Notes: generated by a model not told the origin, from the sequence alone. A stretch of 64,000 nt of DNA from Paraglaciecola hydrolytica (GCF_001565895.1 NZ_LSNE01000007.1:256845-320844); one strand, 5' to 3'; positions 1-64,000 are shown, numbered from the stretch's first letter. Translations and numbers: made by a program.

Positions 1-320
1 AAACTGAAATTGAAGATGTTGGTGGTGGTTTAAAACGCCAAATGTTGGGTTACAACCACGAACTCATGGCAGTTAAAATTTGGTTTGAGAAAGGAGCGAT
101 TGGTTACAATCATGCCCATAGACATTCGCAAGTAACTTATGTGGTTGAAGGCGAATTTCACTTCAATATTGCAGGTGTCACTAAGATACTTAGAGCAGGT
201 GATAGCTGTTTGATCCCACCTTTTGCCGATCATGGTGCGACTTGCCCTACAGGTGGAATTCTTATTGATACCTTTAGCCCCGCACGAGAAGATTTTGTTG
301 AAGGTTTAAGCAAACCTTAA
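1..320 (+). CDS. kdgF: KdgF-like cupin (pectin/alginate degradation protein); 5' end lies outside the window, since the frame is open from nt 3
   Basis: Small single-domain cupin with two His-containing motifs (HAHRHSQVTYVVEGE ... PPFADHG). The reading frame has no stop back to the window edge. It lies immediately upstream of a polysaccharide lyase, as in uronate utilisation loci. Confidence 0.5.
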   Translation, partial: TEIEDVGGGLKRQMLGYNHELMAVKIWFEKGAIGYNHAHRHSQVTYVVEGEFHFNIAGVTKILRAGDSCLIPPFADHGATCPTGGILIDTFSPAREDFVEGLSKP

Positions 321-421
321 TTCACATTGATAAGCGATTAGCTAACTAATCGCTTATATCCCTGTAGTCGTCATCGCGCAATGACCTTTTTAAATAAAGG
401 ACAGACAAAGGATATTTAAAA

Positions 422-2689
422 ATGCACCTAGCAAAAATAACCAACTTACTGTTGTTTGCATTCACATTTGCAACTCCCTTATTCATTCAAGCCCAAGCCC
501 AAGCCCAAATTCAACAAGAACATCCAAACTTGATTATGACCAAGGCGGGGGTCGAAAAGCTTAGACAAAATTTAGGCAAGGTGCCTTTGTTTGATAAGTC
601 ACTGCAAAGTGTCAAACAACAAGTGGATGCTGAAATTGCTTTGGGCATTGATACCCCCATTCCAAAAGATTTTTCCGGTGGATATACCCATCAGAGGCAT
701 AAACTCAATTTCCAAGTGGCGCAAAAAGCCGGTGAGCTGTATCAAATATTGCAGGATGACAAGTACGCAAAATACATCCGCGATATGTTGTTTCAATATG
801 AAGCTATGTACCAAGATTTGCCTGTGCATCCACAAACGCGTTCTTATGCGCGAGGCAAATTGTTTTGGCAGTGCCTAAACGACAGCAATTGGTTGGTATA
901 TATGAGCCAAGCTTATGATGCCATTTACGATACCTTGTCTGTCGAAGAGCGTGCCAAGCTTGAAAATAACCTATTTCGTCCCTTTGCTGATTTTATCTCC
1001 ATCGGCAATCCGCAATTTTATAACCGCATACATAACCATAGTACCTGGGGCAACGCCGCGGTTGGCATGATTGCCTTGGTGATGAATGATGAAGAATTAT
1101 TACAGCGAGCCTTGTATGGCATCGAAGATGATGGCCTTGAGCTTGACCTTAAAGATAACGACGGCGGTTTTATTAAGGTCGCCGGGCAAAAAGCGGGGTT
1201 TTTGGCTAATTTAGAAGAGCCGTTTTCGCCAGATGGTTATTTTACCGAAGGCCCTTATTACCAGCGTTATGCCATGTATCCTTTTTTGATTTTTGGCTTA
1301 GCGGCACATCATGTGAAACCTGAACTACAGGTGTTTGAACATAAAGACAATGTACTGCTTAAAGCGGTGGATGCCTTGTTAAATTTAACCGATGCCGACG
1401 GCAAGTTTTTCCCTTTAAATGACGGGCAAAAAGGCATGTCTTATTATTCGCCTGAATTGGTCACCGCGGTGGATATTGCTTACCATTACGGTAGTCAGGA
1501 TCCAAAATTGCTGAGCATTGTTGAAAAACAAGCTTTGGTATTATTGAACGAATCAGGCTTATCTGCTGCCATCGGTGTGCGTGATGGCAAGACTCAGCCC
1601 TTTGCCAAAAAATCCATTAATTTAAGTGATGGCCCAGATGGTAAACAAGGTGGGGTTGCCATCCTGAGATACGGCAATGAAGACTTAAGTCTGGTATTTA
1701 AATATGCCGCCCAAGGTTTGAGTCACGGCCACTATGACAAGTTGTCTTACTCTTTGTACAACAAGGGTGATGAGGTATTGCAGGATTATGGTTTGGCGCG
1801 TTTTGTTAATATTGAGCAAAAAGGTGGTGGCAATTATCTCAGTGAGAACAAAACCTGGGCAAAACAAACCATCGCCCACAATACTCTGACGCAAAACGAG
1901 ACGTCACATTTTAATGGCGAATACGAAACCGCCAGCCAATACCATTCAGACTTGTATTTGTACGATGACTCCAACAAAGACCTACAAGTGGTGAGTGCTA
2001 CCGAGTCTAATGCTTATCCCGGCACTGCAATGCACCGCACTATGGCGATGATCAAACCTAAAAATTTCGAAAAACCTTTTGTTTTAGATATTTTAAAAGT
2101 GAGTTCGCAAACTAAACATCAATATGATTTGCCTTTTTACTTTATGGGGCAGGTGATGAAGATGAATTTTACCTATGACTCCCCATCCAGCTTAAGTCCA
2201 TTAGGTAAGGATCAGGGTTATCAACATTTGTATGTGGAAGGTAAGGGGAAACCCTCTGACAATACCACGCAGTTTTCGTGGTTGGGCAATGGTACTTTTT
2301 ACACGTTAACTACTGCGACTGACTCGAATGATGAATTGCTATTGACCCGTTTGGGAGCCAACGATCCAGAGTTCAATCTGCGCCGAGATGCCGCGCTGAT
2401 GATCCGCAGAAAAAATGCTGGTGATACGGTGTTTGCCTCAGTGGTTGAGCCTCACGGTAGTTATAACCTAGTATCTGAGTTGTCGGTCAACTCAAACAGC
2501 AGCATTAAAGAATTGCAGGTAGTACACGACGATGCCAACTATACCGCTATCGCCATTAAAGATGTGAAAGGCACAACGAGTTTGTTTGTATTAGCCAATA
2601 AAGCTAACTCTACAACTCAGCAGCACAAGTTAAAAATAAACGGCAAATATTACCAGTGGACGGGAGCCTATCATTTTACAGATAGCTAA
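422..2689 (+). CDS. Secreted PL17-like oligouronide (alginate-type) lyase with an N-terminal alginate-lyase (alpha/alpha)6 domain and a heparinase II/III-like C-terminal domain
   Basis: 755 aa with an N-terminal signal peptide (LLLFAFTFATPLFIQA). Contains an NHSTW motif resembling the N-N-H-S-Y-W catalytic motif of alginate lyases. The size and two-domain architecture are typical of PL17/PL15 enzymes, and the gene is adjacent to a KdgF-like cupin. Confidence 0.55.
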   Translation: MHLAKITNLLLFAFTFATPLFIQAQAQAQIQQEHPNLIMTKAGVEKLRQNLGKVPLFDKSLQSVKQQVDAEIALGIDTPIPKDFSGGYTHQRHKLNFQVAQKAGELYQILQDDKYAKYIRDMLFQYEAMYQDLPVHPQTRSYARGKLFWQCLNDSNWLVYMSQAYDAIYDTLSVEERAKLENNLFRPFADFISIGNPQFYNRIHNHSTWGNAAVGMIALVMNDEELLQRALYGIEDDGLELDLKDNDGGFIKVAGQKAGFLANLEEPFSPDGYFTEGPYYQRYAMYPFLIFGLAAHHVKPELQVFEHKDNVLLKAVDALLNLTDADGKFFPLNDGQKGMSYYSPELVTAVDIAYHYGSQDPKLLSIVEKQALVLLNESGLSAAIGVRDGKTQPFAKKSINLSDGPDGKQGGVAILRYGNEDLSLVFKYAAQGLSHGHYDKLSYSLYNKGDEVLQDYGLARFVNIEQKGGGNYLSENKTWAKQTIAHNTLTQNETSHFNGEYETASQYHSDLYLYDDSNKDLQVVSATESNAYPGTAMHRTMAMIKPKNFEKPFVLDILKVSSQTKHQYDLPFYFMGQVMKMNFTYDSPSSLSPLGKDQGYQHLYVEGKGKPSDNTTQFSWLGNGTFYTLTTATDSNDELLLTRLGANDPEFNLRRDAALMIRRKNAGDTVFASVVEPHGSYNLVSELSVNSNSSIKELQVVHDDANYTAIAIKDVKGTTSLFVLANKANSTTQQHKLKINGKYYQWTGAYHFTDS

Positions 2690-2717
2690 ACTCAGCTTGC
2701 CCTACGTTATTTTAAAG

Positions 2718-2743
2718 ATTGCCGCATTGCGGCAATTTTTTTG
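2718..2743 (+). terminator. Rho-independent terminator after the lyase gene
   Basis: Perfect palindrome attgccgcaTTGCGGCAAT followed directly by a run of seven T residues. Confidence 0.5.
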
Positions 2744-3275
2744 CTTGAGGAGGTATAATACCAACTCTATTAAATAAATGTACACTCAGCGAGAATTTAA
2801 AAGCACATAATCAAGGCGCTTGAATGAAGTAATAGTGGTGCTCTTTAGAGTACGAGCAACGCTGAGTATGTGCTTTTAAAACTCGCCCAAAGGGAACGCC
2901 CCAGCGGATAAGGCTCTGCGTTCTCGCTATTTGAAAGGGTAAGGCCATTCCTGCATAGCGACGCCTTGTTCCTTAACCGCTGAATGCGTTCTAAGTGCCT
3001 ATTTATTTAATGGAATTGGTTTAAATACAAAGCCGTTTCACCACAATGATGCACCGGGAAAGTAGGTAAAAAGAGGTTGTTATTGGCTTAATACACTAAG
3101 GCTGAGGGGCTCTAATACGCTAAGCGGAGAGTGAAACAAAACTGCTGTGACCTTTTGAAATGGCCTTAAGCAGATATTACCCATCTCCAGCTAACACCTC
3201 TTATGGAGCAGGTGTTTGCCCCTACAGATACTGATTTCAACGACCATGAGCACACAGGTCACACATTGGGCCAGC

Positions 3276-4355
3276 TTAACTGCTCAATATTTTAAGTGGT
3301 AATGACAACGCGCCGTTATCTGTTTGCCCCCCAAGCCAAATAATGGCACTTAGGCCACCTAAAGTAATGACATACCACAAGATGGAAACGATCTGCGCAT
3401 AAGGGTTAAGGGGCAAAAGCTCACTTAGGTGGCGGCGTTTATATTCAAAGAATATTTCTACACTGCCTATGGCAAGTAAAAATCCTAACAAGGCCAAACC
3501 AAAGTGATAACTAACATAAACACCTAAAGCCGCACCCAAAGCACAGGCAATAATACCAACTCGCGAGTTGATTGAAAAAGCGATACTTTTAAGGACATGG
3601 CCACCATCTAAGGGCAACACAGGTAACATATTAAATAAATTAAGCAGTGCATTAAAAACCGCTAAACCGGCGAGAATTTCTATATCGCTAAGCCAATAGC
3701 CCACTAAACAAACAATCGACAATATCAAACCAAAAAAGGGCCCCATAATGGAAATCACAACATCTTGCCAGCGAGTATTAATTTTGTCGTCGCTAAGGGC
3801 TAAGCCGCCCACAAAAGGAATAAGGTAAATCCCTTTGGTTTTTAAACCAAAGTACTTCATCGCCTTGATATGACCGTATTCATGAAACACCAAACAAAAT
3901 ATCAGGGCAATGGCAAACTCAATAGAAAACAACCAGCTATAAGCGGCTAAACTGCCCGCAGCAAATAACACTTTAATGACCTTGGCACTTTTAAACAGTT
4001 TTAAGCCTAAACCCGCCATACCAATAAAACTAAATTTCATTGGCTGTTTTGTGCCTTGGACAACTTGCCTTTGTTCTATGTCTTTTTCGGTCAGGGTATT
4101 TTCATCTACAAGCTCACTATTAATTAAAAGCTTGAATTGCAGAGCAAAAGGCTGCCACTGCAGAGCACCATTGAGTTCTACTTGAATTTCACCGTGCTCA
4201 GTTTGTAGGGAAAATTGATGTAAAAACTTGTCATTGTTAGCGCTGGCACTAATTTGCGAAACGCAGTCATTCCCCCAAAATAGCTGTTGCCATCCAGCCA
4301 TTGAACCTTCTAACTTAAGTGTTTTACCTAAACACTCTATTGCTAATAATTGCAC
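3276..4355 (-). CDS. M50 family (site-2 protease-like) membrane metalloprotease with a ~110-aa soluble N-terminal extension. The true start is probably the ATG at 4301, which has an AAGGT Shine-Dalgarno; the ORF-track start at 4355 is a GTG.
   Basis: HExxH motif (FHEYGHIKAM) within a transmembrane helix and a second LPLDGGH motif, as in M50 peptidases. Several predicted TM segments. Confidence 0.6.
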   Translation of the reverse strand: MQLLAIECLGKTLKLEGSMAGWQQLFWGNDCVSQISASANNDKFLHQFSLQTEHGEIQVELNGALQWQPFALQFKLLINSELVDENTLTEKDIEQRQVVQGTKQPMKFSFIGMAGLGLKLFKSAKVIKVLFAAGSLAAYSWLFSIEFAIALIFCLVFHEYGHIKAMKYFGLKTKGIYLIPFVGGLALSDDKINTRWQDVVISIMGPFFGLILSIVCLVGYWLSDIEILAGLAVFNALLNLFNMLPVLPLDGGHVLKSIAFSINSRVGIIACALGAALGVYVSYHFGLALLGFLLAIGSVEIFFEYKRRHLSELLPLNPYAQIVSILWYVITLGGLSAIIWLGGQTDNGALSLPLKILSS

Positions 4356-4761
4356 TGTATAAACCCAATATAAAAACGTAGGTGGATTATTACTATATTT
4401 TCTGAGGCAACAAGGTTTATCGACAATAAAAGTTAAAAAGCAGATTAATGCAGTGGTAGGTATGCCATAAGGTAATTTCGACTGTCTTCAAAGCCGTAAT
4501 CGTGCAGTACTTAGCGGATGTAATTAAAAGCGAAAAGAATTTGAACCACTGAGGACTTAGAGAGCACAGAAAAAAAGCAGGTGTAAAAAGAGTTGTTATT
4601 AGCTTAAACAGATAGGGATGACTGGCTCAAAAGTGCCAAGGGACTAAACCGCTCTCGCGGTAGGGTTGCCGCTTCGACCATGTAAAAATACCCACCATTA
4701 CTGACCCGCTTCTAAGCTGAGTAAAGGGCATTTCGCCCTGAACTTACTTAGGAGTATTATT

Positions 4762-5640
4762 ATGACTCAGTTCACTGAAGCGGTTAGCCCCCTTCGTCAG
4801 CGCATGATAGATGATATGAACATGCGTAGACTCAGTCCTAAAACCCAAATTGGCTATATCCGTGCGGTAACGAAGCTCGCAGCGTACCTTAAACATTCAC
4901 CTGCTAACGCCACGGCAGAGGAGTTGCGGCAATTTCAGATAGCATTGGCCGAACAAGGTACATCCAACATCACCATCAACGCCACATTATCTGGTTTACA
5001 ATTCTTGTACTGTAAAACCCTTAATCGTCCTGATGTTATTAGTAAATTGAGTACGGTGCCTACGCCGCGTAAATTGCCTCAAGTGCTCAGCGTAGAGGAA
5101 GTTAAACGCCTGATTGCGGCTGCTCACAATCTAAAGTATCGCACCGCCTTGTCAGTGGCATACGGTGCCGGATTAAGGGTGAGCGAAGTGGTGGCATTGA
5201 AGGTCACTGATGTCGACAGTAAACGCATGGTCTTACGGATTGAACAAGGCAAGGGTAACAAGGACAGGTTGGCCATGTTATCACCGGTGCTACTGGGCTA
5301 CCTACGAGATTGGTGGCATTACGCGCATGCTCAGCAGTTGATGCTAAATGGTGGATGGTTATTTCCAGGACAGCAAGCGATTAACCCTATCTCCACACGT
5401 CAGTTAAGTCGTGCCTGTAAAGCGGCGGCACACGATGCCGACATTGACAAACGGGTTTCCATGCACACCTTACGACACAGCTTCGCGACTCACTTACTGG
5501 AAGCTAAAGTGGATATTCGGGTGATACAAACCTTGCTGGGTCACAGTAAATTGGAAACCACGGCACTGTATGCGCAAGTGGCAACCAAGTTACTGCATGA
5601 GGTTGTCAGTCCGCTCGATGCACTGACGTTGACGCAATGA
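4762..5640 (+). CDS. Tyrosine site-specific recombinase (phage integrase / XerCD family), IS91-associated
   Basis: 292 aa. C-terminal catalytic signature R...HTLRHSFATHLL...LLGH...TALY, giving the R-H-R-Y tetrad. N-terminal SAM-like core-binding domain. Confidence 0.75.
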   Translation: MTQFTEAVSPLRQRMIDDMNMRRLSPKTQIGYIRAVTKLAAYLKHSPANATAEELRQFQIALAEQGTSNITINATLSGLQFLYCKTLNRPDVISKLSTVPTPRKLPQVLSVEEVKRLIAAAHNLKYRTALSVAYGAGLRVSEVVALKVTDVDSKRMVLRIEQGKGNKDRLAMLSPVLLGYLRDWWHYAHAQQLMLNGGWLFPGQQAINPISTRQLSRACKAAAHDADIDKRVSMHTLRHSFATHLLEAKVDIRVIQTLLGHSKLETTALYAQVATKLLHEVVSPLDALTLTQ

Positions 5641-5650
5641 GTCACATGAT

Positions 5651-6856
5651 ATGCCTCGCCCCTCTCTTGAGGTGGCTGATGTCTTTCGGTTTTATGGTGA
5701 GCAATACAAGGCAGTACAGCAAGGACATCTGAGCCTCAATCAACTTAAAGTGATGTCGGCCATTACACGTTGTCGAAGTGCACAACTGGGTGGTCACCAA
5801 TTGCATTGCCCGCAATGTGATACCAACCTTATCGCCTACAATTCATGTCGCAATCGACATTGCCCCAAGTGTCAGTCATCCGCCGCTAAACGCTGGTTAA
5901 CCGCCCGTCAAACGCAACTGATACCGGTGGATTACTATCATGTTGTGTTTACCTTGCCTGCTGCCATTAGCCAGTTAGCGTTTTATAACAAAGCTGAACT
6001 GTATGGATTGTTGTTTAGCGCCGCCTCACAAACGCTGGCAACCATTGCCCAAGACCCCAAACACTTAGGTGCGGATATTGGAACAACCATGGTATTGCAT
6101 ACATGGGGTTCAGCCATGACGCACCATCCCCATGTGCATTGCATCGTGCCTGGCGGCGGGATAAGTACAGACAAGCAGCAGTGGCGAGCGTGTAAAAAAG
6201 GCTTCTTTTTACCGGTAAAGGTCTTGTCTCGCTTGTTTCGTCGGTTGTTTGTCGAGGGGTTACGCCAATTGTTTGCTGATGATGCGTTGCTGTTTTACGG
6301 TGAAATGAAGCCACTCATCGAGCCTAATAACTTTAGTGCTTGGTGCACACAGCAACAAAATAGATAATGGGTGGTGTATGCCAAACGCCCCTTTGCAGGG
6401 CCAGAAGCGGTACTGGCGTATTTATCCCGCTATACCCATCGAGTAGCAATAGCAAACAGTCGATTGCGCGAAATCAACGACCAATACGTCAGCTTTACCT
6501 TCAAGGACTATCGACTTAAAGGGTGTACTAAGCACAAAGAGATGCAATTAGACACACATGAATTTATCCGCCGATTTATGTTGCATGTGCTGCCGAGTGG
6601 GTTTCATCGCATACGCCATTACGGGTTGCTTGCCAGTAAAAGCAAACTGGCGCTGGCACGACATTTACTGGATGTACCTGCCCTTGATGTTGCGCCACCA
6701 TTGGAACCCGTTGTTGAGGAAAACGCGCCGTTCCAATGTCGTCAGTGCCATCAACCGATGGTAATAGTCGCGATAACATTGTCCGCCTATTTACCAAGGG
6801 CACCGCCAAGTGTGAGTAATAGAAATGAAACGTTCACACTATCAACTCAACATTAA
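5651..6856 (+). pseudogene. tnpA: IS91-family transposase (Y1/Y2 HUH rolling-circle) interrupted by a single in-frame TAA at 6365-6367
   Basis: N-terminal zinc-binding CxxC...CxxC motifs and an HUH motif (HVHCIVPGGG). The C-terminal WVVYAKRPFAGPEAVLAYLSRYTHRVAI motif is typical of IS91/ISCR transposases. The ORFs 5651-6367 and 6371-6856 are in the same frame and are separated only by the TAA codon (...QQQNR*WVVYAK...). Confidence 0.7.
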
Positions 6857-7326
6857 TATCATCGGCGAAACGCGGTGAGAGGCGTGCTATGTTTGAACGC
6901 TTAAAATTCGTGAAATCATGGCAATTGAAGCAATATAAAAAAGGAAGAAACAGGTGGTAGAGATGAAGAAAACACGAATATTACTGGTTCGAAAAAACAT
7001 ACTCAGCAACGATCAGGCAACTATCCGTCGACCCACCAACGAAATCCCCATAGTAACGACACATCACAGGTAAACTCTCGCGGTTTCCTCCCTCGGATAT
7101 TATCCGCTAGCTGTCCCAGCCTAGCAGGGCGAAGGCAGTTTAGTGTGGCCGACAGCTAACTGATAATCTAAACAAAAGCCGTCATAGCCGAACCAAACAA
7201 AGAACGGCTCTGGTTAGCAGATAGCGGTCGTTTGTCTAATAGGCTTGATCTCGCAGGTTTCACACCGAGCTAACGTTTAGTCTCGGTATTTTCCTAAGCT
7301 AAGCATAATGTTTTATTGGCTTATAA

Positions 7327-7968
7327 CTATTGTCTTAGTTCCTCCATATCACACAGTATTTCATCTAGTTTTTTCATTACTCTGCCGTACATAAGTTTTA
7401 AGTCAAACAAATAAAGTGTCGTTGCAAAATATCCGACTACTGCGATGATTAAGCAGGCTGCAAAATAAAACACCCAAGGCGTACCAAAGAGCAGGCCGCT
7501 ATCAGGGTAACTCACTAAATATCCTTCAATAAGGTTTTTTCCTACTGTGGATATTCTGATTTCAACTAATATGGCAAGCGCTAATGAAGGGTAAAAAACT
7601 TGATATGCCCAAGTGAATGAGCTGACCATGTCATTAAACCATTCATTAAAGCCCTTAATATACTGGTAGCTGTTGTCAGATTTACTATTCAAATCTAGCT
7701 TCTTCAACTGTTTACGGGCAATGAAAGCAATCCAAAGCAACAAAAACGGCATGGTGGTCGCCAAAACTAACCAACCTTTAGCGAAACAAATCAAACTAAT
7801 GAAAATGGGCAGTACAATTAAGTATTTAACATTTAGCGCATACATGCGGTGAATTTTATCCACAATGTTTTTCGATTTCTTGCTATACAGATTATTAATT
7901 TTAGGGATGGCTGTTAGGTTGCTTTCCACGAAACCGTGTTTCCAAATTTGTTCTATTGAGTTATTCAT
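7327..7968 (-). CDS. Multi-pass membrane protein directly downstream of an ECF sigma factor; candidate anti-sigma factor or sigma-associated membrane protein
   Basis: 213 aa with about 4 hydrophobic TM segments after a ~50-aa N-terminal cytoplasmic region. Its start codon abuts the sigma gene's stop codon (cta|cat junction). AT-rich, and no recognisable zinc anti-sigma (ZAS) motif. Confidence 0.45.
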   Translation of the reverse strand: MNNSIEQIWKHGFVESNLTAIPKINNLYSKKSKNIVDKIHRMYALNVKYLIVLPIFISLICFAKGWLVLATTMPFLLLWIAFIARKQLKKLDLNSKSDNSYQYIKGFNEWFNDMVSSFTWAYQVFYPSLALAILVEIRISTVGKNLIEGYLVSYPDSGLLFGTPWVFYFAACLIIAVVGYFATTLYLFDLKLMYGRVMKKLDEILCDMEELRQ

Positions 7969-8454
7969 CTAGAGGTCCTCTATGTTAAGTAGTTTGTTCA
8001 GCCGTATTTTTATGCGAGTAATGCGAACACCTATATTGTTAGGGTTTGTTCCAATAATTTCACTTATCTCAACATAGGTTTTTTCTTCCAAGTACAATAG
8101 AATAATGGCTCTATCTACTTCTGATAATTGACGAATTCCAGCATATAATTGTTCTATATCGTGCTCTGCGGATATTTGACTATCCGCTATCGCCACATCG
8201 GGAAGTAAGTCTGAAACAAACGTATTGTTCTTATTTTTTTTCAAATAGGTCAGACATACATTAAGCGATAATTTGAACACCCAAGTAGACCACTGGGCAT
8301 CGCCATTAAAATTATCTTTGCTTCGCCATATTTGTAGACAAACTTCCTGATAATAGTCTTCAAAGTCTGCTTGAGTATTGGTATACGCACGACAAATTTT
8401 CACTATGATTGCTGCATAGGGCAAAATAGACATAGTGTAAAAATCACTTCCCAT
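7969..8454 (-). CDS. ECF (sigma-70 family, group IV) RNA polymerase sigma factor
   Basis: 161 aa. A region-2-like segment (YYQEVCLQIWRS) and a region-4 helix-turn-helix (TYVEISEIIGTNPNNIGVRITRIKIRL). The size is typical of ECF sigma factors. Confidence 0.7.
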   Translation of the reverse strand: MGSDFYTMSILPYAAIIVKICRAYTNTQADFEDYYQEVCLQIWRSKDNFNGDAQWSTWVFKLSLNVCLTYLKKNKNNTFVSDLLPDVAIADSQISAEHDIEQLYAGIRQLSEVDRAIILLYLEEKTYVEISEIIGTNPNNIGVRITRIKIRLNKLLNIEDL

Positions 8455-9275
8455 ATATTGAGTGCTTCCGTTTTATTGTTTTCCTAGTTAGTGGCTTAAA
8501 TTTAGATTTATTACACATGAGGAAATTTATTTTTGGTTCTAGCCTTGTTTTAGAAAAAGTGGATTCAGTCTAAGTATGTGAGACCATTGTTTAATTAAGA
8601 AATGGTTGCCTATCAGTTTTTTGTGAAGTTGCAATATACGCACACAAAACAGACATTCCTACTAAGCCGCATTACTTGAATAGTTCAGAAATAATTTTGA
8701 CTAAGGTCAAAGGTAGGTGTCTGAGTTATCGTTTCTTCTATTGCTAAGCAAATTCCATATTAAGCGTAGCTTTCGGAAAACTAGTGACATAACCACTATC
8801 GAATTGCAGTGATCGGCACAAACTTGCAATTCAACCTCCACCTTTCGTATGACCGCTTTGGCAGTGAACTTATCATACGCCACAGCCAAGGCCTATGACC
8901 GTTTCTCGCTCATAGCCGCCTATCTATATAAAAATCAATTCAACTACTGAGCCAAATACCCATAAATCTTTGCCTATTTATTTTGCGAGACTTTTTTCTC
9001 CGCTTTCTCTGTGGTGATAACGCTTTGTCTTGTAACTAGTTTCTAGCCCCTGCTTGCCCTTTCTATATTCAAATATGAAACAGACTGCTTTATTGTGATG
9101 ATATTGCTTAACCAGTTGTTAAAAAACTCTCTATTAACCTTATTTTTACAATCGTAGTTATGTTAATGTGACGTAAATTGATTTAATATGACTGTATATA
9201 GTTAAACTTGAGTGGCTAGGTATTCAAGACTAACACTTAAGCATTCCACCCCATTTGTTTAAAAGGACAACAGAT

Positions 9276-10382
9276 ATGCCTGCTATTGCTCACGACATTG
9301 CTTATTCCACCATTCGTACCAGCATCGATAAGCTGATCAATAACTTGGTCAACATTACCGATGACAGCGGTGAGTTTTTACTTAAGTTGGACGATGGTCG
9401 TATCATCGATACCAAAGGTTGGAACGACTGGGAATGGACTCACGGCATTGGTTTATATGGCCTGATGAAATACTGGGATATCACCGGTGATGACAGCGCT
9501 AAAGTGATTATCGAAGACTGGTTTAAAAATCGTTTTGCTGCAGGTACACCGACCAAAAACGTCAATACCATGTCGCCGTTTCTGACGCTGGCCTATATGC
9601 AGGAGCGCAGCGGTAACCGCAGTTATTTACCTTATTTAGATGTGTGGGCTGAGTGGATCATGGATGGCATTCCACGTACCGAAGAAAATGGGATTCAGCA
9701 CATCGTGTTTAACTCGGTTAACTACCAACAAATGTGGGATGACACCTTGATGATGAGTGTGTTGCCACTGGCTAAAATCGGTTTGTTGCTTGACCGTCCA
9801 CATTATGTGGAAGAAGCCAAACGTCAATTTATGTTGCACATCAAATATCTGGCCGATCGCAAAACTGGCCTGTGGTTCCACGGCTGGACATTTGATGGGC
9901 GTCATAATTTTGCTGATGCTTTATGGGCGCGTGGTAACTGTTGGGTGACTATCGCCATTCCTGAATTTATTGAATTGTTAGATTTACCGGCTGATGACGG
10001 TTTACGTATGTTTTTGCTCGAAACCCTCGAAGCTCAGGTTAAAGCCTTGGTTAAAACCCAACATAAAGATGGTTTATGGCACACCTTATTAGATGATCCT
10101 GATTCTTACTTAGAGGCGTCTGCGGCAGCAGGTTTTGCTTACGGGATATTAAAGGCTGTGCGTAAAGGTTACCTCGACAGCAAATATGAAGATTGCGCCA
10201 TCAAAGCCATTAAAGCGGTGCTGGCTAATGTAGATGACAGTGGTGAGTTACAACAGGTGTCGTTTGGTACACCGGTATTTGATGACTTACAGGGTTATCG
10301 CGATATCCCGTTGACTTCAATGCCTTATGGCCAGTCGATGGCGATCTTAGCTTTTGTGGAGTTTATGAATCGCTACATCTAA
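9276..10382 (+). CDS. Unsaturated rhamnogalacturonyl/glucuronyl hydrolase (GH105/GH88 family, YteR/UGL-like)
   Basis: ~368 aa (alpha/alpha)6-type sequence with WEWTHGIGLYGL, DDTLMMS and RGNCWV motifs typical of GH105/GH88. The ATG at 9276 has an AAGGA Shine-Dalgarno; the ORF-track start at 9255 is a TTG. Confidence 0.6.
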   Translation: MPAIAHDIAYSTIRTSIDKLINNLVNITDDSGEFLLKLDDGRIIDTKGWNDWEWTHGIGLYGLMKYWDITGDDSAKVIIEDWFKNRFAAGTPTKNVNTMSPFLTLAYMQERSGNRSYLPYLDVWAEWIMDGIPRTEENGIQHIVFNSVNYQQMWDDTLMMSVLPLAKIGLLLDRPHYVEEAKRQFMLHIKYLADRKTGLWFHGWTFDGRHNFADALWARGNCWVTIAIPEFIELLDLPADDGLRMFLLETLEAQVKALVKTQHKDGLWHTLLDDPDSYLEASAAAGFAYGILKAVRKGYLDSKYEDCAIKAIKAVLANVDDSGELQQVSFGTPVFDDLQGYRDIPLTSMPYGQSMAILAFVEFMNRYI

Positions 10383-10466
10383 TCGGCTAGCGCATTTAAG
10401 TAGCTCGCGCGTTACTTATGTTAGTCAAAAGAAAAGCGCAATCAGAATAATAAAAAGAGAATTAAC

Positions 10467-12041
10467 ATGAAAGAACGTAAAATTGGTTTGATAAATTACA
10501 CCGCCTATGGCCTCGGAGATGTACTCGGGGCGGGGTCGATGGCGGTGATCAGTACCTGGGTACTGTTTTTTTATACCACCTACTGTAACTTAGGTCCTTT
10601 GCAGGCAGGTATTATCTTTGCCTCCGCAAGGATCATCGATGCAATAGCAAGCCCTTTGATCGGCTATCTTTCTGATAATGCAGACTCTACCCGTCTGGGG
10701 CGCCGTTTTGGCCGCAGGCGCATATTTTTATTGATTGCCATTCCTTTATTACCCAGCTTTGCTTTGATGTGGGTCAGCGGTCAGCACTTTATGTACTACT
10801 TGTGCACCTACATCTTTTTTGAGTTGGTGTACGCCTCGGTACTCATCCCCTACGAAACCCTAGCAGCAGAAATGACCGATGATTTTCGTAAAAAAGGCAT
10901 GTTTGCTGGCTCGCGGATTTTAGTTGGCCATATGTCGGCCATAGCGGCAACGATACTGCCAGCGTGGATAGTATCAGCCCTTGGTGGGCAAGATTCGCCT
11001 GATACCTTTTTGATCATGGGCGGCATATTTTCCGTGGCCTTTATGATCGTCGTCGGCCTTGTGTATATATTTACCTGGGAGCGCACGAAAAGCGCGGAAG
11101 AGTTGGCACAACCCAAGGTCGAAAAAACCTCTTTGCTTAAGGTTTTTAGTAAGTTGTACAAAGGTTTGGGTTTTACCTTAAAAATCCGTGCCTTTCGTTT
11201 GCATCTGGGCATGTATCTAGGCGGTTATATCTCGCAGGATATTTTTAATGCAGCCTTTACCTATTTTGCGGCTTTTGCTTTGGGTGGCATGTTTGCTTAT
11301 AGCGCCAGCGAATCACTGAGCCTGACTTCGTATTTAATGGCCGCTATTTTTAGTGTGCAAACTCTGGCGGTTGGGGCGGTATTTGCTTGTGTTGCCTTAC
11401 TGCCTAAGTTTTTCCCCGCGCTGACCTATCGTTTTGCGGTGGTTTCTTACATCATTGGCATTATCGGTTTAGCCTCGTTTTATTATTTTGCACCCGAGAG
11501 CCAAACCGGCCAAATTAGCTGGTTAGTGATTGCCCTGATTTTTGCTGGCATAGGCCGCGGCATACTCAATTACATTCCATGGAATACCTATAACTATATG
11601 GCTGATGTTGATCAGATAGTTACCGGTCAGCGCCGTGAAGGCAGTTTTGCTGGGGTGATGACTTTTGTACGCAAAGCGACTCAGGCCAGCGCGGTGTTTG
11701 CCGTAGGTGCAGCACTGGAAGTGGGTGGTTTAGTTAAAGGCGAAAGAATGCAAAGTGCCGATGTGATGCAATCTATCGTGATGATTATGACCATAGGTCC
11801 GATTCTGGTATTGATTTTTGGTTACTGGGTATCCACTAAATTCCATTTAAATACCGATACTCACACTATTCTAATGGCTGAGATTGGCCGTTTTAAACAA
11901 GGTGAGCGTCAACCTTCTGATCCACAAACTCAAGCCATTATCGAAGATTTAACGGGCTGGAAGTACGAACAGTTATGGGGCAACAATACCCTTGGTATGG
12001 GGCCTGTGATGGCTGAGAAAAAGATCGTGGGAGAGGTTTGA
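10467..12041 (+). CDS. Glycoside-pentoside-hexuronide (GPH) family MFS sugar:cation symporter
   Basis: 524 aa with 12 predicted TM segments. N-terminal GLGD...G motif and an R-rich loop (RLGRRFGRRR) typical of the GPH/MelB/UidB family. Lies within a glycan-degradation cluster. Confidence 0.7.
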   Translation: MKERKIGLINYTAYGLGDVLGAGSMAVISTWVLFFYTTYCNLGPLQAGIIFASARIIDAIASPLIGYLSDNADSTRLGRRFGRRRIFLLIAIPLLPSFALMWVSGQHFMYYLCTYIFFELVYASVLIPYETLAAEMTDDFRKKGMFAGSRILVGHMSAIAATILPAWIVSALGGQDSPDTFLIMGGIFSVAFMIVVGLVYIFTWERTKSAEELAQPKVEKTSLLKVFSKLYKGLGFTLKIRAFRLHLGMYLGGYISQDIFNAAFTYFAAFALGGMFAYSASESLSLTSYLMAAIFSVQTLAVGAVFACVALLPKFFPALTYRFAVVSYIIGIIGLASFYYFAPESQTGQISWLVIALIFAGIGRGILNYIPWNTYNYMADVDQIVTGQRREGSFAGVMTFVRKATQASAVFAVGAALEVGGLVKGERMQSADVMQSIVMIMTIGPILVLIFGYWVSTKFHLNTDTHTILMAEIGRFKQGERQPSDPQTQAIIEDLTGWKYEQLWGNNTLGMGPVMAEKKIVGEV

Positions 12042-13402
12042 TGTTAAAGCCTAAATTAGTCTCTGTTTCAGCACTGTTACTGACGCTGTGTTTAGCGGCG
12101 TGTGACAAAACGCCTAGCAGTGCAGCAACAATAACAACAGACACCGCCATCCCTAAAAGTTGGATCGATCCGGATACCGGCCATAAAGTGGTGCGTTTGT
12201 CGGAAGAGCCGGGTTCACGCTCTTTGTATTTTCACCAAAACTCTTATGCTGCCAGCGGCGATAAGATGGTGATCTCGGTAGACAATCCCAAAGGTGTGGC
12301 TGTGGTTGATTTAGTCAGCCAGCAAGTCACACGCCTGTATGAAGACCCGAATATCGGCATTTTATTTATGGGGCCTGTGAGTCGCGATGTCTACCTCACT
12401 TACATTCCGCCAATAGATGGCGAAGTGGTGCATCCACAAAACGAACTACAAACGCCGACCAAAGTATTAGCAGTGAATATAGATAGCGGTGCGGTGCGCG
12501 ATGTTGCCACCGTTGCGCGGGGTAAAATTCATTCAATCAATAACGACGAAACCTTATTGATCGGTGCCTTTGCTGAAGCAGCCCATAATCTTGAAACTGG
12601 ACCACGAGACAGCCGTTTTGAAGCCCGTTACGAAGCCAAAGATGCCGATGGTAATCCATTGAGTTTTGCCGATGCTAAAGAAGTACGCATGGATGAACGT
12701 TTAGAAAAGCGCATCCCCATGCAGATGTTTACCGTCAATATTCAAAGCGGTGAACAAAAGACCATCATGAAATCCACCGATTGGCTTAACCATATCCAGT
12801 TTTCACCCCATGATCCTGAGTTAGTGATGTATTCCCACGAAGGCCCCTGGCATAAAGTGGATCGCATTTGGGTGACTGATATTCATGGCAAAACACCTGA
12901 AAAAATCCACAGTCGCATGATGAATATGGAAATTGCCGGGCACGAATTTTGGAGCTTTGATGGCAGTACTATTTATTATGATTTGCAAACCCCACGCGGT
13001 CAGGATTTTTGGTTAGCGAGCTACAATCTTGAAACCGGTGAACGTGTATGGCGGCATATGGAGCGTGATGAATGGTCGGTACATTTTAATATATCGCGCG
13101 ATGGCAAATTGTTTGCCGGTGACGGTGGCGACAACGAAATGGTCGCTAAAGCCAAAGACGGTAAGTGGATCTACTTGTTTGATTCAGTACCAGTAAAAGA
13201 TGTAGCGGGCATCAGTGCACGTAACGCCAAAGATCTGGTTAAACCCGCCGTACTTAAGGCCACTAAATTGGTCAATATGCAAAACCATGATTATCGTCTA
13301 GAACCAAATATTACCTTTACCCCCGATGGTAAATGGTTGGTATTTCGCTCCAACATGCATGGGCCTGTGCATGTGTATGCGGTAGAAATTGCCAAGCACT
13401 AA
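12041..13402 (+). CDS. Lipoprotein homologue of oligogalacturonate lyase (PL22-like beta-propeller uronide lyase)
   Basis: Lipobox signal (LLLTLCLAAC). Segments align to Ogl-family lyases (HEGPWHKVDRIW, HEFWSFDGSTIYYD, DGKLFAGDGGD, FTPDGKWLVFRSNMHGPVHVYAVEI). The start overlaps the upstream stop (TGATG). Confidence 0.55.
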   Translation: MLKPKLVSVSALLLTLCLAACDKTPSSAATITTDTAIPKSWIDPDTGHKVVRLSEEPGSRSLYFHQNSYAASGDKMVISVDNPKGVAVVDLVSQQVTRLYEDPNIGILFMGPVSRDVYLTYIPPIDGEVVHPQNELQTPTKVLAVNIDSGAVRDVATVARGKIHSINNDETLLIGAFAEAAHNLETGPRDSRFEARYEAKDADGNPLSFADAKEVRMDERLEKRIPMQMFTVNIQSGEQKTIMKSTDWLNHIQFSPHDPELVMYSHEGPWHKVDRIWVTDIHGKTPEKIHSRMMNMEIAGHEFWSFDGSTIYYDLQTPRGQDFWLASYNLETGERVWRHMERDEWSVHFNISRDGKLFAGDGGDNEMVAKAKDGKWIYLFDSVPVKDVAGISARNAKDLVKPAVLKATKLVNMQNHDYRLEPNITFTPDGKWLVFRSNMHGPVHVYAVEIAKH

Positions 13403-13423
13403 GCCATTTGCCAAGAATAACAA

Positions 13424-14452
13424 GTGACTAAGTATTTAGCGTCGCTCATTGGTGTTTGTTTAGGCTTGGCTTTACTGGTGGGCTGCCAGTCTATGCCCTC
13501 AGAATCAGCTATTGCACCTAAACCTTTATACCGTGATCCACGTTATGACGGAGCTGCTGATCCCTTGGTGATTTGGAATCATCTGCAACAAAAGTGGTAC
13601 ATGTTCTATACCAATCGCCGCGCCAAGGCAGAAAACCTACAAGGAGTGGAATGGGTGCATGGCACACCTATCGGCATCGCTGAGTCAACAGACGGAGCCA
13701 ACTGGCAGTATCTACAAGATGCTGAAATTCATTATCCGCCAGCCAAAGATATGGCGCTGCCAACCTACTGGGCTCCTGATGTGCTGTATGCCCAGGGGCA
13801 ATACCACATGTTTCTGACTATAGTGCCAGGGGTATTTCAGGACTGGAATCATCCACGCAATATTGTGCATTTTACCAGTCAGGATTTACTTAGCTGGGAC
13901 TATGCAGAAACCCTTAAACTCAACTCTGAACGGGTGATAGATGCCGATGTGATTGCACTGCCACAAGGCGGCTACCGGCTACTTTACAACGACGAACCCG
14001 ATGGTAAGTCGGTTTATTATGCCGACAGTACAACTCTGTTTAACTGGCAGGATAAAGGCAAACTGCCGATTGAAAGCCGCGGTGAAGGGCCAACCGCTTT
14101 TGAGTGGCAAGGTTATTGGTGGCTGGTGGTCGATGCTTGGCAAGGATTGAGGGTTTATCGCTCTAATGACTTAAACACATGGGTAATACAGCCTGAGCCT
14201 TTACTTGAACAACCCGGTACAGGCAAAGATGATGGGGTAATGGGCGGCCATCCCGATGTCATCGTCAACAACGGCAAAGCTTATCTATTTTATTTTACCC
14301 ACCCCGGACGCAGGCCTGAAAATAAAGGCATTGACAACTACTCTACACGGCGCAGTTCTATCCAAGTAAGCGAACTTAGTTTTGCCGATGGTTGGTTGAC
14401 TGCTGAGCGCGATAAAGCAACCCTGATTAAACTTCAAGCCCCAAATCAATAA
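13424..14452 (+). CDS. Glycoside hydrolase family 43 lipoprotein (five-bladed beta-propeller)
   Basis: Lipobox (LLVGC). The GH43 catalytic-triad contexts are present: ADPLV (base Asp), YWAPDV (pKa-modulator Asp) and RGEGPTAFE (acid Glu). GTG start. Confidence 0.55.
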   Translation: MTKYLASLIGVCLGLALLVGCQSMPSESAIAPKPLYRDPRYDGAADPLVIWNHLQQKWYMFYTNRRAKAENLQGVEWVHGTPIGIAESTDGANWQYLQDAEIHYPPAKDMALPTYWAPDVLYAQGQYHMFLTIVPGVFQDWNHPRNIVHFTSQDLLSWDYAETLKLNSERVIDADVIALPQGGYRLLYNDEPDGKSVYYADSTTLFNWQDKGKLPIESRGEGPTAFEWQGYWWLVVDAWQGLRVYRSNDLNTWVIQPEPLLEQPGTGKDDGVMGGHPDVIVNNGKAYLFYFTHPGRRPENKGIDNYSTRRSSIQVSELSFADGWLTAERDKATLIKLQAPNQ

Positions 14453-14749
14453 ACAGATTTTGCCGATTTCTAACACAGGGCGCATTAAGTGTCCTGTTTG
14501 GTTTTAATCGCTGAATATTGTGCTGTTTAAATGCACAGGCAATTAACGTTTGTCCAATAAGAGAAGAGCGGGGACATAGTGGGGTAATACAACCGCTTTG
14601 TTTTGCACTATTTTCAGAAAACCGATATAAAAGAGTAACATGTGTGCAGAGTAAAATATTGCACTGCACGAAATTGGACAAATTGTCGTGTTTAATCACC
14701 CCATTTTGTCTTTAACTAAATTGTTATGTGCTTAGGAGAATCTTCGGTT

Positions 14750-14992
14750 ATGGATGATAAGTTTTGGGAAGTCGTTAATAAATACATTAATAAAGCCGAT
14801 GAGATAAAAGAGGAAACTTCGATGCCTCAAGCAAGCTCATCTTTATTGTATGCAGCGGCCAGGTACAATGCTTTGAATATCATTAGTAAGTACGGTGAAA
14901 AAGAGAGAGAAGAACATACTAAACAGCATATAGAAATATATGAAGAGTTTTTGAGGAATTCTATTCAGCACTTATATGATAATCGCACATAA
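14750..14992 (+). CDS. Small hypothetical protein, AT-rich
   Basis: ORF with an AGGAG Shine-Dalgarno 12 nt upstream of the ATG at 14750. No recognisable domain. Confidence 0.3.
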   Translation: MDDKFWEVVNKYINKADEIKEETSMPQASSSLLYAAARYNALNIISKYGEKEREEHTKQHIEIYEEFLRNSIQHLYDNRT

Positions 14993-15431
14993 CAAACCAA
15001 TTATTCCGACCTCAACTCGCTGCGCTCTTTTCGTCGGCATATTGGGGCGTTATAAATCACAAAAGAATGGTGTGACGTATCTGGTAAGTTTACTGATTCT
15101 TGTTTTATCTGCTTGCGTCAATAAACCTATTATTCAAGAAGCGGTGCTCTGTTTTGAATCTGAAGAAAAGGCTGAAGCAATGGGGATGCGCATTTTTTCA
15201 GATAACTTTACAGAAAGAACTCGATACTGGTTAGATGGATCCTCAGAACCCATAAAAGGACTAGGTATTAGCTGGCGTGTTAGTGATCCAACTTTTTTCT
15301 GTAAGGCTGGTTTATATCCTATTGTTGTTACATACGAACCAAAGGATGAACCAGAATTCGAACCAAGTTTAGTTTTAAGCAAAGGTGTATTAAGCGCAAA
15401 GCTTCTAATTAAAAAGTACCGCGATTTATAA
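14976..15431 (+). CDS. Hypothetical lipoprotein-like protein; the start is uncertain and it overlaps the previous ORF
   Basis: 151-aa ORF with a hydrophobic segment ending in a lipobox-like LSAC. AT-rich. Confidence 0.3.
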   Translation: MIIAHNKPIIPTSTRCALFVGILGRYKSQKNGVTYLVSLLILVLSACVNKPIIQEAVLCFESEEKAEAMGMRIFSDNFTERTRYWLDGSSEPIKGLGISWRVSDPTFFCKAGLYPIVVTYEPKDEPEFEPSLVLSKGVLSAKLLIKKYRDL

Positions 15432-15556
15432 CAAGGCAATTAAAAATTCGGACACAAAACAGCAGGCTGTGTCCGCTTCGCTGCTGATTATTGCCTGCTA
15501 TTTTGTGCCGTTTATGGCGGTGCAATGTAAATTTTAGTTTGTAGGAGTCGTTAAAA

Positions 15557-15862
15557 ATGAAGATGGTCTATACAAATGAAAGCAATATTCTCGTCAACAG
15601 CGCCAAAAATATGCTGGTGCATAATGGTCTGTCTGTTTCAGTGAAAAATGAACACAATTCAACCGGTGGACATGTGTTACTTGCAAACATGGAGTTGTGG
15701 GTTAATCACGATGCAGATTATCTAGAAGCTATGAAACTATTAAGTAAACTAGACTCCAGAAAAACGTCAGAAGAGTGGACATGCTCCGAGTGTAATGAAA
15801 AGAATGATGTATCTTTTGAAATCTGTTGGAATTGTCGTAGCGAAGCTGTACCACAAGCCTGA
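15557..15862 (+). CDS. DUF2007-like small protein with a C-terminal CxxC...CxxC zinc ribbon
   Basis: 101 aa. The N-terminal half resembles the 'putative signal transducing protein' DUF2007 fold, and the C-terminus is CSECNEKNDVSFEICWNC. Good AGGAG Shine-Dalgarno. Confidence 0.4.
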   Translation: MKMVYTNESNILVNSAKNMLVHNGLSVSVKNEHNSTGGHVLLANMELWVNHDADYLEAMKLLSKLDSRKTSEEWTCSECNEKNDVSFEICWNCRSEAVPQA

Positions 15863-15968
15863 TTTATATCACAAGTTGCCTAAATTTGCCGCCAAAAGTG
15901 CGGCTGACTTGGGTATTGGGGGAGGGTGTTGACTAGCTTGCTTCATGTTGATGTTCTATACATAATGC

Positions 15969-16421
15969 ATGCAAATTTTGGCCTTTGCCGACAATGAATG
16001 TGAAAAAAGCATGAAATTTCCAGTACATGGTGATGTTAACGTCGAAGTGAGCGGGCAAATAATTATTGTTCATGTACGTGGGCCTTGGAATATTGAACTT
16101 GTGCAACTGTCTCGCAGTAAGTCTCTTCCTTATGTAAATGATTTATCAACTCAAGGTTGTTGGGCTCTTATTGTTCAGGTCAGTGGATCTGTAGTTTGCA
16201 CGCCTGATTCCTTAACACTGATTAAACAAGGTGCGGATAAGGATATTAGTGGTGGTAAACGAATTTGCACAAGTTATGTCATAACTCCAGATACAGAAGG
16301 ATATAATTTAATGCTGCCCATCTGGCATGACATTTATCGCGGTAAAATCCCCTTTGAAATTTTTGCTACCCTTGATGAAGCAGTAGATTGGAGCCATCAA
16401 CAATTACTGAATAGCCCCTAA
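15969..16421 (+). CDS. Hypothetical protein; the start may instead be the ATG at 16011
   Basis: 150-aa ORF with no recognisable motif. Confidence 0.35.
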   Translation: MQILAFADNECEKSMKFPVHGDVNVEVSGQIIIVHVRGPWNIELVQLSRSKSLPYVNDLSTQGCWALIVQVSGSVVCTPDSLTLIKQGADKDISGGKRICTSYVITPDTEGYNLMLPIWHDIYRGKIPFEIFATLDEAVDWSHQQLLNSP

Positions 16422-16479
16422 TTCACAACGTTGGCGTTATTTACTTCAGCAAACCACGCCATTGCAATATAGGCTTTAC

Positions 16480-17325
16480 TTAATACAACAAACTATAGAC
16501 CTTGCGACGGTATTTAGATTTTAAGGGATCGCCGTCGGGTAGGGCGTTGATCATGTCTAAGGTAAGCTTTTTGGCGTCGCCAAAATTTAGATCTTTAATC
16601 AATATACTCAGCGCTAATTCGAGTGCTTCTTCTACTTGATTGGCTTGATGGAGTTGTACGGCCAGTTTTAATTTCAGTTCAAGATTATCTGGATCGGCTG
16701 CCAGTTCTTGTTGTAGTGCAATGATTTCAGGCGATTCTGCGGCTTGTTCTGCTAATTGAATTTTACCCAAAATGCTTTTGTATAAAGCATCCTGATCAAC
16801 TAAACCAATAGTCGCCATCAGCGCTTTAGCCTGATTAAGCTGCCCCAACTCTACCTGACAATCAGCCAGCAATAGTTTGATATCAGCACGTCTGTCGTCT
16901 AAATCATGGGCTTGTTTCACTAGTGTATAGGCTTGTTGGTAATCGCCATGGCTGATGAGTTCTTGTGCTTGTTCTAATAATCCATCTTCGACTTTGGGCA
17001 GATGTTTATTTAGTAATTCGATTATTTGTGCTTCAGTTTGTGGGCCAGCGAAGCCGTCTAAGGGTTGGCCTTCTTTAACCAGAATGACGGTAGGCAAACC
17101 TTTTATACCAAATTGCTGGGCGATTTCTGGCTGACTTTGGCAATCGACCCGAGCATGAATTAGCGTGTCTGGATAATGTGTCGCAATTCTGGCCAAAACA
17201 GGCGCAAGCTCTTGACTGGGAGCATAACCTTCAGCCCAAAATTCAACCATCACTAAACACTGTTGTGAGTCGTGTATGATAACTTGTTGAAAGTTTTCTA
17301 AGGTAATGTTGACGCTAGTTTTCAT
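16480..17325 (-). CDS. ybbN: Chaperedoxin CnoX/YbbN-like protein (thioredoxin-fold N-domain without a CxxC, plus a C-terminal TPR domain)
   Basis: 281 aa. Thioredoxin-like N-terminus (VMVEFWAEGYAPSQELAPVL...GIKGLPTVILV) followed by TPR-like helical repeats. Size and architecture match E. coli YbbN. Confidence 0.6.
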   Translation of the reverse strand: MKTSVNITLENFQQVIIHDSQQCLVMVEFWAEGYAPSQELAPVLARIATHYPDTLIHARVDCQSQPEIAQQFGIKGLPTVILVKEGQPLDGFAGPQTEAQIIELLNKHLPKVEDGLLEQAQELISHGDYQQAYTLVKQAHDLDDRRADIKLLLADCQVELGQLNQAKALMATIGLVDQDALYKSILGKIQLAEQAAESPEIIALQQELAADPDNLELKLKLAVQLHQANQVEEALELALSILIKDLNFGDAKKLTLDMINALPDGDPLKSKYRRKVYSLLY

Positions 17326-17516
17326 ATTTTTTCTCTTTAAATTGCCTGTTGTCTGAGTTGGGGCAAGTTAGCTAAAAACAAGTTTATATTAAGCATTATC
17401 GATGATTAATTTAATGAATGCTTAGATTAATTGGTGAGTTTAAAGCGCTAAATAAAGCGTTAAAACCCATTGGCATAAAACTTATATCTTGTTAATTTAC
17501 CTTATCGTATCTGAAG

Positions 17517-17936
17517 GTGGTTTTCATGGTTCTGCATTCTCTTGGGTTTGCTAAAATAGTCTTATTGGCAGACGATATTGCCGAAGTGATTATTGACCAA
17601 GGGGTCGTGATGGATCTAAGCATGGTCAATCGGTATCATGACTTTTTGCTCAGCCATTTGCAGGCACCATTTTCGTTGTTGATAAATAAAATCAACGAAT
17701 ATAGCTATGATTTTAATGCACAAATGAAGATTGCTAATATTCCGCAAATCAAAGCCATGGCGATAGTGACTTATACTCGACAATCAGAGTTCACTACGCA
17801 ACTGCTCGCTGAAACCACTTACCGGCAAATAGTATGGAATATACAAATGTTTCCCCAGCGCGATATGGCATTGAAGTGGCTGTACAGCCAGCAATTAAAT
17901 GTATCGGTCACAGCAAACATGACCCAAGCAAACTAG
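17517..17936 (+). CDS. Hypothetical protein
   Basis: 139-aa ORF with no confident domain. Confidence 0.3.
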   Translation: MVFMVLHSLGFAKIVLLADDIAEVIIDQGVVMDLSMVNRYHDFLLSHLQAPFSLLINKINEYSYDFNAQMKIANIPQIKAMAIVTYTRQSEFTTQLLAETTYRQIVWNIQMFPQRDMALKWLYSQQLNVSVTANMTQAN

Positions 17937-17945
17937 GCCAAAACC

Positions 17946-18251
17946 ATGAGTGACAAATACCGTAGTTTCAGCGAATTTTATCCTTATTACCTGTCAGAGC
18001 ATCAGAATCTGACTTGTCGACGTTTGCATTTTATCGGCTCATTATTGATCATTTGTTTGTTGATTTATGTTGTACTGACTCAACAATGGCGCTGGCTTTT
18101 TGCTGTACCTGTGTTGGGTTATGGTTTTGCCTGGGTTGGGCATTTCTTTTTTGAACACAATAAACCCGCAACCTTTGATTATCCTTTTTATAGTTTGTGG
18201 GGTGATTGGGTGATGTTTAAAGACATTCTGCTTGGCAAGATAAAGATCTAG
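17946..18251 (+). CDS. DUF962 family small membrane protein
   Basis: 101 aa with two TM helices and the conserved GHFFFEHNKPA-type motif of DUF962 (Mpo1-like). Confidence 0.45.
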   Translation: MSDKYRSFSEFYPYYLSEHQNLTCRRLHFIGSLLIICLLIYVVLTQQWRWLFAVPVLGYGFAWVGHFFFEHNKPATFDYPFYSLWGDWVMFKDILLGKIKI

Positions 18252-18476
18252 ATTTTTAGACCTTGTAGCTACTTGCAAACATAAGAGTTTCTTTTTATTA
18301 ACTAAATTTTAGCAATCACACTGCGCTTTTAGTCTTTTCTGTTTTTGTCAACCGCCTGTGCTTAAAAAAAGTACAAATTTGTTGCCCTTCAAGGCTTTCC
18401 AAGCGCTTGAAAAACTCGTAAACTTGCGCCCCTTTTTGAGTGTTGGACGTTTTTTGCACGATTCCAGATTGAAGTT

Positions 18477-19511
18477 ATGATGCAGATTGGTCCTTATACT
18501 TTAGATAATAATCTGATTTTGGCGCCCATGGCGGGTGTCACTGACAGACCTTTCAGACAACTGTGCAAGCGTTTAGGTGCAGGTCTGGTGGTATCGGAGA
18601 TGTTGTCATCCAATCCGCAAGTATGGCAGATGGATAAATCCAAACACCGTATGGATCATACCGGTGAAGAGGGTATCAGAGCGGTACAGATTGCAGGAGC
18701 AGATCCCGAGTTGATGGCGCAAGCCGCACAGATAAACGTCAGCAATGGCGCGCAAATTGTGGATATCAATATGGGATGCCCGGCAAAAAAGGTGAATAAA
18801 AAATTAGCAGGTTCGGCTTTATTGCAAAACCCCGCTTTGGTTGAACGTATCATCAAAGCAGTGGTTAATGCGGTAGACGTGCCGGTTACTTTAAAAATAC
18901 GCACAGGTTGGGATATTGAAAATCGGAATGGGATAGCAATTGCCAAGATTGCCCAGGACAACGGTATTCAATCATTAGCGGTGCATGGTCGCACGCGAGC
19001 CTGTATGTACAAAGGTGATGCTGAGTACGACACGATTAAAGCCATTAAACAGGCTGTGTCTATCCCAGTAGTTGCCAACGGAGATATAACAGACGTACAT
19101 AAAGCTAAGTACGTACTGGAATATACTCAGGCAGATGCGTTGATGATCGGTCGTGGAGCTCAAGGTAACCCTTGGATTTTTCGCGAGATCTTACACTATC
19201 TGCAGACTGGCCAGATGTTAGCTACTCCCAGTATTGGTGAAGTGAGTAGCATATTGCTTGAGCATGTTGCCAATGTTCATCAGTTTTATGGTGAATATTC
19301 GGGAGCGCGAATTGCCCGCAAGCATGTTGGTTGGTACTTAGCTGAGCACGATAAACAACGAGAGTTTCGTGCAAAGTTCAATGCTATTGAAGATGCTTCC
19401 GAGCAACTTGAAGCCTTAAACCGGTATTTTGAGACACTTGATAAAGACTCAACTTACTTTGACAGATTGGCAGATGGATCAGTGACTACACTGGCTTCGT
19501 CTGTCGTTTAA
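18477..19511 (+). CDS. dusB: tRNA-dihydrouridine synthase B
   Basis: TIM-barrel Dus motifs (LAPMAGVTD, SEMLSS, NMGCPAKKV). Immediately upstream of fis, as in the conserved dusB-fis operon. Confidence 0.9.
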   Translation: MMQIGPYTLDNNLILAPMAGVTDRPFRQLCKRLGAGLVVSEMLSSNPQVWQMDKSKHRMDHTGEEGIRAVQIAGADPELMAQAAQINVSNGAQIVDINMGCPAKKVNKKLAGSALLQNPALVERIIKAVVNAVDVPVTLKIRTGWDIENRNGIAIAKIAQDNGIQSLAVHGRTRACMYKGDAEYDTIKAIKQAVSIPVVANGDITDVHKAKYVLEYTQADALMIGRGAQGNPWIFREILHYLQTGQMLATPSIGEVSSILLEHVANVHQFYGEYSGARIARKHVGWYLAEHDKQREFRAKFNAIEDASEQLEALNRYFETLDKDSTYFDRLADGSVTTLASSVV

Positions 19512-19538
19512 TGATGACTAACTAAAGAGCACGATGTA

Positions 19539-19832
19539 ATGTTCGAACAAAATGTAACTTCTCCGTTTACTACTACGGTAACTACCCCTTCACAAACTCA
19601 AGCGCAAAAACCTTTACGCGATTCAGTTAAACAAGCGGTGAATAAGTATCTTAAGCAATTAGATAATACCAACATCGAAAACTTATATGAGTTAGTTTTG
19701 GCTGAAGTTGAAGCGCCAATGTTAGAGGAAATCATGACCTTTACTCGCGGAAATCAAACTCGTGCCTCAACCATGTTAGGTATCAACCGTGGTACTTTGC
19801 GCAAATTGTTAAAGCAATACGGCCAGAACTAA
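19539..19832 (+). CDS. fis: DNA-binding protein Fis
   Basis: 97 aa with the C-terminal helix-turn-helix [25 protein letters not shown], near-identical to enterobacterial Fis. Confidence 0.9.
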
Positions 19833-19850
19833 GCATTATTGCCTATAAAG

Positions 19851-19875
19851 GAGCACCATCGGGTGCTCTTTTTGT
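19851..19875 (+). terminator. Rho-independent terminator after fis
   Basis: Stem gagcacc-atcg-ggtgctc followed by tttttgttt. Confidence 0.55.
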
Positions 19876-19961
19876 TTGTGCAGTTGGATTATAATCCAAC
19901 TGCACAAACGTAATTTTTTCCTCAATTCACGCAAAATGTTGCCTTTAATAGTGGACTAAGT

Positions 19962-21566
19962 ATGAACACAACGACTGCAAACCCTATACGCCGCGCTTTG
20001 TTAAGCGTCTCTGATAAAACCGGTATTCTTGAATTTGCCCAGTTTCTGGCCAGTCAGGGCGTTGAACTGATTTCAACCGGTGGTACGGCTAAATTATTAA
20101 GCAGCAATGGCCTAAAGGTCATCGAAGCATCAGATTATACTGGGCATCCTGAGATCATGGATGGCCGAGTTAAAACCTTACATCCTAAAATTCACGGTGG
20201 CATTCTTGCGCGTCGTGGTCAGGATGATGCAGTCATGGCTGAAAATAATATTCAGCCTATCGATTTAGTCGTCGTGAATCTTTACCCTTTTGCCGCCACA
20301 GTGGCCAATGATGATTGCAGTTTAGAAGACGCCATTGAAAACATTGATATTGGTGGCCCAACTATGGTGCGCGCCGCAGCCAAAAACCACAATGCGGTGA
20401 CTATCGTGGTTAATCCGGCTAACTATAAACGTGTTATGGCTGAAATGACTAAAGCACAAAATTGTGTGAGCCATGCCACTCGTTTTGATTTAGCCATTGC
20501 TGCTTTTGAACATACTGCCGAATACGACGGTATGATCGCCAACTATTTTGGTGCCATGGTTGAATCCAGTGAATGTGAAGACGATTGTGGTCATCACCAC
20601 AGTGAGTTTCCGCGTACTTTCAACATGCAGTTAACGAAGAAACAAGATTTACGTTACGGCGAAAACAGCCATCAAAACGCCGCTTTTTATGTTGAAAACA
20701 ATATTCAAGAAGCCTCGGTAGCCACTGCTACTCAGTTGCAAGGTAAAGAGTTATCTTTCAACAATATCGCCGATACTGATGCCGCTTTAGAGTGTGTTAA
20801 AGAATTTGCTGAGCCAGCCTGCGTTATCGTTAAACATGCTAACCCTTGTGGTGTGGCCTTAGGTGATAACATTCTGGATGCCTATAACCGCGCTTATCAA
20901 ACTGATCCTACTTCTGCCTTTGGTGGCATTATCGCGTTCAACCGTGAGTTAGATGCAACAACGGCCCAAGCCATTGTTGATCGTCAATTTGTTGAAGTGA
21001 TTATTGCTCCTACTGTCAGTGAAGAAGCCGTTGCGGTAGTTGCTGCCAAGAAAAACGTGCGTTTGTTAGCCTGTGGTGATTGGCAAGGCCAGTTAACCGA
21101 TGGTTTTGACTTTAAACGTGTGAATGGCGGTTTGTTGGTACAAGAGCGTGACTTTGCCATGGTTGAGTTAGAAGACTTACAAGTGGTCACTAAAGTTAAA
21201 CCCACTGAAGCTCAGTTAAAAGACCTGATGTTTACTTGGAAAGTCGCTAAGTACGTTAAGTCTAATGCCATTGTTTATTGTAAAGATGGTATGACTATTG
21301 GGGTGGGCGCTGGCCAAATGAGCCGTGTCTATTCAGCCAAAATCGCCGGTATTAAAGCCGCTGATGAAGGTTTAGTGGTACCGGGATCTGTGATGGCTTC
21401 TGATGCGTTTTTCCCTTTCCGCGATGGCATAGACGCCGCAGCGGCAGCGGGTATCGCGGCGATTATTCAGCCTGGTGGTTCGATGCGCGACCAAGAAGTA
21501 ATCGATGCTGCTGATGAACATGGCATCGCCATGGTGTTTACGGGTATGCGTCACTTCAAACACTAG
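19962..21566 (+). CDS. purH: Bifunctional AICAR transformylase / IMP cyclohydrolase
   Basis: 534 aa. N-terminal MGS-like domain ([11 protein letters not shown]...ISTGGTAK) and C-terminal AICARFT domain. Confidence 0.95.
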
Positions 21567-21584
21567 TTAAAGACTAAGTGACAA

Positions 21585-21612
21585 ATAAACGGGGTCAGAT
21601 GACTCCGTTTTT
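21585..21612 (+). terminator. Putative terminator after purH
   Basis: Imperfect hairpin aacggggtca...tgactccgtt followed by ttttt. Confidence 0.35.
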
Positions 21613-21678
21613 ACTTACATGTGCTGGCTTTAATGTTTACAATTTGCCTCCTTCTTTTGCAAACATGAGAATATCCGT

Positions 21679-22494
21679 ATGAAACGCTTAGTTAAATTCG
21701 CAGTCCTTGCTTCACTTGTTACTTGCTCTCCCGTTTTTGCCGATACATTACAAGATGCTATTCAGTCAGATTCTCGTACTACCGCCGAGCGTAGCCGTGA
21801 TGAATATCGCCATCCTCAGCAAACCCTACGCTTTTTTGATGTACAGCCAAACATGGCAGTAGCCGAAATTGCACCGGGTGGTGGTTGGTATAGCAATATT
21901 CTAGCGCCTTTGCTTAAAGAAAAAGGCCAGTATTACGCTGCCCACAACTATGTTGATGATAAAAGTTCAGATTACTACCGCAAGGGTTTAGCCGCGTTCA
22001 AAGAAAAAGTCGCCTCTGATGCCAATTTTAGTAATACCAAAGTTACCGCTTTTCATCCCACTAAAGCCTTAGACTTTGCCCCAGCAGGCAGTCTTGATCG
22101 CGTACTGACTTTCAGAAACGTGCATAACTGGTACATGGGTGATGGCCAAACGGGTATCGACAACGCCTTTGCCAGTTTTTTCAAAGCGCTTAAGCCAGGT
22201 GGTGTATTGGGCGTAGTCGAGCACTCATTACCTGAAAGTTTTGACGACGAGTTTCAAAAGAAATCAGGATATATGAAAAAATCCTTTGTGGTGGCAGCGG
22301 CTGAAAAAGCCGGATTTATCTTAATTGCCAGCAGCGATGTGAACGCTAATCCACTGGATAGCAGTGATCACGAAAAAGGTGTATGGACTTTACCGCCCAG
22401 CTTACGTTTGGGTGAACAAGACCGAGCTAGATATCTTGCCATTGGTGAGAGTAATCGTATGACCCTAAAATTTATTAAACCTACTACCAAGTAA
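21679..22494 (+). CDS. Secreted class-I SAM-dependent methyltransferase-like protein (COG4798-type)
   Basis: Signal peptide, and a Rossmann GxG-like segment (EIAPGGGWYS). This family is conserved between purH and purD in Shewanella-type genomes. Confidence 0.45.
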   Translation: MKRLVKFAVLASLVTCSPVFADTLQDAIQSDSRTTAERSRDEYRHPQQTLRFFDVQPNMAVAEIAPGGGWYSNILAPLLKEKGQYYAAHNYVDDKSSDYYRKGLAAFKEKVASDANFSNTKVTAFHPTKALDFAPAGSLDRVLTFRNVHNWYMGDGQTGIDNAFASFFKALKPGGVLGVVEHSLPESFDDEFQKKSGYMKKSFVVAAAEKAGFILIASSDVNANPLDSSDHEKGVWTLPPSLRLGEQDRARYLAIGESNRMTLKFIKPTTK

Positions 22495-22506
22495 GAATTA
22501 TTGTTT

Positions 22507-23790
22507 ATGAATGTATTAATCATCGGCGGCGGCGGTCGCGAACATGCCTTAGGCTGGAAAGTCGCACAGTCTGACAACATTAAACAGGTGTTTGTCGCAC
22601 CGGGTAATGCTGGCACCGCTTTAGAAGCTAAACTGGTTAACGTCAATATAGCCGTAGAAGATATCCAAGCTTTAGTTGCTTTTGCCCTAGAGAAAAAAAT
22701 TGAGTTAACTATAGTTGGCCCCGAAGTGCCGCTGGTGCTGGGTGTGGTTGATGCATTCCAAGCTGCTGGTTTAGCGATTTTTGGACCCACTCAAGCTGCC
22801 GCGCAGCTCGAAGGGTCTAAAGCCTTTACTAAGGACTTTTTAGCCCGTCATGCTATTCCAACCGGTGAGTATCAAAACTTCACTGAGATTGAGCCTGCTC
22901 TTGCTTATGTCAGAGAAAAAGGTGCGCCTATCGTGATTAAAGCCGATGGTTTGGCTGCTGGCAAAGGTGTGATTGTCGCCATGACTTTAGTTGAAGCCGA
23001 AGATGCAATCCGCGATATGTTAGCCGGTAATGCCTTTGGTGAAGCGGGCAGCCGCGTAGTTATTGAAGAGTTTCTCGACGGCGAAGAAGCCAGTTTTATT
23101 GTCATGGTCGATGGTAAAAATGTACTGGCTTTTGCGACCAGTCAAGATCATAAACGTGTAGGCAATGGTGATTCTGGTCCTAATACTGGTGGTATGGGTG
23201 CTTATTCACCTGCGCCTGTGGTAACGCCAGAAATCCACCAACGAGTGATGGATGAAGTGATTTATCCTACCGTTAATGGCATGGCCGCTGAGGGTAATAC
23301 CTATGTGGGCTTTTTATATGCCGGTTTGATGATCATGGCCGATGGCACACCTAAGGTGATTGAATATAACTGCCGTTTTGGTGATCCAGAAACCCAGCCC
23401 ATTATGATGAGATTACAGTCAGATCTCGTCACTTTGGTTGAACATGCCTTAGCTGGCACCTTAGATCAAGTGACAGCCGAGTTTGACCCACGGCCTGCCG
23501 TTGGCGTGGTATTAGCCGCAGGTGGTTATCCCGATGCGTATGCGAAAGGCGATGTGATCGCTGGCCTGAGTTTGGGTAACAATGATGCTAAGGTTTTTCA
23601 TGCGGGAACTAAAGAAATCAACGGTCAAGTGACGACTAATGGTGGCCGAGTGCTGTGTGCTACTGCCTTAGGTTTGTCAGTGACAGAAGCTCAACGCAGT
23701 GCTTATAAACTAGTGAAAGAAATAAGCTGGAAAGGTATATTCTACCGTGATGATATTGCCTATCGGGCAATTGCTCGAGAGCAACAATAG
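22507..23790 (+). CDS. purD: Phosphoribosylamine--glycine ligase
   Basis: MNVLIIGGGGREHALGWK N-terminus and an ATP-grasp core. The ORF-track start at 22501 is a TTG; the ATG at 22507 matches the canonical PurD start. Confidence 0.9.
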   Translation: MNVLIIGGGGREHALGWKVAQSDNIKQVFVAPGNAGTALEAKLVNVNIAVEDIQALVAFALEKKIELTIVGPEVPLVLGVVDAFQAAGLAIFGPTQAAAQLEGSKAFTKDFLARHAIPTGEYQNFTEIEPALAYVREKGAPIVIKADGLAAGKGVIVAMTLVEAEDAIRDMLAGNAFGEAGSRVVIEEFLDGEEASFIVMVDGKNVLAFATSQDHKRVGNGDSGPNTGGMGAYSPAPVVTPEIHQRVMDEVIYPTVNGMAAEGNTYVGFLYAGLMIMADGTPKVIEYNCRFGDPETQPIMMRLQSDLVTLVEHALAGTLDQVTAEFDPRPAVGVVLAAGGYPDAYAKGDVIAGLSLGNNDAKVFHAGTKEINGQVTTNGGRVLCATALGLSVTEAQRSAYKLVKEISWKGIFYRDDIAYRAIAREQQ

Positions 23791-23904
23791 TTTGTAAAAT
23801 ATTCACCAGAGTCGTTCGGCTTTGGTGAATTTATTCAAGATGTACTAGCCACTACTAATATTCGTTTGTTCAGATAAGTACTTACATACTCCCACTATAT
23901 ATTG

Positions 23905-25671
23905 TTAAGACGCGAGAACTACGCGGTTGCGACCATTTTCTTTGGCAATATAAAGAGCTTTATCGGCACGTTTTAGGCAGTCAGCAAATCGCTCGTTATC
24001 AAGATTTTGTGCAAGCCCCACTGAAACTGTGATGCTGTGGTCCAGCAGTAGCGAAAGTTCCTTGCTTAATTTTATGCGTAGTTTTTCGGCTAAAATTTGT
24101 GCGCCAGCTGCATTGGTACTTGGCAATATAATGACAAACTCTTCTCCGCCCCAGCGTGCAGCCAGATCCTCTTTACGTACCACGCTCTGCATAATCTTCG
24201 CTCCTTGAGCTAATACCTTGTCACCTGCATCATGCCCTAGGGTATCGTTTAAAAGTTTAAAGTGATCAAAGTCAATTAACATGACACAAAAATGAGCTGA
24301 ATTATGGCGCTGCTCATCATCTATATTTTCGATCGCTTCCATCAAGCCTCGACGGTTGAACAAAAGGGTCAGTGGATCTTGATTCGCCTGCACGACTAAG
24401 GTTTGCATAGCACGGCTGTCATTAATAAAACGTACGTAAGTTAAGTAGTTTTGGCACAGGGCAAATGACAGTAGTCCAAGCCCTGCCATATTGACGGTAC
24501 TGATTATTCCCAAACTATTGAATATGTCGTTTATTGATAATGAAAAAAGTAATATTGAACCCAGTGCCATCAAACGAGCACCTGTGCGCTTACGATAAGC
24601 GGCTAATAAAATCGAGTACAGGCCATAGACTAAGACAACCAAGGCAAAATATTGAAAATAAGCCATCAGGTAGCTAAATGTTACTGGTGGTGTAAACAGC
24701 GTCGTGACAACAAAAACGGCGGTAATACTGCAAATTGCAATCAGCGGTAAACGTCGAAATTCTTCGGGATAACTCAAGCGAAAATATCCGGTAAACAAGG
24801 GAAGAGCGAGATAAAAAGTTAGAAAATTAATACGTATTGCAGTGTTAAACGATAGTGATACGGAATCCGTTATATACAATATGTGACTGGTTTCTACTTC
24901 ACGCAGACCCAAACAGATACAACTAAGAGCCAGTAAAAATGGCAATAAATCTGATGGTCGTAACACAAAGTGAAACAAACTGAGTATCGCAATGGTGACA
25001 AAAATCGCGGCAACACTAACGCTGCGTATCAGTTTTTTCAGGTGAGCTTGAAATTGTTTATCGGCGGTAGCAAGGGTCATTGAAAACCATTGCCCGCCCC
25101 ACGCGAGTTCATAATTGGATACTTGTAATATCATATCCAGTTGTCCATTGGGTACGCTAATTTGAACGATTTTAGGAGCATATTGAGCAACTGAATCTTG
25201 TTTATTAGTGCCTACTTGACCCGCTTCATCGACTAAGGTTTGATTAACATACAAGCGATAAGCAGTGCCCATCACCGGTACAGACAAGGCAAGCAAGTCT
25301 GATGTCGGTTGAATGTTGATACGTAAGCGATACGTTGCAAAACCACTCGGTGTGATTTGCTGCCCTAAGAAGGTTTGTCTATCCCAAGACTTTGGTGCTT
25401 TTAATAATTCAACAGGTGAGTCTATTTCTGCGTCGAAACTCTCTGACATAACCAGTTGTTGCCAATAAAACTGCCATTCGCCTGCGAGTGGGATAGGTTC
25501 ACTTTGAGAAAGGTCAAGGGTACTGAGTTCGAGTTTTCCGCCTATGGCTTTGGGATGTTGGGTAAGCCAATTACCATTGATTTCAACAACCACACTGAAT
25601 AGCAATACAAATAAACATACACCAAGGACCGCAGCAGAAATCCGCGCTAAGGTTTTCGCTTGGGGCCACAA
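23905..25671 (-). CDS. Diguanylate cyclase with a 7TMR-DISM extracellular and 7-TM sensor module
   Basis: Signal/TM segment, a periplasmic ~200-aa domain, seven TM helices, then a GGDEF domain with RWGGEEF. Confidence 0.75.
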   Translation of the reverse strand: MWPQAKTLARISAAVLGVCLFVLLFSVVVEINGNWLTQHPKAIGGKLELSTLDLSQSEPIPLAGEWQFYWQQLVMSESFDAEIDSPVELLKAPKSWDRQTFLGQQITPSGFATYRLRINIQPTSDLLALSVPVMGTAYRLYVNQTLVDEAGQVGTNKQDSVAQYAPKIVQISVPNGQLDMILQVSNYELAWGGQWFSMTLATADKQFQAHLKKLIRSVSVAAIFVTIAILSLFHFVLRPSDLLPFLLALSCICLGLREVETSHILYITDSVSLSFNTAIRINFLTFYLALPLFTGYFRLSYPEEFRRLPLIAICSITAVFVVTTLFTPPVTFSYLMAYFQYFALVVLVYGLYSILLAAYRKRTGARLMALGSILLFSLSINDIFNSLGIISTVNMAGLGLLSFALCQNYLTYVRFINDSRAMQTLVVQANQDPLTLLFNRRGLMEAIENIDDEQRHNSAHFCVMLIDFDHFKLLNDTLGHDAGDKVLAQGAKIMQSVVRKEDLAARWGGEEFVIILPSTNAAGAQILAEKLRIKLSKELSLLLDHSITVSVGLAQNLDNERFADCLKRADKALYIAKENGRNRVVLAS

Positions 25672-25859
25672 CCGAAATTGCGGCTTGAGTGAAGTGCTCT
25701 GATTGTCGAAAATAAATAACTCCTTCTGGCGTTATCTAAGGTCGAGTGCGGATAGCGCGTATTTGTTAGTTAAGACTAAGTGAACTATGGCCTAGAACTC
25801 CAGACTACTTGGAAACATAATCTTACATTTTCAAGTGACTTGAGTACAGATCTAGCGTA

Positions 25860-28800
25860 TCACTCGTTCTTAATCTGCTTAACGTCGTTACCCATCCATA
25901 CCTTACTTAACAAATGCATGGCGGTGGCCACTCTATTGATTGGTTTGATCAAATCTGTGGTATCGGATTGTTGCATATCAAGTTTAATCGCCTCTAAACT
26001 CGCCGATATTTGCCCTAGTTGGCGTACGGCTTGAATTGTTGGGTCACCATCAATACTCAATTGTTTTTTACCACTAAAGGCACTGCAGATATGCACCCAA
26101 CGCTGTTGCTGGGCTTCGCTAATGACGCCACGCAATATGGCTAGTTTGAGTAGGTTCTCTTCTGCCCCAGACGTCAGCGTTTGCGCTTCGCCTGTATAGT
26201 GATCACCTATCAGTTGCATAAGCTCTCCATGGTTCATTACTGACGAGACTTTTTCCGCCATTTTGTTCATATTGCGATAACTGCCTTGCAGTTTAAATGG
26301 CGGTTCTTGGCGGTAGTCTTCGGCGGTTGCGGCAGACTTGATGTATTCTAAATTGACACTGAGAATGACATTCTGGATCACCAACAAGTGTTTCAGCACA
26401 GTGACTATTTCGTTGATTTCAGCGCCGCTATAAGCATGACTCAATTCGTTAGTGGCAACTTGATCACCTTGAGCCATGGCGATAAATTTATACACATCTT
26501 GCATGTCGCGCAGGGCGAGTGGCGCTAATACGGAGTTGGAGGTTAAAGCGTTTTCGATATAACTCAGGGCAAACTGCTCTTCTTTGCCACCAAGTACATC
26601 ACCTAGATTATAAATATCCGCACGGTTAGCTAACATGTCAGGCACTTTAAATACGTCACCTGATTCGGTGTAGGGGTTACCGGCCATTACTACGCTAAAT
26701 TTTTTGCCACGCATATCATAGGTTTTACTTTGACCTTTCCATACGCCTTCAATGCGTCTTGTACCATCACACAAGGCAATAAATTTCTGTAAAAACTCGG
26801 GATGAGTGTGCTGAATATCATCCAAATACAACATTACATTACTGCCCATTTCTAAACCGAGATTGAGCTTTTCGAGTTCTTGTTTGGCAGTGGCATTGGG
26901 CGCATTTGCAGGATCAAGTGAGCTAACATCATGGCCAAGTGACGGACAGTTTATCTTCATAAACACCAAACCGAGACGGTCAGCGACGTATTCCATTAAG
27001 GTGGTTTTACCATAGCCTGGCGGTGAAATAAGTAACAATAAGCCCATTAAATCGGTGCGTTTATTATCACCCAAGGCTCCCATTTGTTTGGCCAGATTAT
27101 CACCAATGATAGGTAAATATACTTCGTTTATCAGACGGTTACGCACAAATGAGCTTAGTGGTTTTGCCTTAAAGCTTTCTAGCTGCAGTTCATGTTTACT
27201 GCTAGCCATCACTTGTTGGCGAACGTGATGATATTGTTTGAAACCCTTGACCTCAACTTCCTGATAACGACCTAAACGTTGAATAAATTCATCTAGGGAT
27301 AAAGATAGTTGGCCGTTGTGGATATTGTGATGTTCGCTCAGTAGTCCGCTGACCGCGACGTCTAAGTTCACTTTGCTAGTACGGTTTTCTAACTTTTGCT
27401 GGCAAATAATCAAGGCGGCGGCTTCGGGCCAATAATGCCGTGCTTGGGCTAGGTGACTGTCGTTTAACATGGCACTGAGCCACGCTTGGCACAAACTCCA
27501 CTGTTCATTCAGACCTAAGACCTTAAACCCCAGGGAACTATCTTGTTTTGCCTCGGCTTTTTCAATCTGTTGATTAAATTGGCTCATGGCGGTGTTGAAG
27601 TCGCGGGTATGGCCAAGTGTCTCGATGGCAGTGATAAACTCTTGGTGCAGAGTTGTCGCGCTTTGGCTGTTAATAAAGGCAAACTTAGGTAGAGCTAATT
27701 CTGCACTTAAATACACAGCACTTTGTTTTATTTCCCGTGGGGCAAAGGGCAGGTTAAAACGTTGCACAAAAGCACTAATGTGAGTCTCAAGGTTTTGCTG
27801 TAATTGGGCAAAACCTTGCTGGCTATTAAAAGCATTGGCTAACAGTTGGGCACTAAAGGCATGACTTTGCCAAATTTGCTGTTGGGCTTTACTGATCCCC
27901 GCATAAGCCCAAAATAACATGGCAATGGCTCGTGCTTGTGGGTCAAAACGTAATAAGTCGGCTTGTTCGTGCACACTCAATAAGGCTTGCAGAATTTTAA
28001 CCACATCGTGGTCATGTACGCCTTTTTGATAACCTTCTTGATAGCGCGAAGTCATGTAGCCACGGACTAATTTTTCCAGCTCTGCGGCTTGATTCACCAT
28101 GGCATAAAGTTGTGGCAGAGTAAGTCCATTACGCTGCTGTTCGGCATCTTGAATAATGCTAAAGGCCAAATATTCAATACGACTTACGTGTTTGTTTTCT
28201 GATACTAAGGCTTGTTGCCAATAGGCTTTGAGCTCGTTTAACTGTGGGTGCTCAAGCTGCTCAAAAAAGTCAGTGCCGACCAAATGGCGATACAAGCCTT
28301 CATCTTTGGGTAATAACGTCAGTTCCAGACCTTGTGAGTTAACACTGAACTTGTGTTTACCCAATTTGATAACGGTGCCGCCATCTTCAAAGATATCTTG
28401 TTTGTCTCGCTGGCCACGAATACCGGCTTCTTTGGCGGCTTTAAGCTGGGCTTCAAGATCATCCGCTTTGACTTGATCCTTAAGGTCACGCAACTGCGCC
28501 ACCAAATCACTTAATTTGAGGATCATCGGATCGGAGGCAAAATAGGTATTAAGTTCGTCAAGCTGGTTAAAACCTAGTGCACGTTTTTTCACCCCAGTGA
28601 TAATGCGCTGGGCGGCACTAAAGAGGTTTTGTGCACGGCGCTGTTGTTCTTCAATTAAGCTTTGTTTACGACTGGCAAACGCGCTGTGTAACTCTTCGCG
28701 TTTGTCCATGATGTCACTGAGAAATTGATCGTATTCGCTAAATTTAGATTCCAACTCTTCTAACTGAATACTTAAACGTGATAATTGTTCATCGGCCTTT

Positions 28801-30941
28801 TCTGGGCTATCTGCCATGGCCAGTGCACTGCTAATGCTTTGTGAAAACAAACGGAATTGCGCGGCAAATTCTGCACTGGCTTCACCTGAACCCAGTTGTT
28901 TTAAGCGCTGTTTACCTTGGGCTTTAACTTGATTGAGCTTGGCATAAATTTCAGAGATATCGTCGAGGATTTTGGTGCGCACCGTGGCATCGTCGACTTT
29001 CAAACCATTTAGAATATCGGTGAGTAAGTCCAAGTCGGCCGATAAGGTATCTAATGCAAGATTTATTGGTTTGATATCAACCACTAAGTCTACTTGGGCT
29101 ATGGTGTTTTCTAAGGTAATTATCTTGTCATGATAGGGTTGCAGGGCTTTGTCGCTGGCTAAAAACTCAACGGTAATATGACTTAGTTGATCAAAGTGTT
29201 CACTGACTTCTTTATCGAGTTGCTCTAAACGCTCTTTATCGATGTAACGCTGTTCTTTAAGGCTGATCAAATGCCCGCGTTGCTGGCGTAAAGCCGTTAA
29301 ACAGGCCACATATTGCTCTGGCGTATGCCAATCATTCACCCGTATGCTGTCGATGACTTCTTGTTGTTTTTGCTCGGCTTTAGTCAGCGAATTATTAGCC
29401 TGCTGGCGAATTTGCAGGACTTTTTCGAATTCATCAATGACCAACTCTGCGGTATGGGTAATGTCTTTAACCACAGCGCCAAGTTCACTAAAATCGCTTT
29501 CGTTGAGCCAATAATAACTATCAAATAAAACACGGCAGGTTTTGATTAAGTCTTCATAGACTTGCCGGTTTGGATTGGGGTTAACAATATAACGGTGTAC
29601 CGCGTTGAGTTCGGCTATGCCACGCACTAATTCTTTATTACCAATACGCCCATAAACACTGTCGCTGGTGGGCTGTTTGGCGGCAAACTCACTACTAAAA
29701 TAAGGGGTTTGCCAAATTTGCATCGGGTGTACACGTGTGGCTTCGTTTTCAGCTTGAAATACCACCATAGTGCCGTTATCAAACACACTATAACCATGGG
29801 CATAAATCGGGTTTTGTAGCTCTTTGCGAATTAGGTTGTAAGAATATAAACCACTTAAACCTGATTCCGCTTCATGAAAAATATACAACACGTCTTCACC
29901 GTTAGGTGAGCGCACACTGCGTCTAAAGGTAAGGCCGGCTATTTCATCGGGAAACGATTTGCTTTCGCCATTTTGCAGATAATAACCACCGGGAAATATG
30001 ATCCCGTGATCTTCTGGCAACGATACACAGGCCAAGCCAATGGCATCAATACGCTTAACTGAATTGCTACGAGAATTAAATACTAAGTAGCGGTAGTTTT
30101 TTTCGCGGTAGGGCAGGATTTTAAACAAAATCAGGCTGCCCACTTGGGCATACTGGATATCGGCATCGGCTAAACTTTGGGTATGGTCTTCGACGGGTTC
30201 GTTATACACGCCTAAACCATCTTGGGTATTGTTTTCTACCTTGATGGTAAGGGTGCCACCCACCGTTTCTACAAAGGCCTTATCCAGTATATTGATATGG
30301 GGATGTTGGCCACTAACATGTTGTTCGCGCGCGGCTTTTAGCCAAATAAAATCGTGAGATGCGGCCTGTTTTAAAGCACGCTCACCACGATTATCAATAT
30401 AGCTCGCACTGCCATCTTTATTCACACGCCATTGAAAGACCCGTGTGTCTGCTAGCTTGCGGCCTATTTGAAAGACGGCAAACAAGGTTTGCTCTTGTAC
30501 TTTAAGTTGCAGTAAACGGGCTTCTTTGTAATAAACGTAGAGTTCGTTAAATTCTTTTTGAAAGGTGCTATCTGCTAAAAACGTTCCGGTTAATTCACGA
30601 GGATTTAGCTCAAAACCACTGTCGGTTTTACTCAGGCGATAAAGCCCAAAAACGTCGCTGATTTGGGTTTCTTTTTTCAAGCCAATAAATACGTTATAAC
30701 CAAACAGTATGCTGTCGCCCACCGGCACAATATCACGGGCTACGCAGTTATTTTCGGTGCGCACCCGCACGCGACCTAATACGTCGAGTTTGGTTTGACC
30801 AAATTCTGCGATACGTTGCTGGTTGTGTTGCTCTAGTTGTTGTTTAAGGGTGTTCGCTTGTTGCGTTAAACGCTGACGAATAACCTCATAAGCGCCGCCC
30901 TCGGCGACGGCCTGATCAACTTGAGTTTGCTCTGAAGCCAT
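25860..30941 (-). CDS. Giant (~1,690 aa) coiled-coil protein with a C-terminal MoxR/dynein-type (AAA_5-like) AAA+ ATPase; third gene of the yqiJ-flotillin operon
   Basis: Walker A GYGKTT is encoded at 27000-27017 and Walker B LYLDD at 26817-26831 (both verified on the DNA). A VVMAGNP motif lies downstream, as in MoxR/McrB/dynein AAA modules. The N-terminal ~600 aa are unassigned. The central ~600 aa have heptad-rich Q/E/L-rich coiled-coil character. The ATG at 30941 has an AAGGAA Shine-Dalgarno; the ORF-track start at 30983 is a TTG. Confidence 0.55.
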   Translation of the reverse strand: MASEQTQVDQAVAEGGAYEVIRQRLTQQANTLKQQLEQHNQQRIAEFGQTKLDVLGRVRVRTENNCVARDIVPVGDSILFGYNVFIGLKKETQISDVFGLYRLSKTDSGFELNPRELTGTFLADSTFQKEFNELYVYYKEARLLQLKVQEQTLFAVFQIGRKLADTRVFQWRVNKDGSASYIDNRGERALKQAASHDFIWLKAAREQHVSGQHPHINILDKAFVETVGGTLTIKVENNTQDGLGVYNEPVEDHTQSLADADIQYAQVGSLILFKILPYREKNYRYLVFNSRSNSVKRIDAIGLACVSLPEDHGIIFPGGYYLQNGESKSFPDEIAGLTFRRSVRSPNGEDVLYIFHEAESGLSGLYSYNLIRKELQNPIYAHGYSVFDNGTMVVFQAENEATRVHPMQIWQTPYFSSEFAAKQPTSDSVYGRIGNKELVRGIAELNAVHRYIVNPNPNRQVYEDLIKTCRVLFDSYYWLNESDFSELGAVVKDITHTAELVIDEFEKVLQIRQQANNSLTKAEQKQQEVIDSIRVNDWHTPEQYVACLTALRQQRGHLISLKEQRYIDKERLEQLDKEVSEHFDQLSHITVEFLASDKALQPYHDKIITLENTIAQVDLVVDIKPINLALDTLSADLDLLTDILNGLKVDDATVRTKILDDISEIYAKLNQVKAQGKQRLKQLGSGEASAEFAAQFRLFSQSISSALAMADSPEKADEQLSRLSIQLEELESKFSEYDQFLSDIMDKREELHSAFASRKQSLIEEQQRRAQNLFSAAQRIITGVKKRALGFNQLDELNTYFASDPMILKLSDLVAQLRDLKDQVKADDLEAQLKAAKEAGIRGQRDKQDIFEDGGTVIKLGKHKFSVNSQGLELTLLPKDEGLYRHLVGTDFFEQLEHPQLNELKAYWQQALVSENKHVSRIEYLAFSIIQDAEQQRNGLTLPQLYAMVNQAAELEKLVRGYMTSRYQEGYQKGVHDHDVVKILQALLSVHEQADLLRFDPQARAIAMLFWAYAGISKAQQQIWQSHAFSAQLLANAFNSQQGFAQLQQNLETHISAFVQRFNLPFAPREIKQSAVYLSAELALPKFAFINSQSATTLHQEFITAIETLGHTRDFNTAMSQFNQQIEKAEAKQDSSLGFKVLGLNEQWSLCQAWLSAMLNDSHLAQARHYWPEAAALIICQQKLENRTSKVNLDVAVSGLLSEHHNIHNGQLSLSLDEFIQRLGRYQEVEVKGFKQYHHVRQQVMASSKHELQLESFKAKPLSSFVRNRLINEVYLPIIGDNLAKQMGALGDNKRTDLMGLLLLISPPGYGKTTLMEYVADRLGLVFMKINCPSLGHDVSSLDPANAPNATAKQELEKLNLGLEMGSNVMLYLDDIQHTHPEFLQKFIALCDGTRRIEGVWKGQSKTYDMRGKKFSVVMAGNPYTESGDVFKVPDMLANRADIYNLGDVLGGKEEQFALSYIENALTSNSVLAPLALRDMQDVYKFIAMAQGDQVATNELSHAYSGAEINEIVTVLKHLLVIQNVILSVNLEYIKSAATAEDYRQEPPFKLQGSYRNMNKMAEKVSSVMNHGELMQLIGDHYTGEAQTLTSGAEENLLKLAILRGVISEAQQQRWVHICSAFSGKKQLSIDGDPTIQAVRQLGQISASLEAIKLDMQQSDTTDLIKPINRVATAMHLLSKVWMGNDVKQIKNE

Positions 30942-30998
30942 TATTGATTCCTTGTCAAACAATGGGCGGCGAGTGGCCGCCAAATTGAGATAACACTG

Positions 30999-33002
30999 TT
31001 ATTTTTTTGGGTTCAGAGCGCTACCTATGATGTCTAACAACTGGGGATTGGATTGACCTTCTTTTAATAATTTAGCCACCAGTGCGGTGATAGCTGTGTC
31101 TTTCACACTGCCACTGGCATTGCCAAAACCGGCTACCAGCTCTTTGGCATCTTCGACAAAGCTGGCATCCCCGTTGAGGTGATCTTTAAAGGCTGTTTGT
31201 AAGGTTTGACTTTTATTCATGGTGCCATCAATGGCTTTACCCACAGAAATGGATTTAACAAAGCTGTCTAAGTAACTGCTGTCACCACTAACAATATCAA
31301 TCTTCGCGGCTTTCAGAGCGGCGGATAATACGGTGGCTTGCTCTTTGGCAATATCCACATTGGTGCGAATAGACTCCATGATTTCGGCGTGACCGTTATC
31401 AAGTTGCATTCTGAATTCTTCATGGGCACGTTGTTGTTCAGACATAGTGCCCATGGCGGCAAACTTAAGGGTCATACCTTCGGCTTCAGCGGCGGCTTTT
31501 TTGGCTGTCACTTGCGCTTCGGCGATACCGGTTTTTTCTACCGCATCGGCCATGGCTTCTTGTACACGCACTTGTGCCATGCCCTCTTGTTCTTTGGCTA
31601 AGGCTTGCGCTTCCATGACTTTGGCGGCAGCAAGACCTGGAGCAGCTTCAAGGGCTTCTTTACCTTCTGCTTCTTTACGTTGGCCCATGGCACGTTTTTC
31701 GGCAACATCTAAATCGGCAGCAGCATCTATGCCTTTTTGTCTGGCTATGTGACTGGCTGATTTTTCAGCGGCTTCAGCGGCTTTAATATCTTTGACTAGG
31801 GCTTCTTCAGCTTCTGCTTCTGCAGCAATGACCTTGGCTTTTCTGTGGCGCTCGGCATCCGAGACCATGCGCAATTCGTTAATTTCTTCTTCACGTTGGG
31901 CAACGGTTTTATCTACTTCAATACGTGAACGGATCACGTCGGCAATTTCACGTTTTTCGTGCTCAAGTAATTTTTCATTGGCAATACGTTGCAAAGAAGC
32001 TTCTTTTTCACGGTCAATTTGCTCAAGTTCACGGGCACGGATAACACGCTCTTCTTCAATAGCCACGGCGCGTAAACGATTGTTGTGAGCAACTTCAACT
32101 TCACGTTGTTTGTTTTGTTCTTGTACTTCAATTTCTTGGGCTGCGGTCACTCGAGCTTGATCTGATTTGAGTTTTTCTTCGTGTTGTACCCTTTCAGTTT
32201 CAGCTTGTTCGCGGGCGATGACGGTTTGAATTTCACGTTTTTGCTTGGCTTCGGCATCGGCCTGTTGACGCTCTAATTCCAAGATGGCTTCACGGGTTTC
32301 AACGTCCTTACGTTTGATTTTCATCTCTTCGTCACGGCGAAACACGTTGGTTTGAATGTGCTGTTCGGCGGTTAATTCGGTTATTTTACGAATACCTTGA
32401 GAGTCGAGAATATTGTTGGGATCAAGCTTTTCAACGGGGGTTTGCTCAAGATAATCGATGGCGACATCTTCAAGCACATAGCCGTTTAAATCGGTACCGA
32501 TGTTATCAATAATCATATCGCGGAACTTGTCGCGTTTGGCATATAAGTCTTCAAAATCCAGGGACTTACCAACGGTTTTTAAGGCTTCGGAAAACTTAGC
32601 ACTGAACAAATCTTCTAAGGTCGCAATGTTTGATGCACGTTCACAGCCAATGGCTTGGGCTACTTTGAGCACGTCATCACGGTTTTTGTTCACCTTAACA
32701 AAAAAGCCTACTTTGATGTCTGCGCGAATATTATCCTTACAAATCAAACCTTCAGAGCCACTGCGGTCGACTTCAATGGCTTTCAGCGAGATATCCATGA
32801 TTTCCATTTTATGGAAAACCGGGATCACCACCGAACCGGTAAAAGTGACTTTGGGTTCTTCGCGCATGGTATTGACGATCATGGCGCGGCCTTGCTCTAC
32901 TTTTTTGTAGAGTTTGGCCATCATTAAGATGGCGGCCATGATAAATATAAAAATACCAACTGCCAGTGACAACCAAAAGATTAGGTTGGTGGGCTCGTTC
33001 AT
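30999..33002 (-). CDS. yqiK: Flotillin-like SPFH/band-7 protein (YqiK/FloT family) with an extended E/A/K/R-rich coiled coil
   Basis: N-terminal TM helix, an SPFH domain, then a long EA-repeat coiled coil and a C-terminal flotillin tail. GGAG Shine-Dalgarno. Confidence 0.75.
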   Translation of the reverse strand: MNEPTNLIFWLSLAVGIFIFIMAAILMMAKLYKKVEQGRAMIVNTMREEPKVTFTGSVVIPVFHKMEIMDISLKAIEVDRSGSEGLICKDNIRADIKVGFFVKVNKNRDDVLKVAQAIGCERASNIATLEDLFSAKFSEALKTVGKSLDFEDLYAKRDKFRDMIIDNIGTDLNGYVLEDVAIDYLEQTPVEKLDPNNILDSQGIRKITELTAEQHIQTNVFRRDEEMKIKRKDVETREAILELERQQADAEAKQKREIQTVIAREQAETERVQHEEKLKSDQARVTAAQEIEVQEQNKQREVEVAHNNRLRAVAIEEERVIRARELEQIDREKEASLQRIANEKLLEHEKREIADVIRSRIEVDKTVAQREEEINELRMVSDAERHRKAKVIAAEAEAEEALVKDIKAAEAAEKSASHIARQKGIDAAADLDVAEKRAMGQRKEAEGKEALEAAPGLAAAKVMEAQALAKEQEGMAQVRVQEAMADAVEKTGIAEAQVTAKKAAAEAEGMTLKFAAMGTMSEQQRAHEEFRMQLDNGHAEIMESIRTNVDIAKEQATVLSAALKAAKIDIVSGDSSYLDSFVKSISVGKAIDGTMNKSQTLQTAFKDHLNGDASFVEDAKELVAGFGNASGSVKDTAITALVAKLLKEGQSNPQLLDIIGSALNPKK

Positions 33003-33039
33003 TGGGTAGCTCCTGCTTGAGGGTTAGATAAGATAATAA

Positions 33040-33687
33040 TTAAGAGCTTGATGACATGGCCATCAGTTCAGATTCTGTTACTACGGAATAACAATCTTGG
33101 GCCACAAGATAGTCAATCAGTACGATTTTGTTGCCCTTACCAATGGTGTTAGGACTAGAGGCTCTCACGCTCAATACCATACCGTCGGGCGTCACAGCTT
33201 GACCAAAGGTTTCACTGACACTCAGGGTAGTTAGGGTGCAAATGGTGCCTATAAGCTCATTTTTTGCCACACCTTCGTGAGTGATAAAAAAACGCCGTAA
33301 AGGTCTAATACATAAAGCCGACAAGGGCAGGGCGATAACAATGGCAAAAGCCGCGACTACAGCACCTTGGGCCGTTGCTGTAAGTACACCATCAAATAAA
33401 GGGGCGGCATATTTGCGCGCTAAGTAGGTAAAACTAAAAGCGTAAATATCAATAAGGGTCAGGGACACGGTTAAGGGCACGCCGTTTAAGCCGAGTTTTT
33501 CGAGCCAGGATGTGCCGGCCGAACCTGCTTCTGCATCTCCACCTGCATCACTGTCTGTTCCAAAGTCGAGAATGTCTAAGTCTAACAATCCAGCAAAGGC
33601 CATTAACCACAACAAGGTCAGTATGATCAGTGGAATGGTAAAAATGATGGTGGGGAAGCTGAATACTTCGTTGAGAAAAAGATCCAT
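33040..33687 (-). CDS. yqiJ: YqiJ/NfeD-like inner-membrane protein (DUF1449), the conserved partner of flotillin
   Basis: ~215 aa. TM helices, an acidic Gly-rich loop (DSDAGGDAEAGSAG) and a C-terminal OB-fold-like segment. Lies 37 bp upstream of the flotillin gene, mirroring E. coli yqiJK. Confidence 0.55.
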   Translation of the reverse strand: MDLFLNEVFSFPTIIFTIPLIILTLLWLMAFAGLLDLDILDFGTDSDAGGDAEAGSAGTSWLEKLGLNGVPLTVSLTLIDIYAFSFTYLARKYAAPLFDGVLTATAQGAVVAAFAIVIALPLSALCIRPLRRFFITHEGVAKNELIGTICTLTTLSVSETFGQAVTPDGMVLSVRASSPNTIGKGNKIVLIDYLVAQDCYSVVTESELMAMSSSS

Positions 33688-34072
33688 TTTCAATACTCCG
33701 ATACAGCTTGGTAAGAGTTAATGCTTATTCAGGCGAACAGAAAACTACTCATTCGTGGGGCTTTTGTCAATCATTCCATAGAATAGGAAAATAGGGTTGC
33801 CGTGATCAGCGGTCACTACTTATCAATGAACCACCGCTTGAGGTTTGTTAATAAGACAGTGCAAGGTAGTGCTTATGCAATAGTGAAAACCTAAGTCGGA
33901 ATGGTATGTTCTGGATACGTATTTTAATAGCCTATATTCAGCACTGAAATGCTAAAATTGCTCTCTATTTTGCACCGTATTTTTTTATAAAATCGCCAAT
34001 AAAAATGCACTTGAATCTCTGGTATTTAACTTCTAGTATCGCTAGGTCTTTTATGTAAAAGGAATCGCGTTA

Positions 34073-35293
34073 ATGACCTTATTATTTAGCTCTTTGTTTA
34101 CTAGTTCTTTATTTACTAATAAGGGCAAAAAAGTCAGTGTCTTAGTTTTATCCTTCTGCTTGTTTTTTAAGATTCAGGCCAATGAAGCAAACATCCCCGA
34201 ATCTTTTAAAGGCGATACGCCAAGTTCAAGTTATACGATTAAATATAACGATATTGATCTGCTATTTAATAGTTTAGTGATGGCGACGGGTATGTCTGAT
34301 CGTAAAAAAACCAAAGGCGATCAGGCCGAAATGGGAAGTCGCTTAAAAATAAATATTAATCGCCTAAGTGCCTCCGAGGCTAACCGTTTTTATTTTGAAG
34401 CATTAGAAACAGATGAGCAAAGAGCGGTAATAACTAATATTCGTAAAAATTTAGAAAAACTGCCAGACACTGCTCCTTTGCAATACTTCCATAAAAGTGA
34501 ACAACTGGCCTATTGGTTAAATCTTTATAACATCACCATGATTGAGCAATTGATTAAGCTCTATCCACAAAAAGATTTAGAAGATGAATTTGTCGGTAAG
34601 GATTCAATTTTAGATAAAAAACTATTAAAGGTTTCAGGTATCGAACTGAGTTTTAACGATATTCAACATAAAATTTTGATGCCCAAGTTTGATAACGATC
34701 CATTGATTATTTATGGCCTTTATCAAGGCTTCATTGGTGGCCCTAATATCAGACCTGAAGCTTATAAAGGTGATTCTGTTTTTCAGTCACTAAAAGACAA
34801 TGCTTATGAATTTGTTAACTCTAACCGAGGCACATATGCAGAGCGTCGCAATGTGTTTCGAGTATCGAGTTTGTACGAACGTAATAAAAACTATTTTCCT
34901 AATTTTGAGGCGGATTTAGTCAAACATCTGCATGAATATCTCATTGGTGAAATGCATCAATCCTTAGATGACTCTACCAAAATCCGCACAAACATTAATA
35001 ACTGGGATATAACCGATATCTATGGCTCTCTTAGAAAGTCAGGAAACAGCGCGATGACCTCGGAAGCCGCGTTACTAGATGCTGTAGTGGGTAACGCCGA
35101 CAATGGAGGAACCATGGTGAGTTTGAATGCCATTAGTAATATGTATGCAGATATCGCGCAGTCGTCGCTTAGTCGCTTCTCACCAGAACAATTAGCCCAG
35201 ATCCAAGCTTTAAGTTTCAAGCGTGCGCAAAATGCCGGTTATGTTGAAGTCACTGACTTTGATACCCCATCAAGAGTCGAGAAAAACAATTAA
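34073..35293 (+). CDS. Secreted DUF547 family protein (paralogue 1)
   Basis: Signal peptide, and the conserved DUF547 core including EQLAYWLNLYN. Confidence 0.5.
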   Translation: MTLLFSSLFTSSLFTNKGKKVSVLVLSFCLFFKIQANEANIPESFKGDTPSSSYTIKYNDIDLLFNSLVMATGMSDRKKTKGDQAEMGSRLKININRLSASEANRFYFEALETDEQRAVITNIRKNLEKLPDTAPLQYFHKSEQLAYWLNLYNITMIEQLIKLYPQKDLEDEFVGKDSILDKKLLKVSGIELSFNDIQHKILMPKFDNDPLIIYGLYQGFIGGPNIRPEAYKGDSVFQSLKDNAYEFVNSNRGTYAERRNVFRVSSLYERNKNYFPNFEADLVKHLHEYLIGEMHQSLDDSTKIRTNINNWDITDIYGSLRKSGNSAMTSEAALLDAVVGNADNGGTMVSLNAISNMYADIAQSSLSRFSPEQLAQIQALSFKRAQNAGYVEVTDFDTPSRVEKNN

Positions 35294-35315
35294 GCAGTAA
35301 GATTTAATCCTTAAT

Positions 35316-35356
35316 AAAGCCGCAAATATTAACAATGTTTGCGGCTTTATTATGTT
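35316..35356 (+). terminator. Rho-independent terminator
   Basis: aaagccgcaaa-loop-tttgcggcttt followed by attatgttt. Confidence 0.45.
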
Positions 35357-35500
35357 TAAGGGGCTATGAAAATATCCCCACTTAACAGGCTGTTTGTAAC
35401 AATATGTAATCGACTCATTAGCTCGGGCTTTTTTGCTTGAATAAATGAATTTTACTCTCTAGGATAAATTCGACTGAACACGGAATAATGGAAAGCTCCA

Positions 35501-36706
35501 ATGAAATCAATGCTGATATTAATTAAAAGAATAAGCATGACTGCGGTGATGCTAAGTATCATCACAGCGGTAAATGCTGATGAAAAAAATGTGCCAGAGC
35601 CATTTAAAGGCGATAATCCCAGCTCCAGTTATAGCATTCTGTACGACGATATCGATGTACTCTTCAGAGGCACAGTGCTAGCTACCGGAATGTCTGACAG
35701 GGCCAGAGCCAAAGAATCCTCTGCAGAGATTGGTAGTAGAATTAAAACCAATGTAAATAGTTTAACTGCGTTGGAGGGCAATCGTTTTTTCTATGAGGCC
35801 TTTGAAACAGAAGAAGATAAAGCAATCTTAAGCAACATCCGCAAAAACCTAGAAGAGTTGCCCTCTACGGCACCCTTAAAACACTTTCATAAAAGCGAAC
35901 AACTGGCTTATTGGCTTAATCTATACAACATCACTTTATTAGATGAAATCGTAAAAATATATCCAAAACGTGATTTAGAAGATCAACTGGAAGGGAAAAA
36001 TTCGCTACTCAATAAAAAACTATTAAAAGTGTCTGGCGTAACACTGAGTTTGAATGACATTCACCATAAAATATTGATGCCAAAATATGACAATGATCCG
36101 CTGATTATCTATGGCTTGTATCAAGGAGTGATTGGCGGGCCGAATATTCGTCGTGAAGCCTACAAAGGTGAAACGGTGTTTTCAGCCTTAAAAGAAAACG
36201 CTTATGAATTTGTTAATTCTAACCGTGGTACATACGCTGACAGAGGCGGGGTGTTCAGAGTCTCTAGTTTGTATGAGCGTAATGAAGACTATTTCCCTAA
36301 TTTCAAAAGCGATCTAAAAGCTCATTTGGAAAAGTATATTATTGGCGATATGAATTATTACTTGGAAGAGTCGAAACGAATTCGTACTAATATTAGCAAC
36401 TGGGATATTACCGATCTTTATGGCTCTAAACGTAAATCTAATAGTAGTTCAGCAACATCTGAAGCGGCGTTATTAGACGCAGGTAGTAGTAACAATGACG
36501 CCCTTCCTGAGCAACTGAAAGGCGCTGGAATTTTCACTCAAGGTGCGTTAAGTGACACTTTCTCCAGACTGTCTCCCGAAATCAGCCGTTTTACACCAGA
36601 GCAGTTAGCACAAATTAGAGCGTTGCACTTTAAGGCTGCAGATAATGCAGGGCGTGTAGAAGTAACGGATATTGAAAAAGAAGAATCCACCGAAGAACAA
36701 AATTAA
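35501..36706 (+). CDS. Secreted DUF547 family protein (paralogue 2, ~65-70% identical to paralogue 1)
   Basis: Same motifs as the upstream gene (SEQLAYWLNLYNIT, PNIRREAYKG, RFTPEQLAQIRAL). Signal peptide. Confidence 0.5.
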   Translation: MKSMLILIKRISMTAVMLSIITAVNADEKNVPEPFKGDNPSSSYSILYDDIDVLFRGTVLATGMSDRARAKESSAEIGSRIKTNVNSLTALEGNRFFYEAFETEEDKAILSNIRKNLEELPSTAPLKHFHKSEQLAYWLNLYNITLLDEIVKIYPKRDLEDQLEGKNSLLNKKLLKVSGVTLSLNDIHHKILMPKYDNDPLIIYGLYQGVIGGPNIRREAYKGETVFSALKENAYEFVNSNRGTYADRGGVFRVSSLYERNEDYFPNFKSDLKAHLEKYIIGDMNYYLEESKRIRTNISNWDITDLYGSKRKSNSSSATSEAALLDAGSSNNDALPEQLKGAGIFTQGALSDTFSRLSPEISRFTPEQLAQIRALHFKAADNAGRVEVTDIEKEESTEEQN

Positions 36707-36721
36707 TCTAATTATAAATCG

Positions 36722-36750
36722 AGTCACCAGTGTCAGTACTGGTGACTTTC
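36722..36750. terminator. Bidirectional terminator between convergent genes
   Basis: agtcaccag-tgtcagta-ctggtgact hairpin flanked by T/A runs. Confidence 0.45.
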
Positions 36751-36778
36751 TAATCTCGATGTGCCAACGATAATCTGC

Positions 36779-39682
36779 TTATTTGGGATTATATCTAGCC
36801 GGAAAACTAAAACGAAACAAAGCTCCCCGTGGCTGATTTTGGCTTAACTCTATACTGCCCCCAAAAGATTCAACTACTTTTTTCACAATGGCTAAACCCA
36901 TGCCACTGCCTTCTACTTTGTCGCGAGGTTGCAAGGTTTGGAACATGGCAAAGGCTTTATCTCTATGCTCTAGAGCGATGCCAGGACCATCGTCAGCCAC
37001 TGTAATCTCTAGATGTTTTACGTCGGCTTTAATTTCAATAGTGATTTGTCCATGGGTTTGGTCATGATGTTTAATGGCATTATTAATTAAATTTCTGAGC
37101 ACTGTTTCTAAGGGAGTTTTAACCAATAAATAGTCCCCTGTATCACCACGTAAATCTAGGGTAAAAGCGTCGTTAACGTTACAAAATTTAAAGGTTTGTT
37201 GGACTAACTCTGCAACATTTACGCATTCAGTCATGGCATCTTTACGACCCGCACGGGCATAGGCAAGTAAGTCGTCAAGTAAGTTTTCCATTCTGTTAAT
37301 ACGAGAACGTATTAAACGTAAATGCTCTTTAGTTTGGTGATCGATAGAATCGCGTAAATCATCAGTTAACCATGTGGCTAACTGATCTATACCCCTTAAA
37401 GGCGATTTCAAGTCATGGGAAGCGACATAAGCAAAGTTATTGAGTTCAAGATTACGTCGTTCTAACTCCAGCGTTACTAAATGTTTTTCGGTAATGTCTT
37501 GAATAGCACCAACCAAACGCACAGCTTGTCCATTTTCATATTCTACTTGCCCTTGAGTACGCACCCAAATCAGATTGCCCGATAAGGTAGTTAAAGGTAA
37601 TTCCAAGTCCCACTCTGTGCCTTTTAATATGGCGTCCTCAATAGCTTGATTGAGGACTTCCAAGTCACTTTTACTGAAGAAATTGGTAGCGAACTCAAAA
37701 GTCAGAGGTTCAGACTCTGGCACTTCGTGAATTTTATAGGTTTGCGTCGACCAATGAACGACTTTAGAATTCAAATTAAATTCCCAAGCACCTATTTTGG
37801 CTATTCGGCCCGCTCGGTCGAGTTCTTCTTTGCTATTTTTGAGGGCAACTAATTGCTTAGTGCGTTCACTTAGATCAAAAATCGAAGCCAGTATTTTCAA
37901 ACCTTGGTCAGTGTGGATCGGGCACAACTCTATCTCGACGGGGATCAATTGCCCATTTTTGTGTACTCCGTGTAACTCTCTATTTTTTGCCATACTGCGA
38001 AATTGAGGATTTTGTGTATATGAATGGCGCAGCTGAGCATGATGTCCTCTATGTGCTGATGGCACTAGAATATCCACATTTTCGCCTAAAAGTGACTTGG
38101 GCTCATAACCAAATAACAATTCCACTTTAGTATTTGAAAACTCAATATTTCCTTGTGTATCAACTAATAACATCGCGCCAGGCGCAGCTTCTAATACCAA
38201 CCTGAAACGTTCTTTTTCGCTATTTATAATATTGGTCAAACGACGAGATTTTTGCGAGGTGTAGATTGCTAGGAACATCACGCCGATAAATAAGCAGCCG
38301 GTAATAAACACGGTTGAACTTAATATACCTAGTCCGGAAACATTAGATTCAAGGGAAAAGCCTTTTTCAAACTCAAATTCTAAGCCTTGTATAACGGCCT
38401 GCTGTGTTGCGCTATAGGCATCTTGTGCTGCAGAAAGTGGTGTTAGGGTGCTAAACAGTATGTCAGGTCCAGCTTTAATATTTAGCCAAGTGGACTCATC
38501 AACATCTGTTTGCGTTAGCTCTTTAAAAAAAGTGGAAAAGTCAATGACAGCAAGTAAATCATGTTTAGCCTTACCTTCTGCCGAAAAGGGTAAGATGAGC
38601 ACGACAATGTTGTTTGATTGTGGTGTGGTAATACCAAAAGCTTGAGGTGTCTTATTCGTGTCGGTTGGTATACGTATCACTATATCCTCAAGCTCAGTAA
38701 TGGAGAGACTTGAGTCTTTAGTCGCTTGCCATAGAGGACGAAACGAGTCATCAAGTAAGGATAAGCTTATTAAGTGAGGTAAAGTTTCTACATATAATTG
38801 AGCATCTGCTTGCCATTCATATTGACTTATTTGACCTAACTGCATTTCCCATCGTTTTATACCCCGTGCTAGTGCGTTAGTAATAAAATTAATGTCGCTT
38901 TTAGTTTGCTCTACTTGGTTATTTAACTGCGCTTTTAATACCGTTTTAACATGCTTTGTGTTGTTGTTTTCTAAGGCAATACTTAATGATAAACACAGAA
39001 TTACTAACACGGATACGGCTGGAATGATGCCTGCGCTGAAGCTCACACGAGAATGAGACCCATCAAACAAAGCGATTAATACCAAAGCAATACCAACTAA
39101 TAAAAAGCAACTTGTCGTGTGTATCGCCATAACGGTGAATTGCTGCCAGCCATAATCGGTATATAGGCTTAAGGCATAATCAAACAGCCCAATCATTCCA
39201 AGAGCAAGTATTATGCTGCCAAAGGCTGATACAATTTCAATAAAATAGCTTGAGATGTGTCTAAAAGTAAGCAATGTAAGTGCTATGCCACTTAGTAAAA
39301 AACACAATGAGGTGGCAAATGACATACGCCCAGGAGGGGCGGTGGGATCTTCAAATTTGTCTTGGATCAGTAAATTGTCAATAAGTAGATTAATATCAAA
39401 TATCCACTGAATAAGGCTAAGGATTGCTAAAATTGAAATTGTTATTCCGCAGCAGCGTATAAAAATAGCTTTATGATATTTGATTGCGCTAATACTTAAG
39501 CCTGTAAGTAAAAAGCACAGGGCCGTATTAAATTTCATTGTGGCGAATTCAGGCTGAATTTGTACTAGTAGAGAACTACCCACTAGCCACCCAGCCATCA
39601 CCACTAAACCAACAAGCGCAACGCAGATGCCAAGGGCTGTTAAAATCGGTGGCAAGAAATTTTTTGTTATAAGTGTGTTCAT
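36779..39682 (-). CDS. Sensor histidine kinase with a multi-TM N-terminal sensor and several PAS/PAC domains. The true start is probably the ATG at 39682 (MNTLITKNF), which removes the ORF-track overlap with the upstream gene.
   Basis: ~8 TM helices, PAS repeats, a HisKA domain (FAYVASHDLKSPLRGI) and an HATPase_c domain (DDGPGI...GSGMGLAIVKK). No receiver domain. Confidence 0.75.
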   Translation of the reverse strand: MNTLITKNFLPPILTALGICVALVGLVVMAGWLVGSSLLVQIQPEFATMKFNTALCFLLTGLSISAIKYHKAIFIRCCGITISILAILSLIQWIFDINLLIDNLLIQDKFEDPTAPPGRMSFATSLCFLLSGIALTLLTFRHISSYFIEIVSAFGSIILALGMIGLFDYALSLYTDYGWQQFTVMAIHTTSCFLLVGIALVLIALFDGSHSRVSFSAGIIPAVSVLVILCLSLSIALENNNTKHVKTVLKAQLNNQVEQTKSDINFITNALARGIKRWEMQLGQISQYEWQADAQLYVETLPHLISLSLLDDSFRPLWQATKDSSLSITELEDIVIRIPTDTNKTPQAFGITTPQSNNIVVLILPFSAEGKAKHDLLAVIDFSTFFKELTQTDVDESTWLNIKAGPDILFSTLTPLSAAQDAYSATQQAVIQGLEFEFEKGFSLESNVSGLGILSSTVFITGCLFIGVMFLAIYTSQKSRRLTNIINSEKERFRLVLEAAPGAMLLVDTQGNIEFSNTKVELLFGYEPKSLLGENVDILVPSAHRGHHAQLRHSYTQNPQFRSMAKNRELHGVHKNGQLIPVEIELCPIHTDQGLKILASIFDLSERTKQLVALKNSKEELDRAGRIAKIGAWEFNLNSKVVHWSTQTYKIHEVPESEPLTFEFATNFFSKSDLEVLNQAIEDAILKGTEWDLELPLTTLSGNLIWVRTQGQVEYENGQAVRLVGAIQDITEKHLVTLELERRNLELNNFAYVASHDLKSPLRGIDQLATWLTDDLRDSIDHQTKEHLRLIRSRINRMENLLDDLLAYARAGRKDAMTECVNVAELVQQTFKFCNVNDAFTLDLRGDTGDYLLVKTPLETVLRNLINNAIKHHDQTHGQITIEIKADVKHLEITVADDGPGIALEHRDKAFAMFQTLQPRDKVEGSGMGLAIVKKVVESFGGSIELSQNQPRGALFRFSFPARYNPK

Positions 39683-39686
39683 ATAT

Positions 39687-41396
39687 TTAATGCACATTAA
39701 TGAATTGTTTTTCAAATTCATTGGCATTAATGGGTTTGGAAAAATGGTAACCCTGCAAGACGTTAGCTCCTTTTTGTTTGCAAAATTCGACTTGTTCTGT
39801 TGTTTCAACACCTTCGGCGGTCACGATCAATTCCAAGGTGTTACCAAAATTAAACATGGCCGCTAATAACCTTTCGGCGTCCTCACCGCTACCTACATTT
39901 TTAACGAAACTACGATCAATTTTTAGGTTATGGATAGGAAATAATTTCAAATGTTCAAATGAAGAGTAACCCGTACCAAAGTCATCTAATGCCAGTCGAA
40001 TGCCTCGATTGGCAATGGTTTGCAGTACAACAGCAATTTTCTCTGGATTCTTAATGATGGCGCTTTCGGTAATTTCGAGTTCTAAATATTGAGGGAGCAA
40101 ACCTGTTTCGTTTAAGACATGATCAACCCCAGTAAACAGTTTTTTACTGTGTAATTGTATGGCAGATAGATTAACTGCAATTAACGGTCGCTTAACATGG
40201 CGAGGAAGTAATACGTGCCAATGTAATAACTGCTTGCAAGCCGTGTCCAGTACCCACTGGCCTATTTCAATCATTAGGCCTAATTCTTCGGCTAGCGCGA
40301 TAAACTCGCCAGGCGCCAGTAGGCCGCGAGTGGGATGCTGCCAGCGTAAGAGCGCTTCCATGCCAGTTAACTCTCCATTACTACTATCAATTTGAGCTTG
40401 ATAAAAAAGCTCAAATTGTTGATTAGACAAGGCCTTACGTATATCGAGTTCCAAGCTATTTCGCAGGCGGACAGCTTCATGTAATTCATTGGAATAGAAA
40501 TGCGCTTGATTGCGACCTTCTTGCTTTGCCCGATACATGGCGATGTCAGCACATTTCATCAGGTCTACCGCATTGTTGGCGCAATCTCCCGTTACCGCAA
40601 TACCAACGCTAGTTGTTACCATCCAATCTGCTTTGTGAAAATTGATCGGCTGTTTAAAGTCACTCACTATACGATTAGCTAATAGAATGGCTTGTTTTAC
40701 ATCCTCTAAGTCATGCATTAGTACCACAAACTCGTCGCCGCCCAAACGCGCCAACAAGTCACTTTGGCGTATGATGGTCTTGAGTCTGCGACTGACTTCT
40801 ATTAATAATTCGTCACCCACATCGTGTCCGAAGGTATCATTTACTTGTTTAAATCTGTCGATATCCAATAACAATATTGCGACGGGCAGGGTATCTCTCG
40901 AGGCACGGGATACCGCTAACTGTAAAGCGCATTCAAATTCATAACGATTAGCTAAACCAGTTAAGGTATCTTGCTCGGCAAGTTGCCTAAGTTTTTCGTG
41001 GCTAAGGCGCAAATTTTCTTCTAATGTACGTCGATGCTGAGCTTGGTGCATCGCTCTTATCAATCTACGCGGGGTGACTTCGTCTTTTAATAAAAAATCT
41101 TGTGCCCCCTGTTTGATGGCCATTTCAGCTAGTTTTTCATCATCTTGCCTGCTGAGCATGACCACAGTGACGTTGTGCTGTTTGTTATTTCGTAACTCAA
41201 TCAATACTTCAATACCATCCCTATCTGGCAATCTAAAATCGAGTAAAATAATATCAAAATGTTGGCTTTGGGCTAGAGCAAGTCCATCCAAAGCGTTGTC
41301 AGCTTGGCTAATATTGAGCGTGTTATTGGCTTGTTTTAACGCGCGAATAATCGCGATCCTGTCCACTTCATCATCATCAATAATTAATATATGCAT
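39687..41396 (-). CDS. Response regulator with REC-GGDEF-EAL architecture (c-di-GMP turnover)
   Basis: N-terminal receiver (ILIIDDDEVD...D), a GGDEF domain (RLGGDEF) and an EAL domain (LELEITES). Confidence 0.8.
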   Translation of the reverse strand: MHILIIDDDEVDRIAIIRALKQANNTLNISQADNALDGLALAQSQHFDIILLDFRLPDRDGIEVLIELRNNKQHNVTVVMLSRQDDEKLAEMAIKQGAQDFLLKDEVTPRRLIRAMHQAQHRRTLEENLRLSHEKLRQLAEQDTLTGLANRYEFECALQLAVSRASRDTLPVAILLLDIDRFKQVNDTFGHDVGDELLIEVSRRLKTIIRQSDLLARLGGDEFVVLMHDLEDVKQAILLANRIVSDFKQPINFHKADWMVTTSVGIAVTGDCANNAVDLMKCADIAMYRAKQEGRNQAHFYSNELHEAVRLRNSLELDIRKALSNQQFELFYQAQIDSSNGELTGMEALLRWQHPTRGLLAPGEFIALAEELGLMIEIGQWVLDTACKQLLHWHVLLPRHVKRPLIAVNLSAIQLHSKKLFTGVDHVLNETGLLPQYLELEITESAIIKNPEKIAVVLQTIANRGIRLALDDFGTGYSSFEHLKLFPIHNLKIDRSFVKNVGSGEDAERLLAAMFNFGNTLELIVTAEGVETTEQVEFCKQKGANVLQGYHFSKPINANEFEKQFINVH

Positions 41397-41415
41397 AGTG
41401 ACTCTTACGACAAAT

Positions 41416-41856
41416 TTAGGGATTTACTGGTAATTCAACAATGCGCCAATAATGGTCAAGCATTTCGATTAAGGACATGAAGCCATCTTCGATTTTTCTT
41501 TTGACGACATAACCAGCCGCATGTTTTTGATATGCGGCTATTTTATCTTGGTCATCGTATGACGTGGTTAAAACAAAAACGACAGCGCTGGATAAGATAG
41601 GGTGGTTACGAACTTTATCTAAAAACTCAAAACCATTCATACGTGGCATATTAATATCGAGAAGAATTAAATAGGGGCGTTTAATTACATCTGGCATTTC
41701 CAGAAGTTCAAGTGCTTCAATACCATCCCTTGCTCGAACTACTGGATTAGATATTTTGAGTTTACGTAAAGCTCGTTCAACGCCAATAGCATCCACATCA
41801 TCATCTTCAACTAATAAAATCGTAACAGCATGAGTTTCAGGGGGCAGTTTTGACAC
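41416..41856 (-). CDS. Single-domain CheY-like response regulator
   Basis: 146 aa REC domain (ILLVEDDDVD...LLDINMP...K). GTG start with an AAGGA Shine-Dalgarno. Confidence 0.7.
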   Translation of the reverse strand: MSKLPPETHAVTILLVEDDDVDAIGVERALRKLKISNPVVRARDGIEALELLEMPDVIKRPYLILLDINMPRMNGFEFLDKVRNHPILSSAVVFVLTTSYDDQDKIAAYQKHAAGYVVKRKIEDGFMSLIEMLDHYWRIVELPVNP

Positions 41857-42174
41857 TATGATGAAATCCTTTTTTTCTAATTAAATCATTAACTAAGATG
41901 AGAATTTTTTTCCACAATTAGAAAAGTAGCTTAAAAAAAATGAATTGTCACTTAAATTTGAAAGGTGCTTATCAGGTAGTAAAACTGCTCTTTTGTTGGC
42001 TGCACTTGTTCGTCGTGATTTATAAATTGATCGGCACTTAGTTAGTCTAAGCTTATGGAATTTCATGCATTTGTAGCCGCCGTGCAATTCAAATGATAAA
42101 GGGCTGATAACTAAATTTAGGCGGATTTAGATGCAAAAGAGAGAGTGAATTAAAAGATAAACTAAGGCAAAGTC

Positions 42175-42203
42175 TTGACCCTCAGCTTAAGCTTGCTTAT
42201 AAC
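42175..42203 (+). promoter_or_regulatory. Candidate sigma-70 promoter for prk
   Basis: TTGACC - 17 nt spacer - TATAAC, located 30 nt upstream of the ATG. Confidence 0.35.
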
Positions 42204-42233
42204 TGTTGTCCGTTTGGCGGCTAAGTATTTTCA

Positions 42234-43136
42234 ATGTCAGTAAAACATCCCATTATTGCTATCACTGGTTCATCAGGCGCAGGCACCACGTCTACGACAA
42301 ATGCTATCCGGCATATATTCCGAAATTTGTCGGTTAATGCCGCTGTGGTGGCGGGTGATAGTTTTCATCGCTTTACCCGCCCTGAAATGGAAGTGGAAAT
42401 TCGTAAAGCCCAAGAACAAGGTCGGCATATCAGTTATTTTGGACCTCGAGCGAACGATTTTGAAATGCTTGAAAGTCTGTTTAAAGAATACGGTGAAACG
42501 GGTAGGGGTAAACATCGCCAATACCTGCATACCTTTGATGAAGCTGTGCCCTTTAATCAAATGCCCGGTACCTTTACCCCTTGGCAGGATTTACCAGATA
42601 AAACCGATTTGTTGTTTTATGAAGGCTTGCATGGCGGTGTCGCCAATGACGACGTGGATGTTGCTAAACACGTGGATTTGTTGGTGGGTACGGTGCCTAT
42701 TGTTAACCTTGAATGGATCCAAAAAATTGTCCGTGATACCTCCGAACGTGGTCATTCTCGCGAGGCGGTTATGGCCAGTATTGTGCGTAGCCTTGATGAC
42801 TATTTTAAATACATCACTCCGCAGTTTTCTTTAACTCATGTTAATTTTCAGCGGGTGCCTACCGTTGATACTTCTAATCCTTTTAGTGCCCGCGAGATCC
42901 CCAGTCAGGATGAAAGTTTTGTGGTGGTGCGTTTTCGTCGTGAAATGAAAAACGTCGATTATCCTTTTTTATTGAAGATGATCGATGGTTCTTTTATGTC
43001 GCGCATTAATACCTTGGTGGTACCCGGAGGCAAAATGACCTTGGCCATGGAGCTGATTATTTCGCCTTTATTAGAAGAAATTCTCGATAAAAAACGTCGT
43101 GCGGGTTTTCAAATGGATTGGGTCAGCGAAAAGTAA
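42234..43136 (+). CDS. prk: Phosphoribulokinase/uridine-kinase family protein (PrkB-like)
   Basis: P-loop AITGSSGAGTTST at the N-terminus. The ~300 aa size is typical of gammaproteobacterial PrkB. Confidence 0.75.
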   Translation: MSVKHPIIAITGSSGAGTTSTTNAIRHIFRNLSVNAAVVAGDSFHRFTRPEMEVEIRKAQEQGRHISYFGPRANDFEMLESLFKEYGETGRGKHRQYLHTFDEAVPFNQMPGTFTPWQDLPDKTDLLFYEGLHGGVANDDVDVAKHVDLLVGTVPIVNLEWIQKIVRDTSERGHSREAVMASIVRSLDDYFKYITPQFSLTHVNFQRVPTVDTSNPFSAREIPSQDESFVVVRFRREMKNVDYPFLLKMIDGSFMSRINTLVVPGGKMTLAMELIISPLLEEILDKKRRAGFQMDWVSEK

Positions 43137-43191
43137 CTCTAGATTTAATCTCTCTAAAACGTTTATTCACTATAAATAAATCAAGGTTGTT

Positions 43192-44172
43192 ATGACAATT
43201 AAACAGCATTATCGCTGGGGCATCATTGGTTGTGGTGATGTATGTGAAGTTAAAAGCGCTCCTGCTTATCAAAGGGTCGCAGGCTTTGAATTAGTCGCTG
43301 TGATGTCTCGTAGTCTGGCAAAAGCACAAGACTTTGCCCAACGTCACAAAGTGCCTAAGTACTATGATAACGCATAACAACTGATTGATGATCCTGAAAT
43401 CGACGCAGTTTATATAGCCACGCCGCCTGACAGCCATTACGAATACGCTTTACAAGTCGCCAAGGCTGGTAAAATCTGCTGTGTTGAAAAACCCATGGCA
43501 CTTAATTTTAACCAATGTATCGGCATGCAGCAGGCTTTTGCTCTGCAACAACTGCCTTTGTTTGTCGCCTATTACCGTCGTTCGCTACCAGGTTTTAAAC
43601 AGATTAAACACTGGCTGGATGCCGCTGAAATTGGTCAGGTCAGACATATTCACTGGCAATATACCCGCCCTCCCAGCACCATTGATTTAGCTCAAACCCG
43701 CAATTGGCGTACCCAAAAAGAAATTGCCAAAGCGGGTTATTTTGAAGATATAGCCAGTCATGGCTTAGATCTGATGAGTTACTTTTTGGGCCCAGTTAAA
43801 CAGGCACAAGGTGTGGCGAGTAACCAACAAGGTTTGTATTCTGCTTATGATGCGGTGGCGGCAAGCTTGTTATTTGAATCGGGTGTGACAGGCACAGGTT
43901 TCTGGAATTTTGCCGCAGATCGTTTGGTTGATAAAGTTCAGATTATGGGTGAATCAGGTCAAATTAGCTTTAGTGTATTTGAAGACGGTTTGGCGCTACT
44001 TGAATCAAAGGATAAATATATTACTTATCCTTTGGACAAACCCAGCCCCGTTCAGGCTGACTTTGTCAGTGATATCGCCTTTCATTTAGCTGGTAAAAGC
44101 TTACATCCTTCCCTTGCTGAGAGTGCGGCACATACCAATTGGCTGATGGATACCATATTAAAAGATGCTTAA
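43192..44172 (+). pseudogene. Gfo/Idh/MocA-family NAD(P)-dependent oxidoreductase interrupted by one in-frame TAA at 43375-43377
   Basis: Rossmann N-terminus (WGIIGCGDV). The sequence reads YYDNA*QLIDDPEIDAVYIATP across the stop, where family members normally have Glu (GAA). Both ORF pieces are in the same frame. Confidence 0.6.
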
Positions 44173-44439
44173 GCTTATCTATACCCAAACAACCCTCAGA
44201 AGCGCCGTACCGGTGGGTTTAAATCCGTTTTATACCGCGTTAAATGCTTTCGATTTAGTCCCTTTCTTATAAACAAAGAACACCTTCAAGCATTCGCCTT
44301 GTCTAAAATGGATTTAATTCCCACTGAAAAATGTGTATGGAACACATTTTAACAACCGCAGATTGACCTAGGGTGAATACTATGGATGGTATTCATAATC
44401 CTGCATCTTCAGGTTGCTTGGGTATATACAATGCCAGCG

Positions 44440-44604
44440 TCACAGTGAACTTCCGCGCTTAGGGTTTTTCATGCGGCTATCTAACAAAACGGCTCCACAT
44501 CCTTCCTGTGCCAGTTCATCATTAACATTGTAAATAGGGCAGGACTTCATGGACAAACATCCACAGCCAATACAGCCGGTCAGCGAATCACCATCAGCCA
44601 ACAC
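44440..44604 (-). CDS. Possible small Cys-rich ORF (~54 aa) with a GTG start; may be a gene remnant
   Basis: Translation ...SLTGCIGCGCLSMKSCPIYNVNDELAQEGCGAVLL... contains six Cys. No convincing Shine-Dalgarno. Below the ORF-track cutoff. Confidence 0.2.
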   Translation of the reverse strand: MLADGDSLTGCIGCGCLSMKSCPIYNVNDELAQEGCGAVLLDSRMKNPKRGSSL

Positions 44605-44692
44605 CCCAATCAAACCTAATGTTTACAATGGATTGTTTTAATTATATTAAATAAAAGAATTTTATTATGATGTATCGCTCTTTAAATACTGG

Positions 44693-45781
44693 CTAAGACA
44701 TACATAACTTTTTTGCATATAATTTTGCCATATCTCTAAAAGGTACTTCTATAAATTTATAAGTCAAACTTGCGAATACCACCGTAATACTCATAACAAA
44801 AAGACTAAATAATACACTTCTAAAGGGATTGAATTCTGAAACTACTAAATCAAAAATATATTCTAATATAAGCTGTGTCACAGATATCATGATGCTATGT
44901 ATCATATAAATAGAGTAAGACCAAAGGCCAATTAAACGTAAAATTTGTTTATTTAGAATGCTACCTATAACCCCATCTTTTTTAGATGAAAATACGAAAA
45001 TAGCAAACATAAATGCTAATAACGCAAGTACAAATGAATATGGGCTAATAGATGCCAAGCTAACTGTTGTTACTAGAAATGTGACAGTAAGAAGCTCTAG
45101 CAATTGAATATATTTTATTGACCATGACTCCTCTTGGATAGAATCTTGAATTCGATGAAGAATTACACCTAAATAAAATGCACCAATACAGCGAATCCCT
45201 CCATAATCATGTGTAATATTAAGACTATCTCTACCCAAAGAGATTAAAAAAGCATATGCAGTTACTGAGACAATAATGCAAGGAATAATTTTGCTTTTTT
45301 TGTCGATATATAGCGAAAAGATAAAAAAGAATACATATGCAAAAAATTCACTACTGATACTCCAACTGGGCACATTCCAACTATTTCCATCATTAATACC
45401 GAAAGACTGTATAAAAAAAACATGGGTAACAAATGACACAAAGTTATTGTTTTCATCAAACTGTTCTGACCCACCAAATCCATAAACAAAAAGAATTTGC
45501 TTAAAAGTCAAGTAAACAAGCCAAACAAGTAAGATTGTAATGTGCAATGGGTAAAGCCTCCCCAATCTTGCAATAATATATGCTTTAAAAGGGAAACCGT
45601 TGTGAATTCGAACACCATATGCAAGTGACATAACAAAACCAGACAACACAAAAAAAAAGTCAACAAAAAGGTAACTATTTTGAATAAATTGAAAACTAAA
45701 GTTTCCAACTTTTATTTGGCAGTGGTACAAAACCACTAAAAGTGCAGCCAAGCCCCTCAAAGATTCAAGCTTATAGAGCAT
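44693..45781 (-). CDS. Acyltransferase family 3 (OatA/OpgC-like) integral membrane acyltransferase, in an AT-rich islet
   Basis: 362 aa with ~10 TM helices. N-terminal LRGLAALLVVLYH motif typical of Acyl_transf_3. Confidence 0.6.
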   Translation of the reverse strand: MLYKLESLRGLAALLVVLYHCQIKVGNFSFQFIQNSYLFVDFFFVLSGFVMSLAYGVRIHNGFPFKAYIIARLGRLYPLHITILLVWLVYLTFKQILFVYGFGGSEQFDENNNFVSFVTHVFFIQSFGINDGNSWNVPSWSISSEFFAYVFFFIFSLYIDKKSKIIPCIIVSVTAYAFLISLGRDSLNITHDYGGIRCIGAFYLGVILHRIQDSIQEESWSIKYIQLLELLTVTFLVTTVSLASISPYSFVLALLAFMFAIFVFSSKKDGVIGSILNKQILRLIGLWSYSIYMIHSIMISVTQLILEYIFDLVVSEFNPFRSVLFSLFVMSITVVFASLTYKFIEVPFRDMAKLYAKKLCMS

Positions 45782-46175
45782 AAGCGTTCCTTATTTTCAA
45801 TATTTACTCATAAAATATCATTAAACAATATGAAGGGGCATAGTTAAGTGCAATTTTGGCTCCAAAGGACATCCAAATCTTACAAACATTTAGGATTATA
45901 AGTCTCAGAATTATCACGCTGCCCGCGTATATTTAAATTTAGATTAAATTCAATAAAAACAATTAGCTATTTGAAACCGATTCCGGCCCAGAAGACCACC
46001 GAAATGACATGTTGTTATTTTTCTAATGGCGAAGAAATTCTTTATTAGCTACACATTATGACTAACAAAATGACAAACTTTGTAACAATCCAACTCGCCC
46101 AGCAACGTCACTAACCTTTGGAAATTTGACGCTTTAACTTATAGTGAGGGCATTGCTGTTTAATGGATATAACTA

Positions 46176-46901
46176 ATGGGTCAAGAAACTACCAAAATTC
46201 TCGTTGTTGATGATGATATGCGTTTACGCAGTCTGCTTGAACGTTATCTGGTTGAGCAGGGTTATCAAGTCAGGGCCGCAGCAAATTCTGAGCAGATGGA
46301 CAGGTATCTTGAGCGTGAAAATTTCCATTTAATGGTGCTCGACCTAATGTTACCCGGCGAAGATGGTTTGTCAATTTGCCGCCGTTTACGCCAAAAAGAA
46401 AATCAAATTCCGATCATTATGTTGACCGCCAAAGGCGACGAAGTGGATCGTATTATCGGCCTCGAAATGGGCGCTGATGATTATTTGCCGAAACCCTTTA
46501 ATCCCCGTGAATTATTAGCCAGAGCCAAAGCGGTATTAAGACGCAAAACCAATGAGGCTCCGGGTGCTCCTTCACAAGAAGAACAGATTATTACGTTTGG
46601 TAAGTACTCACTTAATCTTGGTACTCGTGAAATGAGTGCACAAGGTCAACCGATGACCTTAACCAGTGGCGAGTTTGCGGTGCTTAAATCCCTAGTAACT
46701 CACCCCCGTGAGCCACTGTCGCGGGATAAGTTAATGAACTTGGCTCGCGGTCGTGATTATTCGGCTTTAGAGCGCAGCATAGATGTGCAAGTATCTCGTT
46801 TACGTCGCATGTTAGAAGAAGATCCCGCTAACCCTCGTTACATTCAGACGGTATGGGGTTTGGGTTATGTGTTTGTGCCTGATGGTGGGCAGGGTGCCTG
46901 A
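46176..46901 (+). CDS. ompR: Osmolarity response regulator OmpR
   Basis: Near-canonical OmpR sequence (ILVVDDDMRLR..., winged-helix C-terminus). Followed by envZ. Confidence 0.9.
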   Translation: MGQETTKILVVDDDMRLRSLLERYLVEQGYQVRAAANSEQMDRYLERENFHLMVLDLMLPGEDGLSICRRLRQKENQIPIIMLTAKGDEVDRIIGLEMGADDYLPKPFNPRELLARAKAVLRRKTNEAPGAPSQEEQIITFGKYSLNLGTREMSAQGQPMTLTSGEFAVLKSLVTHPREPLSRDKLMNLARGRDYSALERSIDVQVSRLRRMLEEDPANPRYIQTVWGLGYVFVPDGGQGA

Positions 46902-46923
46902 GTCAGTCTAAAGAGCAGTATTA

Positions 46924-48225
46924 GTGAGACTTTTACCTAAAAGCGCCTTTGGCCAAACAGTTTTGTTGATTGGCATGTTATTACTGATCAACCAGACTGT
47001 GTCGTATTTATCGGTTACTTATTATTTTATCCGTCCTAATTACCAACAGATCAATAATTTGCTCGCGACTCAAATAAAACTGGTCTTTATAGGTGATCGC
47101 AACCACTTTGACCCAGAACTCAGTCGGCGTTTTTATGCTGCCACCGGGATCAGGGTTTACACCCAAAGACAGGCCGTAACACAGGGGCTTGAGCAAGCCG
47201 TTTATTATCAGTATTTATCCATCAAAATGTCGGAAAAACTCGGAGGTGAAGCTGAAGTTCGCATCACCCCCGGCGATCCCTATTTGTTTTGGGTTAGACC
47301 ACCACAAAACCCTAATTTATGGATCACCATCCCGATGATAGGTGTTGGTGAGCCGGACATTTCACCTTTGACTATTTATTTATTGGTGATTGGTATTTTA
47401 AGTGTAGGTGGTGGTTGGATCTTTGTGCGGCGTTTAAACCGCCCACTCAAAGCCTTACAGGATGCAGCAATATTAGTGGGTAAAGGTCAAGTGCCTGAGC
47501 CTCTCAAAAAAGAAGGATCTACCGAATTAATGGCCGTCACTCACGCCTTTAATCAAATGGCCAAAGGCATAAAACAACTTGAAGATGATAGGGCTTTACT
47601 TACCGCAGGTATTTCTCACGATTTACGCACACCTTTGACCCGTATCCGCCTAGCAACCGAGATGTTGCCCGATAGTCAGGAGTGGATCAAAGAGGGCATA
47701 GTGCATGACATTGAAGATATGAACGAAATTATCGATCAGTTTATTGATTATGTACGCCAGGATCAGCAAGAAAAGCTGCAAGAAGGTGACATCAATGTTT
47801 TGATCAACGAAGCAGTGCAAGCCCGTAATATTGAAGAAGATCATAATATTCAATTGGATCTTGAGCCCTTGCCCTACTGCATGATCCGTCGGGTTGCCTT
47901 AAAACGAGTACTGGATAATTTAATTGAAAACGCCTTTCGCTATGGCAGTAATGACATCGAGATTACCTCGCGTTTTCTAAAAAAAGACAAACAACTGTGT
48001 TTTGCTGTTCGTGATTTTGGCCCAGGTATCCCTGAGGATCAGATGGAGCGCTTGTTTGTGCCTTTTACCCAAGGTGATAAAGCCCGAGGTAGTTTAGGTT
48101 CAGGTTTAGGTTTAGCGATTATCAAACGTATAGTTGAAATGCACGGTGGTAATGTATCTTTGGCTAATCATGCCAAAGGCGGCCTTGTTGCTAAGGTTAC
48201 TATCGCCTATCAAGCGGTTTCCTGA
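46924..48225 (+). CDS. envZ: Osmosensor histidine kinase EnvZ
   Basis: Two TM helices plus a periplasmic loop, HAMP, an H-box ([17 protein letters not shown]) and an HATPase domain. GTG start. Confidence 0.85.
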
Positions 48226-48363
48226 TTTATATACCCAAGGTATTAAACTTTCGCACTGCGACGTTTTAGAGTACTTATTGGTATTGCGCCTTTAAAACTC
48301 CACGACTATGATGTTGGACGAAAAACCACCACAAGTCGTGTCAGTTTACATAAGGAAATTAAA

Positions 48364-48936
48364 ATGAAGAAGCGCGCAATAATTATCATGTTAGCCATGG
48401 CTGGCATGCAATCACCTCTCTTAGCCAAAGACTCCCCTCAAGATTCTTGTAAAAATGCCGCGGCCTTGTATGCCGATGGTGATCTTGATGGTGCGCTCGA
48501 AGAAGCCAAATGGTGTGTGACCTTGCTTGAGCAAATGAAACAGGAAAACATCGCTAAGTTTTTTAAAGACAGCATTCTTGGTTATAAAGGTGCTGAGCTT
48601 GAAAGTCAGAACGCCATGGGTTTTACCAGTACTAAACGGGAATATCAAAAAGGGGATGCTTATATCTCAGTGAGCCTTAGTGGTATGGCAACCGGAAGTG
48701 GTATGGATGCTTTTGCCGCCTTAGCACAAATTGGTTTAAGCGCCGGTGGTGGTAAAAAAGTACGTATTCAAAAGCGCTCAGCGGCCATTATGGCAGATGG
48801 TAGCAACGTGCAAATTTTGGTCACCCTGAAAAAAGGTGGCACCTTGGTGTTTGAATCAAACTATGTCAATGCCGATGAAGTGCAAAAATTTGCTGAAGCT
48901 TTTCCGATTGAAGAATTAGACGATTCTCGCGGTTAA
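48364..48936 (+). CDS. Hypothetical secreted protein
   Basis: 190 aa with a signal peptide. No recognisable domain. Confidence 0.4.
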   Translation: MKKRAIIIMLAMAGMQSPLLAKDSPQDSCKNAAALYADGDLDGALEEAKWCVTLLEQMKQENIAKFFKDSILGYKGAELESQNAMGFTSTKREYQKGDAYISVSLSGMATGSGMDAFAALAQIGLSAGGGKKVRIQKRSAAIMADGSNVQILVTLKKGGTLVFESNYVNADEVQKFAEAFPIEELDDSRG

Positions 48937-48958
48937 ATTTGTAGTTTAAACAATAACA

Positions 48959-48995
48959 GCCGCATATTGCAGTGATGCAGTATGCGGCTTTTTTT
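48959..48995. terminator. Bidirectional Rho-independent terminator
   Basis: gccgcata-loop-tatgcggc followed by ttttttt. Confidence 0.5.
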
Positions 48996-49884
48996 AGCTT
49001 TGTTGTTGACTAAAACCAAAAGTACCGGCGTGAATACTTTCTACATCAATCGCGTCAAAACGGTATTCAGTATGACAGTATTGGCAGTTCATCGAGACAG
49101 CACCTTGTTCTGCAACGATATCGAGTAACTCTTCTTTTCCTATACCTGAAAGAGCGGTGGCGGTCTTTTCACGGCTACAGCTGCATTTAAATATTACGTT
49201 TTGGGCAGGATAAACTTCTACCTCTTCTTGATGATAGAGGCGATACAAAATTTCATCGACCGGCAGAGTAAACAACTCTTCGTTTTTAATGGTTTCGGTT
49301 ATTTTACACAGGTGGTCAAAGTCGGTATCGGCCGCATCAGTAGCTGCGCTGCTGGTGGGCATGATCTGTAAAAATAGTCCGCAAGCCTTAACTGGTGAAG
49401 CATCGTGTTGGGTGCGAATAATTACTTTAGTGGCCAGTTGCTCAGATTGGTCAAAATAACTTTCGATACATTCGGCTAAAGTGGGTTTATCCAGTGCCAC
49501 TATACCTTGATAACGTTCACCTTCGTTGGGGGTAATAGTGATCACCATCACGCCTTTTTGTAACAAGTCCGCAAAAGTTGTGGGCAATTCAGTTAGGCTT
49601 TCATCCCAACGTGCCATACCACGTAATTGTTGATTGTGTGTGCCATTAATTACGGCATAACTTAAGGGGCCTTCACCTTGCAGTTGCACCGCGATATCCC
49701 CTTCAAATTTGATGGTGGCAGTGAGTAAACTGGCAGCAACCATAAGTTCACCGAGTAATTGCTGGATCACCGGTGGATAGTCGTAAGAATCCAGAATGGC
49801 TTGGTAAGTTTCTTGTAAACGTACCATCTCGCCCCGCACGTTGCCTTTATTAAATAAATATCGATGAAGCTGATCAAAAGCCAT
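48994..49884 (-). CDS. hslO: Redox-regulated chaperone Hsp33
   Basis: MAFDQLHRYLF start and a C-terminal CxC...CxxC zinc centre (CSCS...CQYC). The ORF-track start at 49977 is probably too long. Confidence 0.85.
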   Translation of the reverse strand: MAFDQLHRYLFNKGNVRGEMVRLQETYQAILDSYDYPPVIQQLLGELMVAASLLTATIKFEGDIAVQLQGEGPLSYAVINGTHNQQLRGMARWDESLTELPTTFADLLQKGVMVITITPNEGERYQGIVALDKPTLAECIESYFDQSEQLATKVIIRTQHDASPVKACGLFLQIMPTSSAATDAADTDFDHLCKITETIKNEELFTLPVDEILYRLYHQEEVEVYPAQNVIFKCSCSREKTATALSGIGKEELLDIVAEQGAVSMNCQYCHTEYRFDAIDVESIHAGTFGFSQQQS

Positions 49885-50009
49885 GTTGTTTACCTTATTT
49901 TTCAAATTATATTTTATCGTCAGTCTATACCCCTTATTCTTAGAATTGCACGGCGGCGAATGAGTGCAGCCAACCAATGTGCAGTTCCAAGGATGAAGGG
50001 TATAAAACG

Positions 50010-50408
50010 CTACTGCTGCTTAAACTGAATTATCTGCCGTCGTTGTTTTTTGTCAGGACGATGGTCAGGTTTAGGGCTATGAAAAGCATTAAGTCGTCTG
50101 GCTTCGGCATTTTTGGCCCGCAGTACTTCGCTTTCAACGCTTTCTTGATACATTTGTCTAGCCAAGGGTGCGCTTTGCCTTTGTGGCCGCAAAGCCAGTA
50201 CCTCAATTTCGACAAGATCATAACCTTGTGGAACTTTTATTTGTGCGCCTAACTCTACTACACGGCTTGGTTTGCAACGTTGGCCGTTGTATTGTACTTT
50301 ACCGCCTGCAATAGCATCCCGAGCTACACTGCGGGTTTTATAAAATCGTGCTGCCCATAACCATTTATCTAGTCGTATTGCTTCTGTTAATTCAGCTTGC
50401 TGGGACAT
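50010..50408 (-). CDS. hslR: Ribosome-associated heat-shock protein Hsp15 (S4 domain)
   Basis: RLDKWLWAARFYKTRS S4 RNA-binding motif. Located upstream of hslO. Confidence 0.8.
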   Translation of the reverse strand: MSQQAELTEAIRLDKWLWAARFYKTRSVARDAIAGGKVQYNGQRCKPSRVVELGAQIKVPQGYDLVEIEVLALRPQRQSAPLARQMYQESVESEVLRAKNAEARRLNAFHSPKPDHRPDKKQRRQIIQFKQQ

Positions 50409-50582
50409 TTATTAAGGCCATATGTTGAGATATTTTTTTTGCGAGCGTTTGCAGAGACATTGTCACGATGAAAACCTGTTAGTTGTGTAATTTTTTTGTA
50501 ACCTTTACTGAATAGAGTTGTGACCCCTCCAGCTACTCGTTATGATTAGCCGGTATCGCTTTGAAGGTCCCACCGAGAATCA

Positions 50583-51527
50583 ATGACAGTCGTAAATTAT
50601 AACGTTAATCAAGTCTGGCTCCAACTGGTCAAACACCAAGCTAGTATAAATAAGCTTATTGTGGTGCTTTTGTGCTTGTTTTTGCTGGCCTATGGCGCAG
50701 AGCTTACTTGGCGTTTACTGCCTGATCCTGTCAATAACAATATGCCAACCACATTGGATAACGTCAGTGCTGTAGCGAGTAGCAGTAATAACGTTAAGTT
50801 AGACTTAGTGGCGGTAAAAAAACTTAACTTATTTGGTGATTTAGCTGCCAAACCTGTGATAGAAACTCAAACGGTGACGGAAGCGCCGGTAACTAAGCTT
50901 AATTTGACTTTAACTGGGGTGGTATCCAGCTCAAGCATTGAAGAAGGTGCAGCGATTATCGAAAATCGTAATCAGCAGCAAACCTATGGTTTAGGTGAAA
51001 AAATAGATGGTACCAATGCCACTTTAGCTGAAGTCTACGTTGATCGTGTCATCATCAAAAACGGCCCAACAAAAGAAACGTTAATGTTGGATGGGGTTGA
51101 TTACAGTAAACCACAAAGTCAAATTACTGCCGCCCAGCCGAGCAAAATTATCCCACTGAAGAATCAAGATAACGAAGAGCGTCGCACCTTATCTTCAGAA
51201 GCCGTTCAGGCAACTCGGGAGTTACAACAGGCTCCGGCCAATTTTACTGATTATATTAATATATCGCCTCATCGTGTTGAAGGTGAGCTGAGTGGTTACA
51301 AAGTGGCACCGGGCAAAAAACCCAGTTTATTTAAATCAGCCGGACTGGTAAATGGTGATGTTATTACCGAATTAAACGGCTTGGATTTAACCGATATGCA
51401 ACAATCTCTCGAAGCCATGAATGCCATACGTCAAGCTGAGTCAATTCAAATGACTGTGGATCGTAATGGTGAATTATTGACTATTTATCTGGATTTACCC
51501 CAAGGGGAAGAGGAAGCTGTAGAATGA
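50583..51527 (+). CDS. gspC: Type II secretion system protein C
   Basis: N-terminal TM segment, HR domain and C-terminal PDZ-like domain. First gene of the gsp operon. Confidence 0.75.
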   Translation: MTVVNYNVNQVWLQLVKHQASINKLIVVLLCLFLLAYGAELTWRLLPDPVNNNMPTTLDNVSAVASSSNNVKLDLVAVKKLNLFGDLAAKPVIETQTVTEAPVTKLNLTLTGVVSSSSIEEGAAIIENRNQQQTYGLGEKIDGTNATLAEVYVDRVIIKNGPTKETLMLDGVDYSKPQSQITAAQPSKIIPLKNQDNEERRTLSSEAVQATRELQQAPANFTDYINISPHRVEGELSGYKVAPGKKPSLFKSAGLVNGDVITELNGLDLTDMQQSLEAMNAIRQAESIQMTVDRNGELLTIYLDLPQGEEEAVE

Positions 51528-53572
51528 TCTTTACCAGGCCAACACGTGGGCTTAACAAGTTAGTCATTGCTTTGGGGGCCGCCTTGATGGCGATGTCTAC
51601 CATGATAGCTGCGGCAGACTATTCTCCTAATTTCAAAAATACCGAAATCAGTGAATTCATTAATATTGTGGGTAAAAACCTCAAAAAAACCATTATCGTT
51701 GATCCCAACGTGCGGGGAAAAATCACCGTACGTAGTTACGATTTATTGACTGAAGAGCAGTATTACCAATTTTTTCTCAACGTATTACAGGTATACGATT
51801 TTGCGGTAGTTGAAATGCCCAGCGGTGTACTAAAAATAGTCCGCGCAAAAGATGCTAAAACCTCCAATATCCCTGTGGTTGAAGGCGACAAGTTTAATGG
51901 TGATGAAATCATTACTCGTGTTGTACCTCTATATAATGTGCCTGTGCGTGAGTTAGCCCCTATTTTACGTCAGTTAAGTGATTCAGCCGGTGCAGGCAGT
52001 GTAGTGGGGCATGATGCGTCTAACGTGATGATGTTAACGGGTCGTGCAGCCGCAGTGAATCGTTTGGTAGAAATCATCGAAAGAGTTGACCGTGCTGGTG
52101 ATGAAGAAGTTGAAATTGTTAAACTGAAATTTGCATCTGCCTCTGAAATGGTGCGCATTATAGACAGCATTAACAAGTCGCAAGGTGCGCAAAATGCCGG
52201 TGGCAAGTCTGATCCGCGTGTAGTGGCTGATGACAGAACTAACAGTATTATTGTCAGCGGTGATACTAAAGCCCGTGCCCGTTTGGTTAATTTAATTAAA
52301 CGAATGGATCAAGAGTTAGAAACCAGTGGTAATACCCGCGTTATCTTTTTAAATTATTCCAAAGCCGCTGATTTAGTCAAAGTATTACAGGGTGTCAGTG
52401 CCAGTATTCAAGCCGAAGAACAAGGTGCGGCGAAAGGTAAAAACGTTAAAAATCGTGAAGTCAGCATTGACTCTCACGAAGACTCCAACGCTTTAGTCAT
52501 CACGGCCGAGCCCGATATGATGCGCTCACTTGAAGAAGTGATCCGTCAGCTTGATATTCGTCGTGCGCAAGTACAGGTTGAGGCGATTATTGTTGAAGTA
52601 TTTGAAGGCGATGGCACTACCTTAGGGGTGCAATTGGGTAGCGAAAAATTTGGTATGACGCAGTTTACTAATGGTGTGGCTGGTATAGGTACCTTAGCGG
52701 TAGGCGTGAAAGACGCTGCGGGAACCACCACCACCACCACAGGTTTTGACCAAAATGGTACGCCTTACTCTTACGATTCTAAAAGTGCGGCTAATTATGC
52801 CACCCTTGCTGCAGCGCTAGGTGGCATCAATGGTTTAGTCACAGGTATTGTGAAAGATGGCTGGGCCGCAGTAGTACAAGCGGTGAGCACCGATACCAAC
52901 TCTAATGTCTTGGCCACTCCCCATTTAACTACGATGGATAACGAAGAGGCGTTTTTTATTGTGGGTCAAGAAGTGCCAATTATTACCGGATCAACTACAG
53001 GTTCGAACAACGCTAATCCTTTCCAATCGGTTGATCGAAAAGAAGTGGGTATCAAACTTAAAGTCACCCCACAAATTAACGAAGGTGATGCGGTGCAGTT
53101 AACCATCGAACAAGAAGTATCGAGTTTGAGTGGTGCTACCTCAGTAGACGTATTGATCAATAAACGTGAAATTAAAACCTCGGTGATAGTGGATGATGGT
53201 GGCACTATCGTTTTGGGTGGGTTGATCGACGAAGACGTGCAAGAGAGTGTATCTAAAGTGCCATTTTTGGGTGATATCCCCTTGATAGGTAACTTGTTTA
53301 AATCAACCAGTACCAGTAAACGCAAACGTAATTTGATGATTTTTATCCGTCCTACGATAGTGCGTGATGGTGTGACCATGAACGAAATCAGCCATCGTAA
53401 ATATAACTATATTCGCGCTCAACAGCTAAAACGCCAATCTGAAGGTATTCCATTGATGCCCTTTGAAGAAGGTCCAATTTTACCTGACTGGGATGACAAA
53501 CTTAGTTTGCCACCGAGTTTTGAAGAGTATTTAGATAACAAAAACAAAGCTAAAGCCAAGGACAAAAACTGA
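51524..53572 (+). CDS. gspD: Type II secretion system secretin
   Basis: N0-N3 domains plus the secretin domain ([14 protein letters not shown]). Confidence 0.9.
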
Positions 53573-53573
53573 G

Positions 53574-55136
53574 ATGGCCAGTGAGCACCTCAGTACCGTG
53601 GATGCAGAAGAGCAGGCTTTAATCGAAGCAGGCGCAGATATTGATGCGCCTATTGATGAGCCTGAACACAAACAACTGGCCTTTAGTTTTGCTAAACGTC
53701 ATCAAGTTTTGTTGGATACCGGCGAAACCCCGGCCATTCTTTATCATACGATTGATACTCAATTGGCGGTATTTGCCGAAGTGAGGCGTTTTTTAGGCGC
53801 TGAATTTAGGCTGAAAGAAATCGAGTTAGGCCGTTTTGAAACCTTATTAACTCAGGCTTTTCAACGCGATTCATCGGCCGCTAAACAGTTGATGGAAGAC
53901 ATAGGCAACGAAAGTGATTTATTTAGCCTAGCCGAAGACTTACCCGATACCGAAGATTTACTTGAAAGCGAAGACGATGCTCCCATCATCAAACTCATCA
54001 ACGCCATGCTTGGCGAAGCCATTAAAGAGGGCGCGTCGGACATTCATATCGAAACCTTTGAAACCCAGTTGTTAGTACGTTTCAGGGTAGATGGGGTATT
54101 ACGTGAGATCTTAAAACCCAATCGTAAAATGGCCTCTATGCTGGTCTCGCGGATCAAAGTTATGTCGCGTATGGACATCGCTGAAAAACGCGTACCCCAA
54201 GATGGTCGTATTACTTTACGTATCGCCGGTCGTGCGGTAGATGTGCGGGTTTCAACTATGCCATCGAGCCATGGTGAGCGTGTGGTATTACGTTTATTAG
54301 ATAAAAATAACGTGCGCCTAAACCTACTTGATTTGGGCATGACCAAAGAAAATCGGGCGCAATTTGCTGGGCTTATCCGCAAACCTCACGGCATTATTTT
54401 GGTTACTGGACCAACGGGCTCCGGTAAATCCACCACTTTATATGCGGGTTTAAGTGAAATTAACTCCAAAGATCGCAACATCTTAACTGTCGAAGATCCC
54501 ATCGAATTTGATTTACAAGGTATAGGCCAGACTCAGGTTAACCCTAAAGTGGATATGACCTTTGCTCGTGGTTTACGTGCCATTCTGCGGCAGGATCCTG
54601 ATGTGGTGATGGTCGGCGAAATCCGCGATTTAGAAACCGCACAAATAGGCGTACAGGCCAGTTTAACCGGTCACTTAGTGATGTCGACTCTGCATACTAA
54701 TACTGCCGCTGGTGCGATTACCCGTTTAGAAGATATGGGTATAGAGCCCTTTTTATTATCATCCAGTTTGTTGGGGGTATTATCACAACGTTTGGTGCGT
54801 ACCTTGTGTAGTAATTGCAAAGTAGCCCATAGTCCAAGTGAGCAAGAATGCGAAATCCTTGGACTTAAAACAAAAAAAGCTGAGCTTGCAGAAATCTATT
54901 CGCCTAAAGGCTGCGCTGCCTGTAATCAAACCGGTTATCGTGGCAGAACCGGTATTCATGAACTTTTGTTAGTAGACGAAGGTATTCGAGATCTCATCCA
55001 CAATGGTCGTGGTGAACAAGCCATCGAAAAATATATTCGCAAAAATACCCCCAGTATTCGGGAAGATGGCTGTTTAAAAGTCTTACAAGGCATGACCTCA
55101 CTTGAAGAAGTGTTACGTGTTACGCGAGAAGACTAA
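53574..55136 (+). CDS. gspE: Type II secretion ATPase
   Basis: Walker [10 protein letters not shown] and a tetracysteine C-terminus (CSNC...CAAC). Confidence 0.9.
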
Positions 55137-56357
55137 ATGGCCGCTTTTGCTTATAAGGCCATGGATAAAAATGGCAAAAATAAATCCGGAGTATTAGAAG
55201 GCGACAATGCCAGGCAAATACGCCAGCAGTTGCGCGAACAGCATTTAATCCCCATGGAAGTTGCTCAAGTTGCCGACAAAGAACGTCAGTCGCAACAGGG
55301 ATTTACCTTATTTAAAGCGACTATTTCAGCCGCAGATTTAGCTTTATTAACTCGTCAGTTGGCCACCTTAGTCGAGGCTGCTCTTACTATTGAAGAAGCC
55401 TTGTTTGCTGTAGCCGAACAGTGTGAAAAACCCCGTCAGAAAAATATGATGATGGCGGTGCGCTCTAAGGTAGTTGAAGGTCATACGCTGGCCGATGCCA
55501 TGGCAGAGTTTCCTCATGTATTTGACCAGTTATTTCGCGCTATGGTGGCAGCGGGTGAAAAGTCAGGCCATTTAGACACGGTATTAAATCGTTTGGCTGA
55601 TTACACCGAAAAACGTCAACAAACCCGCAGTCAAGTAACCCAAGCCTTGGTCTATCCGGTCATCATGTTATTTTTTGCTCTGAGCATAGTGGTGTTGTTA
55701 TTGACCATAGTCGTACCCAAAATTGTTGGCCAATTTCAGACTATGGGACAAGAGTTACCCACCATCACGCAAATCTTGATCAACGTGAGTGAGTTTTTGC
55801 AAGACTATGGTTTGCTTATGGCGGGTGTAATTGTGCTATTAATTGCGATTACGCTTAGAGTGCTTAAACAACCGGTAATGAAAAAACGCTATCATGCTTT
55901 TATCTTGACCTTGCCCTTGTTAGGTAAGGTATCAAAGGGTTTAAATACAGCACGTTTTGCCCGAACTTTGAGTATTTTATCTTCCAGTGCTGTGCCGCTA
56001 CTCGAAGGTATGCGGATTTCTAGTGACGTACTGGAAAACTTATATATCAAAGATGCGGTCAAAGGGGCGGCGCTGCATGTGAAAGAAGGCTCAAGTCTGC
56101 GAGCAGCCCTTGACCAAACTAAAATATTTCCGCCGATGATGATGCACATGATTGCTTCTGGCGAAAAAAGTGGTGAATTACAACAAATGTTGGCGCGCGC
56201 GGCTGACAATCAAGACCGGCAGTTTGAATCCTTGGTGAATGTGTCGTTAAAAGTTTTTGAACCGCTGTTGATCGTATCAATGGCTGGCATAGTGTTGTTT
56301 ATCGTTTTGGCAATACTACAACCCATTTTGGCATTAAATAATATGGTGAACTTATGA
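55137..56357 (+). CDS. gspF: Type II secretion inner-membrane platform protein
   Basis: Two GspF repeats and three TM helices. Confidence 0.9.
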   Translation: MAAFAYKAMDKNGKNKSGVLEGDNARQIRQQLREQHLIPMEVAQVADKERQSQQGFTLFKATISAADLALLTRQLATLVEAALTIEEALFAVAEQCEKPRQKNMMMAVRSKVVEGHTLADAMAEFPHVFDQLFRAMVAAGEKSGHLDTVLNRLADYTEKRQQTRSQVTQALVYPVIMLFFALSIVVLLLTIVVPKIVGQFQTMGQELPTITQILINVSEFLQDYGLLMAGVIVLLIAITLRVLKQPVMKKRYHAFILTLPLLGKVSKGLNTARFARTLSILSSSAVPLLEGMRISSDVLENLYIKDAVKGAALHVKEGSSLRAALDQTKIFPPMMMHMIASGEKSGELQQMLARAADNQDRQFESLVNVSLKVFEPLLIVSMAGIVLFIVLAILQPILALNNMVNL

Positions 56358-56788
56358 TTAAAAGTGTTAAACAACAAGGTTTTAGCTTAATAGAAGTGAT
56401 GGTGGTATTGCTGATCATCGGCATCATGGCTGGCCTTATCGCGCCATCAATCCTGGGCAATCAGGCCACTGCACAAATTAAAAAAGCGGCGGTAGATATT
56501 CAGCAGCTTGAAAGCGCACTAGAGCTATACAAGCTTAAAACCAATGTATTTCCCACAACCGAGCAAGGTTTGCAGGCTTTGGTGACAGCTCCTACTTCTG
56601 ACCCAGTGCCACGTAATTATCAGGAAGGTGGTTTTATTAAACGTCTGCCTGAAGATCCTTGGGGTAATCCTTATCAGTTACTGAGCCCTGGTGAGCTAGG
56701 GGTGATTGATATTTTTTCTTTTGGGCCTGATATGCAACCCGGTACCGAAGATGACATTGGTAACTGGAATCTTAACGACTATTTATAA
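56354..56788 (+). CDS. gspG: Major pseudopilin
   Basis: Prepilin leader plus GFSLIEVMVV. Confidence 0.9.
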   Translation: MIKSVKQQGFSLIEVMVVLLIIGIMAGLIAPSILGNQATAQIKKAAVDIQQLESALELYKLKTNVFPTTEQGLQALVTAPTSDPVPRNYQEGGFIKRLPEDPWGNPYQLLSPGELGVIDIFSFGPDMQPGTEDDIGNWNLNDYL

Positions 56789-56828
56789 AATGTGTGGCCT
56801 TGCCAGCTAGCACTTAAAATTACCTAAC

Positions 56829-57464
56829 ATGACCCAGCTTCAGCGCAATATGCTTAAACATCACAAACATGCGGGTTTTACCTTGCTTGAAGTGATGTTA
56901 GTGCTGGTGATAATGGGCTTGGCGGCCAGTGCTATTGTATTTGGTTTTGGTGGTCAAGACCGAGTCGAGCAAACCAAAAAACAAAGTCAGCGTTTTGAGG
57001 TGGTGTTTAACATGGCCTCTGATTTTGCGGTGCTTAATCAGCAAACACTAGGTTTGCGCATCGAAGCCGAAAAAAACACCTACCATTTTTTAGTGCTCGA
57101 CGATGAACAACAATGGCAGATGTTTGAAGCCGATCCCACCTTTGCTGCCTATGAATTACCTGAAGACTTTAGCCTCGAACTCAATTTAGATGATTTGCCT
57201 TGGGATACAGAAGACAGCTTATTTGATGACAAAGTTTTCGATGAACAACTCTCGGTTTCCAATGAAGGTGTCGAGATTGGTAAAGAAGAAGAAAAACGCC
57301 CAGAGCCGCCACAAGTATTTATCATGTCTAGTGGCGACATTACGCCATTTTCGCTGTTATTTGGCTATGTCCCCAGTTTTGGCAGTGAGCAAGCGGTGTA
57401 CTTTCGCATTAATGGCGAAGACGCTATACCCCTTAAACGGGAAGGGCCTTTAGATGCGCCCTAG
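56829..57464 (+). CDS. gspH: Minor pseudopilin
   Basis: AGFTLLEVML prepilin motif. Confidence 0.8.
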   Translation: MTQLQRNMLKHHKHAGFTLLEVMLVLVIMGLAASAIVFGFGGQDRVEQTKKQSQRFEVVFNMASDFAVLNQQTLGLRIEAEKNTYHFLVLDDEQQWQMFEADPTFAAYELPEDFSLELNLDDLPWDTEDSLFDDKVFDEQLSVSNEGVEIGKEEEKRPEPPQVFIMSSGDITPFSLLFGYVPSFGSEQAVYFRINGEDAIPLKREGPLDAP

Positions 57465-57855
57465 CTTGATACCACTCAGAAAACTATACAAACAAGCTGG
57501 CCTGACGTTACTCGAAGTGATGGTGGCTTTATTAATTTTTGCGGTGACAGGCTCGGCTATTCTTAAGGCTGCGGGTGATCACTTAAGCAGTGTCAGTATT
57601 ATTCAAGACATGACCTTTGCCACTTGGGTTGCCAATAACCGTTTAACCGAATTACAACTGAGCAAAACGTGGCCACCTAAAAATAATGAAAAAGGCAGTG
57701 AGGAGATGGCCGATCGCACTTGGTATTGGTCACAGCGAGTTGAAAAAACCATTGATGAAGATTTGTTATTAGTTGAAGTCACGGTGAGTAACAATGAACA
57801 GCGTAATGGCTCTGTTACCTCAGTCACCTCTTACTTGGCTAAGCGTACACAATGA
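57454..57855 (+). CDS. gspI: Minor pseudopilin
   Basis: AGLTLLEVMVA motif. Confidence 0.8.
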   Translation: MRPSLIPLRKLYKQAGLTLLEVMVALLIFAVTGSAILKAAGDHLSSVSIIQDMTFATWVANNRLTELQLSKTWPPKNNEKGSEEMADRTWYWSQRVEKTIDEDLLLVEVTVSNNEQRNGSVTSVTSYLAKRTQ

Positions 57856-58478
57856 TTCAGCCGCAGCGTTTTGCCCATCAAGGTTTTACACTGATTGAGA
57901 TATTGGTGGCCATGGCTATTTTTAGCTTAATTGGCCTTGCCAGTACCGGCTTGCTGACCACAGTGATAGATGATGACAAAGCGTCCAGTCAGCGTTTTGC
58001 TGAACTTGAGCAGCTGCAACGCGCCATGCTCACCATTGAGCGGGATTTATTACAAGCCGTGCCACGAGCTGTCAGATTGAATGGCGAAGTCAATCAAGTG
58101 GTTATCCGTGGCGGTGAAGATGAATTAGGTGGCATGGCCGATAGCATTGCTTTTGTACATGCAGGCTGGCATAACCCGCAGTTGATGTTACCCCGTTCTA
58201 CTTTGCAGTTAGTGGGATATCGTTTAGAAGAAAACAAACTCTTGCGGCTCTACGGAAACTATCTGGATAACGTGATTGGCTATGAGCCAAAAACCCGAGT
58301 ATTGCTCGAGGGGATCAGCGATTTTCAAGTTGAGTTTTTAACCAATAGCAATAATGAGGACGACGATTGGCAAGAATCTTATGTTGGTACTGCCTTGCCA
58401 CTGGCCGTGGCGATCACCTTTAAAAGTGACGTTTTTGGTGAAATACGTCGCGAATTTTTATTGGCCAGTGGCGTATGA
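57852..58478 (+). CDS. gspJ: Minor pseudopilin
   Basis: QGFTLIEILVA motif. Confidence 0.8.
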   Translation: MIQPQRFAHQGFTLIEILVAMAIFSLIGLASTGLLTTVIDDDKASSQRFAELEQLQRAMLTIERDLLQAVPRAVRLNGEVNQVVIRGGEDELGGMADSIAFVHAGWHNPQLMLPRSTLQLVGYRLEENKLLRLYGNYLDNVIGYEPKTRVLLEGISDFQVEFLTNSNNEDDDWQESYVGTALPLAVAITFKSDVFGEIRREFLLASGV

Positions 58479-59461
58479 ATAGCCCCTCTAACCAGCGTGG
58501 TGTAGCGCTGATCATTGTATTGTTGATAGTGGCGATTGTTAGTGTGCTCGCCACCGAGATGGGGGGCAGATTACAGTTGCAAGTTAAACGTGCGGCCAAT
58601 ATCAAAGACAACAATCAGGCTTATTGGTATGCCATAGGCGCAGAGCAATTTGCTGGTAAGTCAATTAATAGCCTGGTAGCGGCAAGTGCTGGGGTGATCC
58701 ACTTAAATCAGCCTTGGTCAGAGGAATTTGTATTTCCCATTGAAGGCGGCGGAATTCAGGCTCAACTGCTTGATATGCAGGCTTGTTTTAATCTTAATGC
58801 ATTAAAAGATACTACCGCAACTGTCGGTGGCAGCCGCTCGCCAGAGCTCACTGCACGTTTAGCTGCTTTTCAACGTCTGCTGACTAATGCAGGTTTGAAT
58901 ATTGCACCCTTTACCGCAGAAACTATGACTGATTCACTAGCCGATTGGTTTGATGCCGATGACAACATGAGTCCGCAAGGTGCTGAAGATAGCGAATACG
59001 AAGGCCGGCAGTTTCCCTATCTGGCAGCCAATAATTTTATGGCCGACAAAAGCGAGTTACGTTTAATTAATGGTGTGGAGTTGCAGTGGTTAAAACCAGT
59101 AATGGACTGGCTGTGTGTATTACCATCCACTAACCAGTTTGTCCTTAACGTGAATACAGTGAGTGAAAAGAACAGTGCGGTATTGGCTGCCATGGCGGAT
59201 ATCAGCTTAAGTGACGCAGCCGATGTGATTAGTAGTCGGCCGCAGGATGGGTTTAAGAGCACAGCTGATTTTTTTGTGGCACCACAAATACAGGCAAAAA
59301 ACTTAACTACAGCGCAACAAGCCTGGTTCGATGTAAAAACTGATTATTTTATGTTGCAGAGTAAAACCCGTTACAATAACGCCACCTTTTCCATGAGTAG
59401 TCTGTTTAAAGTGGATAATAACAATGCAAAGGTAGTTTCACGTCAGTTTGGCGGGTTCTAA
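58475..59461 (+). CDS. gspK: Minor pseudopilin
   Basis: N-terminal hydrophobic helix; size and operon position. Confidence 0.8.
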   Translation: MNSPSNQRGVALIIVLLIVAIVSVLATEMGGRLQLQVKRAANIKDNNQAYWYAIGAEQFAGKSINSLVAASAGVIHLNQPWSEEFVFPIEGGGIQAQLLDMQACFNLNALKDTTATVGGSRSPELTARLAAFQRLLTNAGLNIAPFTAETMTDSLADWFDADDNMSPQGAEDSEYEGRQFPYLAANNFMADKSELRLINGVELQWLKPVMDWLCVLPSTNQFVLNVNTVSEKNSAVLAAMADISLSDAADVISSRPQDGFKSTADFFVAPQIQAKNLTTAQQAWFDVKTDYFMLQSKTRYNNATFSMSSLFKVDNNNAKVVSRQFGGF

Positions 59462-59514
59462 GGTGATGAAAAATATGACGAATATATGTTTAGCCCAGCA
59501 AGGTAATCAATAAT

Positions 59515-60720
59515 ATGGAACAACTTGTCGTTCGTCTCGGCGCTAATTCGAATGAGACAGTGCATTGGATTGTCTGGTCGAGTCAGCAAAACGAAATCAT
59601 TGCCTCTGGTGTGCTGGCTAATGCCAATGAGCTAAGCAGCCTCAAAGAGCGCGCTGGTCAGCGTGCTATCACGGTTTTAGTACCGACCAGTGACGTATTA
59701 CTTAAATGGGTTGAACTACCCGCTAAAGCCAGTCGCAAGGCCTTGGCTGCTATCCCTTATATGCTTGAAGATGAAATCAGTGGTGATATTAACCAACAGT
59801 TTTTTGCTTTGGGTCCACAAAAAAACAATGTGCAAGCCGTTGCTGTGGTGAGTAAAGAAAAACTCAAACAATGGTTAGCAATGATTTCAGATGCTGGTTT
59901 GGTGTGTGAGCAACTTATTCCAGATGTACTGGCGATACCACAAGCCACTCAAGGCTGGGCTTTGTTAGTCTTGGGTCAGCAATTGTTAGTTAGACAAGAT
60001 GAATGGGCTGGCTTGCAGGGTGAAAAAGATTGGTTAGTACAAGCTGTTACCTTACATGCTCGTCAGTACCAAAAGGCCCATGCCGAGCCTTTACAACTCA
60101 ATAATTATGCTGAGTTACAGTTTGATGACGTAAGTAATATTGAATCTCACAGTATGCCGCTAGAATTACCGATGAAAGTACTGGCGAGTGGTATTGCTAA
60201 TGCCAAATTTAACCTATTGCAAGGTGAGTTTAAACGTAAGTCTTCACGTTCTGCAGGCTGGAAAACCTGGCGTTTAGCCGCCGCCTTAGCGGGTATTGCT
60301 TTGCTGACAAGTGTGATAGATAAAGCCATCGAACAACAGAGTATTCAAAGCCAACTGGCTGAGATCAACAGTCAGATCAAAAATGAATATCAACGTGCCT
60401 TTCCTAATGCTGGTGCATATCGTGACGTAAGGGCAACCATGCAAAGCAAGATGAAAGCATTGGAACAAGGGGGTGGGGCATCGTCTATGTTAGTGATGTT
60501 AAGCCAGTTATCGCCGGCTTTTGCCGATTCCAACATCAAACCTCAGTCGTTGCGTTTTGATGCCAGCCGCAGTGAATTACGTATGCAGGTGGTGGCAAAT
60601 AATTTTGAAGCGCTGGAGCAGTTTAAAAAACTCGCTCAGGCCAAAGGTTTTGAAGTGGAGCAAGGCGCTATCAACAATAAAGACAATCAGGTCATTGGCT
60701 CGCTGGCGGTGAGGAGTTGA
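59515..60720 (+). CDS. gspL: Type II secretion protein L
   Basis: Size and position; cytoplasmic domain, TM segment and periplasmic domain. Confidence 0.75.
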   Translation: MEQLVVRLGANSNETVHWIVWSSQQNEIIASGVLANANELSSLKERAGQRAITVLVPTSDVLLKWVELPAKASRKALAAIPYMLEDEISGDINQQFFALGPQKNNVQAVAVVSKEKLKQWLAMISDAGLVCEQLIPDVLAIPQATQGWALLVLGQQLLVRQDEWAGLQGEKDWLVQAVTLHARQYQKAHAEPLQLNNYAELQFDDVSNIESHSMPLELPMKVLASGIANAKFNLLQGEFKRKSSRSAGWKTWRLAAALAGIALLTSVIDKAIEQQSIQSQLAEINSQIKNEYQRAFPNAGAYRDVRATMQSKMKALEQGGGASSMLVMLSQLSPAFADSNIKPQSLRFDASRSELRMQVVANNFEALEQFKKLAQAKGFEVEQGAINNKDNQVIGSLAVRS

Positions 60721-60721
60721 G

Positions 60722-61201
60722 ATGGAAAAGCTAAAACTGTATTACAAACAACTTAATGAACGTGAGCAACGTCTCGTTTTGCTTTCTGCTGTATTGGTAG
60801 TGATCGCTTTGTTTTATTGGGTTATTTGGTCGCCGCTAAGTCAAGCTGTTACTAAAGGTCAGGCTAACCTTAACAGTCAGAAAGAGTTATTAGTGTGGGT
60901 GCAACAAAATGCCAATCGCGCCCTGCAACTACAAGGAAGTGCCAAACCTAATGCCAAATTTACCGGCTCCTTAGCCCAAGAAGTAAACCAAAGCGCGGGT
61001 CGCTTAAATATCACTATCGCCCGTATGCAGCCAACGGGAGAAGAGTTGCAAGTATGGGTAGATCAAGTGCCCTTTAACGATGTGCTCAGTTGGTTACAGG
61101 GTTTAGAAAGCAAAGGCATTGTGGTACTGGATTTAGATATCGCTGAAACTAATGCCGCTGGGCAAATAAAAATCCGCCGTTTGAAACTAGGGAAAGCATG
61201 A
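60722..61201 (+). CDS. gspM: Type II secretion protein M
   Basis: 159 aa, N-terminal TM segment, operon position. Confidence 0.75.
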   Translation: MEKLKLYYKQLNEREQRLVLLSAVLVVIALFYWVIWSPLSQAVTKGQANLNSQKELLVWVQQNANRALQLQGSAKPNAKFTGSLAQEVNQSAGRLNITIARMQPTGEELQVWVDQVPFNDVLSWLQGLESKGIVVLDLDIAETNAAGQIKIRRLKLGKA

Positions 61202-61941
61202 AACATTCTTTAAAATGGGGCGCATTGGGATTATGTGTCTATGTGGTCTTTTTAATTATCAAATTACCCGCAGTTCAGGTCGTAGGTCACTTATCGCTAC
61301 CCCCCGAAATTAAGCTACAGGGTGTCAAAGGCACTATTTGGCAAGGTCAGGCCATGACGGCTACCCTACAGGGTTTACCCGTTAGCAATATTAAGTGGAG
61401 CCTCGATTTTTGGCCTTTATTGATTGGCACTATCAGCGCGGATATCAGTGCAGGCAATATTCGTCAGGTTGATGAAATTGCGTTTTTAGGTGGAGTATCT
61501 TTTGCCTCTGACAGAATTCAACTTAATGATGTGCAAGCTTATTTACCAACTAACTTAATGATTTCACTTTTGCCATTACCCTTTCCGGTTAAAGCCGAAG
61601 GACGTTTTAAGCTTGAGGTAGATGAGTTGGATTATCGTGAGTCCTGTCAGGCACTGAGTGGCAAAGGCCAATGGTTAAATGCCAAAGTGGCTGGTTTAGA
61701 AGGTTTGATTGATCTGGGTAACTTTAGCGCCGATATGGTGTGTGAAAACAACAACATACTGCTCAGTGTAAAAGAACCAAATCGTTTTGGCCTAACAGCT
61801 CAGGCAACGATACCTGCCAATCTACAATTTGCTATTACTGGGCGTTTTAAACCTGATGCTAATTTGCCTGAAGAAGTACATCAGGCCGCACAGTTTTTTG
61901 GTAACAAAGATGCCCAAGGTTATTACAACATCAAGTTTTAG
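61198..61941 (+). CDS. gspN: Type II secretion protein N
   Basis: 247 aa, operon position, N-terminal TM segment. Confidence 0.65.
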   Translation: MKHSLKWGALGLCVYVVFLIIKLPAVQVVGHLSLPPEIKLQGVKGTIWQGQAMTATLQGLPVSNIKWSLDFWPLLIGTISADISAGNIRQVDEIAFLGGVSFASDRIQLNDVQAYLPTNLMISLLPLPFPVKAEGRFKLEVDELDYRESCQALSGKGQWLNAKVAGLEGLIDLGNFSADMVCENNNILLSVKEPNRFGLTAQATIPANLQFAITGRFKPDANLPEEVHQAAQFFGNKDAQGYYNIKF

Positions 61942-63238
61942 TTTTTTCACTGGCCATTATAGTTTGGTTGCGGCCATTACGTTTAGCCGCATATAAGGCC
62001 TGATCGGCCTGTTTAAAGGTTTGTTCAAAACTTTCTTCATTCAACATCAACGCGCTACCAATACTAACACTGACATTTAACTTTAGTGTGCCAGCAAAAC
62101 TTGAGTTGGTAATTTCCAGTCGTATTTTTTCTGCAAAAGGCAGCACATCCTGCTTTTTACTATATCTGAACAGCACCACAAATTCTTCGCCACCCCAGCG
62201 ACATACAATGTCAGTAGAACGAATGTTTCTATTGATTGCCTGGGCTAATTCTTCGAGTACCAAATCGCCCACATCATGGCCATATTGGTCATTTAATTTT
62301 TTAAAATGATCGACATCAAGTACCAACACGGCATAGTGACTTTGGGTTTTACTTTGCCCAATAGCCATAAGAGCTTGCGCTAGCCCTTCGCGATTACTCA
62401 AGCCAGTTAATTGATCGGTTTCTGCCTTAACTTTGTATTTGGCGCTGATATCGTTTAAAGCGGCTAATTTTGCTGCATCCTGTTTAATGCGCTGGCGCAG
62501 TGCCCAATGGTGATATAGGGCTTCACTACTTAACAACAATGCCCAGAAAATGAGTAAACAGGCGTACATTCCCTCTTTACTAAAATAAGCACCGGCCGCG
62601 TAAATAGCATTGATCTGGATGATATCTGCTTGCGTACTAAAGGGGGCTGTGGGTGCAATGCCTACAGATGTCACTTCGTTTAATTCTGCATGTGCATACT
62701 CGCGGGGAATATCAAATTGTCTTATCCACCATTCGGCAACACGAAAGTCCCTGAAACTAATATCCACCGGCGAACTTAAATCTTTACTGCGCACATTAGT
62801 TGACATGTTTTTAGCTGTCGTGGTGTTTACCATACCCGCTATTGGTTTCACTTGATTATCTAAGTAGACCGCCAGATTAGGGGTTTCTCCTTGATAATCA
62901 ATGTCCATTATTATTCGATCAAAATTTCTAAAGTCGAAGGTTTTAGGCTGTTCGTTGTGCCACCAGGTAATGCTAGCGCCACAATATTGGTCTTTTGTTG
63001 ATAGGGGCACCGTACAGCTAAATTTAGACTTAGCCTGATCTATCCATCTGGCCTGACTGTTTCCACCCGACGTTTCATCGCTAAAAATGCTTAAAGTAGC
63101 GGTTTCACTGGGATACAAAGTGACTATTCGTTCAGGCAGGACATCATAAATAACGACGATTAAAATCGAAATGGCAAAAAGACATAGTTTAATGAGGGAT
63201 AGATTAGACATGCCTAGCTTGATTTTACTACTCATCAC
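61931..63238 (-). CDS. Membrane-anchored diguanylate cyclase with a periplasmic sensor domain
   Basis: TM segment, a ~200-aa periplasmic domain, a second TM segment and GGDEF (RWGGEEF). Confidence 0.75.
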   Translation of the reverse strand: MMSSKIKLGMSNLSLIKLCLFAISILIVVIYDVLPERIVTLYPSETATLSIFSDETSGGNSQARWIDQAKSKFSCTVPLSTKDQYCGASITWWHNEQPKTFDFRNFDRIIMDIDYQGETPNLAVYLDNQVKPIAGMVNTTTAKNMSTNVRSKDLSSPVDISFRDFRVAEWWIRQFDIPREYAHAELNEVTSVGIAPTAPFSTQADIIQINAIYAAGAYFSKEGMYACLLIFWALLLSSEALYHHWALRQRIKQDAAKLAALNDISAKYKVKAETDQLTGLSNREGLAQALMAIGQSKTQSHYAVLVLDVDHFKKLNDQYGHDVGDLVLEELAQAINRNIRSTDIVCRWGGEEFVVLFRYSKKQDVLPFAEKIRLEITNSSFAGTLKLNVSVSIGSALMLNEESFEQTFKQADQALYAAKRNGRNQTIMASEKTKT

Positions 63239-63442
63239 TCACCTTTAAATATGTTTGCAATAAAGCTATAGCAGTTATTGGCACAATGTAAATGACATAA
63301 TTTGCAGACATTACTGTAGTGTAATAAGTCTACAACTATGGCTAGAAAAATATCGCTAACAAGGTTCCTGCTTAAGTTTTACTTAAGCTTTTAATGCTGC
63401 AATGTTAACATCTTTTTAACACCTTGTTATGGTTGGTATTAG

Positions 63443-64000
63443 TTGAATTATTGGCGTGTTGTAAAGCCATTTTGCTATTTTTTATTGCTTGGCTTAACGC
63501 TGCTTACCTGCAGCCGTATCGCACTTAATGTGTGGCAACATGAGCGGATAAGCGATTTCAGTGTTGTTTCTACTATCCTACTCAACGGTTTACGCATTGA
63601 TCTCAGTACTTTAGCTTACTGGATGATAGTACCTGTACTATTTTTACCCCTGTTCAGGCTCATGCAACGCCCTGCAGCTTGGCATTATTTTCTGAATATT
63701 TGGTTTATTTTTGGCATCGTAGTTTTGCTGCTATTGGAACTGGCTACCCCCACTTTTATTAATGAATATGGTCTACGCCCTAATCGCTTATTTGTAGAAT
63801 ATCTGATCTATCCGCAAGAAGTCCTCAGCATGTTATTAAATGGCCATCTACTGAGTGTCATTGTCTGTATAGCTGCTTTGCTTGCTTTAACTTATATACT
63901 GCAAAAGTTGCTGAAAAAAACGGTTTTACCCTGCGTTATAACGACTATGTGTTCCTGGTCTAGTACTTTAATCTGCAGTTTTCTTTTGCTGCTTGTTTGT
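63443..64000 (+). CDS. 5' part of a multi-TM sulfatase/LTA-synthase-family (phosphoethanolamine-transferase-like) membrane protein; runs off the window end
   Basis: Open frame to the window edge encoding successive TM helices (ISDFSVVSTILLNGLRIDL..., IWFIFGIVVLLLLELA...). The only in-frame start candidate is a TTG. Confidence 0.3.
   Translation, partial: MNYWRVVKPFCYFLLLGLTLLTCSRIALNVWQHERISDFSVVSTILLNGLRIDLSTLAYWMIVPVLFLPLFRLMQRPAAWHYFLNIWFIFGIVVLLLLELATPTFINEYGLRPNRLFVEYLIYPQEVLSMLLNGHLLSVIVCIAALLALTYILQKLLKKTVLPCVITTMCSWSSTLICSFLLLLVC

Follow-up and report, generated by a model that had tools for sequence, protein, structure and literature searches.

The closest described relative of the locus analysed here is the gene neighbourhood reported by Ravi et al. 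2024 (mSystems, PMC11237479), in which genes for a YqiJ/YuaF protein, a Band-7/flotillin protein and a beta-propeller AAA+ ATPase occur together, with or without a CesT/Tir-PspA pair. The 'abbreviated' form without that pair is the more widely distributed one, and the proposed mechanism goes no further than 'chaperone-like / membrane dynamics' (PMC11237479). In Pseudomonas aeruginosa the corresponding genes appear to lie in bacABCDEF (PA3732-PA3727; PA14_16140-16200) (Mace 2008, PMC2587700; Wallart 2024, PMC10948618), and RT-PCR over every junction from bacA to PA14_16200 in strain PA14 demonstrates a single operon, bacABCDEF, with BacB-F co-accumulating 6- to 13-fold in a bacA mutant (PMC10948618). 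Osmotic shock raises expression of the PspA homologue PA3731 (PMC2587700). Only 17 genes respond to phage with elevated expression in every infected P. aeruginosa sample, and PA3728-PA3732 belong to this set (PMC12041424); a proteome study likewise finds PA3728-PA3732 increasing jointly (PMC13637947). A PA14 mutant lacking the orthologous flotillin, PaFlo3, forms only ~20% less biofilm and is otherwise without a phenotype (PMC13086221), and PA3728 is recurrently mutated in cystic-fibrosis isolates (PMC8190622); the published phenotypes of the bac operon (biofilm, swarming and virulence) are those of bacA and bacB, not of the ATPase. Simpler relatives are the two-gene NfeD plus flotillin operons yqiJ-yqiK of Escherichia coli and yuaF-floT of Bacillus subtilis, whose genes are homologous to the first two genes described below and are in the same order, but in E. 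coli K-12 yqiK is followed by sibD/ibsD and there is no ATPase gene.

The 64-kb segment of the Paraglaciecola hydrolytica genome that we analysed (the window) contains a YqiJ-like gene, a flotillin gene and a giant ATPase gene (Table 1), and this region is very likely an abbreviated form of the known three-gene envelope module, which is widespread across bacterial phyla. The encoded proteins have the features of the Ravi et al. module, with a multi-TM protein of the YqiJ/YuaF type, a flotillin combining a TM segment, Band-7 domain and coiled coil, and a propeller-AAA+ protein. Nothing of substance differs, and only the CesT/Tir-PspA pair and the PLD hydrolase of the full form are missing. We assign the window to the abbreviated form because tblastn with PspA and DUF2170 queries (from locus L001 of our sample) finds no match in the 64 kb. 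The apparent orthologues in P. aeruginosa are bacC, bacD and bacE, encoding the YqiJ-like protein, the flotillin (PaFlo3) and the giant ATPase (PA3728 / PA14_16190) respectively, and a P. aeruginosa-group locus in our sample has the identical bac order with matching protein sizes. The bac operon differs from the window in its additional bacA (DUF2170, CesT/Tir-like), bacB (PspA) and bacF (PLD-like hydrolase) genes, and in its proposed sigma-54 promoter, no counterpart of which is present in the intergenic region upstream of the window operon with up to 3 mismatches allowed. The initial annotation did not recognise the ATPase as part of a described operon, but the arrangement is described both in PMC11237479 and as bacC-bacD-bacE in P. 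aeruginosa. The system is thus already in the literature, as is the inferred role of the ATPase as a membrane-remodelling motor, and the present observation is a correct reading rather than a discovery.

Table 1. Features of the three-gene locus, with positions counted from the first nucleotide of the window.
Feature	Coordinates	Strand	Basis or detail
YqiJ/NfeD-like inner-membrane protein gene	33040..33687	minus	ORF 33040-33693, ATG at 33687, 215 aa
YqiK-type flotillin (SPFH/Band-7) gene	30999..33002	minus	ORF, 667 aa
Giant soluble ATPase gene	25860..30941	minus	ORF 25860-30983, ATG at 30941, 1,693 aa
DUF3686 (PF12458), ATPase aa 32-477	29511-30848	minus	Pfam, E = 2.9e-198, 659.3 bits (cut-off 25)
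Predicted seven-bladed beta-propeller, aa 53-411	29709..30785	minus	AlphaFold2 model, inside DUF3686
Predicted helical-repeat arm, aa 429-700	28842..29657	minus	Spectrin-like helical bundles, includes DUF7902
DUF7902, aa 598-681	28899-29150	minus	Pfam, 96.5 bits (cut-off 26)
AAA+ ATPase core, aa ~1291-1480	26502..27071	minus	Pfam and conserved motifs
Walker A, SPPGYGKTT	27000-27017 (GYGKTT part)	minus	AAA+ core
Walker B, LYLDD	26817-26831	minus	AAA+ core, DD instead of DE
Sensor-1, AGNP, aa 1420-1423	26673-26684	minus	AAA+ core
Conserved Arg, R1440 in PDMLANRAD	26622-26624	minus	AAA+ core
G+C-rich hairpin, GGCGGC-CACTC-GCCGCC	30965..30981	minus	57-bp flotillin/ATPase spacer, terminator-like scan
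Candidate sigma-70-type promoter, TTGACA-17 nt-TAGTTT	33742..33770	minus	~55 nt upstream of the yqiJ-like ATG, by eye
Downstream ORF, 588 aa, 7TMR-DISM and GGDEF	23905-25671		188 bp from the ATPase gene if its TTG start is used

The three genes are closely spaced, with 37 bp between the YqiJ-like and flotillin genes and 57 bp between the flotillin and ATPase genes in the ORF listing, and ribosome-binding motifs (GGAG, AGGAG and AAGGA) lie 5' of the three ATGs; every coordinate in the initial annotation was reproduced. The ATPase start codon is the one shared with homologues covering 100% of the protein. The single strand and short spacers are consistent with co-transcription in the window, as had been proposed, and RT-PCR has demonstrated it for the orthologous flotillin gene and the gene that follows in P. 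aeruginosa PA14 (PMC10948618). The sigma-70-type sequence upstream of the yqiJ-like gene is a weak candidate, read by eye and missing from the list of the consensus scan. The hairpin in the flotillin/ATPase spacer may be an attenuator or an mRNA-stabilising element; relatives have hairpins of different sequence at the same position, and folding of this spacer in the window gives no significant stability (z = -1.4).

The YqiJ-like and flotillin proteins are poorly recognised by domain databases, with nothing at curated thresholds for either in scans of Pfam, NCBIfam and PADLOC, and we therefore assigned them by profile comparison with the E. coli proteins in place of these scans. A profile of the YqiJ-like orthologues matches E. 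coli YqiJ with high probability (94.5%, E = 7.4e-8 by hhalign), including the C-terminal soluble domain, although Pfam YqiJ_N gives only E = 0.04. The TM segments are N-terminal, the hydrophobic stretches spanning residues 3-41 and 100-131, and the gene is directly upstream of the flotillin gene in 68/70 loci. The flotillin orthologue profile aligns with E. coli YqiK over 410 columns (probability 99.9%, E = 3.2e-33, 27% identity), the window protein being ~110 aa longer. Its hydrophobic segment (residues 3-33) forms an N-terminal membrane anchor and is followed by the SPFH domain, a coiled coil rich in Glu (18%) and Ala (19%) at residues ~211-520, and a C-terminal region that is conserved. NCBIfam FloT matches it at E = 5.7e-4, and among 20 flotillin orthologues two match Pfam Band_7 and three match Flot; the window flotillin belongs to a subfamily mostly missed by the Band_7 model. 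The flotillin and YqiJ labels given initially thus hold at the profile level, and PDB sequence searches with single proteins and family profiles of all three proteins reveal no informative relative.

The ATPase is a member of the DUF3686 family, matching PF12458 over its full length and also carrying DUF7902 and, at the C-terminus, an AAA domain. The homologue search returned more than 5,679 proteins, with equal length and domain set among the matches listed, and a representative search with the N-terminal 700 residues as query matches 936 clusters at 50% identity. The sequence contains no convincing transmembrane segment, whereas both partners are membrane-anchored. An AlphaFold2 model of residues 1-700 (mean pLDDT 84.9) has a long helix at residues 4-47, after which some 28 strands fall into seven sets of about four each. 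From N- to C-terminus the predicted layout of the protein is a helix, a seven-bladed propeller, helical repeats, the divergent AAA+ core and a helical domain. The ~600-residue N-terminal region had been considered unassigned, but Pfam places both DUF3686 and DUF7902 in it, and the model shows the propeller and helical repeats there. Foldseek matches of the propeller in the PDB include Elp1, the DCAF1 WD40 domain, Kelch proteins, the clathrin terminal domain and IFT-A (E = 3e-6 to 1e-4, with low TM-scores). A literature search returned no entry for 'DUF3686', 'DUF7902' or 'PF12458'.

The C-terminal AAA+ core matches Pfam AAA (E = 1.3e-6) and AAA_5 (E = 2e-6 over residues 1302-1425), the latter giving the fullest coverage. 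The Walker A and Walker B motifs are exactly where they were initially placed, and the GNP motif reported with them is the sensor-1 AGNP. Across 113 diverse full-length members these three motifs and the conserved Arg motif show little or no variation, and mean identity is 69% in the AAA region and 29-42% in the rest of the protein. To judge from sequence, such intact and strongly conserved motifs are the signature of an active enzyme, and the invariant DD of Walker B, where DE is usual, could indicate slow hydrolysis. The model of the C-terminal ATPase is of low confidence (pLDDT 64.9) and in Foldseek it matches generic AAA+ proteins (ClpA, NorQ, Skd3, RuvB and MCM) with low TM-scores. Similarly, hhalign of the core against RavA, McrB, FtsH, ClpX, Lon and RuvB aligns little beyond the P-loop and Walker B. 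Possible points of resemblance to the MoxR-VWA systems (RavA-ViaA and NorQ-NorD) are the AAA_5 match and the place of NorQ among the top Foldseek matches, and some family members carry the JGI name 'MoxR-like ATPase', but the family differs in its DD Walker B. A by-eye impression of a MoxR-like motif layout finds no support in hhalign against E. coli RavA (probability 18.6%), and the family profile matches no MoxR chain in the PDB. Pfam annotation of the neighbouring genes at six diverse loci, and of those beside the window genes, shows no VWA partner. The alignment with E. coli McrB is restricted to 23 columns of the P-loop, and the six diverse loci inspected contain no McrC-like neighbour. 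With neither a VWA nor a McrC partner in the loci examined, the ATPase does not appear to belong to a characterised MoxR-VWA or McrBC system, the kind of match set beforehand as counting against the initial reading.

Conservation of the gene neighbourhood was examined in 80 genome loci, of which the 70 with at least 3 kb of upstream DNA were counted. In 68 of these the YqiJ-like, flotillin and ATPase genes directly adjoin one another on a single strand, and in one more (L080) they are interrupted only by two transposase genes, so that the pair is present in 69/70; the ATPase gene in L012 is without partners. The triad is also found in Actinobacteria, Bacteroidota (Flavobacterium), Firmicutes (Lachnospiraceae) and Acidobacteria. 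Flotillin and ATPase identities are 51% and 44% in Actinobacteria, 43% and 41% in Flavobacterium, 44% and 41% in Lachnospiraceae, and 30% and 34% in a further unplaced lineage, flotillin identity falling in parallel with that of the ATPase across these distant groups. Linkage of the three genes is thus near-obligate across the sampled loci. Orthologues routinely lacking flotillin and NfeD neighbours, the outcome set beforehand as refuting a partnership, are not seen, given the pair in 69/70 loci, and the partnership suggested initially extends to four distant phyla. Other neighbours are more variable but membrane-directed: a CesT/Tir-like and PspA pair is upstream in 49/70 loci, a rhomboid gene directly downstream in 27/73, and in the P. 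aeruginosa group the ATPase gene is succeeded by one for a PLD/HKD hydrolase, with no PLD gene in the window. Because the window lacks PspA, any PspA-directed role in this genome would act in trans. The diguanylate cyclase gene downstream, which had been suggested to share a transcript with the module, has a full-length homologue at this position only in the closest relative (L009), and we interpret it as local synteny and not as a conserved part of the module.

The linkage of a flotillin with an AAA+ ATPase could also be read as membrane-protein quality control of an ERAD-like or HflKC-FtsH-like type, in which damaged or orphan membrane proteins would be gathered within the flotillin cage, pulled out or unfolded by the AAA+ ATPase, and degraded by the linked rhomboid or M90 peptidase or by other proteases of the cell. 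There are precedents in the SPFH cages of HflK/C, which enclose the AAA+ protease FtsH, and in the eukaryotic erlins, SPFH proteins that cooperate with p97 and the rhomboid-like derlins. A rhomboid gene lies directly downstream of the ATPase gene in 27/73 loci, an M90 metallopeptidase with a SEC-C motif is encoded 3' of it in some loci, and the best AAA+ Foldseek matches include the unfoldases ClpA, Skd3/ClpB and Cdc48. However, these matches have very low TM-scores and derive from the low-confidence model, the ATPase has no protease domain, no aromatic residue is seen by eye at the stretch expected for pore-loop 1, and the rhomboid is absent from the window and from all Alteromonadaceae loci in the sample. 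We consider this role unlikely.

Phage induction of PA3728-PA3732 in all infected P. aeruginosa samples (PMC12041424) raises the question of whether the ATPase could detect infection and, by way of the flotillin, set off a response at the membrane, as in anti-phage or abortive-infection defence, and there are weak matches to IetA (PADLOC, E = 6.7e-4) and IteA (NCBIfam, E = 8e-4). The IteA match, however, reaches 18.6 bits where the cut-off is 510 and covers only the P-loop region (residues 1301-1341), the IetA match is equally weak (17.2 bits), no IetS-type partner gene is present, and phage induction is also typical of the classical Psp envelope-stress response. The surroundings of the module are those of housekeeping genes (purD in the window, dnaA/gyrB in Teredinibacter and yidC/mnmE in Pseudoalteromonas), and the three genes diverge in parallel across phyla, unlike patchy defence islands, all of which makes a defence function improbable. 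More improbable still is a DNA-repair ATPase that merely adjoins membrane genes by chance, in spite of the Pfam description of DUF3686 ('ATPase involved in DNA repair'), the NCBI product name 'DNA repair ATPase' and weak matches to RuvB. Those matches (Pfam, NCBIfam and PDB-sequence) span only ~35-45 residues around Walker A, and in hhalign the RuvB match ends at Walker B after 74 columns. No nucleic-acid-binding or nuclease domain was detected by Pfam, NCBIfam or Foldseek, every conserved neighbour is membrane-acting, and the literature search found neither a mention of DUF3686 nor a DNA-repair phenotype. We find no support for 'DNA repair ATPase' as a product name, which is probably misleading.

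The locus is probably best explained overall as a PspA-less version of the known envelope module, with an ATPase that remodels flotillin/PspA scaffolds. Pairing of a membrane scaffold polymer with an AAA+ machine is familiar from HflK/C-FtsH and ESCRT-III-Vps4, where the polymer is an SPFH cage or an ESCRT-III/PspA filament. The likeness is one of working principle only, as the window ATPase has neither a protease domain nor a MIT domain, shows no detectable relationship to FtsH or Vps4 outside the generic AAA+ core, and has a propeller and helical arm without counterpart in those systems. In the mechanism that we envisage, YqiJ and flotillin would form an SPFH scaffold at the cytoplasmic face of the inner membrane, to which the ATPase would attach by way of its propeller and helical arm. 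An oligomeric AAA+ ATPase would then spend ATP in assembling, disassembling or remodelling the flotillin lattice, and where a PspA gene adjoins it may act likewise on the PspA (ESCRT-III-type) polymer during envelope stress. We put forward this specific scheme, ATP-driven remodelling of the flotillin lattice (and of the PspA polymer), tentatively. That the ATPase is a dedicated ATP-driven recycling or remodelling motor for flotillin cages and linked PspA/ESCRT-III polymers, a functional counterpart of Vps4 or p97, is a bolder and somewhat doubtful proposition. If it is true, the propeller and helical-repeat arm would echo the propeller-solenoid layout of eukaryotic membrane-coat proteins; the weak Foldseek matches of the N-terminal model include nucleoporins as well as the clathrin terminal domain and IFT-A.

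The common view of bacterial flotillins is that of passive scaffolds that need no ATP, and deleting them notoriously has little effect. In the present case a flotillin subfamily is linked, with almost no exceptions, to an AAA+ machine of ~1,700 residues whose catalytic motifs are intact, in Proteobacteria, Bacteroidota, Actinobacteria, Firmicutes and Acidobacteria, and this link suggests that the biology of flotillin and PspA includes a step that consumes energy. Most likely, the ATPase would use ATP to remodel flotillin and PspA scaffolds when the envelope is under stress. Were it the dedicated motor considered above, the near-obligate partnership in at least six bacterial phyla would represent an ancient energy-dependent layer of membrane-microdomain dynamics.

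The YqiJ/NfeD-like, flotillin and giant ATPase genes of the window are consecutive ORFs on the minus strand with spacers of 37 and 57 bp, and each of the three ATGs has a purine-rich ribosome-binding motif 5' of the start; the ORF listing and the sequence thus bear out the arrangement of the initial annotation, and the coordinates it gave for Walker A and Walker B are exact. The ATPase ATG at 30941 is the start common to homologues aligning with 100% coverage in a homologue search. A candidate promoter was recognized by eye 5' of the yqiJ-like gene. For the Pseudomonas aeruginosa gene bacA an upstream sigma-54 site has been proposed. In the window, the intergenic region 5' of the yqiJ-like gene (33688-34072) contains no sigma-54-type site with up to three mismatches allowed.

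Features of the flotillin–ATPase locus and example accessory genes in other genomes
Feature	Coordinates	Strand	Remarks
7TMR-DISM/GGDEF diguanylate cyclase	23905-25671	-	188 bp downstream of ATPase gene
Giant ATPase gene	25860-30941	-	ORF, 1,693 aa counted from ATG
G+C-rich hairpin	30965-30981	-	57-bp spacer, just 3' of flotillin stop, before ATPase gene
Flotillin gene	30999-33002	-	ORF, 667 aa
YqiJ-like gene	33040-33687	-	ORF, 215 aa counted from ATG
Candidate promoter TTGACA-17-TAGTTT	33742-33770	-	by eye, 5' of yqiJ-like gene
DUF547 tandem paralogues	34073-35293, 35501-36706	+	406 and 401 aa, divergent from operon
Example accessory loci (other genomes)	L001:15302-17256; L010; L063:13213-13920; many others		downstream of ATPase gene

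Neither the flotillin nor the YqiJ-like protein has a Pfam match at Pfam thresholds. Profiles built from 20 orthologues of each were aligned to the E. coli K-12 proteins, and the flotillin profile matches YqiK (probability 99.9%, E = 3.2e-33, 27% identity over 410 columns) and that of the small protein matches YqiJ (probability 94.5%, E = 7.4e-8). Because of these matches and the hydrophobic N-terminal segments present in both proteins, the flotillin and YqiJ labels originally applied are right, and both are divergent subfamily members. Residues 211-520 of the flotillin are 18% Glu and 19% Ala.

The association of these three genes is real and deep. All ORFs in 80 loci with ATPase orthologues (one genome per species, spanning many gammaproteobacterial orders as well as Delta- and Zeta-proteobacteria and Acidobacteria) were compared with the window proteins by BLASTP, and upstream counts use the 70 loci whose sequence extends 3 kb or more upstream. 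In 68 of these 70, the genes for the YqiJ-like protein, the flotillin and the ATPase follow one another without interruption on the same strand. The sole non-contiguous triads are at L080, where the flotillin and ATPase genes are split solely by two PD-(D/E)XK transposase genes (5957-7988), and at L012, a Methyloprofundus MAG with unrelated genes for a GH114 protein and a DEAD-box helicase upstream instead (1-8000). With L080 counted, the ATPase is linked to the flotillin/YqiJ-like pair in 69/70 loci and the triad is genetically near-obligate; orthologues without a flotillin, which if routine would have spoken against a conserved association, amount to one locus. An order of ~212-aa, ~650–690-aa and giant proteins recurs in all four distant lineages checked (Natronoglycomyces of the Actinobacteria, Flavobacterium, a Lachnospiraceae MAG and one lineage of unassigned taxonomy), and in distant members flotillin identity to the window protein drops alongside that of the ATPase.

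The N-terminal part of the ATPase had been left unassigned, and Pfam places DUF3686 (PF12458; residues 32-477, E = 2.9e-198) and DUF7902 (residues 598-681) there, with AAA and AAA_5 at residues ~1300-1425; no convincing transmembrane segment was found in the protein. The closest orthologues are from Paraglaciecola (87–91% identity), a search with the N-terminal 700 aa gives matches to 936 clusters at 50% identity, and family members of full length stay at 1,600–1,900 aa down to 28% identity. Among 113 diverse full-length members the motifs SPPGYGKTT, hhhhDD, AGNP, PDMLANRAD and QGSYRNMNK are invariant or near-invariant, and the AAA region, with a mean identity of 69% versus 29–42% elsewhere, is by this alignment by far the most conserved portion. 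The ATPase thus has the look of an active enzyme; its DD Walker B is unusual and family-wide. Profile searches with it give no placement in a known AAA+ clade, and the weak C-terminal model (pLDDT 64.9) has only generic AAA+ structural matches in Foldseek. One 1,876-aa protein of the family (P0282) has ankyrin repeats fused to the DUF3686–AAA architecture, and ankyrin-repeat genes adjoin the triad at the distant locus L088 (1-3978), with a PspA gene ~6 kb downstream.

The spacer between the flotillin and ATPase genes contains a hairpin in the window, and hairpins differing in sequence lie at the equivalent position in the nearest relative (L009) and in L004, L007 and L008. Across 68 loci this spacer is long (median ~154 nt) and often folds into very strong structures, as in L063 (P. 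aeruginosa group) and L079; the fold of the window spacer is not significant (z = -1.4). The hairpin may attenuate transcription or act on mRNA stability, and in this way set a high ratio of flotillin to ATPase.

A variety of genes accompany the triad in other genomes. A pair encoding DUF2170 (CesT/Tir-like) and PspA proteins is directly upstream in 49/70 loci, and a rhomboid protease gene is directly downstream of the ATPase gene in 27/73; genes for an M90 metallopeptidase with a SEC-C motif or for a Zn-ribbon protein are downstream in some loci, and in the P. aeruginosa group a PLD/HKD hydrolase gene, presumably bacF, follows the ATPase gene. These recurrent accessory genes are all membrane-acting. 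None of them (PspA/CesT-Tir pair, rhomboid, M90 peptidase, Zn-ribbon or PLD) is present in the window, where the operon is neighboured by two divergent DUF547 genes, the diguanylate cyclase gene and purD. No DUF547 homologue turned up beside the module in other loci. It had been suggested that the cyclase gene might share a transcript with the operon; since a full-length homologue follows the ATPase gene in L009 only, and none is found in the next Paraglaciecola locus or the remaining loci, it reflects local synteny and is outside the system. GGDEF-domain genes with domain-level similarity only are located shortly 3' of the ATPase gene in two Pseudomonas loci (L077:13284-14522 and L049:14650-15801), probably by chance as such genes are abundant. 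Elsewhere in the window, a segment at 44001-46000 has a G+C content of 0.345 (~0.43 in the rest) and negative GC skew, and may be horizontally acquired.

The initial annotation did not recognize the operon as a described one, but the system is already known both computationally and as a P. aeruginosa transcription unit (PMC11237479; PMC10948618). Ravi et al. (2024; PMC11237479) report a four-element operon with CesT/Tir-PspA among its elements, and abbreviated operons of wider distribution with flotillin, YqiJ, sometimes the ATPase, and nothing else; the window triad, lacking the CesT/Tir-PspA pair, corresponds exactly to the abbreviated type. The same genes were initially reported from P. aeruginosa as the biofilm-associated cluster PA3732-PA3729 (PMC2587700), which RT-PCR widened to the six-gene operon bacABCDEF, with bacE (PA14_16190) directly after the flotillin gene bacD; levels of BacB-F rise in concert, 6- to 13-fold, when bacA is mutated (PMC10948618). 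L063 has the bac gene order with matching protein sizes and the PLD gene sixth. We infer that bacE encodes the giant ATPase from the position of bacE and from the listing of PA3728 as 'ATPase'. Phage infection induces PA3728-PA3732 jointly (PMC12041424) and their proteins go up together in a proteome study (PMC13637947), mutations in PA3728 recur among cystic-fibrosis isolates (PMC8190622), and deletion of the PaFlo3 flotillin (BacD) alone is almost without phenotype (PMC13086221). Our literature search found no publication on the activity of the ATPase.

Of the three proteins, two are scaffolds anchored in the membrane and the third is a soluble AAA+ enzyme whose motifs are intact and which carries a propeller/helical arm; the triad is often accompanied by PspA and membrane hydrolases. 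Such arms usually mediate protein–protein docking. We tentatively propose that the ATPase would dock onto the YqiJ–flotillin assembly and, under envelope stress, spend ATP on assembling, disassembling or remodelling it, and would treat PspA polymers likewise where PspA is linked, by analogy with Vps4 acting on ESCRT-III or FtsH within HflK/C cages. A variant in which the enzyme serves quality control and extraction draws on the rhomboid and M90 linkage, and we consider it rather unlikely.

Other functions fit less well than remodelling of the YqiJ–flotillin assembly. A part in anti-phage defence could be read from similarity to IetA and IteA, but this is weak and far under the curated cut-off, and the genes around the module are housekeeping ones, making such a part improbable. 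DNA repair enters through names, PF12458 carrying the Pfam description 'ATPase involved in DNA repair' and the orthologues the NCBI product name 'DNA repair ATPase'; nothing apart from this inherited label speaks for it, and we regard it as very improbable indeed.

The membrane role proposed for the ATPase is one already in the literature. For this very widespread 1,700-residue enzyme, what is added here is the linkage count of 69/70 loci and the recurrence of the triad in four distant lineages, the parallel divergence of flotillin and ATPase, the DD Walker B shared throughout the family together with a strongly conserved AAA core, and the finding that the 'DNA repair' name is without any support.
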